NCBI GenBank assembly: GCA_000146045.2
Contig: BK006940.2
Coordinates: 128,001-192,000 of the forward strand
DNA from: TPA_inf: Saccharomyces
Taxonomy: Eukaryota
Direction of reading: 5' to 3'
Length of the DNA stretch: 64,000 nucleotides
Each line of letters begins with the position of its first letter. Position 1 is the stretch's first letter. A program made the position numbers and the translations under genes. Positions 1 to 64,000 of the stretch are shown here, one piece after another. The notes below the pieces were generated by a model, which saw nothing but the letters and a program-made list of their open reading frames with translations, did not search any database and had not been told where the DNA came from.

Positions 1-1910
1 CGACGTGCAACAAGATAATATCTCTCTCTGACTATGAATATGACATCACCAGGGCCTATAAGAATGAATTCAATCCATCATTTGTGGAAATACTGGACAC
101 TTCGACCACAAGCTTCCCTAAAACGTTTACTGAAGAAATGAATAACTTTGATAACCCCAAGTATTTTATCGATTTGAGGGCGTATGTAGGGTGGCTATGT
201 TGGGGAAGGCTTATGTACGTCATGTCGCCGAAAGCTTTAAAGCTCAATTTACGTGAGAATGAACTGGAAGTCCTCAAGACAGCTGGTCATCTATTGACAA
301 GAGAATTCCTGAGAGATGTTACAATGAATTTAGTCCAAGATAATGAAACTAGGGGTGTTTTTAGTAGTGGTAACGTGTCATTTTTCTCTTTAGTAATCCT
401 TTTGATATCATCTGGTTTCTGCGAACTGAATATGTCGGATCTCTTTGAGCTATGTGAATCCTACTATAACAAAGACGATAAGGCTTCGATGATCATGTCT
501 GTCGAGATAGTGGCTGGCTTAGTTTGCGGGAGTAAGTTTATGTCAGTCTCTGACTTGGACAAACGTGACACTTTTATCGAAAACTTCCTAGCCAAATGTT
601 TAGATTATGAGTTGAACCATGACGCATTTGAAATTTGGAGCACCTTGGCATGGTGGTTGCCTGCAGTCGTTGATTTAAGAAGGTCTAAAACTTTTTTTTG
701 CCATTTTATCAACGCCGATGGCATGTTTGACCGTGAATCTGATGCAGCCACACATCAAACCTCCAAAATTTACATGCTAAGAAGTATCTTGATGAGCATG
801 GAATTTAGAGCCCCAGATGTTGGTAAGCTATTTGATGAGTTGGTATTTGATCACCCATACGATCAGGTTCGCCAGGCTGTCGCTAAACTATTGACGACCT
901 TAGTTCAAAATCAAAGTAATCCGTCAATTTCAGATCCAACCACATTATTAGAAGCAGAACGGAATGATCCAGATGGATTAGGGTTACCATTAAAAAGCGT
1001 CCCAGAAAAGGTGGATGCCTATATTAAGAAGCAGTTTGAGATCATTAAAAATCTGGAAGATTCCGTTGTCGGCCTGAATCCTCAACAATTTATTAAGACA
1101 GACTATTTTTACAGGACATCCACAATATTTTATTGGATCAAAGAAATGGCGAGAGGGCCTAATAAAGTTTTGTTAGTTCCATATTTAGTCGATTATGTTT
1201 TACCATTTCTGATCGGATTAGTGAAACATAAAGATGTTTGTGCTCTTGCCAGTTTAGATCCTGTTCGATTGTATGCCGGCTTGGGCTATATGCCGATCAG
1301 AAAGAACCATGTTGCCGCCATTGTTGACTATGTTTGTTCGTCAAATGTAGCACTATCTTCAAACCAAACGAAACTACAGCTAGCTTTCATCCAACACTTT
1401 TTATCAGCGGAACTGCTTCAACTTACTGAGGAAGAAAAGAACAAAATTTTGGAATTTGTTGTCAGCAATTTGTATAACGAACAGTTTGTAGAGGTGAGAG
1501 TTCGTGCGGCATCCATTTTGTCTGATATCGTCCATAACTGGAAAGAGGAACAGCCGTTGTTGAGTTTAATCGAGAGATTTGCAAAGGGTCTCGACGTCAA
1601 CAAATACACGTCGAAAGAAAGACAAAAGTTATCCAAAACGGATATCAAGATTCATGGTAACGTTTTGGGTTTGGGAGCTATTATATCAGCGTTCCCCTAT
1701 GTTTTTCCCCTACCGCCATGGATACCCAAGCAACTAAGCAACTTATCCTCGTGGGCCAGGACTAGTGGTATGACTGGACAAGCTGCCAAAAATACTATTA
1801 GTGAGTTCAAGAAGGTGAGGGCCGACACTTGGAAGTTCGATAGAGCATCTTTCAATACGGAGGAACTGGAAGACCTGGAGGGTGTCCTATGGAGAAGTTA
1901 CTATGCCTGA
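1..1910 (+). CDS. BLM10: C-terminal part of a large helical-repeat protein, 5' truncated by the window edge; consistent with proteasome activator Blm10 (YFL007W)
   Basis: Frame is open from nt 3 to the stop at 1910, so the ATG/GTG at 84 is not the real start. Identity rests on synteny (immediately upstream of SEC4 on chr VI) and HEAT-like composition, not on a diagnostic motif. Confidence 0.65.
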   Translation, partial: TCNKIISLSDYEYDITRAYKNEFNPSFVEILDTSTTSFPKTFTEEMNNFDNPKYFIDLRAYVGWLCWGRLMYVMSPKALKLNLRENELEVLKTAGHLLTREFLRDVTMNLVQDNETRGVFSSGNVSFFSLVILLISSGFCELNMSDLFELCESYYNKDDKASMIMSVEIVAGLVCGSKFMSVSDLDKRDTFIENFLAKCLDYELNHDAFEIWSTLAWWLPAVVDLRRSKTFFCHFINADGMFDRESDAATHQTSKIYMLRSILMSMEFRAPDVGKLFDELVFDHPYDQVRQAVAKLLTTLVQNQSNPSISDPTTLLEAERNDPDGLGLPLKSVPEKVDAYIKKQFEIIKNLEDSVVGLNPQQFIKTDYFYRTSTIFYWIKEMARGPNKVLLVPYLVDYVLPFLIGLVKHKDVCALASLDPVRLYAGLGYMPIRKNHVAAIVDYVCSSNVALSSNQTKLQLAFIQHFLSAELLQLTEEEKNKILEFVVSNLYNEQFVEVRVRAASILSDIVHNWKEEQPLLSLIERFAKGLDVNKYTSKERQKLSKTDIKIHGNVLGLGAIISAFPYVFPLPPWIPKQLSNLSSWARTSGMTGQAAKNTISEFKKVRADTWKFDRASFNTEELEDLEGVLWRSYYA

Positions 1911-2333
1911 TTCATATTAGTATAGGATATTAAGCACATATCTAGACATATATGTACATCTAAACAAATAGCTGGAGCTATCTGCTGATTAGTTTTACTC
2001 TAAAAGTAAGTTGTTAGTGTAACTATGATCACGGCTGCGTGCCGGGTAATAAATCAATTTTGAGGAAAACTGGAAGTTCACCACTGAGAATGATCAACGG
2101 CAGGGAAACGTTATACCAAACAAAGCATTCTACCTCTAGGGAAGCTGGAAACTTGAATTACCCACTATAGCTTGTCTTTTAGTGATCCATTATTCCAACC
2201 TATTGCAATTCCAAGAAAATAAACTAGGAACTTTTTTTTTTGGAAGAATAAGAAAAGGAGAAAAAGTAGACATACTGTATATACACGAGGGCGTATCGTT
2301 CACCAGAAAGAATATAAACATAACAAGATAAAC

Positions 2334-2981
2334 ATGTCAGGCTTGAGAACTGTTTCTGCTTCATCCGGTAATGGAAAGAGCTATGACTCTATTATGAAAA
2401 TTTTATTGATTGGTGATTCTGGTGTTGGGAAATCATGTTTATTGGTTCGTTTTGTTGAAGACAAATTTAACCCGTCATTTATCACCACCATTGGTATTGA
2501 TTTCAAAATAAAGACTGTCGATATCAACGGTAAGAAGGTAAAGCTGCAACTTTGGGATACCGCTGGTCAAGAACGTTTCCGGACAATCACCACAGCGTAT
2601 TATCGTGGTGCTATGGGTATCATTCTTGTATATGATGTGACAGACGAGAGAACATTTACTAATATCAAGCAATGGTTTAAAACCGTTAATGAGCATGCGA
2701 ACGATGAAGCACAGCTACTGTTGGTTGGTAACAAGAGCGATATGGAGACGAGAGTGGTAACAGCTGATCAAGGTGAAGCCTTGGCTAAGGAGCTGGGTAT
2801 ACCATTCATCGAGTCCAGTGCTAAGAACGATGACAATGTCAACGAGATTTTTTTCACCTTGGCGAAGTTAATCCAAGAAAAAATCGACAGTAACAAGCTT
2901 GTTGGCGTCGGTAACGGTAAAGAGGGCAATATTAGCATCAATAGTGGGAGCGGAAACAGTTCTAAATCAAATTGCTGTTGA
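2334..2981 (+). CDS. SEC4: Rab-family GTPase for post-Golgi exocytic vesicle fusion, 215 aa
   Basis: P-loop GDSGVGKS, switch [15 protein letters not shown] and SAK motifs, C-terminal CC prenylation site. Length matches SEC4 exactly. Confidence 0.95.
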
Positions 2982-3498
2982 AGAAAAGAAGATTTTTGCT
3001 TCTTTGAGAATTAATCGTGAACTGGAATTAGAGCTATAAATCGCTTGATTCTTTTTTCCCTTTTTCTCAATATTCGCAGGTTATTTTTCCTTTATATATA
3101 TACATTGTTTGTATCTTTTTTTGATTACCATACTTACTATTTTTATATTAGTCATATTAGATGTCACTTTTATATTATCTAAACAATTCAAACTTCTCAC
3201 ACTAACTTTTTCAGCATACTTCTACTGTTGTTCTCTGCTCTGGAAGGTATTTTCATCAGGCGATTGGTAAAAAATCAAGAAAGAATCTAAAAAATAGTGC
3301 AACAGGAAAACGAGGTTCCCAGTTTCCCTGGGAATTCTTATCCAAGTATATATTTTACTTTTAAGATTCAGCACTTTTATTTCGTTCTAATGTTTTTACC
3401 GGTAGTAAAGTTTTGCTTCTTGAATCCACTATTCAACTACTTGCGCTTATGTAAGGTTCCTGTATGGTTGCATAATCACTCAATTCGAAAAAAAAACC

Positions 3499-3504
3499 CA
3501 CGTG
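3499..3504. promoter_or_regulatory. CACGTG E-box about 305 bp upstream of the VTC2 ATG; candidate Pho4/Cbf1 site
   Basis: Exact palindromic CACGTG in the VTC2 5' region. VTC genes are phosphate-responsive. Confidence 0.3.
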
Positions 3505-3809
3505 CTGCTTGGAAATGAATCCGCACTGCGGTATAGCACTTCCAGAAAGATACTGACTGCGAAATTCGCTTTATGGAGTGTTTAAGCAATTGGTATCTTA
3601 CCCATTAAGAGTCATTTCTTTCTTCTTGCCAACTTTTTTCCATCCTATTATGACCTCAAAAAAGGCAGGCTCTCTTCGTCTTATCTTTTCTATCGGAAGC
3701 GAATTACTGGGAAAGAGGCATAGGTATAAACAGATAAAATAGACGAAAAGAGTTTAGAAAAAAAAGTAGAAAGAACGACTACACCTCAACATAACGACAC
3801 TTTTTTGAC

Positions 3810-6296
3810 ATGCTGTTTGGAGTGAAGTTGGCTAATGAGGTTTATCCTCCTTGGAAGGGTTCTTATATTAATTATGAGGGCTTGAAAAAATTCCTGAAGG
3901 AAGATAGCGTGAAGGATGGAAGTAACGATAAGAAAGCACGCTGGGACGATTCAGATGAATCCAAGTTTGTGGAAGAGTTGGATAAGGAACTTGAAAAAGT
4001 CTATGGTTTTCAACTAAAAAAGTACAATAACTTGATGGAGAGATTGTCCCATCTGGAGAAACAAACAGATACGGAAGCAGCCATAAAGGCCTTGGACGCT
4101 GATGCATTCCAACGTGTATTGGAGGAACTGTTAAGCGAGTCTACCGAATTAGACAATTTTAAGAGATTGAACTTTACTGGGTTTGCTAAGATTGTTAAGA
4201 AACATGACAAGCTATATCCAAAGTATCCATCTGTTAAATCTTTGTTGGAAGTTAGATTAAAGGAATTGCCTTCCCATTCGGAAGAATATTCCCCATTGTT
4301 GTATCGTATTTCATTTTTGTACAACATTTTGAGAAGTAATTTTAACACTGCATCTGAACCCTTAGCCAGCGCTTCTAAGTTTTCTAGCATTGTCAGCAAT
4401 GACATAGACATGAATTTCAGAAGCTTTAAATTTTGGGTTCATAATGACAACTTAATGGAGGTCAAAACAAGAATCTTGAGACATCTTCCCGTGTTGGTCT
4501 ACGCCAATGTTCCCTCCGAAAACGATGACCTGGTCAATAGATTCGAATCAGATATATCAAATAATGATGAAATTGTGGGTAGTTCGAGCTCCACTAGTAG
4601 CGTAGAACATGGCTTGGGAGCGCGCTCCTTCGATCCATTAATCAACACGCTATATTTTGACAATGAGCATTTTGAATTATATAACGACAAGTTATTAAAG
4701 TTAAATTCAGCACCTACTTTAAGATTAAGGTGGACTGGCCAGTTATCTGATAAGCCGGATATTTTCTTGGAAAAGAAAACTCTTATTGAAGACGAAGCCA
4801 CTGGGAAGTCTGAATTTGATCTAACTAAATTGCAATTGAAACAAAAATTCATTAACGGGTTTATTTTCGAAGGTGATAAGAAATTTAAAGAACAAACTTT
4901 GAAAAAGTTAAAAGAAAGTGGTACGGCAGGGAGAGACCTGGAAAGGTTAGAAGAAGATTTCTCTGAGATTCAAAACTTTATTATCAAGAATGAATTGCAA
5001 CCAGTTTTTAGAACTGTTTACACCAGAACTGCTTTCCAGATTCCCGGCGATGACAAGATAAGAGTAACCATTGACTCTAATATTGTATTCATCAAGGAGG
5101 ATTCATTCGACAGAGAGCGTCCAATTAGAGACCCTAATACCTGGCATAGAACTGATATTGATGCCAATGTTGCAAATCCCTTGAAATTCCTGAGAGGAGG
5201 CGAGTATGCTAAGTTTCCTTATTCAGTAATGGAAATTAAAGTGAAAAGTTCATTAGATTCTTCGATGTCTGCCAGTTCTATGATTTCTAATGTAAAACTG
5301 CCTAAAAAGCATGGTCAATGGCTGAACGATTTGACAAATTCTCATTTGGTCAAAGAAATTCCAAAGTTTTCTATCTTTGTGCAAGGTGTGGCATCATTGT
5401 ATGGAGATGATGAAAAATTAGATATCTTACCATTTTGGTTACCAGATTTGGAAACAGATATTAGACAGGATCCTAAGCAAGCATATGAGGAGGAAAAGAA
5501 AAAACTGTTGAAACAAAAAGAGATACAAAAGAAAATTGATGGAATGAGAAGGCTTTCCAACTTAAAAGAGCCTCAACATCAAGCAGCAGTACCGGTATCT
5601 CAAGAGGAAAATGAGCGTATTACCTCTCAAGGTGATTTGGAGGCAGACGGTTCATCCGATGAGGAAACTGAGCAAGAACCTCATTCGAAAAGATCAAAGA
5701 AAGTTCGGAGAAGAAAACCCAAGGCCACTTTCTTGAGAATTTTGGCCGGTAGAGATCCAAAGTTAATGGGGGTGGATTCTGAAGAAGAAGAAATTGAATT
5801 GCCACCTGGTGTGAAAAAACCATTAAATTTGTTAAAAAATGCTGGTCCTGTAAACGTGGAGGCAAAGGTTTGGCTTGCCAACGAACGTACATTTAACAGA
5901 TGGTTAAGTGTCACCAGTTTATTGAGTGTTTTGACGTTCTCAATTTATAATTCTGTGAAGAAAGCCGAATACCCCACTTTGGCTAACTACATGGCATACG
6001 TATATTTTGGTCTAACGATATTCTGTGCTTTATGGTCCTATTCCATTTATATGAAAAGAGTTGATATTATTCAACAAAGAAGCGGTCAACATCTAGATGC
6101 ACCACTTGGTCCAGTTTTGGTTTCTATAGTTTTATTTGTCACTTTAGTGGTTAATTTTGTTATGGCGTTTAGAAATGCAGCAAAGTCTCGTCAAGAGTTG
6201 CAAATACAGAATTTAGAAGTTCCTGAAAGAATACCAGAAGTATTAAGGCCACTTCAAAATTATCTATTCAAGTTAATGGGGCCAAGCAGTGATTAG
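3810..6296 (+). CDS. VTC2: Vacuolar transporter chaperone complex subunit, 828 aa; N-terminal SPX domain and C-terminal three-TM VTC domain
   Basis: N-terminal MLFGVKLANEVYPPWKGSYINYEGLKK SPX signature, long acidic/lysine-rich linker, C-terminal hydrophobic segments. Length matches VTC2. Confidence 0.9.
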   Translation: MLFGVKLANEVYPPWKGSYINYEGLKKFLKEDSVKDGSNDKKARWDDSDESKFVEELDKELEKVYGFQLKKYNNLMERLSHLEKQTDTEAAIKALDADAFQRVLEELLSESTELDNFKRLNFTGFAKIVKKHDKLYPKYPSVKSLLEVRLKELPSHSEEYSPLLYRISFLYNILRSNFNTASEPLASASKFSSIVSNDIDMNFRSFKFWVHNDNLMEVKTRILRHLPVLVYANVPSENDDLVNRFESDISNNDEIVGSSSSTSSVEHGLGARSFDPLINTLYFDNEHFELYNDKLLKLNSAPTLRLRWTGQLSDKPDIFLEKKTLIEDEATGKSEFDLTKLQLKQKFINGFIFEGDKKFKEQTLKKLKESGTAGRDLERLEEDFSEIQNFIIKNELQPVFRTVYTRTAFQIPGDDKIRVTIDSNIVFIKEDSFDRERPIRDPNTWHRTDIDANVANPLKFLRGGEYAKFPYSVMEIKVKSSLDSSMSASSMISNVKLPKKHGQWLNDLTNSHLVKEIPKFSIFVQGVASLYGDDEKLDILPFWLPDLETDIRQDPKQAYEEEKKKLLKQKEIQKKIDGMRRLSNLKEPQHQAAVPVSQEENERITSQGDLEADGSSDEETEQEPHSKRSKKVRRRKPKATFLRILAGRDPKLMGVDSEEEEIELPPGVKKPLNLLKNAGPVNVEAKVWLANERTFNRWLSVTSLLSVLTFSIYNSVKKAEYPTLANYMAYVYFGLTIFCALWSYSIYMKRVDIIQQRSGQHLDAPLGPVLVSIVLFVTLVVNFVMAFRNAAKSRQELQIQNLEVPERIPEVLRPLQNYLFKLMGPSSD

Positions 6297-6520
6297 AATA
6301 TGTACTCTATCTACTGAGACCATGTGTTTTTATGTTTGTAATGTGTAGCAAAAAATTATCATCTGCTAACAATTGCTTACTTTTAGAAATCACATTTAAG
6401 GGGAAGTTTTAAATCATTCATAAATATCAATGCATTTACATAAACATCATTTTCTCCGGTTTTTGATAACTCTGTACAGAAATAATGGATTATAGTTTTA
6501 AGCTAAGCGGAAAAGCCAAA

Positions 6521-9157
6521 TTATTCTTCAAAATTTTCGATGAAGTCGGAGTTTATTTCTTTTAATTTCCCTAAAGTCAAGGGCTCTTTTTCATTTCCTG
6601 CACATTCTTTCAATATCGCTACAAGATTGTGTATTCTCTTCATTTGGTTTATGGTCTTTTGATCAACAACGCCATTTGAATCTTCGTTTTCAGTCCTTGC
6701 TTTTGCAATTTTCAAAAGCGAATGGATATTGTACGCTTCTGCAATAATATCCGGGTTGAATATTTTTTTTACCACCCTTATTCCACTATTCTCTATTGCG
6801 ACAGATTTCTGGGTCAACTGATAATTCATTTTGACAGAATTGTCATTGAGAAGGACTGCATCCATATGAAGATGGGAAACTGCTGGCTTCTTAGACATTA
6901 TTTTAGGAATGTCCTGGAAGTGTGTAGAAAGAAATACCGTTGCCTCCGTTCGAAGTAAATGTTCAGTTACTGCCAAAGACACACAAAACCCATCAGCGAT
7001 GCTTGAACCACGACCAAGTTCATCTAAAATTAACAGTGTTTCTGTATTTATGTCATCTAAAAAGTAAGCCATTTCTTTCATTTCAAAACCAAAATTTGAT
7101 GAGGTTAATTCCATACTGTCATTGCAGACTCTTGCATGTAGACGTTTAAAGACAGGAAAAGACCCATAAAGTGCCGGTATACCTGATCCCATTTGGGCCA
7201 TTATGCAAATAAGGGCAACTTGTTTTAAATAAACAGATTTTCCACTCATGTTGCATCCGGTTATGATTTGTAAGCTGGAGCTATGTTTTGTACTTGATAT
7301 GGTGTTAGGGACAAAATTTTTTAGTACCTTTTCAAGTAGTGGGTGTCTTGAATCTCGAATTAGTAGATTGTTTGTAAAAATCGGTATTGTGTAATTATTT
7401 TCTTTCAAATTATATGTGAATGAACAAACCAAATCCAGGATAGCCACTGCTTCTGCAATCATAAATAGTTCAGAAATATGGGTTGCAATTTTATCGAGCA
7501 GTTCATCAACTGTCTCTTCACTTAAAAGTAAAATCTCTTCCATAACTTCCTTCAACCTCGCATTTTTTTTTATTATATTTAGGGTTGTACATTCAATATA
7601 ATTTTTTTTTATTGTTCTTGAAATGAATACGTCTGGAAGTGTAGCGACGTCATCGGTAAATTCCTGTCTTTTTATTCTGAGATAAAAGCCTCGTGCAGAA
7701 TCGTAATTATGATCTAAATTGATTTTGTTTTTAGCGGTAAGATCTTCTACCTCACGAAAAAATTCCTCTTTTACCTCTTTGTAGATTTGTCTAGAAACAT
7801 CCAAAAGCCCATTGGAATCACTTTTCACAGCATATGAACGTTGGTTAAGTAGTTGTATAGCTGAGGATGCCCAGACACAGTCTTCATTTATACAACTATT
7901 AATTAATTTTTCAATTTCCATAATTGCGTCATTATTGAATATTTTTTTGGTCTCGCTAATTAAACGGCTTTGAATTAACTGATCATTAAGTGCGTCTTTC
8001 AATGACTTCACGCTTTGTAAAGTTTCCTTTAGCAACAAAACGTAATTAATTCTTTGGTCAGGTTTTATTGCAGAATGATTAATGCATAATAACCTTGAAA
8101 ATAACTTATCTAGATCAGGCAATGATTTCATTTCTAGCCTTAATTTTTGTAGAAGGTCATCATTGGCTTTCAATTCTTCTAGGGCCTCTAGTCTCATTTC
8201 GATACTGCCCCTATCAGTTAATGGCTGCAGTATACTGTTCCGAAGTGATCTTTGTCCCATTTTAGTGGACGTGGTATCCAAGAACTTCCATAGTGATATG
8301 CCATTCTTATCCAATTTATTTTCTACAAGTTCTAAACCTCTGACGGTTTTAGAATCAATCAGCATTGTATTTTCTGTTCCTTCAAACTGTATACGTAGTT
8401 TTCGAAACGCATTCAAATTTCGGCTGCTTTTGGATATAATCTCTTCCATGTAGCTTATCGCAGCAGATGCAGCACAAAGAGCAAACGTTTTATCTATAAT
8501 CTCCTCGATTTTCAAGTCCTTTTTTGTATCATCCATTAAATACTTTGTAATCGCCGCCAGTCCATCTTGGCTATTGAAGCACTTTCGTGAACCCTCTTCA
8601 ATTTTAACTGTCTCGGCCACATTAAATTTTATCATTGTCGCTAATTTTGATACTGTTGGAGCTAGAGAACTGCTTGGAATCAGTATTTCCGTAGGTTGGT
8701 AAATTTGGAGTTTATGAACTACACGAATGTAAATTTGTGAATCCATGAAATCTGAAAGATACATCTGTCCCGTGTTACAGTTGATAATACATAACCCAAT
8801 CCGCGTACTTATGTCTCTTGGCACTTCGTATATGCAACAAAGAACACAGTCAATACTAGGACCGAGGAGTGAAGCGTTGGTGCTGTATCGACTTAAGGAG
8901 GTTGCGGTCCTAGAGGCCATTGATCCAGTCATTAAGTAATGGCTATGTGTTGAATCTTTTTCATTGTTTTCCCATGTTGTCTCTGCTATTTGTAGCGTTT
9001 TCTTTTTGAGAGCCCAACTACTTATGTTAGTTGGCGATTTTTGGTTCCTGATACTCTTTTTCGTACTTGGCTTCGAAATAGAGTTTGAAGAATTAGCCGC
9101 CGACCTTAAATTGAAATAATTTGTACTGATAAAACTAGATAGATTAGATTCACTCAT
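6521..9157 (-). CDS. MSH4: Meiosis-specific MutS homolog (MutSgamma subunit), 878 aa from the second in-frame ATG
   Basis: MutS domains including Walker A GCNMSGKS and the ILDELGRGS motif. The track ORF (890 aa) extends 12 codons upstream of the MSESNLSS start, which gives the 878-aa length. Confidence 0.9.
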   Translation of the reverse strand: MSESNLSSFISTNYFNLRSAANSSNSISKPSTKKSIRNQKSPTNISSWALKKKTLQIAETTWENNEKDSTHSHYLMTGSMASRTATSLSRYSTNASLLGPSIDCVLCCIYEVPRDISTRIGLCIINCNTGQMYLSDFMDSQIYIRVVHKLQIYQPTEILIPSSSLAPTVSKLATMIKFNVAETVKIEEGSRKCFNSQDGLAAITKYLMDDTKKDLKIEEIIDKTFALCAASAAISYMEEIISKSSRNLNAFRKLRIQFEGTENTMLIDSKTVRGLELVENKLDKNGISLWKFLDTTSTKMGQRSLRNSILQPLTDRGSIEMRLEALEELKANDDLLQKLRLEMKSLPDLDKLFSRLLCINHSAIKPDQRINYVLLLKETLQSVKSLKDALNDQLIQSRLISETKKIFNNDAIMEIEKLINSCINEDCVWASSAIQLLNQRSYAVKSDSNGLLDVSRQIYKEVKEEFFREVEDLTAKNKINLDHNYDSARGFYLRIKRQEFTDDVATLPDVFISRTIKKNYIECTTLNIIKKNARLKEVMEEILLLSEETVDELLDKIATHISELFMIAEAVAILDLVCSFTYNLKENNYTIPIFTNNLLIRDSRHPLLEKVLKNFVPNTISSTKHSSSLQIITGCNMSGKSVYLKQVALICIMAQMGSGIPALYGSFPVFKRLHARVCNDSMELTSSNFGFEMKEMAYFLDDINTETLLILDELGRGSSIADGFCVSLAVTEHLLRTEATVFLSTHFQDIPKIMSKKPAVSHLHMDAVLLNDNSVKMNYQLTQKSVAIENSGIRVVKKIFNPDIIAEAYNIHSLLKIAKARTENEDSNGVVDQKTINQMKRIHNLVAILKECAGNEKEPLTLGKLKEINSDFIENFEE

Positions 9158-9485
9158 TGCATATAGTTTGCGTTGATCAGCTACAGATTTCAATGCTATA
9201 ACTAGTTATTTTTATATGTTTCACTTTAAGTAAAATCCAACTGCTCTTTTGCTATTCTTCGTTGATGCCTTATATGTATGAAAGCTGTACGTTCGGGATT
9301 TGAAAAGGAAATGAAGACGCGAATTAAAAAAAAATAATAAACTGGTTCATAGCAGAAAAGAGGAGACTAAATAAGATTTTGCTCTCATACAGATGCAACA
9401 CATAAAAACTTTAATCGATTTCAGTATGGAAAAAGATATGATACAATAAAATCTAAATCTTAGAAACTGATTTTGAATAAAAAAA

Positions 9486-9559
9486 CGACCCCAGTGAGGG
9501 TTGAACTCACGATCTTGCGATTAACAGTCGCACGCCTTAACCAACTTGGCCATGGAGTC
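9486..9559 (-). tRNA. tN(GUU)F: tRNA-Asn (anticodon GUU), 74 nt, no intron
   Basis: Reverse complement reads GACTCCATGGCCAAGTTGGTTAAGGCGTGCGACTGTTAATCGCAAGATCGTGAGTTCAACCCTCACTGGGGTCG. Cloverleaf with GTTCAAC T-loop and anticodon loop CTGTTAA. Confidence 0.92.
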
Positions 9560-9660
9560 AGTCACTTTTGAGTTCTGCAACTCTTAAAACGGAATAGACT
9601 ACGTAAAACAATGTCATCCCATACCAAAACAATCCTGATTTCTCAAAGGCATCGCAAACC

Positions 9661-9912
9661 TCTGGAATAAAAATCCACTATCATCTATCAACTAATAGTT
9701 ATTCAATATATTATCATATACAGTGTTAGATGATGACATAAGTTATGAGAAGCTGTCATCGAAGTTAGAAGAAGCTGAAATGCAAGGATTGATAATGTAA
9801 TAGGATAATGAAACATATAAAACGGAATAGTCTAACATTAGTATGTAGAAATATGGATTCCATTTTGAGAATTCCTAAATCCTCGAGGAGAACTTCTAGC
9901 ATATTCTGTATA
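9661..9912 (+). repeat. 5' portion (252 bp) of an older solo delta LTR that the Ty2 insertion interrupts
   Basis: Delta-like sequence with a degenerate TGTTGGAATA start, diverged from the Ty2 LTRs. Ends at the GTATA target-site duplication abutting the Ty2 5' LTR. Confidence 0.75.
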
Positions 9913-10244
9913 TGTTGGAATAAAAATCAACTATCATCTACTAACTAGTATTTACGTTACTAGTATATTATCATATACGGTGTTAGAAGATGACGCAAAT
10001 GATGAGAAATAGTCATCTAAATTAGTGGAAGCTGAAACGCAAGGATTGATAATGTAATAGGATCAATGAATATTAACATATAAAATGATGATAATAATAT
10101 TTATAGAATTGTGTAGAATTGCAGATTCCCTTTTATGGATTCCTAAATCCTCGAGGAGAACTTCTAGTATATCTACATACCTAATATTATTGCCTTATCA
10201 AAAATGGAATCCCAACAATTACATCAAAATCCACATTCTCTACA
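9913..10244 (+). repeat. Ty2 5' LTR
   Basis: Starts TGTTGGAATAAAAATCAAC, ends ...CTCTACA immediately before the PBS. Identical over its length to the 3' LTR. Confidence 0.9.
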
Positions 10245-11520
10245 TGGTAGCGCCTATGCTTCGGTTACTTCTAAGGAAGTCCCATCAAATCAAGATCCGT
10301 TAGCCGTTTCAGCTTCCAATTTACCGGAATTTGATAGAGATTCCACTAAGGTTAATTCTCAACAAGAGACAACACCTGGGACATCAGCTGTTCCAGAGAA
10401 CCATCATCATGTCTCTCCTCAACCTGCTTCAGTACCACCTCCACAGAATGGACAGTACCAACAGCACGGCATGATGACCCCAAACAAAGCTATGGCCTCT
10501 AACTGGGCACATTACCAACAACCGTCTATGATGACGTGTTCACATTATCAAACGTCACCTGCGTATTATCAACCGGACCCACACTATCCGTTGCCACAGT
10601 ATATCCCACCACTGAGTACTTCCTCACCTGATCCAATCGATTCACAGAATCAACACTCTGAAGTACCTCAAGCTGAGACAAAGGTGAGAAATAACGTCTT
10701 ACCACCACACACTTTAACATCAGAAGAAAACTTTTCTACATGGGTTAAATTTTACATCAGATTTTTGAAGAACTCTAATCTCGGTGACATCATTCCAAAT
10801 GACCAGGGTGAAATCAAAAGTCAAATGACTTATGAAGAACATGCGTATATATACAATACCTTCCAAGCATTTGCCCCATTTCATTTATTGCCAACATGGG
10901 TAAAACAAATTTTAGAAATTAATTATGCTGACATCCTTACAGTCCTTTGTAAAAGTGTGTCCAAAATGCAAACTAACAATCAAGAATTAAAGGATTGGAT
11001 AGCTCTTGCCAACCTTGAGTACGACGGAAGTACATCTGCTGATACATTTGAAATTACAGTCAGTACGATCATTCAGAGGCTAAAAGAAAACAATATCAAT
11101 GTTAGCGACAGATTGGCCTGTCAACTAATACTTAAAGGTCTATCCGGTGACTTCAAATACCTACGTAATCAATATCGTACCAAAACGAACATGAAACTTT
11201 CCCAATTATTCGCTGAAATTCAGTTAATATATGACGAAAATAAAATCATGAATCTAAATAAACCGTCCCAATACAAACAACACAGCGAATACAAAAATGT
11301 TTCTCGCACATCTCCAAACACGACTAACACAAAGGTTACAACTCGTAATTATCATAGAACAAATAGTTCAAAACCAAGAGCAGCAAAAGCTCACAATATT
11401 GCTACATCTAGTAAATTCTCAAGGGTGAACAATGATCACATTAATGAATCAACCGTTTCATCACAATACTTAAGCGATGACAACGAACTTAGTCTTAGGC
11501 CAGCAACAGAAAGAATCTAA
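10204..11520 (+). CDS. TYA: Ty2 TYA (Gag capsid protein), 438 aa; the ATG lies inside the 5' LTR as in Ty1/Ty2
   Basis: ORF track plus homology to Ty Gag ([27 protein letters not shown]). Confidence 0.9.
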
Positions 11521-14500
11521 GCCAACACACACAATAGACTCGAATGACGAACTACCTGATCACCTTCTTATTGATTCAGGAGCTTCGCAAACGCTTGTCA
11601 GATCAGCCCATTATTTACACCATGCAACACCCAATTCTGAAATAAACATAGTCGATGCTCAAAAACAAGACATTCCTATAAATGCCATTGGTAATCTTCA
11701 CTTCAACTTTCAGAACGGCACCAAAACATCAATAAAAGCACTACACACACCAAACATAGCCTATGATCTATTAAGTTTGAGTGAGCTGGCTAATCAAAAT
11801 ATTACTGCCTGCTTTACCAGAAACACTTTAGAAAGATCGGATGGTACAGTACTAGCTCCCATAGTCAAACATGGAGACTTTTACTGGTTATCTAAAAAAT
11901 ACCTAATTCCTTCGCACATTTCAAAGCTAACAATAAACAACGTCAACAAAAGCAAAAGCGTAAATAAATATCCATATCCGTTAATACATCGAATGCTTGG
12001 ACATGCTAACTTCCGAAGTATTCAGAAGTCTCTTAAGAAGAATGCAGTTACATATTTGAAGGAATCGGATATTGAATGGTCTAACGCTAGCACATATCAA
12101 TGTCCTGACTGTCTAATCGGCAAAAGCACGAAACATAGACATGTCAAAGGATCACGACTAAAGTACCAAGAATCATATGAGCCTTTTCAGTACTTGCACA
12201 CCGATATATTTGGTCCTGTACATCACTTACCGAAAAGTGCACCTTCTTACTTTATATCGTTTACAGATGAGAAAACCAGATTCCAATGGGTGTACCCATT
12301 ACACGACCGTCGTGAAGAATCTATCCTCAATGTTTTTACATCGATATTAGCATTTATTAAGAACCAATTCAATGCTCGCGTTCTAGTTATCCAGATGGAT
12401 CGTGGCTCCGAGTACACTAACAAAACTCTTCATAAGTTCTTTACGAACAGAGGTATTACTGCATGCTATACAACCACGGCAGATTCTAGAGCACACGGTG
12501 TCGCTGAACGATTAAATCGTACTTTATTAAACGATTGTCGCACACTGCTTCATTGCAGTGGTCTACCAAATCATCTATGGTTCTCAGCAGTCGAATTTTC
12601 TACTATAATCAGAAATTCATTAGTCTCACCAAAAAACGATAAATCTGCAAGACAACATGCAGGTTTAGCTGGACTGGACATTACTACTATACTACCTTTC
12701 GGTCAACCGGTTATAGTTAACAACCATAATCCCGACTCGAAAATACATCCTCGTGGCATTCCAGGTTACGCCTTACATCCGTCACGAAACTCTTATGGCT
12801 ATATTATCTATCTTCCATCATTAAAAAAGACAGTAGATACTACCAATTACGTTATATTACAAGACAAGCAATCCAAATTGGACCAATTCAATTATGATAC
12901 ACTCACCTTTGATGATGATCTCAATCGTTTAACAGCCCATAACCAATCTTTTATTGAACAAAATGAAACGGAGCAGTCATATGATCAAAATACAGAATCT
13001 GATCATGACTATCAATCGGAGATTGAAATAAACTCTGATCCTCTAGTGAACGACTTCTCGTCCCAATCAATAAACCCTTTACAATTAGACAAGGAACCAG
13101 TCCAAAAAGTACGTGCACCAAAAGAAGTTGATGCCGACATATCTGAATACAATATTCTTCCATCTACTATACGATCTCGTACACCCCATATCATTAATAA
13201 AGAGAGTACCGAAATGGGTGGTACCGTTGAATCAGATACTACTTCACCTAGACACTCGTCTACCTTCACTGCACGAAACCAAAACCGACCTGGTAGTACC
13301 AATGAGATGATTGATTTGACCTCACAGGATAGAGTTAATTATGGACTTGAAAACATCAAAACTACACGTTTGGGTGGTACGGAGGAACCATATATTCAAC
13401 GAAATAGTGATACAAATATCAAATACAGGACTACAAATAGTACGCCCTCAATAGATGACCGTTCGTCCAACAGTGAATCCACTACTCCCATCATCTCCAT
13501 AGAAACAAAGGCTGTATGTGATAATACACCCTCCATTGATACGGATCCGCCAGAATATCGATCTTCTGACCATGCGACTCCTAATATAATGCCTGACAAA
13601 TCCTCAAAAAATGTTACGGCTGATTCTATTCTTGACGACCTCCCACTTCCTGACTTAACCCATAAATCTCCTACGGACACTTCTGATGTTTCAAAAGATA
13701 TTCCACACATACACTCTCGTCAGACTAATTCCAGTTTGGGTGGTATGGATGATTCTAATGTTCTGACTACTACCAAAAGTAAGAAAAGATCATTAGAAGA
13801 TAATGAAACTGAAATTGAGGTATCCCGAGACACATGGAATAATAAGAATATGAGAAGTCTGGAACCACCAAGATCGAAGAAACGCATAAATTTAATTGCA
13901 GCAATAAAAGGAGTGAAATCGATCAAACCAGTTCGAACGACCTTAAGATATGATGAAGCAATTACATATAATAAAGACAACAAAGAAAAAGACAGATATG
14001 TTGAAGCTTATCATAAAGAAATTAGCCAACTATTGAAAATGAACACTTGGGATACAAACAAATATTATGATAGAAATGACATAGATCCTAAAAAAGTAAT
14101 AAACTCAATGTTTATATTTAACAAGAAACGTGATGGTACACACAAAGCTAGATTTGTTGCAAGAGGCGACATTCAACACCCCGATACATATGATTCTGAT
14201 ATGCAATCCAATACCGTACATCACTATGCACTGATGACGTCACTGTCAATCGCATTAGACAACGACTATTATATCACACAGCTGGACATATCCTCTGCTT
14301 ACTTATATGCTGATATCAAAGAAGAATTATACATAAGACCTCCACCACATTTAGGTTTGAATGATAAATTACTACGTTTGAGAAAATCACTCTATGGTTT
14401 GAAACAAAGTGGTGCAAACTGGTATGAAACCATTAAATCATATTTAATAAATTGTTGCGACATGCAAGAAGTTCGCGGATGGTCATGCGTATTTAAGAAT

Positions 14501-15517
14501 AGTCAAGTAACAATTTGCTTATTCGTTGATGATATGATATTATTCAGCAAAGACTTAAATGCAAATAAGAAAATCATAACAACACTCAAGAAACAATACG
14601 ATACAAAGATAATAAATCTGGGTGAAAGTGATAACGAAATTCAGTACGACATACTTGGATTAGAGATCAAATATCAAAGAAGCAAGTACATGAAATTAGG
14701 TATGGAAAAATCCTTGACAGAAAAATTACCCAAACTAAACGTACCTTTGAACCCAAAAGGAAAGAAACTTAGAGCTCCAGGTCAACCAGGTCATTATATA
14801 GACCAGGATGAACTAGAAATAGATGAAGATGAATACAAAGAGAAAGTACATGAAATGCAAAAGTTGATTGGTCTAGCTTCATATGTTGGATATAAATTTA
14901 GATTTGACTTACTATACTACATCAACACACTTGCTCAACATATACTATTCCCCTCTAGGCAAGTTTTAGACATGACATATGAGTTAATACAATTCATGTG
15001 GGACACTAGAGATAAACAATTAATATGGCACAAAAACAAACCTACCAAGCCAGATAATAAACTAGTCGCAATAAGCGATGCTTCATATGGTAACCAACCA
15101 TATTACAAGTCACAAATTGGTAACATTTTCCTACTCAACGGAAAAGTGATTGGAGGAAAGTCGACAAAGGCTTCGTTAACATGCACTTCAACTACAGAAG
15201 CAGAAATACACGCAGTCAGTGAAGCTATTCCGCTATTGAATAACCTCAGTCACCTTGTGCAAGAACTTAACAAGAAACCAATTATTAAAGGCTTACTTAC
15301 TGATAGTAGATCAACGATCAGTATAATTAAGTCTACAAATGAAGAGAAATTTAGAAACAGATTTTTTGGCACAAAGGCAATGAGACTTAGAGATGAAGTA
15401 TCAGGTAATAATTTATACGTATACTACATCGAGACCAAGAAGAACATTGCTGATGTGATGACAAAACCTCTTCCGATAAAAACATTTAAACTATTAACTA
15501 ACAAATGGATTCATTAG
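11477..15517 (+). CDS. TYB: Ty2 TYB (Pol: protease, integrase, RT, RNase H), made as a Gag-Pol fusion by +1 frameshifting; coordinates are the +1-frame ORF
   Basis: [10 protein letters not shown] aspartic protease, integrase HHCC zinc-binding region and DD35E core, [12 protein letters not shown]-terminal RNase H region. Confidence 0.9.
11491..11497 (+). promoter_or_regulatory. +1 ribosomal frameshift heptamer CTTAGGC at the TYA/TYB overlap
   Basis: Exact CUU-AGG-C (AGG is a rare Arg codon) near the end of TYA, within the 44-nt overlap with the +1-frame TYB ORF. Confidence 0.85.
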
Positions 15518-15539
15518 ATCTATTACATTATGGGTGGTA

Positions 15540-15871
15540 TGTTGGAATAAAAATCAACTATCATCTACTAACTAGTATTTACGTTACTAGTATATTATCA
15601 TATACGGTGTTAGAAGATGACGCAAATGATGAGAAATAGTCATCTAAATTAGTGGAAGCTGAAACGCAAGGATTGATAATGTAATAGGATCAATGAATAT
15701 TAACATATAAAATGATGATAATAATATTTATAGAATTGTGTAGAATTGCAGATTCCCTTTTATGGATTCCTAAATCCTCGAGGAGAACTTCTAGTATATC
15801 TACATACCTAATATTATTGCCTTATCAAAAATGGAATCCCAACAATTACATCAAAATCCACATTCTCTACA
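15540..15871 (+). repeat. Ty2 3' LTR
   Basis: Identical to the 5' LTR and followed directly by the GTATA TSD. Confidence 0.9.
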
Positions 15872-15876
15872 GTATA

Positions 15877-15942
15877 CATATTATTATAGCCTTAATCAAC
15901 AATGGAATCCCAACAATTATCTCAAAATTCACCAATATCTCA
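15877..15942 (+). repeat. 3' portion (66 bp) of the interrupted older solo delta, ending ...AATATCTCA
   Basis: Matches the delta 3' end (CCTTAATCAACAATGGAATCCCAACAATTATCTCAAAATTCACC...TCTCA). Joined to the 9661-9912 piece it rebuilds a ~318-bp delta. Confidence 0.75.
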
Positions 15943-16527
15943 GAGACTATATCTGAAACAAACAAAGACGTATAGTCCAAAGCAATATTCAAGGAAACTA
16001 CAAAGTGAGATTAGCTACGTAGAAATAGGAGAAAAAGTATAAATTTAAAGTTAAATTCAGATCTCAAATTCTCTTAATATTTGAAATAAATCCGCTGCGT
16101 GACAAATCCCGTGATGATCTCGGAATATTTATATGTTACCATTTATACTTATGGTAGAATTATACTCACTAATGAATGTACGGTTACTATTTGGAACAAG
16201 TGGTCATCAATTGCCATAGTAACATTTTGAATGCTTGCATCGTGCATGAATACATACCGCATATATGTTTAAGTATGAATATACCTGTTAAAGAAAGTAA
16301 TGAATCTGTATTGAAGAACCGTAGGTTTGACATGATCTGGTCGTTATATATACGCGTAATATGACTAGTCAAACTAAATGTATGACAAGTTCCAGAACTA
16401 CTATTACATTGATCATAAGTAATAATACACAAATCAGCGTGTGTTTTATACTTCTCTTATATAGTATAAGAAGATCCATATTTAATCTTCATTAACACTA
16501 CTTCTTAACCTCTAATTACCAACGGGT

Positions 16528-16830
16528 CAATGTTAGGATAATTGTTGGCATTCCATTGTTATTAAAGGGAATCAAAGTATATTAAAAATTCTTCCCAAGG
16601 ATGTAATAACCTAAAAAAGGAAGCCCATATTTCTATATAATGTTATTAATATTTTCTTTTTCATATTATTGTCGCCACTCTTTATTCCATTACATTATCA
16701 AGTCTTGCATTTCGGCTTCCATTAAATTTGATGATTATTTCTCAGTCTTTGTGCCATCTACTCACACTCAATTTTAATATAGTGTTAATATGAATACTAA
16801 TCAATGAGCGATCATTGGTTCCATTACAAT
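16528..16830 (-). repeat. Diverged solo LTR, delta-like, on the minus strand
   Basis: Reverse-complement similarity to the delta 3' end (ATAATTGTTGGcATTCCATTGTT) and interior (CCATTACATTATCAAgtCTTGCaTTTCgGCTTCCatTAAaTTtGATGAtTATTTCTCA). Heavily mutated. Confidence 0.5.
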
Positions 16831-17113
16831 AACGTTGTGATCGGAACTTATTTTGAAGTTATTCCTGTCGACTGCCTGATGTCAGTATTGAGGCTGTTTG
16901 ATTATTTCTGAACATAATATCCTTTTCCTGTTACAAGTACATGCTGAACAAGAGATATATATTATGCTTTAAGATGGAGTATAATGGTTTTAGAATATTT
17001 TAAATTAAGTATGCATACACAAATAATCTACTTACTCACTATGATGCTACAAGATCATCCATTGGTTAAGAATGTTGAGTGATTCTACGAACAAGGTAAC
17101 TTTTTTTCCATAA

Positions 17114-18934
17114 TTATAAGTCGTCAAAATTGCCTTGGATAGCTTTGCTGGAAACTTTCTTCCGTTTATTCTGTAAAACGATTTCTTTCCAATCCTCTTT
17201 AATACGCTCTTCTTCAGCATTTTCATCGAGCTCTTCTGCTTTCAATTCTTCCTCTATAGCCTTCCTTTTTAAACTCATCTTTTCCTTTCTCTCGAGTTTC
17301 CGTTCTTTCGTCAATGTTTTATCTGACCACGCTAAATTCTTCTTCTTCAACTCACTTTTCAGCTTCTTTTTATCATTAATCAGGCTTATATTTTTTAATG
17401 TTTCTTGTCTCTCCTTTTCACGTTTTTTGTCCTTGTATTTATATTCATCCATATTAACTGGGGGATCGACCAACCAATTCCCTGGGAAAATCCCTTCTTG
17501 TTTTTCGGTGGCTAAGTACTTTGTTATCTCAGGCATTCTAGGCAGGCGGAAAAGACCATACAATTTCGCAATACCAACATAATCTAAAGATTGAAGCCTA
17601 AAAATTGAAGTTGCGGAATGATTTGAGTAGTATTTAATAAAGGCAACATATGCTTTAACACCTTTATCAAATCTATCCCTATCTTCTAGTATCCAATTTC
17701 TAAAGTCCTCGTAAAAGTTTGTTGTTATGCCCTTTACTTCCAAATCAAGTTCTTCAAGTTCCACATTTTTAACTTGCATGAAAGGAATAAAATCCTCTTC
17801 TCTGCCTTCATTAAGAAACGTAATTGCTTTACCCACTCTATTTGCTCTACCAGTTCTACCACATCTATGCATGAACATATCAGTATTGGTAGGGGGATCA
17901 AGCTGGATGACGAGATCAACGTCGGGTATGTCAATACCTCTAGCAGCCACATCTGTTGTGAATAAAACAGAATTACTTAGCGAATCAGTAAAAGCTGTTA
18001 GAGTTTTTGTCCTTGCCGATGTTTGAAGTTTTCCATGCAAGGAAAATATTTCTACTTCATTCACGAGAATATTCCTCTTTCCCAAATACTGGATAAATGA
18101 GTAGAAGTAGGAGACTGACACACATGTTGGAAAATATACAATACATTTCTTGAATTTGTAGTTATTCAAAATGCTAACCAAAAGTTGTAGTTTTTCGGCA
18201 GGATTTACGACACAGTAATTTAATTTCAAAGAGGAGGGCGCCTGGTTCTTAGAGTTAACGGTAATCCTGACAGGATTTCTAAGCCCTGTCTTAAAGATAT
18301 CTGATCCGGCGCTACGCATAGTTGCAGAAAATAGACCCGTCCTTCTTTGTTTAGGCAATAGCCTCAGAATTTTTTCGGTATCCTTAATAAAACTCATATC
18401 CAACAATCTGTCTGCTTCATCCATAACTACCATACTGCATGCTGACGTCTTTACTGCTGGCATTTGTAAAAAGTCCAAAACTCTACCAGGTGTTCCAATC
18501 AGAATCTGCGGTCTATTCCGCAGAAAATTACTTACATCATCTCTAACTGTGGCTTCATTAGTACCAACCAGGAGCTGACATTTAATAGGGAACAAGTCGG
18601 AAGGATAATGTTCCAGAAATGATAGAACGACAGACTCAATTTGGCGTGACAATTCTCTTGTTGGAGCAATAATTAACGAGTGGAAGTGTGCTTTCTTGAA
18701 TTTTGATGTATTCGCTTCTTCCTTTACAACTTTTTCTAGTACAGGTATAACAAACGCAGCGGTCTTACCTGAGCCTGTTACAGAATCAACTACTACATCC
18801 TTGTTGCCAGCAAGCATGGGAATTGTCGATGCTTGGACTGGAGTCATGGTCTCAAAACCCATAACATCGAGTCCTGTCCTTATCCAGGGAAGTAAAGAAA
18901 ACCCGAGATTATCCCATTCCAATGACTTTGACAT
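17114..18934 (-). CDS. SPB4: DEAD-box ATP-dependent RNA helicase for 60S ribosomal subunit biogenesis, 606 aa
   Basis: Q-motif, Walker A TGSGKT, DEAD (VMDEADR), SAT and HRCGRTGR motifs. Lys/Glu-rich C-terminal tail. Length matches SPB4. Confidence 0.92.
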
Positions 18935-19026
18935 TGTTTTTATTGCTGCTGAGCTTTTAATATTATCTTACTACACCTCAAATCAATGGGCTCAGCTCAT
19001 CTTGAAAAGCTCACTTTGTTTTTCAG

Positions 19027-19037
19027 TGAAAAATTTT
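19027..19037. promoter_or_regulatory. RRPE (TGAAAAATTTT) about 95 bp upstream of the SPB4 ATG, with an adjacent PAC-like AGCTCATC at 18994-19001
   Basis: Exact RRPE match in the SPB4/DEG1 divergent promoter. PAC core GATGAG is present but the GCGATGAGCT consensus is incomplete. Confidence 0.45.
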
Positions 19038-19130
19038 TGAAAGCGAAAAGCCGGCTCAAAATAAAGAATAATATAGTATTCTCGAGGTGCCCACATGCAA
19101 TCTTTACTGCCCTACTATAACCTCCCTTGA

Positions 19131-20459
19131 ATGAGTAATTTCATTAGAAGGCTAGTTGGGAAAATGAAAGCGATTTCAACAGGTACCAATGCTATTGTTA
19201 GTAAGAAGGACTCCATTTACGCAAACTGGTCCAAAGAGCAGCTAATACGAAGGATCACTGAACTAGAAAACGCAAATAAGCCACATTCTGAAAAATTCCA
19301 GCACATCGAGGATAACAAAAAGCGCAAAATTTCGCAAGAAGAGGTTACGAGAAGCAAGGCGAAAAAGGCTCCGAAGAAGTTTGACTTTTCTAAACATAAT
19401 ACCAGGTTCATCGCCTTGAGATTTGCCTATTTGGGATGGAATTACAATGGCTTAGCTGTTCAGAAGGAATACACACCGTTGCCTACAGTAGAGGGTACCA
19501 TTTTGGAGGCCATGAATAAGTGTAAACTTGTTCCCTCGATGGTTTTACAAGACTATAAATTTAGCAGATGTGGCAGAACAGACAAGGGAGTTAGCGCCAT
19601 GAACCAAGTTATATCGTTAGAAGTCCGTTCCAATTTAACAGATGAGGAACAGCGGGATCCGACCAACGACAGCAGGGAAATACCCTATGTTCACGTTTTA
19701 AATCAATTACTACCCGACGATATTCGTATATCAGCTGTCTGCCTCAGACCGCCACCTAACTTTGACGCAAGATTCAGCTGTGTTCACCGGCACTATAAGT
19801 ACATCTTTAATGGAAAAAACCTTAATATTGAAAAAATGTCTAAAGCCGCATCATATTTTGTTGGAGAGAGAGACTTCAGGAATTTTTGTAAGCTTGATGG
19901 CTCAAAACAAATTACCAATTTTAAACGAACAATAATAAGCTCAAAAATTCTTCCCCTTTCTGAAACTTTCTATTGTTTTGATCTCGTTGGTTCAGCATTC
20001 CTATGGCACCAAGTTCGTTGCATGATGGCCATTCTTTTCTTAGTTGGTCAATCACTTGAAGTGCCGGAAATTGTCTTGCGTCTGACTGATATTGAGAAAA
20101 CCCCTCAAAGGCCTGTTTACGAAATGGCAAATGATATACCATTATTGTTATATGATTGTAAATTTCCTGAAATGGATTGGCAAGAACCTACTGTAGATGA
20201 CTATAAGGCAATAAAATTCACGACAGCTACTGAAGCATTGACGTTACACTACGAACTTAAGGCCGCAGTATGCAATATTTTTAAAGATGTTTTGCCCACA
20301 GCAAATACAAACAACTTCTCAAAGACAATTATTAATTTGGGCGATGGAAGAGGTAAAGTAGTCGGTACCTATGTGAAACTAGAGGATAGAAGCGTTATGG
20401 AACCTGTCGAAGTTGTTAATGCTAAATACTCCAAGAAAAAGAACAACAAAAATAAGTAA
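19131..20459 (+). CDS. DEG1: tRNA pseudouridine(38/39) synthase, TruA family, 442 aa
   Basis: TruA-like catalytic region (GRTDKGVSA with catalytic Asp). Length and position next to CEN6 match DEG1/PUS3. Confidence 0.9.
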   Translation: MSNFIRRLVGKMKAISTGTNAIVSKKDSIYANWSKEQLIRRITELENANKPHSEKFQHIEDNKKRKISQEEVTRSKAKKAPKKFDFSKHNTRFIALRFAYLGWNYNGLAVQKEYTPLPTVEGTILEAMNKCKLVPSMVLQDYKFSRCGRTDKGVSAMNQVISLEVRSNLTDEEQRDPTNDSREIPYVHVLNQLLPDDIRISAVCLRPPPNFDARFSCVHRHYKYIFNGKNLNIEKMSKAASYFVGERDFRNFCKLDGSKQITNFKRTIISSKILPLSETFYCFDLVGSAFLWHQVRCMMAILFLVGQSLEVPEIVLRLTDIEKTPQRPVYEMANDIPLLLYDCKFPEMDWQEPTVDDYKAIKFTTATEALTLHYELKAAVCNIFKDVLPTANTNNFSKTIINLGDGRGKVVGTYVKLEDRSVMEPVEVVNAKYSKKKNNKNK

Positions 20460-20509
20460 AATAATATATAAACCTGTATAATATAACCTTGAAGACTATA
20501 TTTCTTTTC

Positions 20510-20628
20510 ATCACGTGCTATAAAAATAATTATAATTTAAATTTTTTAATATAAATATATAAATTAAAAATAGAAAGTAAAAAAAGAAATTAAAGAAAAA
20601 ATAGTTTTTGTTTTCCGAAGATGTAAAA
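20510..20628 (+). other. CEN6: Point centromere CEN6: CDEI ATCACGTG (20510-20517), CDEII 85 bp with >90% A+T (20518-20602), CDEIII ~TGTTTTTGTTTTCCGAAGATGTAAAA (20603-20628) with the essential CCG at 20615-20617
   Basis: Textbook tripartite budding-yeast centromere architecture, lying between DEG1 (YFL001W) and LOC1 (YFR001W) at the L/R arm boundary. Confidence 0.93.
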
Positions 20629-20988
20629 TAGGTTGAAAGTTAGAAATTAGTATTATAATAGCAAAAAAAATTTAAAGTTAGAAATTAGAATTTAAGGCTC
20701 TACACACGTTTACGATGATATTGGACGACCGACACGAAAAGACAGTTTTAGGCTTTCTTTTGTCTTGCTCTTGCGTTGAAAGTACGTAATTTCCATTCGA
20801 TTACTTACTCAACACTTGATATAGAGACCAACTATAAAATAAACTGTTTGGGAAGGAAAGCAGAACTCTTGTAATTACCTCATCTCATTATCAAGAAGCA
20901 AAATTTTAACTATGTATTTTGACCTTATTTTTGTACTCCACTTTTTTTTTTTAGTTTTTTTTAGTTATTTTTTAATTTTGAAGTAACG

Positions 20989-20996
20989 GCGATGAG
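20989..20996. promoter_or_regulatory. PAC element GCGATGAG about 115 bp upstream of LOC1
   Basis: Exact PAC (polymerase A and C) core. LOC1 is a ribosome-biogenesis regulon member. Confidence 0.5.
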
Positions 20997-21103
20997 GTGA
21001 AGTTTTTTTTAAACTGAAAAAGAAGATCGAATGCAAACCATAAATTAGAGATCTAATTGAGGTAAAATTATAAGGTTAGATATCTGTAAATCTATACAAT
21101 TAA

Positions 21104-21724
<621 letters not shown>

Positions 21725-22015
21725 TTTGATTGACTAAACTAAATACGGATAAGTCTGTTGTATAATATATAACATCCTGAAGGCAAAGTCTTTGTAAAGA
21801 TTGTGCTTTATAGAACGGTCAATATCGTCATGGCTGATGCTACTCTGTTCATCACTTCTCTTCTTTATCGAAGACCGGGTAATAATAAATATCCGAATTT
21901 TTTTCAAATTTTGAAAACTCACTCACGTCTTCCTAGAAGATTTCAAATGCATTAATTCATCAAAATTCAAAACTTAACAACACTTGTGAAGAAAAGTCAC
22001 AAAGAAGTAAACGAT

Positions 22016-24535
22016 ATGCTGGAGACGTTGCGCGGAAATAAGCTGCATTCTGGCACCTCAAAAGGCGCCAACAAAAAGTTGAATGAACTCTTGGAATCGT
22101 CCGACAATCTACCATCAGCATCCTCTGAATTAGGTTCAATTCAAGTAAGCATTAATGAATTGAGAAGACGTGTTTTTCAATTGAGAAGCAAGAACAAAGC
22201 TAGCAAGGACTATACTAAAGCCCACTATTTATTGGCTAACAGTGGCTTAAGCTTTGAAGATGTTGATGCTTTCATCAAAGACTTGCAGACGAATCAATTT
22301 TTGGAACCAAATCCACCAAAAATAATTGAAAGTGAGGAATTAGAATTCTATATAAGAACTAAAAAGGAAGAAAACATTTTGATGTCTATCGAACAGCTTT
22401 TAAATGGCGCTACAAAAGATTTTGATAATTTTATTAATCATAACTTAAATCTTGATTGGGCTCAGCATAAAAATGAAGTCATGAAAAATTTTGGCATCCT
22501 TATACAAGATAAGAAAACTGTAGATCACAAAAAATCCATCAGTTCTCTAGACCCTAAGCTTCCAAGCTGGGGTAATAAGGGCAATAACATTTTAAATAGC
22601 AACGAATCCAGATTGAATGTCAACGAAAATAATATCCTTAGGGAAAAGTTTGAAAATTATGCCAGAATTGTGTTTCAATTTAACAATAGTAGACAAGCAA
22701 ATGGAAATTTTGATATAGCCAACGAATTCATCTCAATATTATCTTCTGCGAACGGAACAAGAAACGCTCAATTGCTAGAGAGCTGGAAGATTCTCGAATC
22801 GATGAAAAGTAAGGATATTAATATTGTTGAAGTCGGGAAACAGTACCTGGAGCAACAGTTTTTACAATATACCGACAATTTATATAAGAAAAACATGAAT
22901 GAAGGATTGGCCACAAATGTCAATAAAATCAAGTCATTCATTGATACGAAGTTGAAGAAAGCAGACAAATCATGGAAGATTTCTAATTTAACTGTTATCA
23001 ATGGTGTTCCAATATGGGCCTTAATATTTTATCTTTTAAGAGCAGGTCTAATCAAGGAAGCATTGCAAGTTCTAGTGGAGAATAAGGCGAATATCAAAAA
23101 AGTAGAACAATCATTCCTTACTTATTTCAAAGCATATGCTTCTTCAAAGGACCACGGCCTACCAGTGGAATATTCCACCAAGCTTCATACAGAATACAAC
23201 CAACACATAAAAAGTTCACTAGATGGTGATCCTTATCGTCTAGCTGTCTACAAGTTGATCGGAAGATGCGACTTGAGTAGAAAGAACATTCCTGCAGTTA
23301 CTTTAAGCATTGAAGATTGGTTGTGGATGCATCTCATGTTGATCAAAGAAAAGGACGCGGAGAATGATCCTGTTTATGAAAGATATTCCTTAGAAGACTT
23401 CCAGAATATAATAATATCGTATGGACCATCTCGCTTCTCAAACTATTACTTACAGACCCTTTTGTTAAGTGGGCTCTATGGATTGGCTATTGACTATACT
23501 TATACATTTAGTGAAATGGATGCGGTGCATTTGGCAATAGGGCTAGCAAGCTTGAAGCTATTTAAGATTGATAGCTCAACGCGCTTGACCAAAAAACCCA
23601 AAAGGGATATCAGGTTCGCAAACATACTAGCTAATTATACCAAGTCCTTTAGGTATTCAGATCCTAGAGTTGCTGTCGAATATTTGGTTTTAATAACTCT
23701 AAATGAAGGACCTACCGATGTCGAGTTATGCCATGAGGCGTTGAGGGAGCTAGTATTGGAAACTAAGGAATTTACTGTTCTTTTGGGTAAAATTGGACGC
23801 GATGGAGCTAGAATTCCGGGGGTGATCGAAGAAAGACAACCTTTATTACACGTTCGTGATGAAAAGGAGTTTTTGCATACAATTACAGAACAAGCAGCAA
23901 GAAGGGCAGACGAAGACGGCAGAATATATGATAGTATATTACTGTACCAGCTTGCTGAAGAATATGACATAGTTATTACCCTCGTCAATAGTTTATTAAG
24001 TGATACACTTAGTGCGTCAGATTTAGATCAACCATTGGTTGGACCTGATGACAATAGCGAGACGAATCCTGTCTTGTTGGCTAGGAGGATGGCGTCCATA
24101 TATTTTGATAATGCTGGTATATCGAGACAGATTCATGTTAAAAACAAAGAAATTTGTATGCTGCTCTTAAATATCTCCTCTATCAGGGAGCTATATTTCA
24201 ATAAACAATGGCAAGAAACACTATCCCAAATGGAGTTATTGGATTTACTTCCTTTCTCAGACGAGCTATCTGCTAGAAAGAAAGCACAAGATTTCTCTAA
24301 TTTAGATGACAACATTGTGAAAAATATTCCAAATTTGTTGATTATCACTCTAAGCTGTATATCGAACATGATTCATATCTTGAACGAAAGTAAGTATCAA
24401 TCGTCCACAAAAGGTCAACAAATTGATTCCTTAAAAAATGTTGCGAGACAATGTATGATTTATGCTGGTATGATTCAATACAGAATGCCAAGGGAAACGT
24501 ACAGCACTTTAATTAATATAGACGTCTCTCTATGA
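22016..24535 (+). CDS. NIC96: Nuclear pore complex linker nucleoporin, 839 aa, from the MLETLRGNK start; the track ORF starts 10 codons upstream
   Basis: N-terminal coiled-coil region and large alpha-solenoid body. Length matches NIC96 (YFR002W) using the second ATG. Confidence 0.88.
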   Translation: MLETLRGNKLHSGTSKGANKKLNELLESSDNLPSASSELGSIQVSINELRRRVFQLRSKNKASKDYTKAHYLLANSGLSFEDVDAFIKDLQTNQFLEPNPPKIIESEELEFYIRTKKEENILMSIEQLLNGATKDFDNFINHNLNLDWAQHKNEVMKNFGILIQDKKTVDHKKSISSLDPKLPSWGNKGNNILNSNESRLNVNENNILREKFENYARIVFQFNNSRQANGNFDIANEFISILSSANGTRNAQLLESWKILESMKSKDINIVEVGKQYLEQQFLQYTDNLYKKNMNEGLATNVNKIKSFIDTKLKKADKSWKISNLTVINGVPIWALIFYLLRAGLIKEALQVLVENKANIKKVEQSFLTYFKAYASSKDHGLPVEYSTKLHTEYNQHIKSSLDGDPYRLAVYKLIGRCDLSRKNIPAVTLSIEDWLWMHLMLIKEKDAENDPVYERYSLEDFQNIIISYGPSRFSNYYLQTLLLSGLYGLAIDYTYTFSEMDAVHLAIGLASLKLFKIDSSTRLTKKPKRDIRFANILANYTKSFRYSDPRVAVEYLVLITLNEGPTDVELCHEALRELVLETKEFTVLLGKIGRDGARIPGVIEERQPLLHVRDEKEFLHTITEQAARRADEDGRIYDSILLYQLAEEYDIVITLVNSLLSDTLSASDLDQPLVGPDDNSETNPVLLARRMASIYFDNAGISRQIHVKNKEICMLLLNISSIRELYFNKQWQETLSQMELLDLLPFSDELSARKKAQDFSNLDDNIVKNIPNLLIITLSCISNMIHILNESKYQSSTKGQQIDSLKNVARQCMIYAGMIQYRMPRETYSTLINIDVSL

Positions 24536-24656
24536 TTTTTTTAAATATTGTATATTTTTGTTTATATCTATATATCAGTATGCGCGCATACTTAGTAAAA
24601 GTATAAAAAGCCATTTGCTGCTTCATCGAATATTTTGGCTTTCGTTGTACAAAGCC

Positions 24657-25124
24657 TCAGTCCTTCTTTTCCTGCTGTTTTCGCCTGTATTCAGAATAAT
24701 CTGGTTGGATTTCATAAGCATTGGGGCTATATGACCTTTTTTTCTCAAGTTTACGATGGCGCCTTTCCAATCTTCTTTGTCTACGTTCGTTAAAGTCAAG
24801 ATCCTTCTCATTCTCAGATTCTGAAGAAGAGGATCCGGAAGAAGAGGATCCATCATCATCTGAATGATGGTTGCACTCTTCTTCATCCTCATTTTGTGGA
24901 TGAAAAATGCAGCATATCTTGGTCTTTTTTTTATTCATGTTTTCATTGTCAATCACATTTTCTTCCCATCTTACATTGTGCCTTGTAGGCATTGCCTCCT
25001 GGCTTCTTGGAGGATCTTGAGTTGCTCGAAGCTGCAAAACTGCGGGAACCTCTTCCACACTCACCGTTCGGGACCCTACGGTCTGTTGTTGTTCTGATCC
25101 CATAGCCATTTGATTTCCACTCAT
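24657..25124 (-). CDS. YPI1: Type-1 protein phosphatase (Glc7) regulatory subunit, inhibitor-3 family, 155 aa from [10 protein letters not shown]
   Basis: [11 protein letters not shown] (RVxF-like V-R-W) and CCIFH motif typical of PPP1R11/Ypi1. Acidic/Ser-rich tail. The track ORF is 11 codons longer. Confidence 0.85.
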
Positions 25125-25268
25125 CCTTATAGACTTAATTGAAGACTTAGCTCGCAACTCCTGGCAGTTATAAGCTCTTGGGACCCTTGACTCGAATTGT
25201 TTCTAAATGATAAATACGGCCCCTTGTTTATACTGAAACGCACGTCGCTGATGATTTCGGACCTCCAA

Positions 25269-25277
25269 GGTGGCAAA
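25269..25277. promoter_or_regulatory. PACE (Rpn4-binding proteasome-associated control element) GGTGGCAAA about 120 bp upstream of RPN11
   Basis: Exact 9/9 match to the PACE consensus in the promoter of a proteasome lid subunit gene. Confidence 0.8.
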
Positions 25278-25392
25278 TTCACAAGAAAAGCCTTTAAGCT
25301 AAGAAACGGTTTATGACCAGTATTAATATTGAGAAAGAAAAATAGCAGGTGATAACACAATTAAGAGGACTTAACAAGAAAGACGAGACATA

Positions 25393-26313
25393 ATGGAACG
25401 ACTACAGAGATTGATGATGAATAGTAAGGTGGGGTCCGCGGACACCGGCCGTGACGATACGAAAGAAACTGTTTATATTTCTTCGATTGCGCTTTTAAAG
25501 ATGCTAAAGCATGGTAGAGCTGGTGTTCCCATGGAAGTCATGGGGTTGATGTTAGGTGAGTTTGTCGATGATTATACGGTTAACGTTGTGGACGTGTTTG
25601 CGATGCCTCAATCGGGTACCGGAGTTTCTGTTGAGGCTGTCGATGATGTTTTCCAAGCGAAGATGATGGACATGTTAAAACAAACGGGCAGAGACCAAAT
25701 GGTCGTTGGCTGGTACCACTCTCATCCAGGGTTTGGCTGTTGGCTATCTTCTGTTGATGTTAATACTCAAAAATCTTTTGAACAACTAAACAGCAGAGCT
25801 GTTGCTGTCGTTGTTGACCCTATTCAATCCGTTAAGGGAAAAGTTGTCATCGATGCTTTTAGATTGATTGACACGGGCGCATTGATAAATAACTTAGAGC
25901 CTAGACAAACAACCTCCAACACAGGCTTATTGAACAAGGCCAACATTCAAGCCTTAATTCACGGTCTGAATAGGCATTACTATTCTTTAAATATTGATTA
26001 TCATAAAACCGCGAAGGAAACCAAGATGTTAATGAACTTACATAAAGAACAGTGGCAATCAGGTCTTAAGATGTACGATTATGAAGAAAAAGAAGAATCA
26101 AATTTGGCTGCTACAAAGAGTATGGTTAAGATAGCCGAACAGTACTCTAAGAGAATAGAAGAGGAAAAGGAATTAACCGAAGAAGAACTTAAGACAAGAT
26201 ACGTTGGTAGGCAAGATCCAAAGAAGCACCTTTCCGAAACAGCAGATGAGACACTAGAGAACAATATTGTTTCTGTGCTGACGGCGGGTGTTAATTCAGT
26301 GGCAATTAAATAA
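25393..26313 (+). CDS. RPN11: 26S proteasome lid deubiquitinase (JAMM/MPN+ metalloprotease), 306 aa
   Basis: JAMM motif [14 protein letters not shown] and upstream Glu. Length matches RPN11. Confidence 0.95.
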
Positions 26314-26526
26314 ACAAATTTTATAAAGTCATTATGCATTAAATAACTAGAAAGCCCACTACATATATATTATATTGTATTTTTCTAAAAATTCTAATGA
26401 AGTAGTTAATGGAATGAATGGGAAAGAGAAAACGCGTTAGGAGGGAAAAGGCTCCTTAAATAACAGTAAAAATGAAATGGCTACTGGTAGTCCCAGTGCC
26501 AATTTTTTTTTTTACTTTCTTTTCTT

Positions 26527-27873
26527 TCACTCTTGCTTTTCCCATACTTGTATAAACGTTTCCTTCAAAAATAAAAGCTCGGCTTCTCTCTCTGTCGTAT
26601 TTATGCCATCTATTTCTATCCATTTTTCACTTTTGTTATCATACAGCTGAGTAATCCAATGGCTTTTTTCATCACCATTAAATGCGTTTCCATCTGTGGA
26701 TGGTTGTTTAATGACCACATGGACCACATTTGCTTTTAAGCGATACTTGACGTGCAAAATTTCAAGTTCACTGGAAAATTCCACCAACGTTTGGTTTCTA
26801 TTTTTGACAGGATGATCACTGTTACGGTCAAACCTATTGAAATGAAATATTAAAAACTGCGGTAATCGCGTTAGTTCAAAAACGGTGCTAGTAGAGGAGC
26901 TTCTTGACTTAGTAAATTTAGTCAATAATTTAGTGATATTTATTTGTGGGAGATCATCAACGCTGTTGCCATCTTCAAAGGGTGAAAACTCCGGCAAATC
27001 GAGAGTCAGAACCCAAAATGGTTTGACAATGACTTTTCCTGTAACAGACTCACTGGCCTCAGGCTTATTTTCAACTTTTGCTATCTTTACTTTGCCTTTA
27101 CAAGAATGGTTTAAAATTGACTTTAAGTCGTTCGAGGACGAGCAAATTTTATTGAATAGCCACAAAAGGAAGAGACGCGGGTCTATAGGATTTAAATTTA
27201 AACCTTCTCTAACTTTCAAATAGGATACAAAATCGTCAACTGAAAGATGATGTTTGAATAGTTTAGGGGACCAAATTTTCTTTACACATATGGATAACCT
27301 TTTGATAAATTCCCCTTGATTATCAAAATGATTCAGTAGGAAGTGGTCCCGCACTGGAACCATGTGCGATATCAAAAGCAATACACTATGCGCATAGTCA
27401 TAAGTTGCCGCATTGGTGAACCCTATAAATCCATTCAGATATGTGCGATTGCTCAAATCAAAACACTGTCTCGGAAAATCTTCTAGATCTTTTGGACAAT
27501 AAGTCGGATAAGCTGCAAATTTTATGCTGTTCAACAATTGAACCTCACCGTCATGTAAAATTTGGACATTTTGCGGCAACATGTAAAACTTCAAACTTGT
27601 CAAATTCAAGAAGACGTGATGGTTTTCATCAATTGAATGTATGAAAGCAGGACTCTTTTCATGTCTCCCCTGATAATAATGTCCACACACGAGGCAACAA
27701 TATACATTCAAAGGGGACAGAGTAATGCAGCAAATTTTCTCAGAATCGAAATCTAGTTTTTCTCTTACTACAGTCTCAAGATAGGCATAGTTTGGTTCCT
27801 GAGACTTTATCTTTTTTACTGCCTCCTGTTTTAACTCATCTTCTGAATGTCTCCTTTTGTTATCAACCTCCAT
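26527..27873 (-). CDS. SAD1: U4/U6.U5 tri-snRNP assembly factor with Zn-finger UBP domain and inactive UCH-like domain, 448 aa
   Basis: Cys/His-rich ZnF-UBP region (CCITLSPLNVYCCLVCGHYYQGRH) followed by a USP-like fold. Length matches SAD1 (YFR005C). Confidence 0.85.
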   Translation of the reverse strand: MEVDNKRRHSEDELKQEAVKKIKSQEPNYAYLETVVREKLDFDSEKICCITLSPLNVYCCLVCGHYYQGRHEKSPAFIHSIDENHHVFLNLTSLKFYMLPQNVQILHDGEVQLLNSIKFAAYPTYCPKDLEDFPRQCFDLSNRTYLNGFIGFTNAATYDYAHSVLLLISHMVPVRDHFLLNHFDNQGEFIKRLSICVKKIWSPKLFKHHLSVDDFVSYLKVREGLNLNPIDPRLFLLWLFNKICSSSNDLKSILNHSCKGKVKIAKVENKPEASESVTGKVIVKPFWVLTLDLPEFSPFEDGNSVDDLPQINITKLLTKFTKSRSSSTSTVFELTRLPQFLIFHFNRFDRNSDHPVKNRNQTLVEFSSELEILHVKYRLKANVVHVVIKQPSTDGNAFNGDEKSHWITQLYDNKSEKWIEIDGINTTEREAELLFLKETFIQVWEKQE

Positions 27874-28144
27874 TATAAACAGCGCTTTAGGTTAACGCCC
27901 ACTAAATGATGAACCATGAAGAGCATGGTTAGATTGCTGCCAATTTTTTTTCCTATTTCGTCATTTTTTTATCAAGATTTTCCAGTTTTTTTTTTTTTTT
28001 TGGCATTGCTTACTATACGCGAGGGAGGTTCAATTGACACTTTCCGCTACGGCGATTCTTCAGAAACTGTGTCATCTTTTTTCCAGGTCGAGCTGTAGGA
28101 AAACCTGGGAAATATAGGTATATACCTGATCTGTTGTTGGAGTG

Positions 28145-29752
28145 ATGTGCCTTGAACCAATCTCTCTTGTTGTTTTCGGATCCCTGGTGTTTTTCTTTGG
28201 CTTGGTGAAGTATTTCAAACGTGGAGAACGGCAAAGAACAAGAGGAATTTTACAGCCAGAGTACAAAGATAAGTATTATTACAGTAAAGAAAAAGGGGAA
28301 GAAATGGGCGAGGTAGCAAACGTAAATGAAATTCCGGTCAAGATAAGAAATCATAAGTATCCTGCGAAAGAACATAACTTGAGGGTTAAAGATTTGTTGT
28401 TAAATCGCAATCCGAAGCTATCAAAGATATCCACAGCATTTTTTATTGCTGGTGAAGAATTAGAGGGAAACAAGTATTGTGACACCAACAAAGATTTTAG
28501 ACAGAATAGATATTTTTATCATTTGTCAGGTGTTGATATACCTGCTTCGGCGATATTGTTTAACTGTAGCACAGATAAGCTGACATTGTTTTTGCCAAAC
28601 ATCGATGAAGAAGATGTCATATGGAGCGGTATGCCTTTGAGTTTGGATGAGGCAATGAGAGTGTTTGACATTGATGAGGCCTTGTACATATCTGATCTGG
28701 GGAAAAAATTTAAAGAATTGCAAGACTTCGCTATCTTTACAACCGATTTGGACAATGTTCATGACGAGAATATTGCAAGATCACTAATTCCTTCAGACCC
28801 TAACTTCTTTTATGCTATGGATGAAACTAGAGCAATTAAGGATTGGTATGAAATTGAAAGCATCAGAAAAGCTTGTCAGATTTCAGACAAGAGCCATTTG
28901 GCCGTTATGTCCGCGTTGCCCATCGAACTGAACGAGTTACAAATACAAGCTGAATTTGAATACCATGCAACCCGTCAAGGTGGTCGTTCTTTGGGCTATG
29001 ACCCCATTTGTTGTTCTGGACCGGCATGTGGCACTTTACATTACGTCAAGAATTCAGAAGATATCAAAGGTAAACATTCCATCTTAATTGATGCAGGTGC
29101 AGAATGGAGACAATATACAAGTGATATCACCAGATGTTTCCCAACTTCAGGCAAGTTTACTGCGGAACATCGTGAAGTTTACGAAACCGTTCTTGACATG
29201 CAAAACCAAGCAATGGAAAGGATTAAACCTGGTGCTAAATGGGACGATTTACATGCACTGACACACAAGGTTCTTATTAAACATTTCTTAAGTATGGGTA
29301 TTTTCAAGAAAGAGTTTTCTGAGGACGAAATCTTTAAAAGAAGAGCTTCTTGCGCTTTTTATCCCCATGGACTAGGGCATATGTTGGGGCTTGATGTACA
29401 CGACGTTGGTGGTAATCCAAACTATGACGACCCAGATCCAATGTTTAGATATTTAAGAATCCGCCGTCCTTTGAAAGAAAATATGGTTATCACTAATGAA
29501 CCAGGTTGCTACTTTAATCAATTTTTGATCAAAGAATTTTTGGAAAAGCACCCCGAAAGATTGGAAGTTGTCGATATGAGCGTATTGAAAAGATACATGT
29601 ATGTCGGTGGTGTTAGAATTGAAGATGATATCCTTGTTACCAAAGATGGTTACGAGAACTTAACTGGTATTACTTCTGACCCTGATGAAATTGAAAAAAT
29701 CGTTCAAAAAGGTTTGAAGAAACCCCGTTCAGGTTTCCACGTAATCGTTTAG
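28145..29752 (+). CDS. YFR006W: M24B-family Xaa-Pro aminopeptidase/prolidase-like metallopeptidase with N-terminal TM segment, 535 aa
   Basis: Pita-bread fold metal-ligand motifs (HGLGHMLGLDVHD, NEPGCYF, GGVRIEDD). The track ORF begins one Met earlier. Confidence 0.85.
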   Translation: MCLEPISLVVFGSLVFFFGLVKYFKRGERQRTRGILQPEYKDKYYYSKEKGEEMGEVANVNEIPVKIRNHKYPAKEHNLRVKDLLLNRNPKLSKISTAFFIAGEELEGNKYCDTNKDFRQNRYFYHLSGVDIPASAILFNCSTDKLTLFLPNIDEEDVIWSGMPLSLDEAMRVFDIDEALYISDLGKKFKELQDFAIFTTDLDNVHDENIARSLIPSDPNFFYAMDETRAIKDWYEIESIRKACQISDKSHLAVMSALPIELNELQIQAEFEYHATRQGGRSLGYDPICCSGPACGTLHYVKNSEDIKGKHSILIDAGAEWRQYTSDITRCFPTSGKFTAEHREVYETVLDMQNQAMERIKPGAKWDDLHALTHKVLIKHFLSMGIFKKEFSEDEIFKRRASCAFYPHGLGHMLGLDVHDVGGNPNYDDPDPMFRYLRIRRPLKENMVITNEPGCYFNQFLIKEFLEKHPERLEVVDMSVLKRYMYVGGVRIEDDILVTKDGYENLTGITSDPDEIEKIVQKGLKKPRSGFHVIV

Positions 29753-29915
29753 GTATTAACTTTTTTTTACTCGCTTCTAGAAGTTTAGTATATTCTTTTG
29801 TACACAGAATTGTATATTTTTTTTATAATCTTGGATTCACCATTTAACTAGATTTGGAAATATAAGGAATGGCACTGAAAAAATTAAGGACCAACCCCGA
29901 AGAGCAAAAAATGAA

Positions 29916-30007
29916 TGCGAATTCTGTGGATCGAACACAGGACCTCCAGATAACTTGACCGAAGTTTTTTCTTCAGTCTGGCGCTCTCCCAACTGAGCTA
30001 AATCCGC
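29916..30007 (-). tRNA. tF(GAA)F: tRNA-Phe (GAA) with a ~19-nt intron, 92 nt
   Basis: Reverse complement reads GCGGATTTAGCTCAGTTGGGAGAGCGCCAGACTGAAGA-[intron AAAAACTTCGGTCAAGTTA]-TCTGGAGGTCCTGTGTTCGATCCACAGAATTCGCA, the classical yeast tRNA-Phe. Confidence 0.93.
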
Positions 30008-30404
30008 TTCTATTTATGAAAAATTCATTGTTACAGGAACTATAGGACTATAATAACTAGCTGCTAACACCTTTAAATGTGACTTTTCTCATAAGGAAAT
30101 CTAGCGATTCAGAATTCGAGAATTTTGCAGATTGCAAAGTTTTCTTTTTACCATAATATTTGAGAATGTTGTAAAACTTGAGATAATTATTCGGATGTCA
30201 TTGTTGATTGAAGATAGCATTCCTATGAGTCGCCCTCGAGGACTTGGATCGAAAAATCTACATAATATTAGTAATTACTATTATTGTTGGAATTGGATAA
30301 ACCGTCGTCCACCTATTTGAGAAATAGGTAATTATTATATGAGTTATTTGGTTCCTTTTTGTTAAAGTAATAATTTGAAATGCCATCCATTTGGTAATAT
30401 TCAT

Positions 30405-30680
30405 GTTATTGGCATATTATCATATGCGGTTCAGGAAGATGACATAAAAGTTGAGAAACAGTTATCAACCCTAATGGAAGCTGAAATGCAAGATTGATAA
30501 TGTAATAGCATAATGAAACATATAAAACGGAATGGGGAATAATCGTAATATTATTATGTAGAACTACCGATTCCATTTTGAGGATTCCTACATCCTCGAG
30601 GAGACTTCTAGCATATTCTGTGTACATAATATTATGGTCTTGATCAACAATGCAATCCCAACAGTTATCAAATTATTCAG
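30405..30680 (+). repeat. 5'-truncated degenerate delta LTR remnant upstream of tF(GAA)
   Basis: Similarity to the delta interior (ATTATCATATgCGGTtcAGgAAGATGACAtAAA..GCTGAAAtGCAAGATTGATAATGTAATAG..ATCCTCGAGGAG) and the 3' end. Confidence 0.6.
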
Positions 30681-31298
30681 AAAATTGATCACATTTTCGA
30701 TAAATCTATTATGAAAGTAAAATTTTGACTCATACCTAAGTTCTCGTTATTCGTTAATCTTATGAACTCATTAACCTTGGCGTTTCAGCATCCGCTATGA
30801 TTACTAGTGCTTAAACCTTGTTATTCATGCCTCATAATTGATGCCATCTTCTAACCTCGAGCGTGATAAAATTTTTGTAATATGAACACCAATCGGCGGA
30901 AGATCATCCCAAAGCCACATATGATGGTGCCTTATAACATTAATAACAACTTCAACTGCTGCATACCGATAATATCTTGACGATTATGCATTCGTGTCCT
31001 GATAGCTAATGCCATGAAACAATTCTTTTCAATCGCACTTGCACCTTCGTGAAATAGAAGGGTTATCTGGGCTTATCAGACTTGTCCACAGTTTACATAT
31101 AATTTTTTTTCTGTATTAAATTTTGTGAGCTTTCTTTTTACTCAAACGAACTGTGTTATTTTTCGTTCATTAAATGCGTACCTTTAAGCATCATCAAGTA
31201 TTGCTCTTCGGGAAAAATGAAGTAACCTTGTTAGGTTAATTTCACTAGTACTATACATATTTTATCCTGTATCATACCAGAGGATCATTCTAGCCACA

Positions 31299-32360
31299 AT
31301 GGTCGATACGCATAAACTAGCAGACGACGTTCTTCAGCTATTGGATAACCGTATCGAAGATAATTATAGGGTTTGTGTTATCCTAGTCGGTTCTCCAGGC
31401 TCCGGTAAGTCTACTATTGCGGAAGAACTTTGTCAAATTATAAATGAAAAATATCACACATTTTTGTCAGAGCATCCAAATGTTATTGAGGTTAATGATA
31501 GGTTGAAACCTATGGTTAACCTAGTAGACTCTTTAAAGACGCTCCAGCCCAATAAAGTAGCTGAAATGATTGAAAATCAGGGGCTGTTTAAAGATCATGT
31601 TGAGGATGTTAATTTTCAACCAGTCAAGTACTCAGCCCTTACATCAAATAATGAAGAATGTACCGCAGTAGTTGCCAGAGGTGGTACTGCGAATGCCATA
31701 AGAATCGCAGCAGTTGATAATCCAGTCAATGTTAACAAGTTGGCCCAGGATAGTATCAATATAGCGCAAATAGTCCCAATGGATGGTTTTCACTTATCTC
31801 GCAGATGTCTAGACCTATTCAAAGACCCACAAACTGCCCATAAAAGAAGAGGTTCGCCCTCAACGTTTGACAGTAACAATTTCTTACAATTGTGTAAAAT
31901 TCTAGCCAAGACGTCCCTATGTAAGGTCTCCTCACATCATAAATTTTACTCCACTTCAAGCGTTTTTGAGAAGTTATCCAAAACTTTTAGCCAAACAATT
32001 CCTGATATCTTTGTTCCAGGATTTAACCATGCACTAAAAGACCCAACTCCAGATCAGTACTGTATTTCCAAATTTACAAGGATAGTTATACTTGAAGGGT
32101 TATACCTACTGTATGACCAAGAAAACTGGAAGAAAATTTACAAAACATTAGCTGATACGGGAGCACTTCTTGTTTATAAGATTGACATAGACTATGAGGC
32201 CACCGAAGAAAGGGTGGCCAAAAGGCATTTGCAATCAGGGTTAGTCACGACTATTGCAGAAGGACGAGAGAAGTTTCGCAGCAATGATTTGTTGAATGGC
32301 AGGGATATAGATAATCATTTAATTAAGGTAGATAATATCGTCCATATCCGCAACGACTAG
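31299..32360 (+). CDS. YFH7: P-loop kinase-like protein (uridine/pantothenate kinase superfamily), 353 aa
   Basis: Walker A GSPGSGKST. Length matches YFR007W. Confidence 0.85.
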   Translation: MVDTHKLADDVLQLLDNRIEDNYRVCVILVGSPGSGKSTIAEELCQIINEKYHTFLSEHPNVIEVNDRLKPMVNLVDSLKTLQPNKVAEMIENQGLFKDHVEDVNFQPVKYSALTSNNEECTAVVARGGTANAIRIAAVDNPVNVNKLAQDSINIAQIVPMDGFHLSRRCLDLFKDPQTAHKRRGSPSTFDSNNFLQLCKILAKTSLCKVSSHHKFYSTSSVFEKLSKTFSQTIPDIFVPGFNHALKDPTPDQYCISKFTRIVILEGLYLLYDQENWKKIYKTLADTGALLVYKIDIDYEATEERVAKRHLQSGLVTTIAEGREKFRSNDLLNGRDIDNHLIKVDNIVHIRND

Positions 32361-32534
32361 AAGGTTAGGCGGAACCTTGTATATATTTTTGTAAAATCGA
32401 ACTGAATACAGATAATTAAGGCGCGCAAGCAAAAACGGCATTCTTTATGAACTCTGCAGAGGTGCCCTTTATTACGACATATATGGGAAGTAATACATAT
32501 TGATTCTACAAGAAGTTCAAGCCAAGGTTTAGAT

Positions 32535-33200
32535 ATGAGTGACCAAATCAACGTTTTGTCAATGCAACAACAACAACAGCAGCAGCAGCAGCAGCAGCAA
32601 GTATATATGTCTCCTCAAGCAGAAAACTTGAATCATATGTACTTGTTAGTTAACAAGCTAGTGAAACAGTTGAGGGAAAATCAAGCAGAAAAGGCGAAAA
32701 TACTAAGGAACATAGACATATTATCCGGAAGCTTAAACAAGTATGAGACATCTGAAGAACCTCACGATACCACGGAAAATATTGCATTATTTAATAGATT
32801 TCTAGAACAAAGAGGGAAAGCTCCTATTACTGAGAAAGAGCAACTAAGCAACAATCTGGATGAAAATGCGAAAGATGACGTTATGCTAGGAGTGTTGAAG
32901 CGCCAAAATTCAATGCTCCGGAAAAGTTTACAGGAATCCAAGCAGGTAACCCTTGAATCCATGGATTTATTGTCTTACTCCGAAGACTCTTTAAATTACA
33001 TTGTCGCCCAATTAAGAGGAAACATTCTAATGCATCATAAAGAGACTATCAAATTGATTAGGCAGAAATTCCAGACGGAGACAATTCCCCTCGAAGATGA
33101 AGAGTTCAAGATGTATTTGGAAAATGTTAATGGTCTGCAAAAATTGACAGATATATCTCACACTTATAGATTACTACTGAGGTTACATGCACAAGATTGA
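32535..33200 (+). CDS. FAR7: Far complex subunit (pheromone arrest/TORC2 antagonism), 221 aa, with N-terminal poly-Gln
   Basis: MSDQINVLSMQQQQQQQQQQQQ then a coiled-coil. Length matches YFR008W. Confidence 0.85.
   Translation: MSDQINVLSMQQQQQQQQQQQQVYMSPQAENLNHMYLLVNKLVKQLRENQAEKAKILRNIDILSGSLNKYETSEEPHDTTENIALFNRFLEQRGKAPITEKEQLSNNLDENAKDDVMLGVLKRQNSMLRKSLQESKQVTLESMDLLSYSEDSLNYIVAQLRGNILMHHKETIKLIRQKFQTETIPLEDEEFKMYLENVNGLQKLTDISHTYRLLLRLHAQD
32564..32600 (+). repeat. (CAA/CAG)12 microsatellite encoding poly-Gln in FAR7
   Basis: caacaacaacaacagcagcagcagcagcagcagcaa. Confidence 0.95.
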
Positions 33201-33579
33201 AACTTTGCCCTTTTGCTTCCAATGAAAGCAAGATGACAAATATACATGCTTCTTATATTCGAGATTGCGCAAAAATTCGAAGCTCATTTATGAAGGCTTT
33301 TTCCATTCTGATATATGTTTATGAAATTGAAAAAGTAACGACGGTGGAACATTTTGCGGGAAAACAACTCACAGAATGTCTTGACGTTCTTTTCCTGCAG
33401 TTGCGTGCGTAAGATATCCTAAGCTACTGTATTATTTGCCAAAAATAATAAAATGTTGGAGGAAAGCCTCTATAAATACACAGGATATATATGTTTAATA
33501 AACATATATAATTTCCTCAATATTTGCAAAAGCATTTTGTTGTGATGAGAGTCGATTATCGTTTACCGATTAGTATCTA

Positions 33580-34134
33580 TACTATTAATATATTTTCATA
33601 TAATTAGTATAATCTCATATACGCTGCCAGAAGATAACATGAAAATTAAGAAACAATCATCAGCTTCAATGGAAGTTGAAGTGCAAGGATAAATAATACT
33701 ATTTAGAAATATGGATTTTCCCTCGTTGACTAGAAGATCTGTGAAGATTGGGTGAATAGTTTAATAATTATTGGATCCCATTATTGATCAAGGCTATAAT
33801 ACTTGACTATTTGGCGAATTTTGAGATAATTGTTGGGATTCCATTGTTGATAAAGGCCATAATATTATGTATACAGGATATACTAGAAGTTCTCCTCGAT
33901 GATATAGGAATCCTCGAAATGGAATCTATATTTCTACATACTAATATTACGATTATTCCTCATTCCGTTTTATATGTTTCATTATCCTATTGCATTATCA
34001 ATCCTTGCACTTCAGCTTCCTCTAACTTCGATGACAGCTTCTCATAACTTATGTCATCATCTTTACACCGTATATGATAATATATTGATAATATAACTAT
34101 TAGTTGATAGACGATAGTGGATTTTTATTCCAAC
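33580..34134. repeat. Two adjacent delta LTR remnants: a plus-strand fragment (~33580-33825) and a near-full minus-strand delta (~33826-34134), about 95 bp upstream of tG(GCC)
   Basis: The minus-strand copy reads rc-delta from GAGATAATTGTTGGGATTCCATTGTTGATAAAGGC... to ...GATAGTGGATTTTTATTCCAACA. The plus fragment matches the delta interior. Confidence 0.7.
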
Positions 34135-34227
34135 ACACTAATTATCATTCGTTACATCTCAAATTGGTTAGAGAAGTTACAAACATTATTATTGATTTAT
34201 CCAAGGATAGTTTTCACAAGAAAACAA

Positions 34228-34298
34228 GCGCAAGTGGTTTAGTGGTAAAATCCAACGTTGCCATCGTTGGGCCCCCGGTTCGATTCCGGGCTTGCGCA
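34228..34298 (+). tRNA. tG(GCC)F1: tRNA-Gly (GCC), 71 nt, followed by a Pol III T-run terminator at 34300-34311
   Basis: GCGCAAGTGGTTTAGTGGTAAAATCCAACGTTGCCATCGTTGGGCCCCCGGTTCGATTCCGGGCTTGCGCA. Confidence 0.93.
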
Positions 34299-34487
34299 GT
34301 TTCTTTTTTTTCTGATTTTTATTTTTTTGTTCCTGAAAATTTTTCGTATTATTAGATCTAGTAGAAAATGAAAGACATTTGAAAAGAGAAATATATATTC
34401 TGCAGTAAGCTAGCTAAGACTAGTCGTTTTGAAGCGCTAAAACGTTAACTTCGATTCATAGCACAAAAGGTAAATAACTTTTTTGAA

Positions 34488-36746
34488 ATGGCAAGCATCG
34501 GTTCGCAAGTGAGAAAAGCTGCTTCTAGTATTGACCCTATCGTCACGGATTACGCAGTGGGCTACTTTAACCACTTGTCCGGAATAACTTTTGATGCTGT
34601 TCAAAGTAAGCAGGTAGATTTGTCCACTGAAGTGCAATTTGTGTCCGATTTATTGATTGATGCGGGTGCGTCAAAGGCTAAAGTTAAAGAACTATCGGAA
34701 AGTATTTTGAAGCAATTGACTACTCAACTAAAGGAGAACGAAGCCAAATTGGAATTGACCGGTGATACGTCCAAGAGATTACTTGATATTAATGTCTTAA
34801 AGAGTCATAACAGTAAATCCGATATCAACGTCTCATTAAGCATGCTGGGTGTGAACGGTGACATCGAACATACTGGTAGAAAGATGGAAACAAGAGTTGA
34901 TTTGAAAAAACTGGCCAAGGCTGAACAAAAGATCGCAAAGAAAGTCGCCAAGAGAAATAACAAATTTGTTAAATACGAGGCTTCTAAATTGATCAATGAC
35001 CAAAAGGAGGAGGATTACGATTCTTTCTTTTTGCAAATCAACCCTTTAGAATTCGGTTCATCCGCTGGTAAATCCAAGGATATCCATATTGACACTTTCG
35101 ACTTGTACGTTGGTGACGGTCAAAGAATTTTGTCCAACGCCCAATTGACTCTAAGTTTTGGTCACAGATATGGTCTTGTGGGCCAAAATGGTATTGGTAA
35201 ATCTACTTTGTTAAGGGCTCTATCTAGAAGAGAGCTGAACGTCCCCAAACATGTTTCGATTTTACACGTGGAACAAGAGTTAAGAGGTGATGATACAAAG
35301 GCTTTACAAAGTGTGCTGGATGCAGACGTTTGGAGAAAACAACTATTAAGTGAAGAAGCCAAGATCAATGAAAGATTAAAGGAAATGGATGTATTAAGAC
35401 AGGAATTCGAAGAAGACAGTTTAGAAGTTAAAAAATTGGACAATGAAAGAGAAGACTTGGATAACCATTTGATACAGATTTCTGACAAATTAGTCGATAT
35501 GGAATCTGACAAGGCTGAAGCTAGGGCAGCATCAATCTTATATGGTTTGGGGTTCAGTACGGAGGCACAGCAACAACCCACTAATTCCTTTTCCGGTGGT
35601 TGGAGAATGAGATTGTCCTTGGCAAGAGCCTTATTCTGTCAACCAGATCTTTTGTTGTTAGATGAACCTTCCAATATGTTGGATGTGCCATCCATCGCTT
35701 ATTTAGCAGAGTATTTGAAAACATATCCAAATACAGTTTTGACAGTTTCTCACGACCGTGCATTCTTGAATGAAGTGGCTACAGATATCATTTATCAACA
35801 CAACGAAAGACTAGACTATTACAGAGGCCAAGATTTCGATACCTTTTACACCACAAAGGAGGAACGTAGAAAGAATGCTCAACGTGAGTATGATAACCAA
35901 ATGGTTTACAGAAAGCACTTGCAAGAGTTTATTGACAAATACAGATACAATGCTGCCAAATCACAGGAAGCTCAATCAAGAATTAAGAAATTGGAAAAAT
36001 TGCCCGTTTTGGAGCCACCTGAACAAGACAAAACCATTGATTTCAAATTCCCTGAATGTGATAAATTGTCTCCACCAATTATCCAATTGCAAGACGTTTC
36101 CTTTGGTTATGATGAAAACAACCTATTATTGAAAGATGTTAACCTGGACGTTCAAATGGATTCCAGAATTGCCCTTGTAGGTGCCAATGGTTGTGGTAAG
36201 ACTACACTGTTGAAGATTATGATGGAGCAGTTAAGACCACTAAAAGGCTTTGTATCAAGAAACCCAAGATTACGTATAGGCTACTTCACTCAACATCATG
36301 TGGATTCTATGGATTTGACCACGTCTGCAGTGGACTGGATGTCCAAATCCTTCCCAGGTAAAACTGATGAAGAGTATAGACGTCATCTAGGTTCATTTGG
36401 TATCACTGGTACCCTGGGTCTACAAAAGATGCAATTATTATCCGGTGGTCAAAAATCTCGTGTAGCATTCGCTGCATTGTGTTTAAATAATCCACACATT
36501 TTGGTTCTGGATGAACCTTCTAACCATTTGGATACCACTGGTCTAGACGCTTTGGTAGAAGCCTTGAAAAATTTCAACGGTGGTGTCTTAATGGTTTCCC
36601 ATGATATCTCTGTTATTGACTCTGTTTGTAAAGAGATTTGGGTTTCAGAGCAAGGTACTGTCAAGAGGTTCGAAGGTACAATTTACGACTATAGAGATTA
36701 CATCTTGCAGTCTGCTGATGCTGCAGGTGTGGTTAAAAAGCATTGA
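34488..36746 (+). CDS. GCN20: ABC-F family ATPase (two nucleotide-binding domains, no TM), positive regulator of Gcn2; 752 aa
   Basis: Two Walker A sites ([18 protein letters not shown]) and two LSGGQ/LSGGW signature motifs. Length matches GCN20. Confidence 0.92.
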
Positions 36747-36965
36747 TTATTTAGGAAGCACCTCAGAATATATTTTCCATAGAAGCCTAAATTAAGTATG
36801 CATTCATAGCCCCATGATACTTTTTTTTTTTGACTACTTGTATTGGAATCTAATTGACCTAACTGGGCATTCTGGGTCATTGGTATATGTATCACTTTTT
36901 ACGTAAAAAAGTAGTGGCTAATATAAAACATAAAATCTACAAGAAGGGTGAAGTGCTTTTCGAAT

Positions 36966-36974
36966 TTTGCCACT
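36966..36974 (-). promoter_or_regulatory. PACE-like element AGTGGCAAA (8/9) about 95 bp upstream of UBP6
   Basis: The minus-strand sequence matches GGTGGCAAA except at the first position. UBP6 is a proteasome-associated DUB expected to be in the Rpn4 regulon. Confidence 0.5.
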
Positions 36975-37066
36975 GCAAGTAATTGGTGCAATTGAAATAC
37001 GAGATTTCGTTCTCTAAGAGGATATAAAAATAAGGAAATTAGCCCTACCTATCCTTGTGTTAAAAT

Positions 37067-38566
37067 ATGAGCGGAGAAACGTTTGAGTTCAATATTAGAC
37101 ATTCTGGTAAAGTTTACCCAATAACACTTTCCACTGATGCTACTTCAGCAGATTTGAAAAGCAAAGCAGAGGAATTGACCCAAGTCCCAAGTGCCCGCCA
37201 AAAATACATGGTTAAAGGTGGCTTGTCTGGCGAAGAGTCCATTAAAATATATCCCTTAATCAAGCCAGGATCGACAGTAATGCTATTGGGGACTCCAGAT
37301 GCTAACCTGATTTCTAAACCAGCCAAAAAGAATAATTTCATTGAAGACCTTGCGCCTGAGCAACAAGTCCAACAATTTGCTCAATTGCCTGTTGGTTTCA
37401 AGAATATGGGCAACACCTGTTATCTGAATGCTACCCTACAGGCTTTATACAGAGTGAACGATTTAAGGGATATGATTCTTAATTATAACCCTTCTCAAGG
37501 TGTGTCTAACAGTGGTGCACAAGATGAAGAGATTCACAAACAAATCGTTATTGAAATGAAGCGTTGTTTTGAAAATTTACAGAATAAAAGTTTCAAGAGT
37601 GTTTTGCCAATTGTGTTATTAAACACGCTAAGAAAGTGTTATCCACAATTTGCTGAACGTGATTCACAAGGTGGGTTCTATAAACAGCAAGACGCTGAGG
37701 AGTTGTTTACACAACTATTCCATAGTATGAGTATTGTTTTTGGTGACAAATTTTCCGAAGATTTCAGGATTCAATTTAAAACTACCATCAAAGACACAGC
37801 TAATGATAACGATATTACTGTTAAAGAAAATGAAAGCGATTCTAAATTACAATGTCATATTTCTGGTACTACAAATTTCATGAGAAATGGGCTCCTGGAA
37901 GGTTTGAATGAGAAAATTGAAAAAAGATCAGACTTGACTGGCGCCAATTCCATCTATAGCGTCGAAAAGAAAATATCAAGATTACCAAAGTTTTTAACTG
38001 TTCAGTACGTTAGATTTTTCTGGAAAAGGTCAACCAACAAAAAATCTAAAATATTGCGTAAGGTCGTTTTCCCATTTCAATTAGATGTTGCAGACATGCT
38101 TACCCCAGAATACGCAGCAGAGAAGGTAAAAGTTCGTGACGAACTGAGAAAAGTTGAAAAGGAGAAAAATGAAAAGGAAAGAGAGATCAAAAGGCGTAAA
38201 TTTGACCCATCATCCAGTGAAAATGTCATGACACCAAGAGAACAATATGAGACACAAGTGGCTCTTAACGAAAGTGAAAAAGATCAATGGCTCGAAGAGT
38301 ATAAGAAACATTTTCCTCCAAACTTGGAAAAAGGTGAAAACCCATCTTGTGTTTATAACTTGATCGGTGTCATTACACATCAAGGTGCCAATTCTGAGTC
38401 TGGACACTATCAAGCTTTCATAAGGGACGAACTGGACGAAAATAAATGGTACAAATTTAATGATGATAAAGTTAGCGTTGTTGAAAAGGAAAAAATTGAA
38501 TCTTTAGCCGGTGGGGGCGAAAGTGATAGTGCACTGATCTTAATGTATAAAGGATTTGGTCTGTAA
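37067..38566 (+). CDS. UBP6: Proteasome-associated ubiquitin-specific protease with N-terminal ubiquitin-like domain, 499 aa
   Basis: UBL domain at the N-terminus, Cys box [16 protein letters not shown], His box GHYQAF. Length matches UBP6. Confidence 0.93.
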
Positions 38567-38745
38567 GTCCATTTTTCATTTTTTCAAAATTAATAGTTTT
38601 TTCGGAATATACATATACATTTTTTTACATACACATAAAAATATTTCTCTCCCTTTTACGTTCATCCGCCAATCGATAAAAATGCATTTTATATACATGA
38701 AATGGCGAATTCTTTTTGGTCGAGTTTATGTATACTTTTTCTTAT

Positions 38746-39258
38746 TCAACCCATAACGAGCTTCTTGAATTCTTCCATCTCTTCGTAACAATTCAATGGC
38801 TTGCCCTTATTGGCCAAAAGACACTCAGTCAATTTTGCCTTTATAGAAATGCTGCCGTTGTCGGTTTTTTTATCAGATTTACCTTTGGCACCCCCATATT
38901 TCTCCAACTTTTGTAACTCTAATTGATCAAATAATGTTAGTTTCTTGTTCAACGACTCGATTTGATTATTCAATGAACTTGATGATATTCCATCAACGGC
39001 ATCCTTGTCGTCGTCTGATAATAGTGAATTGTTCAAAGTATCTTCAAACTTCTTTAACGTTTCAACTTCTAGGTTAGATAGCCTTTGTGAAACCTTCTTC
39101 TCAATGAACTTTTCTGCATTTTGCTTGGTGACATAGTCTGATTCCTTCGATGAATCCAATTGAGAAACCAAAGACTGTGAAAAATCGATCTGTGTTAGCG
39201 GAGTATAGACTTGTTGTTTTTCTGCACCAGCACCCACTTTGGAAGTGTTTGAACCCAT
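38746..39258 (-). CDS. MIC19: MICOS complex subunit Mic19 (CHCH-less yeast form), 170 aa, N-myristoylation consensus MGSNTSK
   Basis: MGxxxS myristoylation motif. Length and position match YFR011C. Confidence 0.8.
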
Positions 39259-39436
39259 GATTGACTCTGTATTAGTCGATATACCACCTTGTTTTTGTTC
39301 TTGAATTTTTTTTTGATTAGCAATCTCTTTGAAATGTTCCTCCTCACTTGTTTTTTCCTCTGCGTCTCATTGGAAGAAGAAATATATATATATGCGACAT
39401 ACCACGAATATTCGTAGTTTTTTACAACAAAAACGA

Positions 39437-39525
39437 CTCTCGGTAGCCAAGTTGGTTTAAGGCGCAAGACTGTAATTTACCACTACGAAATCTTGAGATC
39501 GGGCGTTCGACTCGCCCCCGGGAGA
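39437..39525 (+). tRNA. tY(GUA)F1: tRNA-Tyr (GUA) with 14-nt intron, 89 nt, T-run terminator follows
   Basis: CTCTCGGTAGCCAAGTTGGTTTAAGGCGCAAGACTGTAA-[intron TTTACCACTACGAA]-ATCTTGAGATCGGGCGTTCGACTCGCCCCCGGGAGA. Confidence 0.92.
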
Positions 39526-39884
39526 TATTTTTTTAAATCTTGCAGCTTTCAATATTTAAATATAAGTAATAAACCATCAGTTAAACAACAGAACAAGTAT
39601 TTCTTAAATCTCATGAAAAATCTAATAATGTTATTTGCCGAATTTTATTATTGATTTGGTTGGTCTTCTTGATAATTCTGTGGGCGCTTTTTTTGTGACA
39701 TATTAAAATTGCGAAATTGCAAACGAAAATATAAATATATATGAATGTTAATAAATAAATTATTTAATTGATGATTGAGGATGAAATACACTTTTATGAT
39801 CTGTCCTTACGCGTAATAATTACAAGAAGGTGAGAAAATTGCCTTTTTTTGCTAATTTTTTTTTTTTGGTACCATATTCAATAA

Positions 39885-40496
39885 TTGATGCTAAATTATA
39901 AATTGATTTTATTGTTTTCCTCTTTCCTACAATTAATCTCTTTTTCTGGCTTTATGATATGTTGTTTAACTTCACCAATAATTAGAAACTGGGGGCTGGC
40001 TCAAGCTGCTGGAGTTTCATATGGTACCTTTGGTTACTGTAAAACTTTGAATTCTTTTTCCTGCTCTCGAGTACGTTTAATATATAACACCTCGAAAGAA
40101 ATATTACCTGGCCCTTCTCTTGAACGTTGGTGGCTGAGTCCTAAGGCAAGACATACAATAGGAGGACTTTTGATTTCGATACCGGTTGCTACATGTTTGA
40201 CTTTCATTTCTTTTGCACTTCCCTTGGTTATTATTTTTCTTTTTCAGACTGGAGGAACTAATGTCTCACTTATTACTTCCAACGCTATATTACACATATT
40301 GACACTTTTATCAACTATTTTTGCATGCACCGTGATCCTGTTACTTTGCATGCACCGTGATCCTGTTACAATTTCATCCTTATACGACTTGGTGTGGCTG
40401 GCTAACTGTTCCCTGTTCCCTCTGCTCGTTATTGGCGTGCATTTTCTCAGTTTTAGGTTTGATACGTCTGCGCAGTCAGACAGAAAACATAGCTAA
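39885..40496 (+). CDS. DCV1: SUR7/PalI-family multi-TM membrane protein, truncated at 203 aa by a frameshift; N-terminal three TM helices
   Basis: Length and position match YFR012W. Hydrophobic helices MMLNYKLILLFSSFLQLISFSGFMICCL, IGGLLISIPVATCLTFISFALPLVIIFLF, LTLLSTIFACTVILLL. The reading frame changes inside a 25-bp tandem duplication at 40320-40369. Confidence 0.8.
   Translation: MMLNYKLILLFSSFLQLISFSGFMICCLTSPIIRNWGLAQAAGVSYGTFGYCKTLNSFSCSRVRLIYNTSKEILPGPSLERWWLSPKARHTIGGLLISIPVATCLTFISFALPLVIIFLFQTGGTNVSLITSNAILHILTLLSTIFACTVILLLCMHRDPVTISSLYDLVWLANCSLFPLLVIGVHFLSFRFDTSAQSDRKHS
40320..40369 (+). repeat. Perfect 25-bp tandem duplication (TTTGCATGCACCGTGATCCTGTTAC x2) inside the DCV1 coding region
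   Basis: Direct inspection: 40320-40344 and 40345-40369 are identical. 25 bp is not a multiple of 3, so it makes a +1 frameshift. Confidence 0.95.
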
Positions 40497-41310
40497 AGAA
40501 GCTAGTATAGAGAACGTAGACAGTATTCTCAAACTATATGGAACGAGTCAAACATCAAGTTCCCTTGGCGAAAATTATCCACAAACAACTAAGGGCACAG
40601 ACCAATCTGTGTATGACATCACAAGTCTTTTTAATGATCTACCAAGGACCTTAGATCCCAATCAAGATAAACTGGCGGTAACAAATCAAGATGAACCACC
40701 GCCTGAAATCAAATCTCCATTGAAGCAAGCAGGTTTGGTGAGTTTCTTCGCTCCAAAGTTGAATGGTAAACAAATATTTTCTAGAAGGCATGTTGAAAAT
40801 CAAAAATCCTTATCTTTGGATGAAATCAATATAACCGACTTACCTGCAAAGCAAGAAAATGTGGAAATGCCTACTGAAAAAAAAAAGGCAAATATTTTAT
40901 ATTATGAGGGAATCTCAAGCCATTCACAAGATAACTACGACCCTCCTTGGTTATTTGGCGTTGAGGCTACCCAATCAGCCGATTGCTTTAAAATATATTC
41001 AAAAAAAAATCATTGTCTCACAGAGCCCCGCCAATATCAACTACAACAACCAAATAATTACCAGGATCAAAGTGAGGTTCCTCATAACTCTTTCATTCCT
41101 TGGTATTCCCGAAGAAGACCAGTAGGATACAACCACAATTACAATCGCTACTACTCACAGACAACTCATGGTAACAGCGAACACTCCCGACAAACATTGC
41201 CACAGACCTACAACATACACAGCATGCTCCCCAGAAAGTACAAGCCCGCCTACAAAAAACAGGCACATCGTGTGAAGAGTAATCCACAACCAGCTTATAC
41301 TTTCCAATGA
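40370..41310 (+). pseudogene. Out-of-frame 3' continuation of DCV1 (fourth TM helix plus ~290-aa hydrophilic tail), separated from the 5' ORF only by the 25-bp duplication
   Basis: Removing one repeat copy in silico joins 39885-40344 to 40370-41310 in a single frame, reading ...IFACTVILLQFHPYTTWCGWLTVPCSLCSLLACIFSVLGLIRLRSQ... (466 aa). The track ORF 40357-41310 is this frame with a fortuitous start. Confidence 0.7.
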
Positions 41311-41921
41311 CAAAATAACAAGAATAAAGTACTATCCAATCTGCTTTTTTTGTACGCGTTTTGTTGGCGCGCCGCAATTTGAAAAATAAGAATAAAGTAC
41401 TTCTTGCTACTATTTAATGATTCCATCCGTATTCCACATCGTTGACGTCTGAGTCTGATAGACTAGTATATAGAAAATAAAAATAAGATAGAGTAAATAG
41501 TATGCTACTTTTATCGAGCCCATCTTTTTGAGCTTAATTTCTGAAACAAAGAAAGGAAGTGCCCATTTTTCCTCTTAACGGTTTCTAAAATTACTGAAGA
41601 GAAAACAACTTTTAGATGTAATTTATTTACATTAACATTAGCAGTGACTACAGAGGACAGGTATGGCGGTATGGCGGTATTTGTTAACATTGACTTTCCT
41701 TATGCGTGGAAGTACTAGTAATATTCCCTCTCGGATCATAAAAGTGAAATATCGTGCTTCACGATTTGCTGAAACTTTAACAAATTCATTGAAATTACGT
41801 GAGTTTATACTAATGAATGGACTTAATTTCTTAAGATGGTGATATCTTCCACATTGGTTTCGGCCAACAAAACTATCACTTACCAAGTACTTCAAGCAAA
41901 GTTTGCAATCCCCTATTGTTT

Positions 41922-44285
41922 ATGGATTCTCCATCCAATTCTATCCAGAATTTGCAGCAAGAAGCCCAGGGCAGCTCTTCCGCACAGCTTGCTGACCATG
42001 ATCATGATCGCGTATCAATGGCTATGCCCTTACAAACCGATCAAAGTGTTAGTGTTTCACAATCTTCTGATAATTTAAGGAGATCAAGACGTGTTCCTAA
42101 GCCAAGAACGAGCATTTATGATGAATACGAGGAAGAGTTAAAGGAAAGGGCGAATAAACCCAAGAGGAAGAGACCTGCTCCTCCTAAGAAAAAGGCACCT
42201 TCCACACAGAACTCTAAATCAAATGATAAAGTAGAGAAAAAGAAGACTACCTCAATTGCTAAGGATGGCAAACCTACACTGAAGACTAATGACAAAAAAG
42301 TGGCGCCGAAACCTAAACCAGCCCATGAACAAGTAGAACCCGCTTTGATCCCTAGCAATTGGACTTCTGTAATACCCTTGCTTACTTCTGATTTCAAGAA
42401 CCAGTATAGTGTCATCTCTAGGTTAAAAAATCCGAACATGAAGCCTGTGCCATATGCTGGAGATATCATTAAGCTGATGGCGTTCATAAATAAGTTTAGT
42501 TCTTTTTTCCATTCTGACCTACAAAATTTATCATTCCAAGATTTTGAGGTCGGTTTAGATTTGTATCCCGGCGATCCTAATGGAAGCGCAGCTGGTATAG
42601 TGAAGGGTCCTGAAGACACCTCCTTATTGCTATATCCTGATTTTATGGCCATCAAGGATATCGTCTATTGCCAAGACAAAATGAATTTACTGTTCCTATC
42701 CTTGTTAGATTTAACATTTACTGAAAATTTTGATGGTAAAAGTGCCAAGAAGAAAGGTCCATTAACAACCTGGGAGAATCTAAAATCGTCCTCCAAGAAA
42801 GTATTTTCCAATCCTCTTTATCGGTTAAGACTTGTAGCTCGCGAATGGGGGTATCCACGAGAATGGCGTCAACAACTCCCCAGTGACCAAGATATCTCCA
42901 AACCTAAAACTGCTCTTTTTGAACAAGATGAACAAACACCAGTGGTGGATCCCAGTCATCCAGAAATTTTAACGCCAAATATATATACCTGGAATGCTAA
43001 TGAACCACTCCCATTGGAATCAAATCCTTTGTATAATCGAGAAATGGACAAGAATGGAATTTTGGCGCTCAAACCAATGGATCGCGTTGTTTTATTGAGG
43101 GCGTTAACTGACTGGTGCGCTTCCCATTCATCTGCTATTCATGACGAGATATACAAATTAACTCATGGTAAAAAAGATCCCGTTTTTGGCATCCAAACAC
43201 AACAAGTGCCTAGGTATACAATTGAAGGGGTAGATAATACCATAAATCAGTTTAAAAAACTCTGCTCACTAATTCAATCAAGATATGAAATCAGAAGTAA
43301 GAAAAAACATTTTGTTAAACAACTAAAAGAGGGTAAAAAACCAGATTTATCAAGGAAGCTAGAAATACTGAAGGAAATTAAAGCGGAATTGAAGAACGCT
43401 GTAAAATCCGAAAAGGATGAACTTTTGTTCTCACTGTACGACAAGTGGGTCCCATTGTTTGAAGGCGAATTACCTGATCAACCATTAGCCAATCCTTTTT
43501 CGGAAAGACTTTATAAATTGCGATTACAAGAGTTCTTCCTTGGTAGAGTTCCCCATATAGGTGATTTTTATATGCCAAGATTACACAGTTATGGGGACTC
43601 ACTCGAAATGAGCACCTTCACTGATTTGAGAAATCTACAAGCATTGCTATCGAAATTCAAAAATAATGAATACAACGCTTTTACACTGTTTGAAAATGAT
43701 GGACAATCGATGAGTGCCCAATTCAAATTGTTTTACCATGACACACCATCGTTGGCGCATGATGTTGCACGAGGCAGAAATACATCGGGGAAGGTTTATT
43801 GGTATGAATTATGCCACGATTCAGCAACACTGCTGGAGTTCTTGGAGTTCTTGGACTATAAAATTGTTAAACCTCAAGATGAGAAAAAGGAGGGAAATGA
43901 AAAAGAAAAAGAAGCACTGAATAATGAAGCGCACATATTGGAGCAGAAATCTACCACTGATAATAATCCCTCCATAAATACAAACCCGCTACCAAAAGAC
44001 GCAAAATATAACACTGCGAGAAAGAAGTTACAGATATTAAAGGAATTTTTATCTGATTACTATTTCATTCTTCGTCAGTTTGAACAAATGAAAGTGCAAT
44101 TTGCAGACATGAAGCCAGGCAAGAGACAGTTGAGAAGGATACAGCGACAGACTGTAAACTATAATACGGAATATGATAGCGAGGAATATGTCGATGATGA
44201 AGAAGACGACGAAGCTGATATTTATGATGACAACGACAATGATTCTTCTTTTGATGATGGTAGAGTTAAAAGGCAGCGCACTTAG
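41922..44285 (+). CDS. IOC3: ISW1a chromatin-remodelling complex subunit, 787 aa from MDSPSNSIQNL; the track ORF starts 2 codons upstream
   Basis: Basic N-terminal region, WHIM-like central domain, acidic C-terminal tail. Length and position match YFR013W. Confidence 0.85.
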   Translation: MDSPSNSIQNLQQEAQGSSSAQLADHDHDRVSMAMPLQTDQSVSVSQSSDNLRRSRRVPKPRTSIYDEYEEELKERANKPKRKRPAPPKKKAPSTQNSKSNDKVEKKKTTSIAKDGKPTLKTNDKKVAPKPKPAHEQVEPALIPSNWTSVIPLLTSDFKNQYSVISRLKNPNMKPVPYAGDIIKLMAFINKFSSFFHSDLQNLSFQDFEVGLDLYPGDPNGSAAGIVKGPEDTSLLLYPDFMAIKDIVYCQDKMNLLFLSLLDLTFTENFDGKSAKKKGPLTTWENLKSSSKKVFSNPLYRLRLVAREWGYPREWRQQLPSDQDISKPKTALFEQDEQTPVVDPSHPEILTPNIYTWNANEPLPLESNPLYNREMDKNGILALKPMDRVVLLRALTDWCASHSSAIHDEIYKLTHGKKDPVFGIQTQQVPRYTIEGVDNTINQFKKLCSLIQSRYEIRSKKKHFVKQLKEGKKPDLSRKLEILKEIKAELKNAVKSEKDELLFSLYDKWVPLFEGELPDQPLANPFSERLYKLRLQEFFLGRVPHIGDFYMPRLHSYGDSLEMSTFTDLRNLQALLSKFKNNEYNAFTLFENDGQSMSAQFKLFYHDTPSLAHDVARGRNTSGKVYWYELCHDSATLLEFLEFLDYKIVKPQDEKKEGNEKEKEALNNEAHILEQKSTTDNNPSINTNPLPKDAKYNTARKKLQILKEFLSDYYFILRQFEQMKVQFADMKPGKRQLRRIQRQTVNYNTEYDSEEYVDDEEDDEADIYDDNDNDSSFDDGRVKRQRT

Positions 44286-44536
44286 ACAACTAGCTTTCAA
44301 CGAACGTGAAGATTGTGAAACTCCTTACAGGCTGCATTTCGATTAATTAAGTAATGTAAAATTAAGACTATTAGTACATAATTAGATACGCGTATCTTTT
44401 CAACTAAGGCATAAAAAAAAAAGGTAGAAAGTGAGGACGAAAAAGTGCAAAATATCAAAGTCAAATCTTGCGCATATTCGAGCTTACAAAGTCATTGAAG
44501 ATTTATTCGCCAGTGTGGTAAAACGGCATACTGTTA

Positions 44537-45877
44537 TCATTCTTCTGTTTTGGTATCCTTCCCCTCTGGTTTCTCCTTCGCCTCATCCAAAGACTTTATA
44601 TCACTCCCAGGAAGATCGCTATCAGAACTACAGACTCTGTTAATATTTAAAAATTTTTCCTTTTCGGCAAGCACTGTGTTAACTAATTGTGCAAAAGCTT
44701 TGCTGGTTAACTCGGACTTCAACTTAGACTGTTCTTCTTCTGATAGCTTCTTGGATAGTTGACTGGTATCCGTTGCTTTCAATGGAGGAACTGAACCGTT
44801 TGCTTGACTTCCTTCGTCAAAATCTGAATCACTCTCTGTCTGTTCAAGATACAGATCTCTTAATTTCTGGATCTTCATGTTTAATCTGACTCTCTCAACA
44901 GAATTACGGAACTTTTGACGAGCATCCAATCCTTCCTTTAACCCAGGCAATAAATTGTGCGTCTTCAATTCGGTACAAATAATCCATGGATCTTCCAAGA
45001 GTTCTGCGGCGGTCGGTCTCTTTGAAGGATCCAAATTAAGAGCCTTCAAGATGAATTGTTTTGCTTTATTGGAAACGGAATCCCAATAAGGCCTATGAAA
45101 CTTCACTGGATACTCACCAGTTGTGCATTCGTCAAGGAAATCTTGAACCCTTTCGGCTCTAAACGCCGAATAACCGCAAAGCAAAGTATACGTAATGACA
45201 CCTATCGACCAAATGTCGCAAGGTTTACCATGACCGTCCTGAGTAAGTACCTCTGGAGCCACGTAACCCAGTGAGCCTGCCGGCTTATAGAGGAGTTCCT
45301 CATCACTTTTCAATCTCTTTGCGATACCAAAATCAGCAACTACCAGTGGAGATTCGTCACTTTTATCTATATACAGTAAATTTTCCGGTTTCAAGTCCCT
45401 ATGAACAATATTCTGAGAATGCATATATTTGACTGCGCTCAATATTTCAACCAAAATTCTCACTGCATCTTCCTCAGTGAACTTACCCTTCTTCAAAATC
45501 CTATCGAACAATTCACCCCCTTTGGCTAATTGCGTGATAATGTAGAACTTGTCTTTTGATTCAAACCAATCCTTAAATGCCACTATATTTGGATGATGCA
45601 GTCTTTGTAAAATGTCTAACTCGTCGTATAAAGCCTCTAGCTGAACCTTGTTTCCCTTTAGTGCTTTCTTGATCAGGATTTTAACGGCCACGTCCTCCCC
45701 TGTTTCAGTGTTTTTGGCTTGTCTCACCACACCAAATGTACCAGCACCTAATGTCTTCCCAAAAACATATTTTTTTTTATTCACGTACGAAGCAGGCTGC
45801 ACATGTGCCATTTTACCTTCAGAATCCTCCTCTGTTTGTTTTGGGGAGCTCTCCTTTTCTGAAACTTTGTCGTCCAT
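44537..45877 (-). CDS. CMK1: Calmodulin-dependent protein kinase I, 446 aa from [11 protein letters not shown]
   Basis: Ser/Thr kinase motifs (GAGTFGVV...[17 protein letters not shown]) followed by an autoinhibitory/CaM-binding segment. The track ORF is 12 codons longer. Confidence 0.92.
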
Positions 45878-46264
45878 AGTAATTGACTCGTTATTTTTTC
45901 TGGTGTCTTCCAATATTATATAATTGTGAGTTCTCTACGAGAATTGAAACCATTTATACTCTGGCTTGTAGTCGATGTGGCTTTCGTTCTTTTTATCCCC
46001 TGCGTAGGTAGCTCGGCTGCACCATTCTAAACGCGGGGGGAGTTTCTTTTTTTTTTTTTTTCAGCCTTTTCTTCGTAAGCAAAGTATCCCACGTAAAAGG
46101 TTCCTTATACTAACACATATGTACTGTAAAGGTAAAATTACTTCTATTTTTTCTACTGCTATTATTTCTATGTACTTATACAAGAATAACAGAACGTGCA
46201 ATACTAAAATTAATTTGATGCTCAGCTAAAAGAGTAAGATATGTTAGCAGAAGTTAAGATGGTT

Positions 46265-48391
46265 TTAATTATCCTCGTAGTATGCAGACGTATCGTTGTC
46301 ATCATCGTCATTGTCGATGGCTCCATTCGTGCTCAAATTAAAATAGTCATCTGCATTATTAGCATCTTGAAGGGTACCTAAATCGCCCGGAGTCATGTAA
46401 ACAGTACTATTGGACCTTACTTTGGGGGATCCGGGTACACTCAAAGGCCTGGCAATCTTGAATTTCTTGCCACCGGCAAGAGTATTCATATTGGCGTCAC
46501 TAATTGTTTCACCCACCAGTTGCTTGAACTGCTCTGGATAGGCCCTACGAAGACCCAACTGTCTAGCCTTAACGTATTCCAACCCCATTCTCTTCCAATC
46601 TAACAAGTCTGATAGTCTTTCGGTTCTGTTTCTTTGGTTGATTCTTTGTCTTCTGGTCTTGTTTACAAACTCTTCCATGTAGTCTGCTAATTGCTCGACA
46701 GATTCATCAGGGCTCTTGAAACGACGGTCTACAATATAAATACCATAGTCTTTCGCTTGGTCTGTTTCAATCAAGTCTTCCATGTAGGCACCGAACCCAG
46801 AAACGTTTGTTGTGATAGATGGGACACCCATGACGGTACATTCTGCTGGCGTGTACCCCCATGGTTCGTAATAGGATGGAAAAACACCCAAGTGACAGCC
46901 GCGAACAAACTCGTCATAATCCAAACCAAGGATAGGGTTATTGGCGTTTAAGAATTCAGGATGGAAAATCACTTTTACACGATCACTCGAATCATTGAAT
47001 AATCTAACATGTCTAATTTGGTTTAAAATTGGATCGTTAGCATCATCGCACATGTTATGTGTGACTACCGGAGGCAATTCCCCGTAAGGTCTTCTCAGCG
47101 CCAATACCCTTTTCTTCAGCAAAACCTTTTCAGAACTCTTCAACAGCTCATCTAAATTAGTGGGCAACTCTGATTCTAGGCCATTATGAGGGTATCTCAT
47201 CGTATGCTCGAAAATTCTCTTCCCAATGGATGCGGTGACCTCATTAACAGTATTTTCCAAAGATTTTACAATGGCTTGGCTTTTCAGTGCCTCCACAGTG
47301 AAGGAATTGGTTTTGGCAGGCATGATCAAAAACGCTACCACCGTCTTCTTGGATCCAGAAACCTTCAATCTGTAATTGAGACGAGCCAATGATTCAATGA
47401 ACATGTCAGCACCTTTGTTTTTGTATTCATATCTACCAGCGATAAAGAAATAAACTGTGTTGTCTAGATCGAAATCAAAACAACCATGGAAATGGCCTCT
47501 GACGAAATCATTAATTTTGTCCTTTTTCAGGGCATGCAGATTTTGAAATTCATGTACTGCTTGAAACTTAACAACGTTCAAACCATTGGGCAAAATGCCA
47601 TCCGGTTTCCTCTTCAACAAATGCTCCGCTTCTAATGCAGTGATTTGCGACACAGTCGTAAAAACATCGGCAGTATGAGCCGCAGCGCGCTCAATGCAGT
47701 ACCTATGATATATGCCTCTCTTACCAGCTTCTTGGTCCACATCAAAATACTGTAGATTGTTATAAAAATCTACATCACCAGCGGCACACAAGTATCTACC
47801 CAATAAAGTTGCGTGCGTGGTGAAAATCGTTACAACATCAATTCTTTTCTTTCTACACAATGGCAGGGCTACACCAGCTAGCCATTCATGGAAATGGCCA
47901 ATGATGGCATGGCTACTGTCCAGTTTTGAAACTTCTCCCAAAAACCACACAACAACATAACCCAACAATATGGCATCGTTTGTTTCGTGATCATGCTCTG
48001 GTGATGGAATTCCGACGAGAGACCATAGGTCAGCCTTCCATTCGTTCAAAAAGTGTCTTACAGAATCCAGCTCAAATAAAATGACACGTGGTGCTCCCTC
48101 AATCAACCAGTTACCGTAGACAAAGTTCACACCCTTTTCCCGCATGGACATCAAAGTTTTTTGGATCGGTAACAGCTCTTCAGGAAAGATACTTTCATCT
48201 TCCCAGTCAAGTTTTTCAACCTCACTTTCATAAGTCGCCTTGTTCAAAGGTCCAAGCAGCGTATAGTTGTCTCCGTATTGTGCCACAGTGACTGGAGCCT
48301 TGGACTTCAAGACAGAGTAAATACCACCAACCCTGTTAGTTACTTCTGTTGCTACTTCGAACAGTAGATGATTTTGTAAGTCACGAGCCAT
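46265..48391 (-). CDS. GSY1: Glycogen synthase (GT3 family), 708 aa from [13 protein letters not shown]
   Basis: Eukaryotic glycogen synthase signature regions ([17 protein letters not shown]-terminal Ser/Thr phospho-site cluster). The track ORF is 15 codons longer. Confidence 0.92.
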
Positions 48392-48718
48392 ACTTCGCTG
48401 TGATGCTGCGTCTGAGTTTATTTTCTTTTTCTTCACAGGTTTCCAGGCTGTGCTAACTAGTATATTTGGAGTTTAGATATATAGATATAAGTCAATGAAA
48501 AAAAAAGTGGAAGGTAATAAGAAGAACCGTTGCGGGAAGAAAAGAAGGAGTTTATGTTTATATACACCGGTGTAGGCTGTGCGTTGGTGTGAACACTTCC
48601 TGTTGCTGTTGCTGTTGAAGCCGTCTCCGCATGCAACTGTAGTCATACAGCCTCTTGTCTGCCCTTATTCAATTGACCAGCTAACAATAGCTTCGCTTTC
48701 TTTCTGAAAAATCCTCCA

Positions 48719-48723
48719 AGGGG
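48719..48723. promoter_or_regulatory. STRE-like AGGGG pentamer about 330 bp upstream of GSY1
   Basis: Single AGGGG/CCCCT in the GSY1 5' region. A short motif, so chance occurrence is plausible. Confidence 0.25.
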
Positions 48724-49041
48724 TATTACTTGTGGGGGGTTCCAGGAACCCATAGGCCGGGGCATGTTTCACGGGAAGTTCTGTGGCAGGAAATGGTCCC
48801 TGAGTAGCCGCGCAGGTGGCTTTTGCCTTTGCCGTACCGATCGGGAAATTGTGCCCCTGAAAGATTCCGTTTACGGCGCTTCTGTGCAACCTCTTTGGGC
48901 AAGCTTTGCTCCTGTCAATAGAGCAATTATTTGACAAGGTTTCTTTTACCTTGTTTTATGTGGGTTAAACGTGGGAGGAGAACTATAAATCACATGTGCT
49001 GTCAAGAGATTATGTTAGTTACGTAGCGCGCTTAAGCTTTC

Positions 49042-52000
49042 TTAAATAGTATCGTAAATGAGTTCCCGCAATTTGTAGTCTTCGTTAGCTTCTTCTATTT
49101 CTTCCCAGTTCCCGATTAAGTCATTGTGTCCTCTGACCACACCTGGAAGACTCCTACCCTTGCTGAAAGTCTTCCAAACTTTTCTCGCTTCATCATCTGT
49201 GCCAAGATCTCTGTAGGTGAACGGGATTCGGTTGGCCGTCAGGATTGTGCTTAAGCGATTTGTTCTGGGGATCATATGGAAACCGCCTCCGGCTAGTGAC
49301 GTGTATATATATACAGGTTCCTTTTCATTCAGCTTCCGGATCTCGCTAGTCGTTATTACGTCTTGTGGCTTGTCATTGTTTTTCTTGGATTGCTCAGTAG
49401 TTTGAGTTGTGGAGTCTTTCGCATCTAGTGATTGGAGTAGAGCGTTTAGTTCAGAATCATCAACAATTTTTAGTTGCTCTAAAAACTCATTCGTTTCGTC
49501 CAAAATATCTTTGAAGATGTCATCTGCACTTGCTTTCTTGGGATTTTCCCTTGTACTTTGATCTTCAAATCCATTTTCGTCATTGTTTGGGGCTTCTTTA
49601 CTGATTGACTCTGTTTCATTGAAGTCTAACTGGGATACCTCCTCTTCTTCTTGCTTAATTTCATTCTTTTCCTCCGTGATGTTTTCTTCCACTACAAGAT
49701 CAGGAAGAGAAGTTTCTTTCTCTGTTTCTTCTACTTCCAATTCCTTGTCTTCTCCTTTATTATCCTTTATATCTTGTTTTTCCAATTCTGGCAATTCGAC
49801 TGTCCTTTGAAATTCGTCTGAAATGTTGATATCGTCGATCTCTTGATCTCCGGTGACATCTTTGAGCGCCTCAGCAATCTTAGAATTTTCCATATTCTCG
49901 TCTTCTTTTGTCACGGCTTCCGCATCCTTTTTTGAAACTTCTGCCTCCGTACATGTTCCATCCTCTATTGGAGTCTCAGCAGGTTCCGAACATTTTGTTT
50001 CGATGTCTTCTTTTGAAGTTGCAGCAACTTCCACATCTTCATTTTCTTTATTCAGTTCAGCAGTGACTTCTGCCTCTTTTGGAGCGTCAAGATTTCCAAG
50101 CTCTGCCTTTACCTTGATAAATTCAGTTTTTTCGGAATTCTCCACTTCTGCATCTTCCTCGGTGTCAACTTCCACATCTTCATTTTCTTTATTCAGTTCA
50201 GCAGTGACTTCTGCCTCTTTTGGAGCGTCAAGATTTTCAAGCTCTGCCTTTACCTTGATAAATTCAGTTTTTTCGGAATTCTCCACTTCTGCATCTTCCT
50301 CGGTGTCCTTCTTGACAGATTCGCTGCTAGGTTCTATATATTTTTCGGCAGTTCCAACATCACTTGCTTTTGAATTTTCGCTCGCAGCCTCAGTAGCTTC
50401 ACCATGTTCATGATTTGTATCTTTGCCGGTGATTTTATCGCCTTCTTGTGTAATTTCAAAGCGTTTGGGTTTTTCTTCTTCTTTGAAACTAGTAGTAGAT
50501 CCTACATCTCCCATATCCTTTTGTGTAGTTTCAGCTTGTTCTGTTGAAATTTGAACGCGCTGGGATTTGGGATCTTCTTCTTCGGAATTCTCAATGGTTG
50601 TTGCAATTTCTGGCTTTACATCTTCATCGGGAACTCTAACATCTTCCTTTAGAACCTCAGGATCTCTTTCGTTGATTTGAAGATCTTCTGGTCTTCCGGA
50701 GGTACAACGCTTAACTACTTTTGGAGACTCAGGAGTCTTCGATTTCTCAACCTCTACACCTTCTGCACTTTCTCTTGCTGTTTCATCAACCTCTTTTTTT
50801 GCTTTCTCGTTGGAAAGCTCAGCAGTCCCCTCTTGCTTCTTTTTCATGTCTTCACTGATAGACTCAGCACCTCTCATTGCTATTTTATCATCTTTCATGG
50901 CCTTAACAGGTTCATCCAGCTTGACTTGTTCCCCTTCTTGATCTTCTTTGGCAACCTCGAGATCTTCAGGTATTATATTTTTTTCCACAGCCTCAACAAT
51001 CTCTACATCATCCCTAGGCGCGTCAGGTATATCGATTTCTCCGACAACTTCCGTAGGCTTGTTTTCCTGAGTAGGTGCTTCAGCTTCATCTTCAAGAACA
51101 AGGTTATCTTTAGAAATTTTTGCAGAGTTTGCGCTTCCCTCTATTTCAATAATGGAAGATTTTTCTCCCGCTTCTGACTGCTTTTCATCTCCCCCCATAA
51201 TTTCCTCTCCTTTTGATGTAGATTCTTCTTCGGTACCGGACACTTCATTATTTCTTACAGCTTCTTGCTCCCCGGTTACATTTTCTTTTTTAACTTTTGA
51301 AAAAGTCGAATTTTCTTCTTCTTCTTCTTCTTCTTCTTCTTCTTTTTCAACTTCTACAGATATATCGTTAGTACCGTGTTGTAGATTTTTTTCATTGTCA
51401 CTAATGCGCTTTGTTGGTCCCATCGTTTCGTCATCATAAGTCTCTCGCTCAGTTTCTGGAGGGATGATACTATCACTACCAGCTGCGTTAAAATTATGGC
51501 TCATGTTATTCTCATGATTAACAGATAATTCTTTCCTACATTTTTCGTCTTCTTTATCCTTCTGTTCAAAAACATGGTCTTCTTTCCCGATTTCTGTTTC
51601 TTTCTGATTTTTTGCAAGAACTGAAGGACTTATTCCGTCTCTATCACTTTCAGTCTGCTGCTTTTCCCCAGCTTTCAAATGTTTTGATTCGTTCTCTTTG
51701 AAATTAAACCCATTCTTAGTTAAACTTTCACTTTCAACATCCTTAGTAGACGCTTGCCCATTTTCATCACCTGCCTCCAAACCGTGCGGCTCTAGTTGGT
51801 GTTTAAAAGAAGCTGCATTTCCCTCATTAACATTTAAGATCTCATTCTCTTCTCGAGGTAAGGTATGTTCTGCCTTTTCCTCGTTGATATTGTTCTCGGA
51901 CTTTGAGGAAGTTTCGTCAACATTATCTTTGTTAGGCACATCTATGTCGAAGGTTTTGTCACTAGATTCATTTCTGGTTCTGATATCCATTTTTTCGACA

Positions 52001-52743
52001 TTAACAGGCTCATCTTGGACAATATTTACTTTGATATCCTCGTTCTTTGAACCATCTTCCTGTAGGTACTCTTCAATGCCTACTAGTATGGAATCTAAAG
52101 TTGACTGTTTTGACAAATCAGTAGTATCTGCAGGATTTGAAGAATTACGACCTCTTCTATTCGTGGTTTTTTTCTTTTTGTTTTTTTTTCTTCTCGTAAT
52201 TGGGCTATTGCCAACCTCAATTCCTGTGGATTCTTTGATTGGTGGTACATTTTCTGTGCCTTCCGCTACATTGTTAGTAGAAGTTTCTTTGATAACTACA
52301 TTGACGTCTATTGGGATCTGTGTGGGAGATTCTGTAGCGTCATTTATTGTATCTGTGGCTATCTCTATTACGTCGTCTTTTCTTTCCAAATCATGAGAGA
52401 TTGCATCCCGTGTGGAAGCTTCCTCGGTTTCACCAACAGAACTGGAAAGTTTTACAATAGTATCTCTGTCACGATTCGCCTTTATTTGTCCCTGGTTTTT
52501 CTTTTTATGACCTTTCAATTTAGAAGATTTCCTTTGAGATGATAATTCCTGTGCAAAATTCTCAGTGGCATTTATCGCTTCATCTAAGTCACTTTCTGTA
52601 AGTTGATCTCGACTTTCTATAATATCATTCGTACTTGGTAAGGGAAGATCTGTAGCAAGTGTCGAATACGAATCTCCAGCACTAGTTACCGATGGGGGTT
52701 GAACATTGTGTTCCTGATTTTCTACAGTCAAAGATTCTACCAT
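49042..52743 (-). CDS. AIP5: Large acidic, mostly disordered protein with a C-terminal glutaredoxin/SH3BGR-like thioredoxin-fold domain, 1233 aa
   Basis: Length and position match YFR016C. Glu/Asp/Lys-rich low-complexity body with a poly-Glu run, an internal 47-aa tandem repeat, and a C-terminal PVYIYTSLAGGGFHMIPRTNRLSTILTANRIPFTYRDLGTDDEARKVWK Grx-like fold without a CxxC. Confidence 0.8.
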   Translation of the reverse strand: MVESLTVENQEHNVQPPSVTSAGDSYSTLATDLPLPSTNDIIESRDQLTESDLDEAINATENFAQELSSQRKSSKLKGHKKKNQGQIKANRDRDTIVKLSSSVGETEEASTRDAISHDLERKDDVIEIATDTINDATESPTQIPIDVNVVIKETSTNNVAEGTENVPPIKESTGIEVGNSPITRRKKNKKKKTTNRRGRNSSNPADTTDLSKQSTLDSILVGIEEYLQEDGSKNEDIKVNIVQDEPVNVEKMDIRTRNESSDKTFDIDVPNKDNVDETSSKSENNINEEKAEHTLPREENEILNVNEGNAASFKHQLEPHGLEAGDENGQASTKDVESESLTKNGFNFKENESKHLKAGEKQQTESDRDGISPSVLAKNQKETEIGKEDHVFEQKDKEDEKCRKELSVNHENNMSHNFNAAGSDSIIPPETERETYDDETMGPTKRISDNEKNLQHGTNDISVEVEKEEEEEEEEEENSTFSKVKKENVTGEQEAVRNNEVSGTEEESTSKGEEIMGGDEKQSEAGEKSSIIEIEGSANSAKISKDNLVLEDEAEAPTQENKPTEVVGEIDIPDAPRDDVEIVEAVEKNIIPEDLEVAKEDQEGEQVKLDEPVKAMKDDKIAMRGAESISEDMKKKQEGTAELSNEKAKKEVDETARESAEGVEVEKSKTPESPKVVKRCTSGRPEDLQINERDPEVLKEDVRVPDEDVKPEIATTIENSEEEDPKSQRVQISTEQAETTQKDMGDVGSTTSFKEEEKPKRFEITQEGDKITGKDTNHEHGEATEAASENSKASDVGTAEKYIEPSSESVKKDTEEDAEVENSEKTEFIKVKAELENLDAPKEAEVTAELNKENEDVEVDTEEDAEVENSEKTEFIKVKAELGNLDAPKEAEVTAELNKENEDVEVAATSKEDIETKCSEPAETPIEDGTCTEAEVSKKDAEAVTKEDENMENSKIAEALKDVTGDQEIDDINISDEFQRTVELPELEKQDIKDNKGEDKELEVEETEKETSLPDLVVEENITEEKNEIKQEEEEVSQLDFNETESISKEAPNNDENGFEDQSTRENPKKASADDIFKDILDETNEFLEQLKIVDDSELNALLQSLDAKDSTTQTTEQSKKNNDKPQDVITTSEIRKLNEKEPVYIYTSLAGGGFHMIPRTNRLSTILTANRIPFTYRDLGTDDEARKVWKTFSKGRSLPGVVRGHNDLIGNWEEIEEANEDYKLRELIYDTI
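50024..50305 (-). repeat. 141-bp near-perfect tandem duplication (2 copies) inside YFR016C encoding a repeated 47-aa unit VDTEEDAEVENSEKTEFIKVKAEL(E/G)NLDAPKEAEVTAELNKENEDVE
   Basis: Period of 141 measured between identical CATTTTCTTTATTCAG landmarks at 50040 and 50181. One visible mismatch (GATTTCCAAG vs GATTTTCAAG). Confidence 0.9.
51314..51341 (-). repeat. (CTT)n / (GAA)n trinucleotide run encoding poly-Glu in YFR016C
   Basis: cttcttcttcttcttcttcttcttcttc on the plus strand, giving EEEEEEEEE in the protein. Confidence 0.9.
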
Positions 52744-52973
52744 GTCACTCTTTATTTAATCCAGAGTAATCAAGCACACCAGTACAATAATTGCTAACAG
52801 GTTTAAAAAGAGAAAGTGTTCTGGAATAAAACCACTTGCTTATATGCGAAGTGACTACGAAATATTAAGGGAAAATATACGACAATTTCGTGTTCAGAAA
52901 CTTAACAAATATTTTCATCTTGTCTGTTATATTCTCGGAAGCTTTAGGATAAATTTATCCTTAAAAAAAGGAC

Positions 52974-53044
52974 TGCGCAAGCCCGGAATCGAACCGGGGG
53001 CCCAACGATGGCAACGTTGGATTTTACCACTAAACCACTTGCGC
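52974..53044 (-). tRNA. tG(GCC)F2: tRNA-Gly (GCC), second copy, 71 nt
   Basis: The reverse complement is identical to the tG(GCC) at 34228-34298. Confidence 0.93.
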
Positions 53045-53369
53045 TTATTTCTTGGAAGTGTTCGTGTTCTAATAAGGTCACAACAGCTCCAACATTAACC
53101 AGAAATACCTGTAAATAGCCCCGCCACGAGGCAACAATTGTCTCTGTATTCTTATCTTTCTCAATAAGCACTTATTAGTTAGTTTACATCCGAGTTCTTG
53201 AGCACTCCCCACCTTTTTAGTAGGTCTGAAGTCTTGTTTACAACAGCGGGCACCTCAAGATTGAAAGGAGTTGAGAGTTAGAATATATAATTTTGAAATT
53301 AAATTTGAAAATGATGCGATTACCACCGGCAAGTATTCAAAACAAAATAAGACGAGGGAGCTTCATAAA

Positions 53370-53935
53370 AATTAGGTCGTATATGTTGAAATGAGAGGAT
53401 TTAGTACATTCTGTATTCATCATATTATAGCCTTTACCAACAATGAAACTCCAGTAATTATCAAATTATTCTCCCAATTCTCACCGAACATGCGGCAACG
53501 TTAGGTACGGATCGCGGAAAACACTTTATTTTGTGCAGAGGTACTGTCATGAATACTATGTCAATAAAAAAAGTATCGCATTATCACCACGCCTATATAA
53601 CATAATCTAAACTATTCGTGAGGGTACAGAAATCCATTGAAATGAATTGATAGTTCTACACGATATCGCTGTCATTTTATTGTACGTTTCAAGTTTTACT
53701 AAATAAAAATGACATCTGAAACAGATTAAGTTTTTTTGTAACTTGTGCCCGTTGAAATAGGAATTAACTGTTATAATTGACAATATTCATGTCAACACTA
53801 TATAGTAATATATAATAAAGAAGGTAACTTAAATGGCGATAGGCGGTCAACAAGTCTAGGGAATCAGAAATGCAAGAATGAATAACGTAATAGGATAGCG
53901 AAGGAACATATCAAAAACAAGGGAAAAAAAAATTG
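53370..53935 (+). repeat. Cluster of delta LTR fragments upstream of tG(GCC)F2: a delta 3' end at ~53370-53490 and a delta interior fragment at ~53850-53935
   Basis: TATTATAGCCTTTACCAACAATGaAAcTCCAgtAATTATCaAATTaTtCtCCcAaTTCTCA matches the delta 3' end. GAATCAGAAATGCAAGAATGAATAACGTAATAGGATAGCGAAGGAACATATCAAAAAC matches the delta interior. Confidence 0.55.
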
Positions 53936-54273
53936 GTTCTATATCTAGATATATCTAGAATTTTTGGACTGGTTTTATCTCAATTTCCACCTATCTTTAT
54001 GTATTATCTTTCGACCGTCTTATCTTTTAATATGGTGGCAGGAATACCAGTCAGACAATGATTGGATCTTGTCTCGGGTTGTTTGTTATCACGTAAGCAC
54101 CACAGTCCGCTCCGTAGGAAAAGAAAAATAGCCGCCGAGCCACGGGAGCAAATGAGTGAAGAATATGCGCAACGTTTTGGTACATATACAAAAAAATGTA
54201 GAAAAGAAGCTAAAGAGATTGACGTTACGTACATATGTATGAGTGGGTAGGTGTGGACGACACTAGGGAGGCT

Positions 54274-54861
54274 TTACTTCTCTCCAAACATGTGAAGCTG
54301 GTTATAGATGTCCTTCTTAAAGTCCTCGTACTTAAAAGACGACTTTCTACGCGTGCCCAACTGTGGAGGAGAGCCGTGTGGGACTCTTGCGCTGTTACCA
54401 TTGCTGTTGTTGTCAAGGTACGAGTTTTTGAAAATGGGTCTGTTGCCAGCACGAGAACAGATCGGTGTATGGGAGATGGAGTCACCCATATCCACGCCAG
54501 CGTGGCTCAGGTCAGAGTCGTTAGTGGTCCTGTATTGCATATTGTGGATAGTATTCTGGAAATCCATGGGTCCGCTACTCCTACGTTCGGCTCCCGGGGC
54601 GTGCTCCCCGATACTGCTTTCGCGTTCCCGGGCTTGTTCCCTGGAATTTAGTGCGTCCATATAATTGGTAGACCGCCGTCTAATCATGGGGACTGGCTTG
54701 TCTACGCTTTGAGCGGGAGCGCTTGGACCCGGGAGGTTGAATGTAGAAACACTAGGTGTTTCCTGTGCACAGGGCGGTTCGTCGATGTTGAGGAAGTCCT
54801 GTGATCTTTCAAATGTGGGTGACGTGCTCACTTGGGGCGTGTTCAAGTGGGGATCTGTCAT
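54274..54861 (-). CDS. IGD1: Small Ser/Pro-rich unstructured protein, 195 aa from MTDPHLNTPQV; inhibitor of glycogen debranching enzyme
   Basis: Length and position match YFR017C. The track ORF extends 34 codons upstream through a (TG)n-derived HTHTHT stretch. High GC content. Confidence 0.75.
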   Translation of the reverse strand: MTDPHLNTPQVSTSPTFERSQDFLNIDEPPCAQETPSVSTFNLPGPSAPAQSVDKPVPMIRRRSTNYMDALNSREQARERESSIGEHAPGAERRSSGPMDFQNTIHNMQYRTTNDSDLSHAGVDMGDSISHTPICSRAGNRPIFKNSYLDNNSNGNSARVPHGSPPQLGTRRKSSFKYEDFKKDIYNQLHMFGEK

Positions 54862-55130
54862 GAGGGTGAGTGTATGCGTGTGTGTGTGTGTTGCGTAGAT
54901 GTGTGATTTACTATGTGTTATGTAGCTGCTCTCATCGCTGCTGATAGTAGATCTCTCGCGCAAAAATTACTCAGGCAAACCTTTACTATACCTACATATA
55001 TATATATATATATGTATATGTATGTGTGCAAGCTTTTCAGAGTGGTGCACTGACATTGACCGGGCCACTCATTCCACCCCACATCCCCCAGATCAGGGGG
55101 AGATGTTAACGAAAGGAAACAGGGGATTTA

Positions 55131-56222
55131 TCACTGGTTACGGGAGCGTAGTGACTGTACTACAAATTCGCACACAAGCAGCGCCCAGTGACGAGTCTCC
55201 GCGGCGTCTAAGTGCCGGAAGTCATCATCCACGGTGTGCCATGTACTTGGGAATGGTAGCGGGATTGCATGTAATACGGGTACTCCGGCGGCCAGGAATG
55301 GCGTGTGGTCGTCTCCGATGACCGAATGCCCGAGCCCTAAAAATCGATAGTCCGTGGGGTCCAGATGTTTGCGTTGACGCGCGACTTCGGCGGCTAATGC
55401 CGATTCGCCGTTGATTTCATCTCCACGTCGAAATAACAAGTCATCCTCTATTCGATTGAGCAGCTGATATTCTTGATGTGTCTCTGCATAGTAGCTGGGC
55501 ACTAGCGGCTCCTCTTCGCCACTTCCTAAAAGATCCAGAAGAAATAATAGGCGAATTCTTGTCATCGTGCCGTCAGCAAGCCATTGGGCGGCTAATCGGC
55601 GTGCTCCATAAATCGAGTCCTCGGGGCCCCACTCTTCAATGGCCTCCTCTCCATCAAAGAATACGATCTTTACACCCAAGGTAGAATTCGATACTACAGT
55701 GTTCGACTCTAAGTCATTGTACTCTTTCGTGCGCTCGTGGCACGCGATGTGCGTTAGGAACTGGGCCGTATATAGCAGCGCGGCACACGAGGCGGCACTG
55801 TCGATAGCGCCCACCATCCCCGTGGGCGCTATCTTGGTATCATAATGAGCAGCGAGCACTAAGTACTCGCTCGCATTGTTTTGTAATGTCATAACAAGGT
55901 TATTGAAGCGGTAACCGTTCTCCTCAAAGGCTTGCGTCTCAACGGCCCATTCTCCCGCCAGCGTATTGTTGAAGTGCTCGATGATGAAGCGCTGGATCTC
56001 GCGCGAGCCTTCCGATCCGGGTACGCGCGTTCTGTTAAAAGGCAACAGCAGGTTCTTGGTACTTTTGTTCCAACCGCTGTCTGGGTTGATAGCTTCGTTC
56101 AGATGCGCTGCATGGTACTGCTCATATGACAACTCCCACCCAGTTACCCTATGCACCTGAAATAGCACCAACAGGTACGCTAGACCAATTAGTCGCAAAG
56201 GCAATACGTACTTCATTCCCAT
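55131..56222 (-). CDS. YFR018C: Secretory-pathway glutaminyl cyclase-like M28-fold protein with N-terminal signal/anchor, 363 aa
   Basis: Signal-anchor MGMKYVLPLRLIGLAYLLVLF. QC-family Zn-ligand region (LVLAAHYDT, FFDGEE, GLGHSVIGDDHTPF). Length matches YFR018C. Confidence 0.82.
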   Translation of the reverse strand: MGMKYVLPLRLIGLAYLLVLFQVHRVTGWELSYEQYHAAHLNEAINPDSGWNKSTKNLLLPFNRTRVPGSEGSREIQRFIIEHFNNTLAGEWAVETQAFEENGYRFNNLVMTLQNNASEYLVLAAHYDTKIAPTGMVGAIDSAASCAALLYTAQFLTHIACHERTKEYNDLESNTVVSNSTLGVKIVFFDGEEAIEEWGPEDSIYGARRLAAQWLADGTMTRIRLLFLLDLLGSGEEEPLVPSYYAETHQEYQLLNRIEDDLLFRRGDEINGESALAAEVARQRKHLDPTDYRFLGLGHSVIGDDHTPFLAAGVPVLHAIPLPFPSTWHTVDDDFRHLDAAETRHWALLVCEFVVQSLRSRNQ

Positions 56223-56501
56223 GCTTACGACCTTTTCAGTCTTTTTATTTCTTTTCTGTTGACTCTCTCTAACTCTCCCTCTCCCCCTCTTCTTCCCATG
56301 AAATGTATCACAAGCCGTCTTATTCCTTTGCTTCTTATATTCTTATGTTCCTTCCTTCGTCTCGCCTCGAAGGCAACGCAAACGCAATGTACTTCTTGAC
56401 GAACGCGAAAACCATATGGAAAGTAAATAAAGGGCCAAACAAAAAACTATTTCGAATAGCAAGGTAGCTTCCATCCTGTACATGCAAGACCGTCACACAG
56501 C

Positions 56502-58224
56502 ATGTCATCGGAAGAACCCCATGCATCTATATCCTTTCCAGATGGCTCACATGTCCGGTCGTCCTCCACTGGTACTTCATCTGTGAACACAATCGATGCT
56601 ACCTTATCCAGACCGAACTATATTAAGAAACCGTCCCTGCACATTATGTCGACATCTACGACGTCGACTACGACGGATCTAGTGACAAACCCAATTCTGA
56701 GCAATATCTCCGTGCCAAAAATAAGCCCCCCCACATCATCCTCGATAGCAACAGCGACATCAACAAGTCACGTGACCGGCACTGCGTCGCATTCGAACAT
56801 TAAAGCTAATGCTAACACTAGTACCAGCGTGAATAAGAAAAATTTGCCGCCAACAACTAGTGGGAGGATACCCTCTAGCACCATCAAGAGATATCCGAGT
56901 CGCTATAAGCCTTCTCACTCGCTGCAGCTGCCCATTAAGAACGACTCCAACTTTAAACGATCTAGCATATATGCCTCCAAATCCACTGTTACTGCTATCC
57001 CCATTAGGAACAATCGGCCAATTTCCATGCAGAATTCCTATGCGCGCACTCCTGACAGCGATCATGACGACGTTGGCGATGAAGTGTCTTCGATAAAGAG
57101 TGCCTCTTCTTCGTTGACCGCATCCCTGTCCAAGAGTTTCCTGTTCGCATTTTATAACAACCGCAAGAAGGACAAGACCAGTAACAATGGTGTCCTCTCA
57201 AAGGAATATTGGATGAAGGACGAGAGTTCTAAAGAATGTTTCAGTTGTGGTAAAACGTTTAACACTTTCAGAAGGAAACACCACTGCAGGATATGCGGCC
57301 AAATTTTTTGCAGCAGTTGCACTCTCTTGATAGATGGTGATCGATTCGGCTGTCATGCCAAGATGCGAGTATGTTACAATTGTTATGAGCATGCAGACAC
57401 ATACGAGGACTCCAGTGATGAAGAGAATGATTCTACAATGCAATTGAATGAGCCAAGGTCTCGCTCTCGCTCTCGTTCTTCCAATACCAATCCATATTCT
57501 CATTCACATTCGCATTTGCATCTCATTTCACAGGACAACCATAACGGTACCGATCTCCATGATCCAGTAGCAGCAACGGATAACCCTCAACAGCAGAATG
57601 AGGTCTACCTATTAAATGACGATGACGTACAAAGTATAATGACCTCAGGTGAAGATTCTAAATTGTTCATTTCTACACCCCCACCACCACCGAAGATGGC
57701 CATCCCAGCAACAAAGCAAGGCGGATCGCTGGAAATCTCATTCGATTCGGAAAACGATAGGGCTTTGCATTATCAAGATGACAACCCCGGTCGCCATCAT
57801 CACCTCGATTCCGTGCCCACAAGGTACACTATCAGAGATATGGACAATATATCACATTACGATACCAACTCTAATTCCACTTTGAGGCCACATTATAACA
57901 CCAATAACAGCACTATTACCATCAACAACCTCAACAACACTACTTCCAACAACAGCAACTATAACAATACCAATAGCAACAGCAACATCAATAATCCTGC
58001 GCATTCCTTAAGAAGGTCTATTTTCCATTATGTAAGCAGCAATAGTGTTAACAAGGACAGTAACAATAGCTCTGCAACACCCGCTTCGTCTGCACAGTCT
58101 TCTTCCATACTGGATCCTGCCAATCGTATTATCGGGAATTATGCTCATAGAAATTACAAGTTTAAATTCAACTACAATTCCAAAGGTCCTTCGCAACAAA
58201 ATGACACGGCAAATGGAAATAATG

Positions 58225-58272
<48 letters not shown>

Positions 58273-61200
58273 GTGCCAGCGGTATTGCTGACAACAATAA
58301 CATTCCCTCAAACGACAATGGCACGACGTTCACTCTAGATAAGAAGAAAAGAAACCCACTGACAAAATCTAAATCTACGTCCGCTTACCTAGAATATCCT
58401 CTAAACGAGGAAGACTCTTCTGAGGACGAAGGTTCCATGTCCATATATTCTGTATTGAATGATGACCATAAAACTGACAATCCAATTAGATCAATGAGGA
58501 ACTCCACAAAATCTTTTCAACGAGCGCAAGCTTCACTACAGCGGATGAGGTTTAGAAGGAAAAGTAAAAGCAAGCATTTTCCCAACAATTCGAAAAGTTC
58601 CATTTATAGAGACTTAAATTTCTTGACCAATAGTACTCCCAATTTACTTTCTGTAGTAAGCGACGATAATCTATACGACGATTCTTCTCCTTTGCAAGAC
58701 AAGGCCTCTTCATCCGCTGCAAGCAGACTCACTGACAGAAAATTCAGCAATAGCAGTGGCAGCAATAATAATAGCAATAGTAATAGCAATATCAACACCG
58801 ATCCTTGGAAGAGAATCGCTAGTATATCGGGATTCAAACTGAAAAAGGAAAAAAAGAGAGAATTAAATGAAGTCTCTCTTTTACATATGCATGCCCTATT
58901 AAAACAATTATTGAATGATCAAGAAATTTCCAATCTTCAAGAATGGATAACCCTTCTAGATGGCGCTTTGCGTAAAGTTTTAAGGACCATCCTGAACGCG
59001 AGGGATTTGAACACATTAGATTTTAGACAAACTTACGTTAAGATAAAAAGAATTAGTGGTGGATCTCCTCAAAATTCAGAATATATCGACGGGGTTGTCT
59101 TTTCGAAAGCATTGCCGTCGAAAACAATGCCACGGCATTTGAAAAACCCAAGGATACTATTAATCATGTTTCCACTGGAGTACCAAAAGAACAATAACCA
59201 CTTTCTAAGTATAGAGTCCGTCTTTAGGCAAGAGCGCGAATATTTGGATAAACTTGTTTCGAGATTAAAGTCATTACATCCTGATATTATATACGTCGGC
59301 GCCAATGTTAGTGGGTACGCGTTAGAACTATTAAATGACTCAGGCATTGTCGTACAGTTTAATATGAAACCACAAGTCATTGAAAGAATTGCCAAGCTAA
59401 CAGAAGCAGATATTGCCATTTCTGTGGATAAGTTGGCTACGAATATTAAGATGGGTGAATGTGAAACTTTTGAAGTTAAAAGCTACATTTATGGAAACAT
59501 CAGTAAAACATATACATTTCTTCGGGGCTGTAACCCAGAACTTGGTGGAACAATTTTGTTAAGAGGTGATAGTCTTGAAAACTTGAGAAAAATCAAACAA
59601 GTCTCTGAATTTATGGTCTACGCAATTTTTTCATTGAAGTTGGAAAGTTCATTTTTTAACGATAATTTCATACAACTTTCTACAGATGTTTATTTGAAGA
59701 GAGCTGAATCCAAAAAACTGCAAGTTTTCGAAGGTTATTTTGCAGATTTCTTGATCAAATTCAATAACAGGATTTTGACTGTATCACCAACGGTAGATTT
59801 CCCCATTCCCTTTTTATTGGAAAAAGCCAGAGGCTTGGAAAAGAAGCTCATAGAAAGGATCAATCAATATGAAAGCGAATCTGATTTAGATCGGCAAACG
59901 CAACTAAATATGCTTCAAGGCTTAGAATCGACTATCACTAAGAAACACTTAGGAAATTTAATAAAATTCCTGCATGAAATGGAAATTGAAAATTTAGAGC
60001 TTGAGTTTCAGAAGAGAAGTCGTCAATGGGAGGTTTCATATTCATCATCACAGAACTTACTTGGTACGGGCTCACACCAGTCTATAACAGTTCTCTACTC
60101 AATGGTTTCAACAAAGACTGCCACACCTTGCGTTGGCCCTCAAATTGTTACTATTGACTATTTTTGGGACAGTGATATTTCCATTGGTCAGTTTATCGAG
60201 AACGTCGTGGGAACTGCCAGGTATCCCTGCCAACAAGGCTGTAATGGTCTGTATTTGGATCATTATAGAAGCTATGTTCATGGGTCAGGAAAAGTAGACG
60301 TTTTAATCGAAAAATTCCAAACTAGATTACCAAAATTAAAAGATATTATCCTCACGTGGAGTTATTGTAAAAAATGTGGGACATCTACTCCGATTTTACA
60401 AATTAGCGAAAAAACCTGGAATCATTCTTTCGGTAAATATTTAGAAGTCATGTTTTGGAGTTACAAAGATAGCGTGACAGGAATTGGGAAATGTCCTCAT
60501 GATTTCACTAAAGATCATGTCAAATACTTTGGTTACAATGATTTAGTGGTTCGACTAGAATATTCTGATTTAGAAGTTCATGAATTGATAACCCCACCAC
60601 GCAAAATAAAATGGAAACCTCATATCGACATCAAACTGAAGGTGGAACTATACTATAAGATTCTGGAAAAGATCAATAATTTCTATGGGAGTGTCCTAAG
60701 TCGGTTGGAACGTATTAAATTGGATAGTATGACTAAAGATAAAGTTCTTAGTGGACAAGCTAAAATTATCGAATTGAAGAGCAATGCTACAGAGGAGCAA
60801 AAATTAATGTTGCAAGACCTGGATACTTTTTACGCAGATAGTCCTTGCGATCAACATTTACCATTGAACCTGGTTATCAAATCTCTATACGATAAGGCTG
60901 TAAATTGGAACTCTACATTTGCGATATTTGCAAAAAGCTATTTGCCTTCTGAAACTGATATTAGTCGTATCACGGCCAAGCAGCTGAAAAAACTGTTTTA
61001 CGATTCTTCAAGAAAAGACAGCGAAGACAAAAAATCACTTCATGATGAAAAGGCGAAGACGAGGAAACCAGAAAAGAACGAATTACCGTTAGAGGGATTG
61101 AAAGATGTCGAAAAGCCGAAAATTGATAGCAAGAATACGACAGAGAATCGTGACAGAACGAACGAACCACAGAATGCCGTGACGATAACCACTTTTAAAG

Positions 61201-63338
61201 ACGACACTCCAATTATTCCAACAAGTGGTACTAGTCACTTGACAGTTACACCTTCTGCATCGTCGGTTTCTTCTTCTTTGACCCCTCAAACCGAAGAACG
61301 TCCGCCAATAAGCAGAAGTGGAACAGGTATATCTATGACTCATGATAAAAGCACTAGACCTAACATAAGAAAAATGAGTAGTGATAGTAGTTTATGTGGA
61401 CTAGCATCACTTGCTAATGAATATAGTAAAAATAATAAGGTGAGTAAGCTAGCTACATTTTTCGATCAAATGCATTTTGATGCCCTGTCGAAAGAATTTG
61501 AACTGGAACGTGAAAGGGAAAGATTACAACTTAATAAGGATAAATACCAAGCCATACGATTACAAACATCCACACCAATTGTGGAAATTTATAAAAATGT
61601 CAAAGACGCAGTTGATGAACCGCTTCACTCTAGAAGTTCAGGCAATAATTTGTCATCTGCGAATGTTAAGACTTTGGAGGCACCTGTGGGAGAACATTCC
61701 CGGGCCAATAATTGTAATCCTCCTAATTTAGATCAAAACTTGGAAACTGAATTAGAAAATTCCATTAGCCAATGGGGAGAAAACATTTTGAACCCCTCTG
61801 GAAAGACCACCGCAAGTACTCATTTAAATTCTAAGCCAGTAGTAAAGGAAACTTCAGAAAATCCAAAGTCAATAGTTAGAGAATCAGATAATTCAAAGTC
61901 GGAGCCGCTTCCACCTGTAATAACAACAACAACTGTCAATAAGGTAGAATCCACTCCACAACCTGAAAAATCATTATTGATGAAAACCTTGAGCAACTTT
62001 TGGGCAGATCGATCTGCGTATTTGTGGAAACCCCTTGTTTATCCAACCTGTCCTTCGGAACACATTTTTACTGATAGTGACGTTATAATCCGCGAAGATG
62101 AACCAAGTTCCTTGATCGCATTTTGCTTAAGTACTTCTGACTATAGAAATAAAATGATGAACTTGAATGTCCAGCAACAACAGCAGCAGCAAACAGCAGA
62201 AGCTGCTCCTGCCAAAACAGGAGGAAACAGTGGAGGAACTACGCAAACCGGGGATCCTTCTGTTAACATTTCTCCCTCAGTTTCTACAACTTCTCATAAT
62301 AAGGGGAGGGACTCAGAAATTTCATCCTTAGTAACCACCAAAGAGGGCTTGTTGAACACCCCTCCCATTGAAGGCGCCCGAGATAGGACCCCACAAGAAT
62401 CACAAACGCATTCCCAAGCAAATTTAGATACTCTTCAAGAATTAGAGAAAATTATGACAAAAAAAACAGCCACACACTTGAGATATCAATTTGAGGAGGG
62501 TTTAACGGTAATGTCATGTAAAATTTTCTTCACAGAACATTTTGACGTGTTTAGAAAGATTTGTGATTGTCAAGAAAACTTCATTCAAAGTTTGTCAAGA
62601 TGTGTTAAATGGGATTCCAATGGGGGGAAAAGTGGGAGCGGGTTTTTAAAGACTTTGGATGATAGATTTATTATAAAGGAGCTGTCACACGCAGAACTGG
62701 AAGCCTTCATAAAATTTGCACCAAGTTATTTTGAATACATGGCACAAGCAATGTTCCATGATTTGCCCACGACTTTGGCTAAAGTATTTGGGTTTTATCA
62801 AATTCAAGTAAAAAGCTCTATTTCAAGTTCCAAAAGTTATAAAATGGACGTTATCATTATGGAGAACTTATTTTATGAGAAGAAAACAACAAGAATATTT
62901 GATTTGAAGGGTTCCATGAGAAATAGACATGTCGAACAAACAGGTAAAGCTAATGAAGTGTTGTTGGATGAAAATATGGTAGAGTATATTTACGAATCAC
63001 CTATTCATGTTCGCGAATATGACAAGAAACTTTTAAGAGCTTCTGTTTGGAACGACACATTATTTTTGGCCAAAATGAATGTGATGGATTATTCCTTAGT
63101 CATTGGTATTGACAATGAAGGGTATACTTTGACAGTAGGAATCATTGATTTCATTCGAACGTTTACATGGGACAAAAAACTAGAAAGTTGGGTCAAAGAG
63201 AAAGGCCTAGTAGGGGGGGCCAGTGTGATCAAGCAGCCTACCGTTGTTACACCAAGACAATATAAAAAACGTTTTAGGGAAGCAATGGAGAGGTATATTT
63301 TGATGGTTCCTGATCCGTGGTATAGGGAAGGAAATTAA
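56502..63338 (+). CDS. FAB1: 1-phosphatidylinositol-3-phosphate 5-kinase (FYVE domain, CCT/TCP1-like chaperonin domain, conserved Cys-rich domain, C-terminal PIPK catalytic domain), 2278 aa
   Basis: FYVE motifs (WMKDESSKECFSCGKTFNTFRRKHHCRICGQIFC), CCT-like middle region, PIPK motifs (GKSGSGFLKTLDDRFIIKE, MDYSLVIGID, IIDFIRTFTWDKKLE). Length matches FAB1. Confidence 0.95.
58218..58270 (+). repeat. (AAT)n trinucleotide microsatellite (~15 pure units) encoding a poly-Asn tract in FAB1
   Basis: aataataat... run, translating to NNDNNNNNNNNNNNNNNNN. Confidence 0.95.
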
Positions 63339-63512
63339 TACATAAACGTGTACAAGTTATATTCTGTAACTTTTTTTTATACACTATCACGCACATTAGT
63401 GTTCTTTAACTTTCAGTACCTTAGTAGTTATCAACTATGAAAAGGTGGTTCAATGAATGTTACGAAAGGTTTATTATAGAAGGATAAGAAGCAAAAATTT
63501 AAAAAAGAAATG

Positions 63513-63613
63513 CGTCACAGACAGGATTCGAACCTGCGCAGGTAAAACCCAATGCCTAATTGCTTTTCTGAGGAAATAGCAGGGCATCGCCTTAACCACT
63601 CGGCCACTGGGAC
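63513..63613 (-). tRNA. tS(GCU)F: tRNA-Ser (GCU) with 19-nt intron, 101 nt
   Basis: The reverse complement gives GTCCCAGTGGCCGAGTGGTTAAGGCGATGCCCTGCTA-[intron TTTCCTCAGAAAAGCAATT]-AGGCATTGGGTTTTACCTGCGCAGGTTCGAATCCTGTCTGTGACG, with a long variable arm typical of a class II Ser tRNA. Confidence 0.85.
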
Positions 63614-63699
63614 AGAATCTCTTGGTTTGTTCAATGAAGTAAACTATTTTGTTGTAAACATAATGGGTATGTTTAACGGCGAGAGAAAACTATGCGAAA

Positions 63700-63830
63700 T
63701 TTGGTATAATTGTTGTGTTTCCATTGTTGTTAAAGGCATTAACACTAAGTTTACAGAACATACTAGAAGTTGTTTTCGGCAACATAGGAATCTACAAAAG
63801 GGGATGGATAATTCTACATAATAATATTAT
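63700..63830 (-). repeat. Degenerate delta LTR remnant upstream of tS(GCU)
   Basis: CCATTGTTGtTAAAGGCaTtAAcActAaGT...TACTAGAAGTTgTtttCGgcaACATAGGAATCtaCAAAAgGGgATgGATAattTCTACATAaTAATATTAtt matches rc-delta with many substitutions. Confidence 0.5.
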
Positions 63831-64000
63831 TATTTCCCCTTTCATTGTTGACATAATGTTATAAATTCGTACTCTATGTTGCTGGTGTGCTTATGAACGC
63901 TACAATCAATTTTTTCATGCATACTTGAGGTAATAAGATGTCGATACTTTTATGGTGTTTATGAACATGGCAATACCCGTTACCACTCGTGTTGGGTGTA

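Follow-up and report, generated by a model that had tools for sequence, protein, structure and literature searches.

A point centromere between DEG1 and LOC1 that matches CEN6 of Saccharomyces cerevisiae chromosome VI

The window, the whole 64-kb stretch of DNA analyzed here, contains a 650-bp intergenic spacer between DEG1 and LOC1 (Table 1). DEG1 forms the left flank and is transcribed toward the centromere element in the spacer, and its stop codon is 50 bp ahead of CDEI. LOC1 forms the right flank, with its ATG 482 bp past CDEIII. Between them, CDEI, CDEII and CDEIII follow one another on the + strand.

Table 1. Positions of the centromere element, its flanking genes and the orthologous centromeres in two other species. 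Positions are those of the window unless a contig handle (L007, L008) is given.
Feature	Position	Strand or orientation	Description
SPB4	17114-18934	-	Matches an S. cerevisiae PDB chain of equal length from end to end
DEG1 (YFL001W)	19131-20459	+	99% identity to Deg1p of S. cerevisiae YJM1332; database sources give YFL001W DEG1
CDEI	20510-20517	+	ATCACGTG; E-box CACGTG, site of the Cbf1 bHLH-zipper dimer according to the literature
CDEII	20518-20602	+	85 nt; 53 A, 27 T, 4 G and 1 C; 94.1% A+T (script count)
CDEIII	20603-20627	+	AGTTTTTGTTTTCCGAAGATGTAAA; 25 bp; CBF3 site according to the literature; CCG at 20615-20617
LOC1	21110-21724	+	204/204 residues match S. cerevisiae LOC1 PDB chains (7nac_7)
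NIC96	22016-24535	+	End-to-end match to S. cerevisiae PDB entry
Ypi1-like ORF	24657-25157	-	Pfam PPI_Ypi1 on the orthologous gene
RPN11	25393-26313	+	End-to-end match to S. cerevisiae PDB entry
S. kudriavzevii orthologous centromere	L007 4375-4492	CDEI nearest DEG1	GTCACGTG, 84-bp CDEII, TTTCCGAAG
S. eubayanus orthologous centromere	L008 4421-4538	CDEI nearest DEG1	GTCACGTG, 84-bp CDEII, TTTCCGAAG

The names of the flanking genes place the spacer on chromosome VI. In the systematic nomenclature, YFL001W denotes the left-arm ORF of this chromosome that is closest to the centromere. The identification of DEG1 as YFL001W, together with this rule, points to the centromere-adjacent spot of chromosome VI, exactly as observed. 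The gene on the other side, LOC1, we take to be YFR001W. The element is therefore located between YFL001W and YFR001W, the location of CEN6. The orthologues of DEG1 in S. kudriavzevii and S. eubayanus carry chromosome-6/F locus tags (SKDZ_06G... and ..._0F...). The strands of the genes in the window agree with what we take to be the W/C suffixes of their systematic names, and therefore the + strand of the window is the Watson strand. The element runs from CDEI to CDEIII on this strand, in agreement with the orientation listed in Table 1 of PMC3141009 ('6+'). The window is an S288C-like piece of chromosome VI in Watson orientation.

The three elements were compared with the published definitions of a point centromere. 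CDEI conforms to RTCACRTG, an 8-bp near-palindrome (PMC10381965; PMC3364953). CDEII has a length and an A+T content inside the defined ranges of 78-86 bp and 87-98% A/T (PMC3364953). Its left half is mixed A and T, and its right half is A-rich on the + strand. CDEIII has the expected length of about 25 bp and a central CCG within TTCCGAA (20613-20619, from reading of the sequence and a script count), on the CDEII-distal side. It contains a partial dyad centered on C20616 (TTC-C-GAA), in which 7 of the 11 flanking pairs are complementary. The total length depends on where CDEIII is taken to end. If CDEIII is given its usual 25 bp (PMC3364953), the element spans 20510-20627 and measures 118 bp. 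With a 26-nt version, AGTTTTTGTTTTCCGAAGATGTAAAA at 20603-20628, it spans 20510-20628 and measures 119 bp. Both values fit the 117-119 bp of 14 of the 16 centromeres and the overall range of about 111-120 bp (PMC10381965). One such element is expected per chromosome, and a single copy was found within the 64-kb window.

An earlier note on this DNA had described a complete CDEI-CDEII-CDEIII point centromere, and the anatomy, the presence of the CCG and the uniqueness of the element in the window (see below) bear this out. The note had singled out the CDEII length and the CCG triplet as the points on which its proposal would stand or fall. On recount, both are as it proposed, the CCG being present and the 85 bp of CDEII lying between 78 and 86 bp. 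The length of 119 bp that it gave holds with its 26-nt CDEIII and becomes 118 bp under the usual definition. Its description of CDEIII was partly correct. The core and the CCG are there, but the string that it quoted, TGTTTTTG..., is absent from the window, where position 20603 is A and not T. The misread base belongs to the edge where the element is least conserved. The CDEIII consensus has T at position 1, and this position is A in the window.

A comparison with the CEN6 sequence, as the earlier note had suggested, was carried out by a literal-sequence search. Positions 20509-20628 are an exact match, 120 of 120 nt, to a plasmid sequence with the pPtGE30 backbone (appendix of PMC10706280). 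Past the 120 nt, the plasmid runs on into unrelated cassette DNA, and the match stops at the edge of the fragment. The pPtGE30 backbone carries CEN6-ARSH4-HIS3 (PMC11492738). The interval given in the earlier note is therefore the vector CEN6 fragment, to the base. CEN6-ARSH4-HIS3 vectors with the identical 120 nt have been assembled and selected in yeast (PMC10706280; PMC11492738). A BLAST search of the PLSDB plasmid collection with 20400-20750 returned no match; this collection evidently does not include yeast shuttle vectors. Compared to S. cerevisiae CEN6, the CEN part of the CEN6-ARSH4 cassette in pRS- and pPtGE30-type vectors, the element is alike over the 120 nt, in its DEG1 and LOC1 flanks and in its + orientation. 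No difference was detected, save a 1-nt shift of the end if CDEIII is counted as 25 bp.

We are nearly certain that 20510-20627 (or 20628) on the + strand is CEN6, the point centromere of S. cerevisiae chromosome VI. The name CEN6 appears well placed, supported by the identity with the vector cassette, by the database names of the genes and by the position of CEN6 in SGD, which we take to be chrVI 148510-148627. The placement on chromosome VI in the earlier note is thus upheld by the 120-nt identity and the flanking genes. CEN6 is already known, textbook biology. It is among the best-studied eukaryotic DNA, and the widely used pRS-type CEN vectors have it as their centromere. Cottarel et al. 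(1989; cited in PMC3364953), judging by its title, reportedly found a 125-bp CEN6 fragment to be sufficient; together with Panzeri and Philippsen (1982), it is said to be the original work on CEN6. In the window, CEN6 serves as an anchor, from which the neighboring features can be read with the existing chromosome VI annotation; no new biology follows.

Conservation of the element was analyzed in six S. cerevisiae-like contigs with an identical LOC1 protein and the same neighbors (L001-L006), five of them natural and one (L006) synthetic, and in S. kudriavzevii and S. eubayanus. A point centromere is found at the same site and in the same orientation in all six contigs and in both species. CDEI is invariant in the six contigs, and TCACGTG is retained in the two species. 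All eight of the aligned Saccharomyces sequences share an unchanged TTTCCGAAG, and TTCCGAA is likewise invariant. The five natural alleles are like the window in position, orientation, CDEI and TTCCGAA core, and their CDEII measures 82-85 bp and contains at least 90% A+T. They differ from it by up to 14 substitutions and 2 indel columns per 85 bp of CDEII, and some of these strains carry G instead of T at CDEIII position 3 and A instead of G at position 20. The two strains that diverge most have differences at 9-14 positions among the 85 of CDEII (10-16%), versus 11-13 among the 482 adjacent intergenic positions (2.3-2.7%) and 10-12 among the 1329 positions in DEG1. The evolution of CDEII is therefore several-fold faster than that of the DNA on either side. 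Rapid evolution of CDEII has been published (PMC3155921). The centromeres of S. kudriavzevii and S. eubayanus resemble CEN6 in their location between DEG1 and LOC1, their orientation and the two conserved motifs listed in Table 1. However, their CDEII cannot be aligned with that of the window and has an A+T content of 85-86% by the boundaries chosen here, and the outer part of CDEIII differs. A conserved CDEI and CDEIII around a fast-evolving CDEII, at a syntenic site, is thus the pattern across the six contigs and the two species.

In the synthetic contig (GCA_033956085.1, CP135953.1), a 119-mer is identical to CEN6 in the window. This contig contains loxPsym sites (ATAACTTCGTATAATGTACATTATACGAAGTTAT) at 2288, 2529 and 3619. 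They are located 3 nt past the stop codons of DEG1 and LOC1 and 42 nt to the right of CEN6. This layout identifies the contig as a synthetic (Sc2.0-type) designer chromosome VI.

The neighborhood is arranged differently in more distant yeasts. T. delbrueckii and N. bracarensis have SPB4, DEG1, SNF8, HAT1, a candidate centromere and LOC1 in succession, which gives a putative ancestral order. The candidates are located after HAT1, not after DEG1 (T. delbrueckii, L011 ~7090-7230; N. bracarensis, L009 ~6700-6830). They were found in a relaxed scan by eye as an A+T-rich tract beside a T(T/C)CCGAA core. Unlike CEN6, they have imperfect CDEI-like boxes (TCACCTG and TTACGTG) and other spacer lengths. 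A strict regular expression, CDEI-N60-200-CDEIII, found no centromere at the K. africana, N. bracarensis and T. delbrueckii loci, and the relaxed scan gave no convincing candidate within 7.3 kb in K. africana. In S. cerevisiae, SNF8 and HAT1 flank CEN16. The placement of the candidates after HAT1 would be consistent with the origin of CEN6 and CEN16 from one ancestral centromere, Anc_CEN8 (PMC3141009).

This common origin bears on the question of whether the element could be another point centromere and not CEN6, such as the paralogous CEN16, or one from a different Saccharomyces strain or species. All 16 centromeres have the CDE plan, and CEN6 and CEN16 share an ancestor (PMC3141009), but we consider such an assignment very improbable. 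The flanks are the chromosome VI set, SPB4-DEG1 on one side and LOC1-NIC96 on the other, and not SNF8-HAT1, which adjoin the candidate centromere in the non-duplicated relatives. As to a different strain or species, CDEII is identical to that of the CEN6 cassette and of the synthetic contig, differs from those of the other S. cerevisiae strains, and is unalignable with those of S. kudriavzevii and S. eubayanus.

CEN6 stands out from the rest of the window in sequence. A deliberately loose composite pattern, TCACGTG-N70-95-TTCCGAA, has a single match, both strands counted, versus 0.01 expected from dinucleotide shuffles of the 64-kb window. The 85-mer with the fewest G/C in the window is 20519-20603, which contains 4, and the next best elsewhere contains 13. 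There are 59 windows of 85 nt with at least 87% A+T; all of them start at 20488-20546, and none is found elsewhere in the 64 kb. The sequence TGNTTTCCGAA is found at CDEIII alone within the window. RTCACRTG (or CACGTG) and TTCCGAA each recur separately elsewhere in the window and are never combined. These counts confirm that the element is real and unique within the window. Homopolymer runs of A or T in this single CDEII are not above those in composition-matched shuffles (runs of at least 4, P = 0.49; runs of at least 5, P = 0.11).

The same counts bear on whether the spacer could be ordinary A+T-rich intergenic DNA, made up of the DEG1 terminator or 3' UTR and the region upstream of LOC1, with a Cbf1 E-box like those of Cbf1-regulated promoters and a chance TTCCGAA and without centromere function. 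CACGTG and TTCCGAA are each present several times elsewhere in the window, and the 650-bp spacer must also house the 3'-end signals of DEG1. However, the ordered composite is expected at the low frequency given above, and the tract between its two ends is the sole A+T extreme of the 64 kb. The CEN6 fragment in yeast centromeric vectors has the same 120 nt. Other species have kept CDEI, CDEIII, their spacing and their orientation at the syntenic site, but not the spacer sequence. We regard this explanation as even less probable than the assignment to another centromere, to the point of being negligible. No more credible is a replication origin (ARS) in place of a centromere in the A+T-rich tract: yeast origins are A+T-rich intergenic elements and centromeres replicate early, but the 11-bp ARS consensus WTTTAYRTTTW is absent from 20510-20628 and its vicinity (its two matches in the window are both on the minus strand, starting at 36935 and 39736), and in the vector cassette the origin function is provided by a separate ARSH4 beside the CEN6 fragment. 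We found no evidence against the CEN6 reading.

A further proposal in the earlier note, that the centromere explains the dense, recombination-cold arrangement of genes around it, was not supported as to density. ORF coverage is 0.70-0.78 within 2.5, 5 and 10 kb of CEN6, versus 0.77 in the whole window, and a full-length Ty element is found at a distance of only about 4.7 kb. Because the coverage near CEN6 equals that of the window, the gene-dense layout is a property of the genome and not of the centromere. Near yeast centromeres, breaks and crossovers are suppressed in a kinetochore-dependent manner (PMC4749563); crossover suppression cannot be read from the sequence.

We infer from the literature how 20510-20627 (or 20628) binds proteins and functions in segregation. 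A Cbf1 homodimer would bind to the E-box in CDEI. The CBF3 complex, composed of Ndc10, Cep3, Ctf13 and Skp1, would bind to CDEIII, with the Gal4-type zinc cluster of Cep3 reading the essential CCG. Cbf1, CBF3 and the Scm3 chaperone would jointly place a single Cse4/CENP-A nucleosome on the A+T-rich CDEII. The CCAN and the outer kinetochore would be built on this Cse4 particle and would capture one microtubule. Several published observations underlie this picture. Cbf1 recognizes CAC(A/G)TG, the Cse4 nucleosome wraps CDEII, and two CCAN modules are built on this particle (PMC10381965). The essential CCG contacts the Gal4-type domain of Cep3 (PMC2132615; PMC10381965), and point mutations in it raise chromosome loss 100-1000-fold (PMC2132615). 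The classical point mutations of CDEI and CDEIII were made in CEN6 (PMC3141009).

Cbf1 and CBF3 may also act as transcriptional roadblocks, which is pertinent here as DEG1 faces CDEI from a distance of 50 bp. Both have been found to block incoming transcription (PMC9371891); DEG1 is not named in that paper. It is conceivable, if rather unlikely, that the formation of the DEG1 3' end depends on this roadblock, that read-through from DEG1 makes up part of the CEN6 cenRNA, and that DEG1 expression is coupled to the occupancy of the centromere, or the reverse.

Directly to the right of CDEIII, an imperfect short direct repeat, AAAGTTAGAAATTAG, starts at 20636 and 20674 (region 20629-20700). The repeat is kept among the aligned S. 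cerevisiae strains. Its position is within the extended zone of CBF3/Ndc10 contacts that PMC2132615 describes.

Several additional features were observed in the window. A full-length Ty LTR retrotransposon is located at 9911-15837, about 4.7 kb to the left of CEN6. Its identical LTRs are at least 300 nt long and have a spacing of 5627 nt. Its TYA ORF occupies 10204-11520 and overlaps the pol ORF at 11477-15517, which encodes integrase and RVT_2 domains. The retrotransposon adjoins a tRNA-Asn gene (9485-9560, minus strand). The 438-aa TYA suggests that the retrotransposon is presumably a Ty2. Three delta-type LTR remnants, at 9707-9806, 30413-30512 and 33608-33707, are diverged and have 61-86% identity to a segment of the Ty LTR. 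Each is near a tRNA gene, the usual mark of past Ty insertion upstream of Pol III genes. Five tRNA genes are found in the window, including those at 9485, 34228 and 52974. The other two, at 29916-30007 and 63513-63613, both on the minus strand, were missed by ARAGORN and detected with Rfam (56.7 and 45.6 bits, respectively). They are 92 and 101 nt long and probably contain introns. At 3061-3503 on the minus strand, between two ORFs, there is a full-length match of 455.8 bits to Rfam RF01824 (RUF20, 'RNA of unknown function 20'). Finally, a 141-nt unit is tandemly duplicated at 50025-50306 with 99% identity. The duplication is located within a 1233-aa ORF (49042-52743, minus strand) and creates an in-frame repeat of 47 residues.

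Follow-up and report, generated by a model that had tools for sequence, protein, structure and literature searches.

The window, the whole 64,000-nucleotide stretch of Saccharomyces DNA analysed here, very probably carries an S288C-type DCV1 allele in which a 465-codon SUR7/PalI gene with four transmembrane segments (TMs) has been truncated by a recent, segregating 25-bp tandem duplication. The allele would be a hypomorph or one of altered function, not a null, and the tail of the protein would have been lost independently elsewhere. According to the proposed scheme, ancestral DCV1 would have comprised 465 codons, corresponding to positions 39888–41310 minus one repeat copy. Tandem duplication of the 25-bp segment encoding the end of TM3 would have shifted the reading frame by +1; the product would keep residues 1–152, with the loop-2/TM4 block and a tail of about 280 aa swapped for 50 unrelated residues. 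The duplication would be recent and naturally segregating in S. cerevisiae, and truncated Dcv1 would still be made and retain some function, possibly by means of a surrogate TM4. The annotated small ORF YFR012W-A would be the orphaned C-terminal tip of the gene. Other strains of S. cerevisiae would lose the tail by independent poly-A slippage, from A9 to A10 or A11, while in the five other Saccharomyces species that were compared DCV1 remains undamaged and under constraint.

The 25-bp duplication and its reading frames

The 25-mer TTTGCATGCACCGTGATCCTGTTAC is present exactly twice on the forward strand, back to back at positions 40320–40344 and 40345–40369, with no mismatches; the window contains no further copy, even with up to three mismatches allowed. 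TRF assigned the repeat at 40320–40369 a period of 25, 2.0 copies and 100% matches, and no 25-bp tandem repeat is expected from 100 dinucleotide shuffles. The perfect double 25-mer of the preliminary description was confirmed. Period-25 identity covers exactly 50 bp, and the repeat therefore has no flanking microhomology. Copy 1, located where TM3 ends, corresponds to codons F145–L152 and one further base, the first of Q153; copy 2 is identical and constitutes an insertion of 25 nt (+1 frame) relative to the ancestral allele.

The upstream ORF occupies positions 39885–40496 and encodes 203 aa from a TTG codon, or 202 aa from the ATG at 39888; the latter form (39888–40496, forward strand) is the S288C-type DCV1 (YFR012W). 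Its residues 1–152 are ancestral and comprise TM1, extracellular loop 1 with a C-x7-C motif, TM2 and TM3, while residues 153–202 (LCMHRDPVTISSLYDLVWLANCSLFPLLVIGVHFLSFRFDTSAQSDRKHS) are derived from the frameshift. The premature TAA stop (40494–40496) is located 814 nt upstream of the ancestral one. The downstream ORF (40357–41310) has 317 open codons in frame +1 and overlaps the upstream ORF by 140 nt. The ancestral remainder, now out of frame, extends on the forward strand from 40370 to 41310 and includes loop 2, TM4 (QFHPYTTWCGWLTVPCSLCSLLACIFSVLGLI) and the cytoplasmic tail of about 280 aa, which ends with MLPRKYKPAYKKQAHRVKSNPQPAYTFQ before the stop codon. ORF calls agree with the earlier claim that the two ORFs are split only by the 25-bp insertion. 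Deletion of one copy in silico restores, as predicted from the first inspection, a single uninterrupted ORF of 465 aa from ATG (466 aa from TTG) that contains the quoted peptide IFACTVILLQFHPYTTWCGWLTVPCSLCSLLACIFSVLGLIRLRSQTENIAKE.

The last 28 codons of the ancestral frame (41224–41310, forward strand) form an ORF of the YFR012W-A type, with the product MLPRKYKPAYKKQAHRVKSNPQPAYTFQ; a 28-aa gene is annotated at the equivalent position in three S288C-type genomes (L015, L016 and L019). The C-terminal motif of this ORF is conserved at the C-terminus of DCV1 orthologs and in 21 of 143 distant relatives. DCV1 and YFR012W-A have the same strand, order and frame relation as expected of a single ancestral ORF, and the gap between them, about 730 nt in length, is unannotated and formerly coding. 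The 28-aa ORF is the orphaned C-terminal tip of ancestral DCV1 and no independent gene.

The exact 202-aa protein was found in 74 indexed blocks of the searched collection, and the exact match is named as Dcv1p of S. cerevisiae S288C and YJM1419. The two-copy DNA sequence is identical in 10 independent public assemblies (short-read, long-read and metagenomic; NCBI, ENA and Logan), which rules out sequencing error in the window as the cause of the repeat. An artefact of sequencing or assembly in the reference deserves practically no credence as the source of the duplication: only the general possibility of such artefacts speaks for it, whereas several of the 10 two-copy assemblies possess private SNPs elsewhere in DCV1. 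The 31-mers spanning the junction differ for one and two copies, and k-mer assemblies should therefore distinguish the two states. Programmed +1 ribosomal frameshifting, or some other form of recoding within 40357–40496, could in theory let the two-copy allele continue to yield full-length Dcv1, but this is also extremely improbable. The 317 open codons and the 140-nt overlap would suit such a mechanism, but the duplication is recent, which accounts for the open frame, and a scan of positions 40345–40496 for slippery or shift-prone motifs gave no match; the overlap zone contains neither a Ty1, Ty3, EST3/ABP140 or OAZ1 +1 heptamer nor a −1 slippery site. In addition, the two-frame arrangement is not conserved, with a single continuous ORF in all other species and in many strains, and programmed frameshifting was rejected on these grounds. 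In the literature found for DCV1, YFR012W, YFR012W-A, Tos7 and nonsense-mediated decay (NMD), the duplication is described nowhere; a 2001 re-annotation paper was among the matches, with its table lying outside the searched text.

The ancestral gene and its family

DCV1 orthologs are 460–477 aa long in S. paradoxus, S. mikatae, S. kudriavzevii, S. eubayanus and S. uvarum, and synteny (UCH / DUF1690 / SUR7 / WHIM1) is unchanged throughout. S. paradoxus DNA contains one copy of the 25-mer and a long ORF. The alignment suggested in the preliminary description, against other S. cerevisiae isolates and S. paradoxus, thus revealed the one-copy state with a long ORF in S. paradoxus and in many isolates; two copies are not common to all strains and species. 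The insertion has the features of a frameshift allele: its 25 bp, not a multiple of three, lie in a frame that is continuous across the outgroups (five species), and the downstream frame keeps its coding constraint, with 317 open codons and no measurable decay. A block just past the junction, QFHPYTTWCGWLT.PCS, is invariant in seven orthologs, and the most conserved block of the ortholog alignment falls within the 40370–41310 remainder. The dN/dS of the tail is 0.186 between S. cerevisiae and S. paradoxus and 0.29 between S. paradoxus and S. mikatae; at these values (about 0.19–0.29), the tail is under purifying selection. The tail of the window fusion has the same dN/dS as that of the intact allele (0.186). 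Since this value is unchanged and the two repeat copies are identical, the duplication is considered to be recent.

The restored 465-aa protein was set against SUR7/PalI (PF06687), in which Dcv1 and Tos7 (YFR012W and YOL019W) make up a subfamily of four-TM, claudin-like plasma-membrane proteins of fungi; its match takes in nearly the whole profile. The one-copy fusion scores 67.5 bits with Pfam SUR7 (profile positions 3–200 of 201), and the 202-aa form 55 bits, covering profile positions 3–165 of 201 only; both scores exceed the Pfam gathering score of 29.6 bits. The ‘claudin homolog’ label of Dcv1 comes from the literature. With an HMM built from 143 non-DCV1 relatives, the fusion reached 157.4 bits versus 104.5 bits for the 202-aa form. 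The latter score equals that of residues 1–152 alone, the one-copy frame adding 53 bits and the two-copy frame none. The median length of these relatives is 576 aa, and only four of the 143 have 260 aa or fewer.

The one-copy form has four hydropathy peaks, at about residues 6–28, 89–124, 131–156 and 160–188, and its low-confidence structure model contains four long helices. The models are too poor for meaningful fold comparison (pLDDT 39.9 for the intact form and 57.1 for the 202-aa form), and a PDB sequence search yielded no match at E ≤ 1. Hydropathy, Pfam coverage and the tail of about 280 aa agree with the previous suggestion that the one-copy fusion supplies a fourth TM and a long cytoplasmic tail. 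In loop 1, the FGYC-x7-C motif (C51...C59) is invariant in seven orthologs and aligns to the family consensus YGvFGyCk...sCs.

A word-index protein search, with both a single sequence and a profile, retrieved Saccharomyces DCV1 orthologs only and no paralog; the Tos7 lineage was reached only by an exhaustive profile search. The paralog comparison of the C-terminal region, also proposed earlier, employed the Tos7p ortholog of Naumovozyma in place of S. cerevisiae YOL019W itself. This protein aligns with the Dcv1 fusion through TM4, and the C-terminal motif YKPAYK is common to both. The motif is located at residues 443–448 of 465 in the restored frame only and is missing in the two-copy product. 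A pattern Y[KQR]P[AS]Y[KR], mostly Y[KQR]PAYK, is present 26–31 residues from the C-terminus in 21 of the 143 relatives, including the Tos7p ortholog. Similarity to the SUR7 family does not end near residue 153, since the Pfam match, the HMM match and the Tos7 alignment all extend beyond it. The restored protein shares with the Dcv1/Tos7 subfamily the four hydrophobic segments, the C-x7-C motif, the long cytoplasmic tail and YKPAYK; the window allele, by contrast, combines three native TMs with 50 unrelated residues and lacks both the loop-2/TM4 block and the tail.

Polymorphism of DCV1 within S. cerevisiae

Two copies of the 25-mer are present at every locus encoding the 202-aa form (L012–L021), and one copy at L001–L010 and L024–L038; copy 2 is absent from L011 as well. 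The two-copy loci L012, L014 and L019 have private SNPs and so do not represent S288C contamination. Locus L016 was considered as a divergent natural two-copy allele and rejected; its differences are clustered in two densely recoded blocks of the kind found in engineered synthetic chromosomes, and it was left out of population inference. The BLAST identity of the window to one-copy alleles, about 97.5%, might indicate an unusually diverged haplotype, but most of the difference is the 25-bp gap, and SNP divergence is below 1%. Contig counts are no guide to allele frequency, since public data abound in laboratory derivatives of S288C and the counts are skewed accordingly.

The exact protein obtained by in silico fusion exists in public data (P0215 and P0040), and undisrupted one-copy alleles of the species encode 465 or 443 aa, including these two, which are identical to the window fusion. 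Across positions 39818–41531, locus L034 agrees with the window at all variable sites and differs only by the 25 bp; Logan contigs L030–L033 likewise carry the window haplotype apart from the copy number. This one-copy allele is either the direct progenitor of the window allele or a precise revertant, most simply the progenitor.

A poly-A run at 40877–40886 (forward strand), with the ancestral state A9+T (EKKM), is a second, independent frameshift hotspot. In the window, the T at 40886 is replaced by A (M325K in the ancestral frame), which makes the run A10. The 25-bp indel and the T/A site at 40886 occur in all four combinations, some possibly in Logan contigs that are haplotype chimeras of heterozygous samples, and the order of the two changes is therefore ambiguous. 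The four-gamete argument for recurrent mutation was down-weighted, since de Bruijn contigs of heterozygous samples can be chimeric.

Two further alleles are common: A10+T, found in wine strains and encoding 331 aa, and A11+T, whose ORF has 404 aa when counted from Met1 and 382 aa in the gene model, which starts at Met23. Together with the 25-bp duplication, they indicate that the DCV1 tail has been lost repeatedly in S. cerevisiae. The preliminary description regarded the gene as intact elsewhere; this holds for other species and for one-copy isolates with an undisrupted frame, but many one-copy S. cerevisiae alleles are truncated by a poly-A frameshift. The private downstream changes in two-copy alleles are few, and each of them (V to A, S to P, Q to K and M to K) alters an amino acid when read in the ancestral frame. 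These four changes, too few for statistics, and the number of truncating alleles point to selection having been relaxed in S. cerevisiae, either on the tail or on DCV1 as a whole.

Function and significance of the truncated allele

According to a single preprint, deletion of DCV1 in strain BY4741 causes defects in receptor polarity, lipid distribution, cell integrity (Congo-red sensitivity) and cell fusion, and Dcv1 tagged internally at residue 120 localises to the plasma membrane. With such deletion phenotypes, the term ‘loss-of-function’ is too strong. From the initial wording, which offered a recent duplication with loss of function or C-terminal truncation, recency can be retained, and truncation (or a hypomorph) is preferable to loss of function. 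The 202-aa protein is presumably the sole S288C product. The frameshifted tail contains a hydrophobic 19-mer, VWLANCSLFPLLVIGVHFL, with a Kyte–Doolittle value of 1.87 as against 2.32 for native TM4; the product is therefore not clearly a three-TM protein, and this segment, non-homologous to TM4, may stand in for it.

The two-copy allele is unlikely to be a true null or a pseudogene, with a product that is non-functional or removed by NMD and quality control. The loss of the most conserved block and of the entire constrained tail would fit a null, as would the non-synonymous character of the few private downstream changes. Long 3′ UTRs trigger NMD in yeast, and the early stop, 814 nt before the ancestral one, would create such a UTR if the transcript end is unchanged. 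On the other hand, the deletion phenotypes were recorded in BY4741, a carrier of the two-copy allele type, the tagged protein reaches the plasma membrane, the first 152 residues are preserved, and a hydrophobic segment is present in the new tail. Perfect tandem repeats of 25 bp can undergo slippage or single-strand annealing, and the DCV1 repeat might act as a reversible switch in which recurrent duplication and precise collapse toggle full-length and truncated Dcv1. The one-copy allele L034, which differs from the window haplotype in copy number only, and the four combinations with the 40886 site are compatible with such a switch, which is nevertheless quite improbable: the one-copy and two-copy states are the only ones seen, recombination in mosaic strains or chimeric contigs would account for the four combinations just as well, the simplest view of the one-copy allele is that it is the progenitor, and a two-unit 25-bp repeat is expected to be far slower than classical contingency tracts. 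An extended form of this idea is improbable too; here, the short form would take its TM4 from the alternative frame and, like the poly-A truncations of wine strains, would be kept because tail loss is advantageous in some niches.

The DCV1 allele can be compared with known disabling alleles of S288C or other particular strains, such as flo8 with its nonsense mutation, HAP1 with its Ty insertion and the frameshifted AQY1 and AQY2. The DCV1 change is likewise a small lesion in the reference strain, with the gene intact in other isolates and the sister species, and it segregates as a natural polymorphism. Unlike them, it is a 25-bp tandem duplication and not a point mutation, a homopolymer slip or a Ty insertion; truncated Dcv1 appears to be partly functional, and its stranded 3′ end carries an annotation of its own, the tiny ORF YFR012W-A. 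The duplication is nonetheless an ordinary kind of strain-specific frameshift. Comparative genomics has also revealed pairs of split or neighbouring ORFs in the S. cerevisiae reference that belong to a single gene. DCV1/YFR012W-A, too, is a single ORF in the orthologs, and its split is real in S288C and no sequencing error.

With respect to annotation, DCV1 (202 aa) and YFR012W-A (28 aa) are remnants of one 465-codon gene, and family comparisons that include the frameshift-derived residues 153–202 of reference Dcv1 are meaningless. Knockout-collection data refer to the S288C background. Because this background is of the S288C type, these data and the work on Dcv1 in BY4741 concern a protein without the native TM4 and the conserved tail. 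TOS7/YOL019W and DCV1 are WGD paralogs. Since S. cerevisiae has no fewer than three distinct truncating alleles of DCV1, the gene is a handy case for studying relaxed selection on one WGD paralog and the function of the tail, and the natural one-copy allele on the same haplotype provides a ready-made isogenic comparison.

The 25-bp repeat and the split reading frame of DCV1

The S288C-type allele of DCV1 (YFR012W) contains the 25-mer TTTGCATGCACCGTGATCCTGTTAC in two exact copies (0 mismatches) arranged head to tail at 40320–40344 and 40345–40369. The 25-mer is present exactly twice in the 64-kb window, whereas shuffled sequence would yield no such repeat, and a scan allowing up to three mismatches revealed no third copy; Tandem Repeats Finder describes the site as period 25, 2.0 copies and 100% matches. 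The period-25 identity extends over exactly 50 bp, so the duplicated unit lacks flanking microhomology. The duplication is located at the boundary of TM3 and loop 2 (codons 145–153) and shifts the frame by +1. The two-copy ORF, from the ATG at 39888 to 40496, encodes 202 aa (203 aa in a mechanical ORF list that begins one codon upstream, at TTG); after the shift, fifty non-homologous residues are followed by a stop 814 nt upstream of the ancestral one. A downstream open frame of 317 codons, shifted +1 relative to the DCV1 ORF, occupies 40357–41310. In-silico deletion of one copy joins both frames into a 465-aa ORF (the fusion). The preliminary description, which had reported the perfect repeat, the two ORFs split by it and the continuous ORF obtained by removing one copy, is correct in all details; the peptide that it quoted is contained exactly in the 465-aa ORF read from the ATG. 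The only in-frame ATGs of the downstream frame are at 40867 and 41224, so the separate expression of TM4 plus the tail is unlikely.

Proteins annotated as Dcv1p in S. cerevisiae S288C and YJM1419 have exactly the sequence of the 202-aa product, and at every related locus the neighbours are a UCH-domain gene, an opposite-strand DUF1690 gene and a downstream WHIM1-domain gene. The Pfam SUR7/PalI profile (PF06687) matches the 202-aa form with 55 bits over positions 3–165 of 201 only, and the fusion with 67.5 bits over positions 3–200 of 201. DCV1 thus belongs to the SUR7/PalI family, Dcv1/Tos7 subfamily.

The ancestral frame

Five lines of comparative evidence concur that the one-copy frame is ancestral. 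The orthologs of S. paradoxus (473 aa), S. mikatae (460 aa), S. kudriavzevii (468 aa), S. eubayanus (469 aa) and S. uvarum (477 aa) are full-length single proteins, collinear with the fusion and set in an unchanged gene neighbourhood; the block QFHPYTTWCGWLT.PCS, directly past the junction in the one-copy frame, is the most conserved in the entire ortholog alignment. Exhaustive searching with a profile yielded 266 relatives, most of them 430–950 aa long, which cover profile positions ~8–190, i.e., through TM4. A family HMM built from 143 relatives only, with Saccharomyces DCV1 excluded, scored 157.4 bits against the fusion (aligned 9–234), 104.5 bits against the 202-aa product (aligned 9–153) and 104.7 bits against the first 152 residues alone; thus, 53 bits of family signal are gained with the one-copy frame and none with the two-copy frame. 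The tail dN/dS is 0.186 for S. cerevisiae vs S. paradoxus and 0.29 for S. paradoxus vs S. mikatae, similar to the membrane domain (0.22–0.28). The paralog YOL019W was represented by its Naumovozyma ortholog Tos7p as a stand-in for the S. cerevisiae protein; it shows 33% identity to the fusion through TM4 and shares with restored Dcv1 the motif YKP[AS]YKK near the C-terminus. The motif Y[KQR]P[AS]Y[KR] (mostly Y[KQR]PAYK) is found 26–31 residues from the end in 21 of the 143 relatives, close to its position in restored Dcv1. The proposal that the gene is intact elsewhere, and that the family similarity continues past residue ~153, is borne out by one-copy alleles in many S. cerevisiae, full-length genes in five species, the additional 53 bits and the Tos7p alignment through TM4.

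Annotated S288C-type genomes contain a 28-aa gene call mapping to 41224–41310. This YFR012W-A-type sequence, MLPRKYKPAYKKQAHRVKSNPQPAYTFQ, constitutes the final 28 residues of ancestral Dcv1 and holds the conserved motifs YKPAYK (kept in the Tos7 lineage) and NPQPAY. On this correspondence, YFR012W-A is a relic of DCV1 and not a separate gene.

DCV1 alleles in S. cerevisiae

The 202-aa protein led to ten loci (L012–L021) in assemblies from NCBI, Logan and ENA (the last metagenomic), and all of them carry two copies. In three of these (L012, L014 and L019), other parts of the gene contain private SNPs; thus, the two-copy allele exists beyond S288C, and sequencing error as the source of the duplication is ruled out by independent two-copy assemblies. 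One-copy alleles were found in many S. cerevisiae assemblies (L001–L010 and L024–L038). The exact collapsed-repeat protein is present in public data (P0215, 465 aa; P0040, a 443-aa model from Met23), where the Met325 version of the restored protein (P0214 and P0216) is still commoner than the Lys325 version. In a phased NCBI assembly, locus L034 agrees with the window at all variable sites of 39818–41531 except for the 25 bp, so the immediate ancestor of the S288C-type allele, or else an exact revertant, still segregates; Logan contigs L030–L033 are a few SNPs apart from the window. The identity of the two copies, a window-fusion tail dN/dS equal to that of an intact allele and the fact that copy number alone separates the window from L034 in the aligned region all point to a recent duplication. 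The A at 40360 (Ile150), found in both copies, also occurs in S. paradoxus, in contrast to the G (Val) of most other S. cerevisiae alleles.

Truncation at another site affects many of the one-copy S. cerevisiae alleles too. By allele comparison, the poly-A run at 40877–40886 is a second, independent frameshift hotspot with A9+T as the ancestral state, found in S. paradoxus and in intact (465-aa) S. cerevisiae alleles. A10+T, yielding 331 aa, is carried by EC1118, Vin13, AWRI1631 and P301 and was found on 80 + 34 contigs, counts that give no allele frequency; A11+T, yielding 404 aa from Met1 (382-aa gene models), is carried by many long-read assemblies and one Logan assembly. The window allele has A10 without T, the T-to-A change at 40886 being M325K in the dead frame. 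As read from these assemblies, S. cerevisiae has at least three distinct truncating DCV1 alleles at two or more independent sites; the gene is intact in all five other Saccharomyces species examined. Further S. cerevisiae models of other lengths (P0025, 145 aa; P0024, 124 aa; P0022, 137 aa; P0048, 221 aa; P0058, 227 aa; P0050, 278 aa) suggest that there may be more disrupted alleles beyond the three characterised.

ScRAP-type NCBI models from long-read assemblies (L005–L010 and L034–L037) start DCV1 at Met23 (MICCLTS...) and have 443, 382 or 309 aa; an in-frame upstream Met1 was found in L038, the locus checked, so these model lengths are 22 codons short of the ORF. Locus L016 (GCA_033956085.1, CP135953.1) has two dense recoded blocks, equivalent to window 40088–40115 and 40466–40493, which are synonymous in the annotated 202-aa frame and resemble the PCR tags of synthetic yeast. 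Because it falls within the frameshift-derived tail, the second block changes the ancestral-frame peptide IRLRSQTENIA to IPALKAIESTL; the poly-A run is A9GG. Repeat collapse alone in this chromosome would not give back wild-type Dcv1.

Origin and consequences of the truncation

The duplication presumably arose when replication slipped or switched template, in either case without microhomology. The two-copy mRNA would probably have a long 3′ UTR and might be an NMD substrate, and the short protein would still enter the membrane. The sole dedicated Dcv1 study, a preprint, used BY4741-derived strains and reported internally tagged Dcv1 at the plasma membrane and clear dcv1Δ phenotypes; it labels Dcv1 as four-pass and nowhere mentions a frameshift, truncation or paralog. 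The frameshift-derived tail holds a hydrophobic 19-mer, VWLANCSLFPLLVIGVHFL (Kyte–Doolittle 1.87 vs 2.32 in native TM4), which probably underlies the prediction of four passes and may serve in place of TM4. Structure models of the intact and the 202-aa forms were of low confidence (pLDDT 39.9 and 57.1). The preprint also describes similarity of residues 112–172 to the Osh3 oxysterol-binding domain. Residues 153–172 of the 202-aa product (40345–40403) are frameshift-derived and have no counterpart in ancestral Dcv1, which makes a chance resemblance likely for this portion.

The most fitting description of the S288C-type allele is a C-terminal truncation or hypomorph. The preliminary description had suggested loss of function or C-terminal truncation; the truncation stands, whereas a complete null is contradicted by the BY4741 dcv1Δ phenotypes, reported in a single preprint. 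Programmed frameshifting, which would yield full-length Dcv1 from the two-copy allele, is unlikely, since a motif check found known shift sites absent from the ORF overlap and the split-frame arrangement is not conserved. It is conceivable that the repeat is a reversible switch; slippage or single-strand annealing could remove one copy precisely. Copy number and the T/A state at 40886 occur in all four combinations (loci L014 and L024–L034), which means that there has been recombination, recurrent mutation or reversion, or that heterozygous samples gave rise to chimeric contigs; however, recombination or chimeric contigs fit them as well as a switch does, and the only copy-number states observed are one and two.

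The truncation of DCV1 fits a familiar class, in which a small lesion disables or truncates the reference-strain allele of a gene that other isolates and species keep intact. No paper was found that describes the 25-bp lesion, explains what YFR012W-A is or reports the poly-A alleles, and population indel tables may list them; intact and variant DCV1 alleles are already deposited with automatic annotations. The findings call for annotation correction and reinterpretation of Dcv1 work in S288C backgrounds, and provide a natural allelic series for the study of the conserved Dcv1 tail.

Among the tandem repeats of the window, the top score belongs by a wide margin to one located elsewhere, at 50025–50366; it consists of two copies of a 141-bp unit with 99% matches (79% in a second register).
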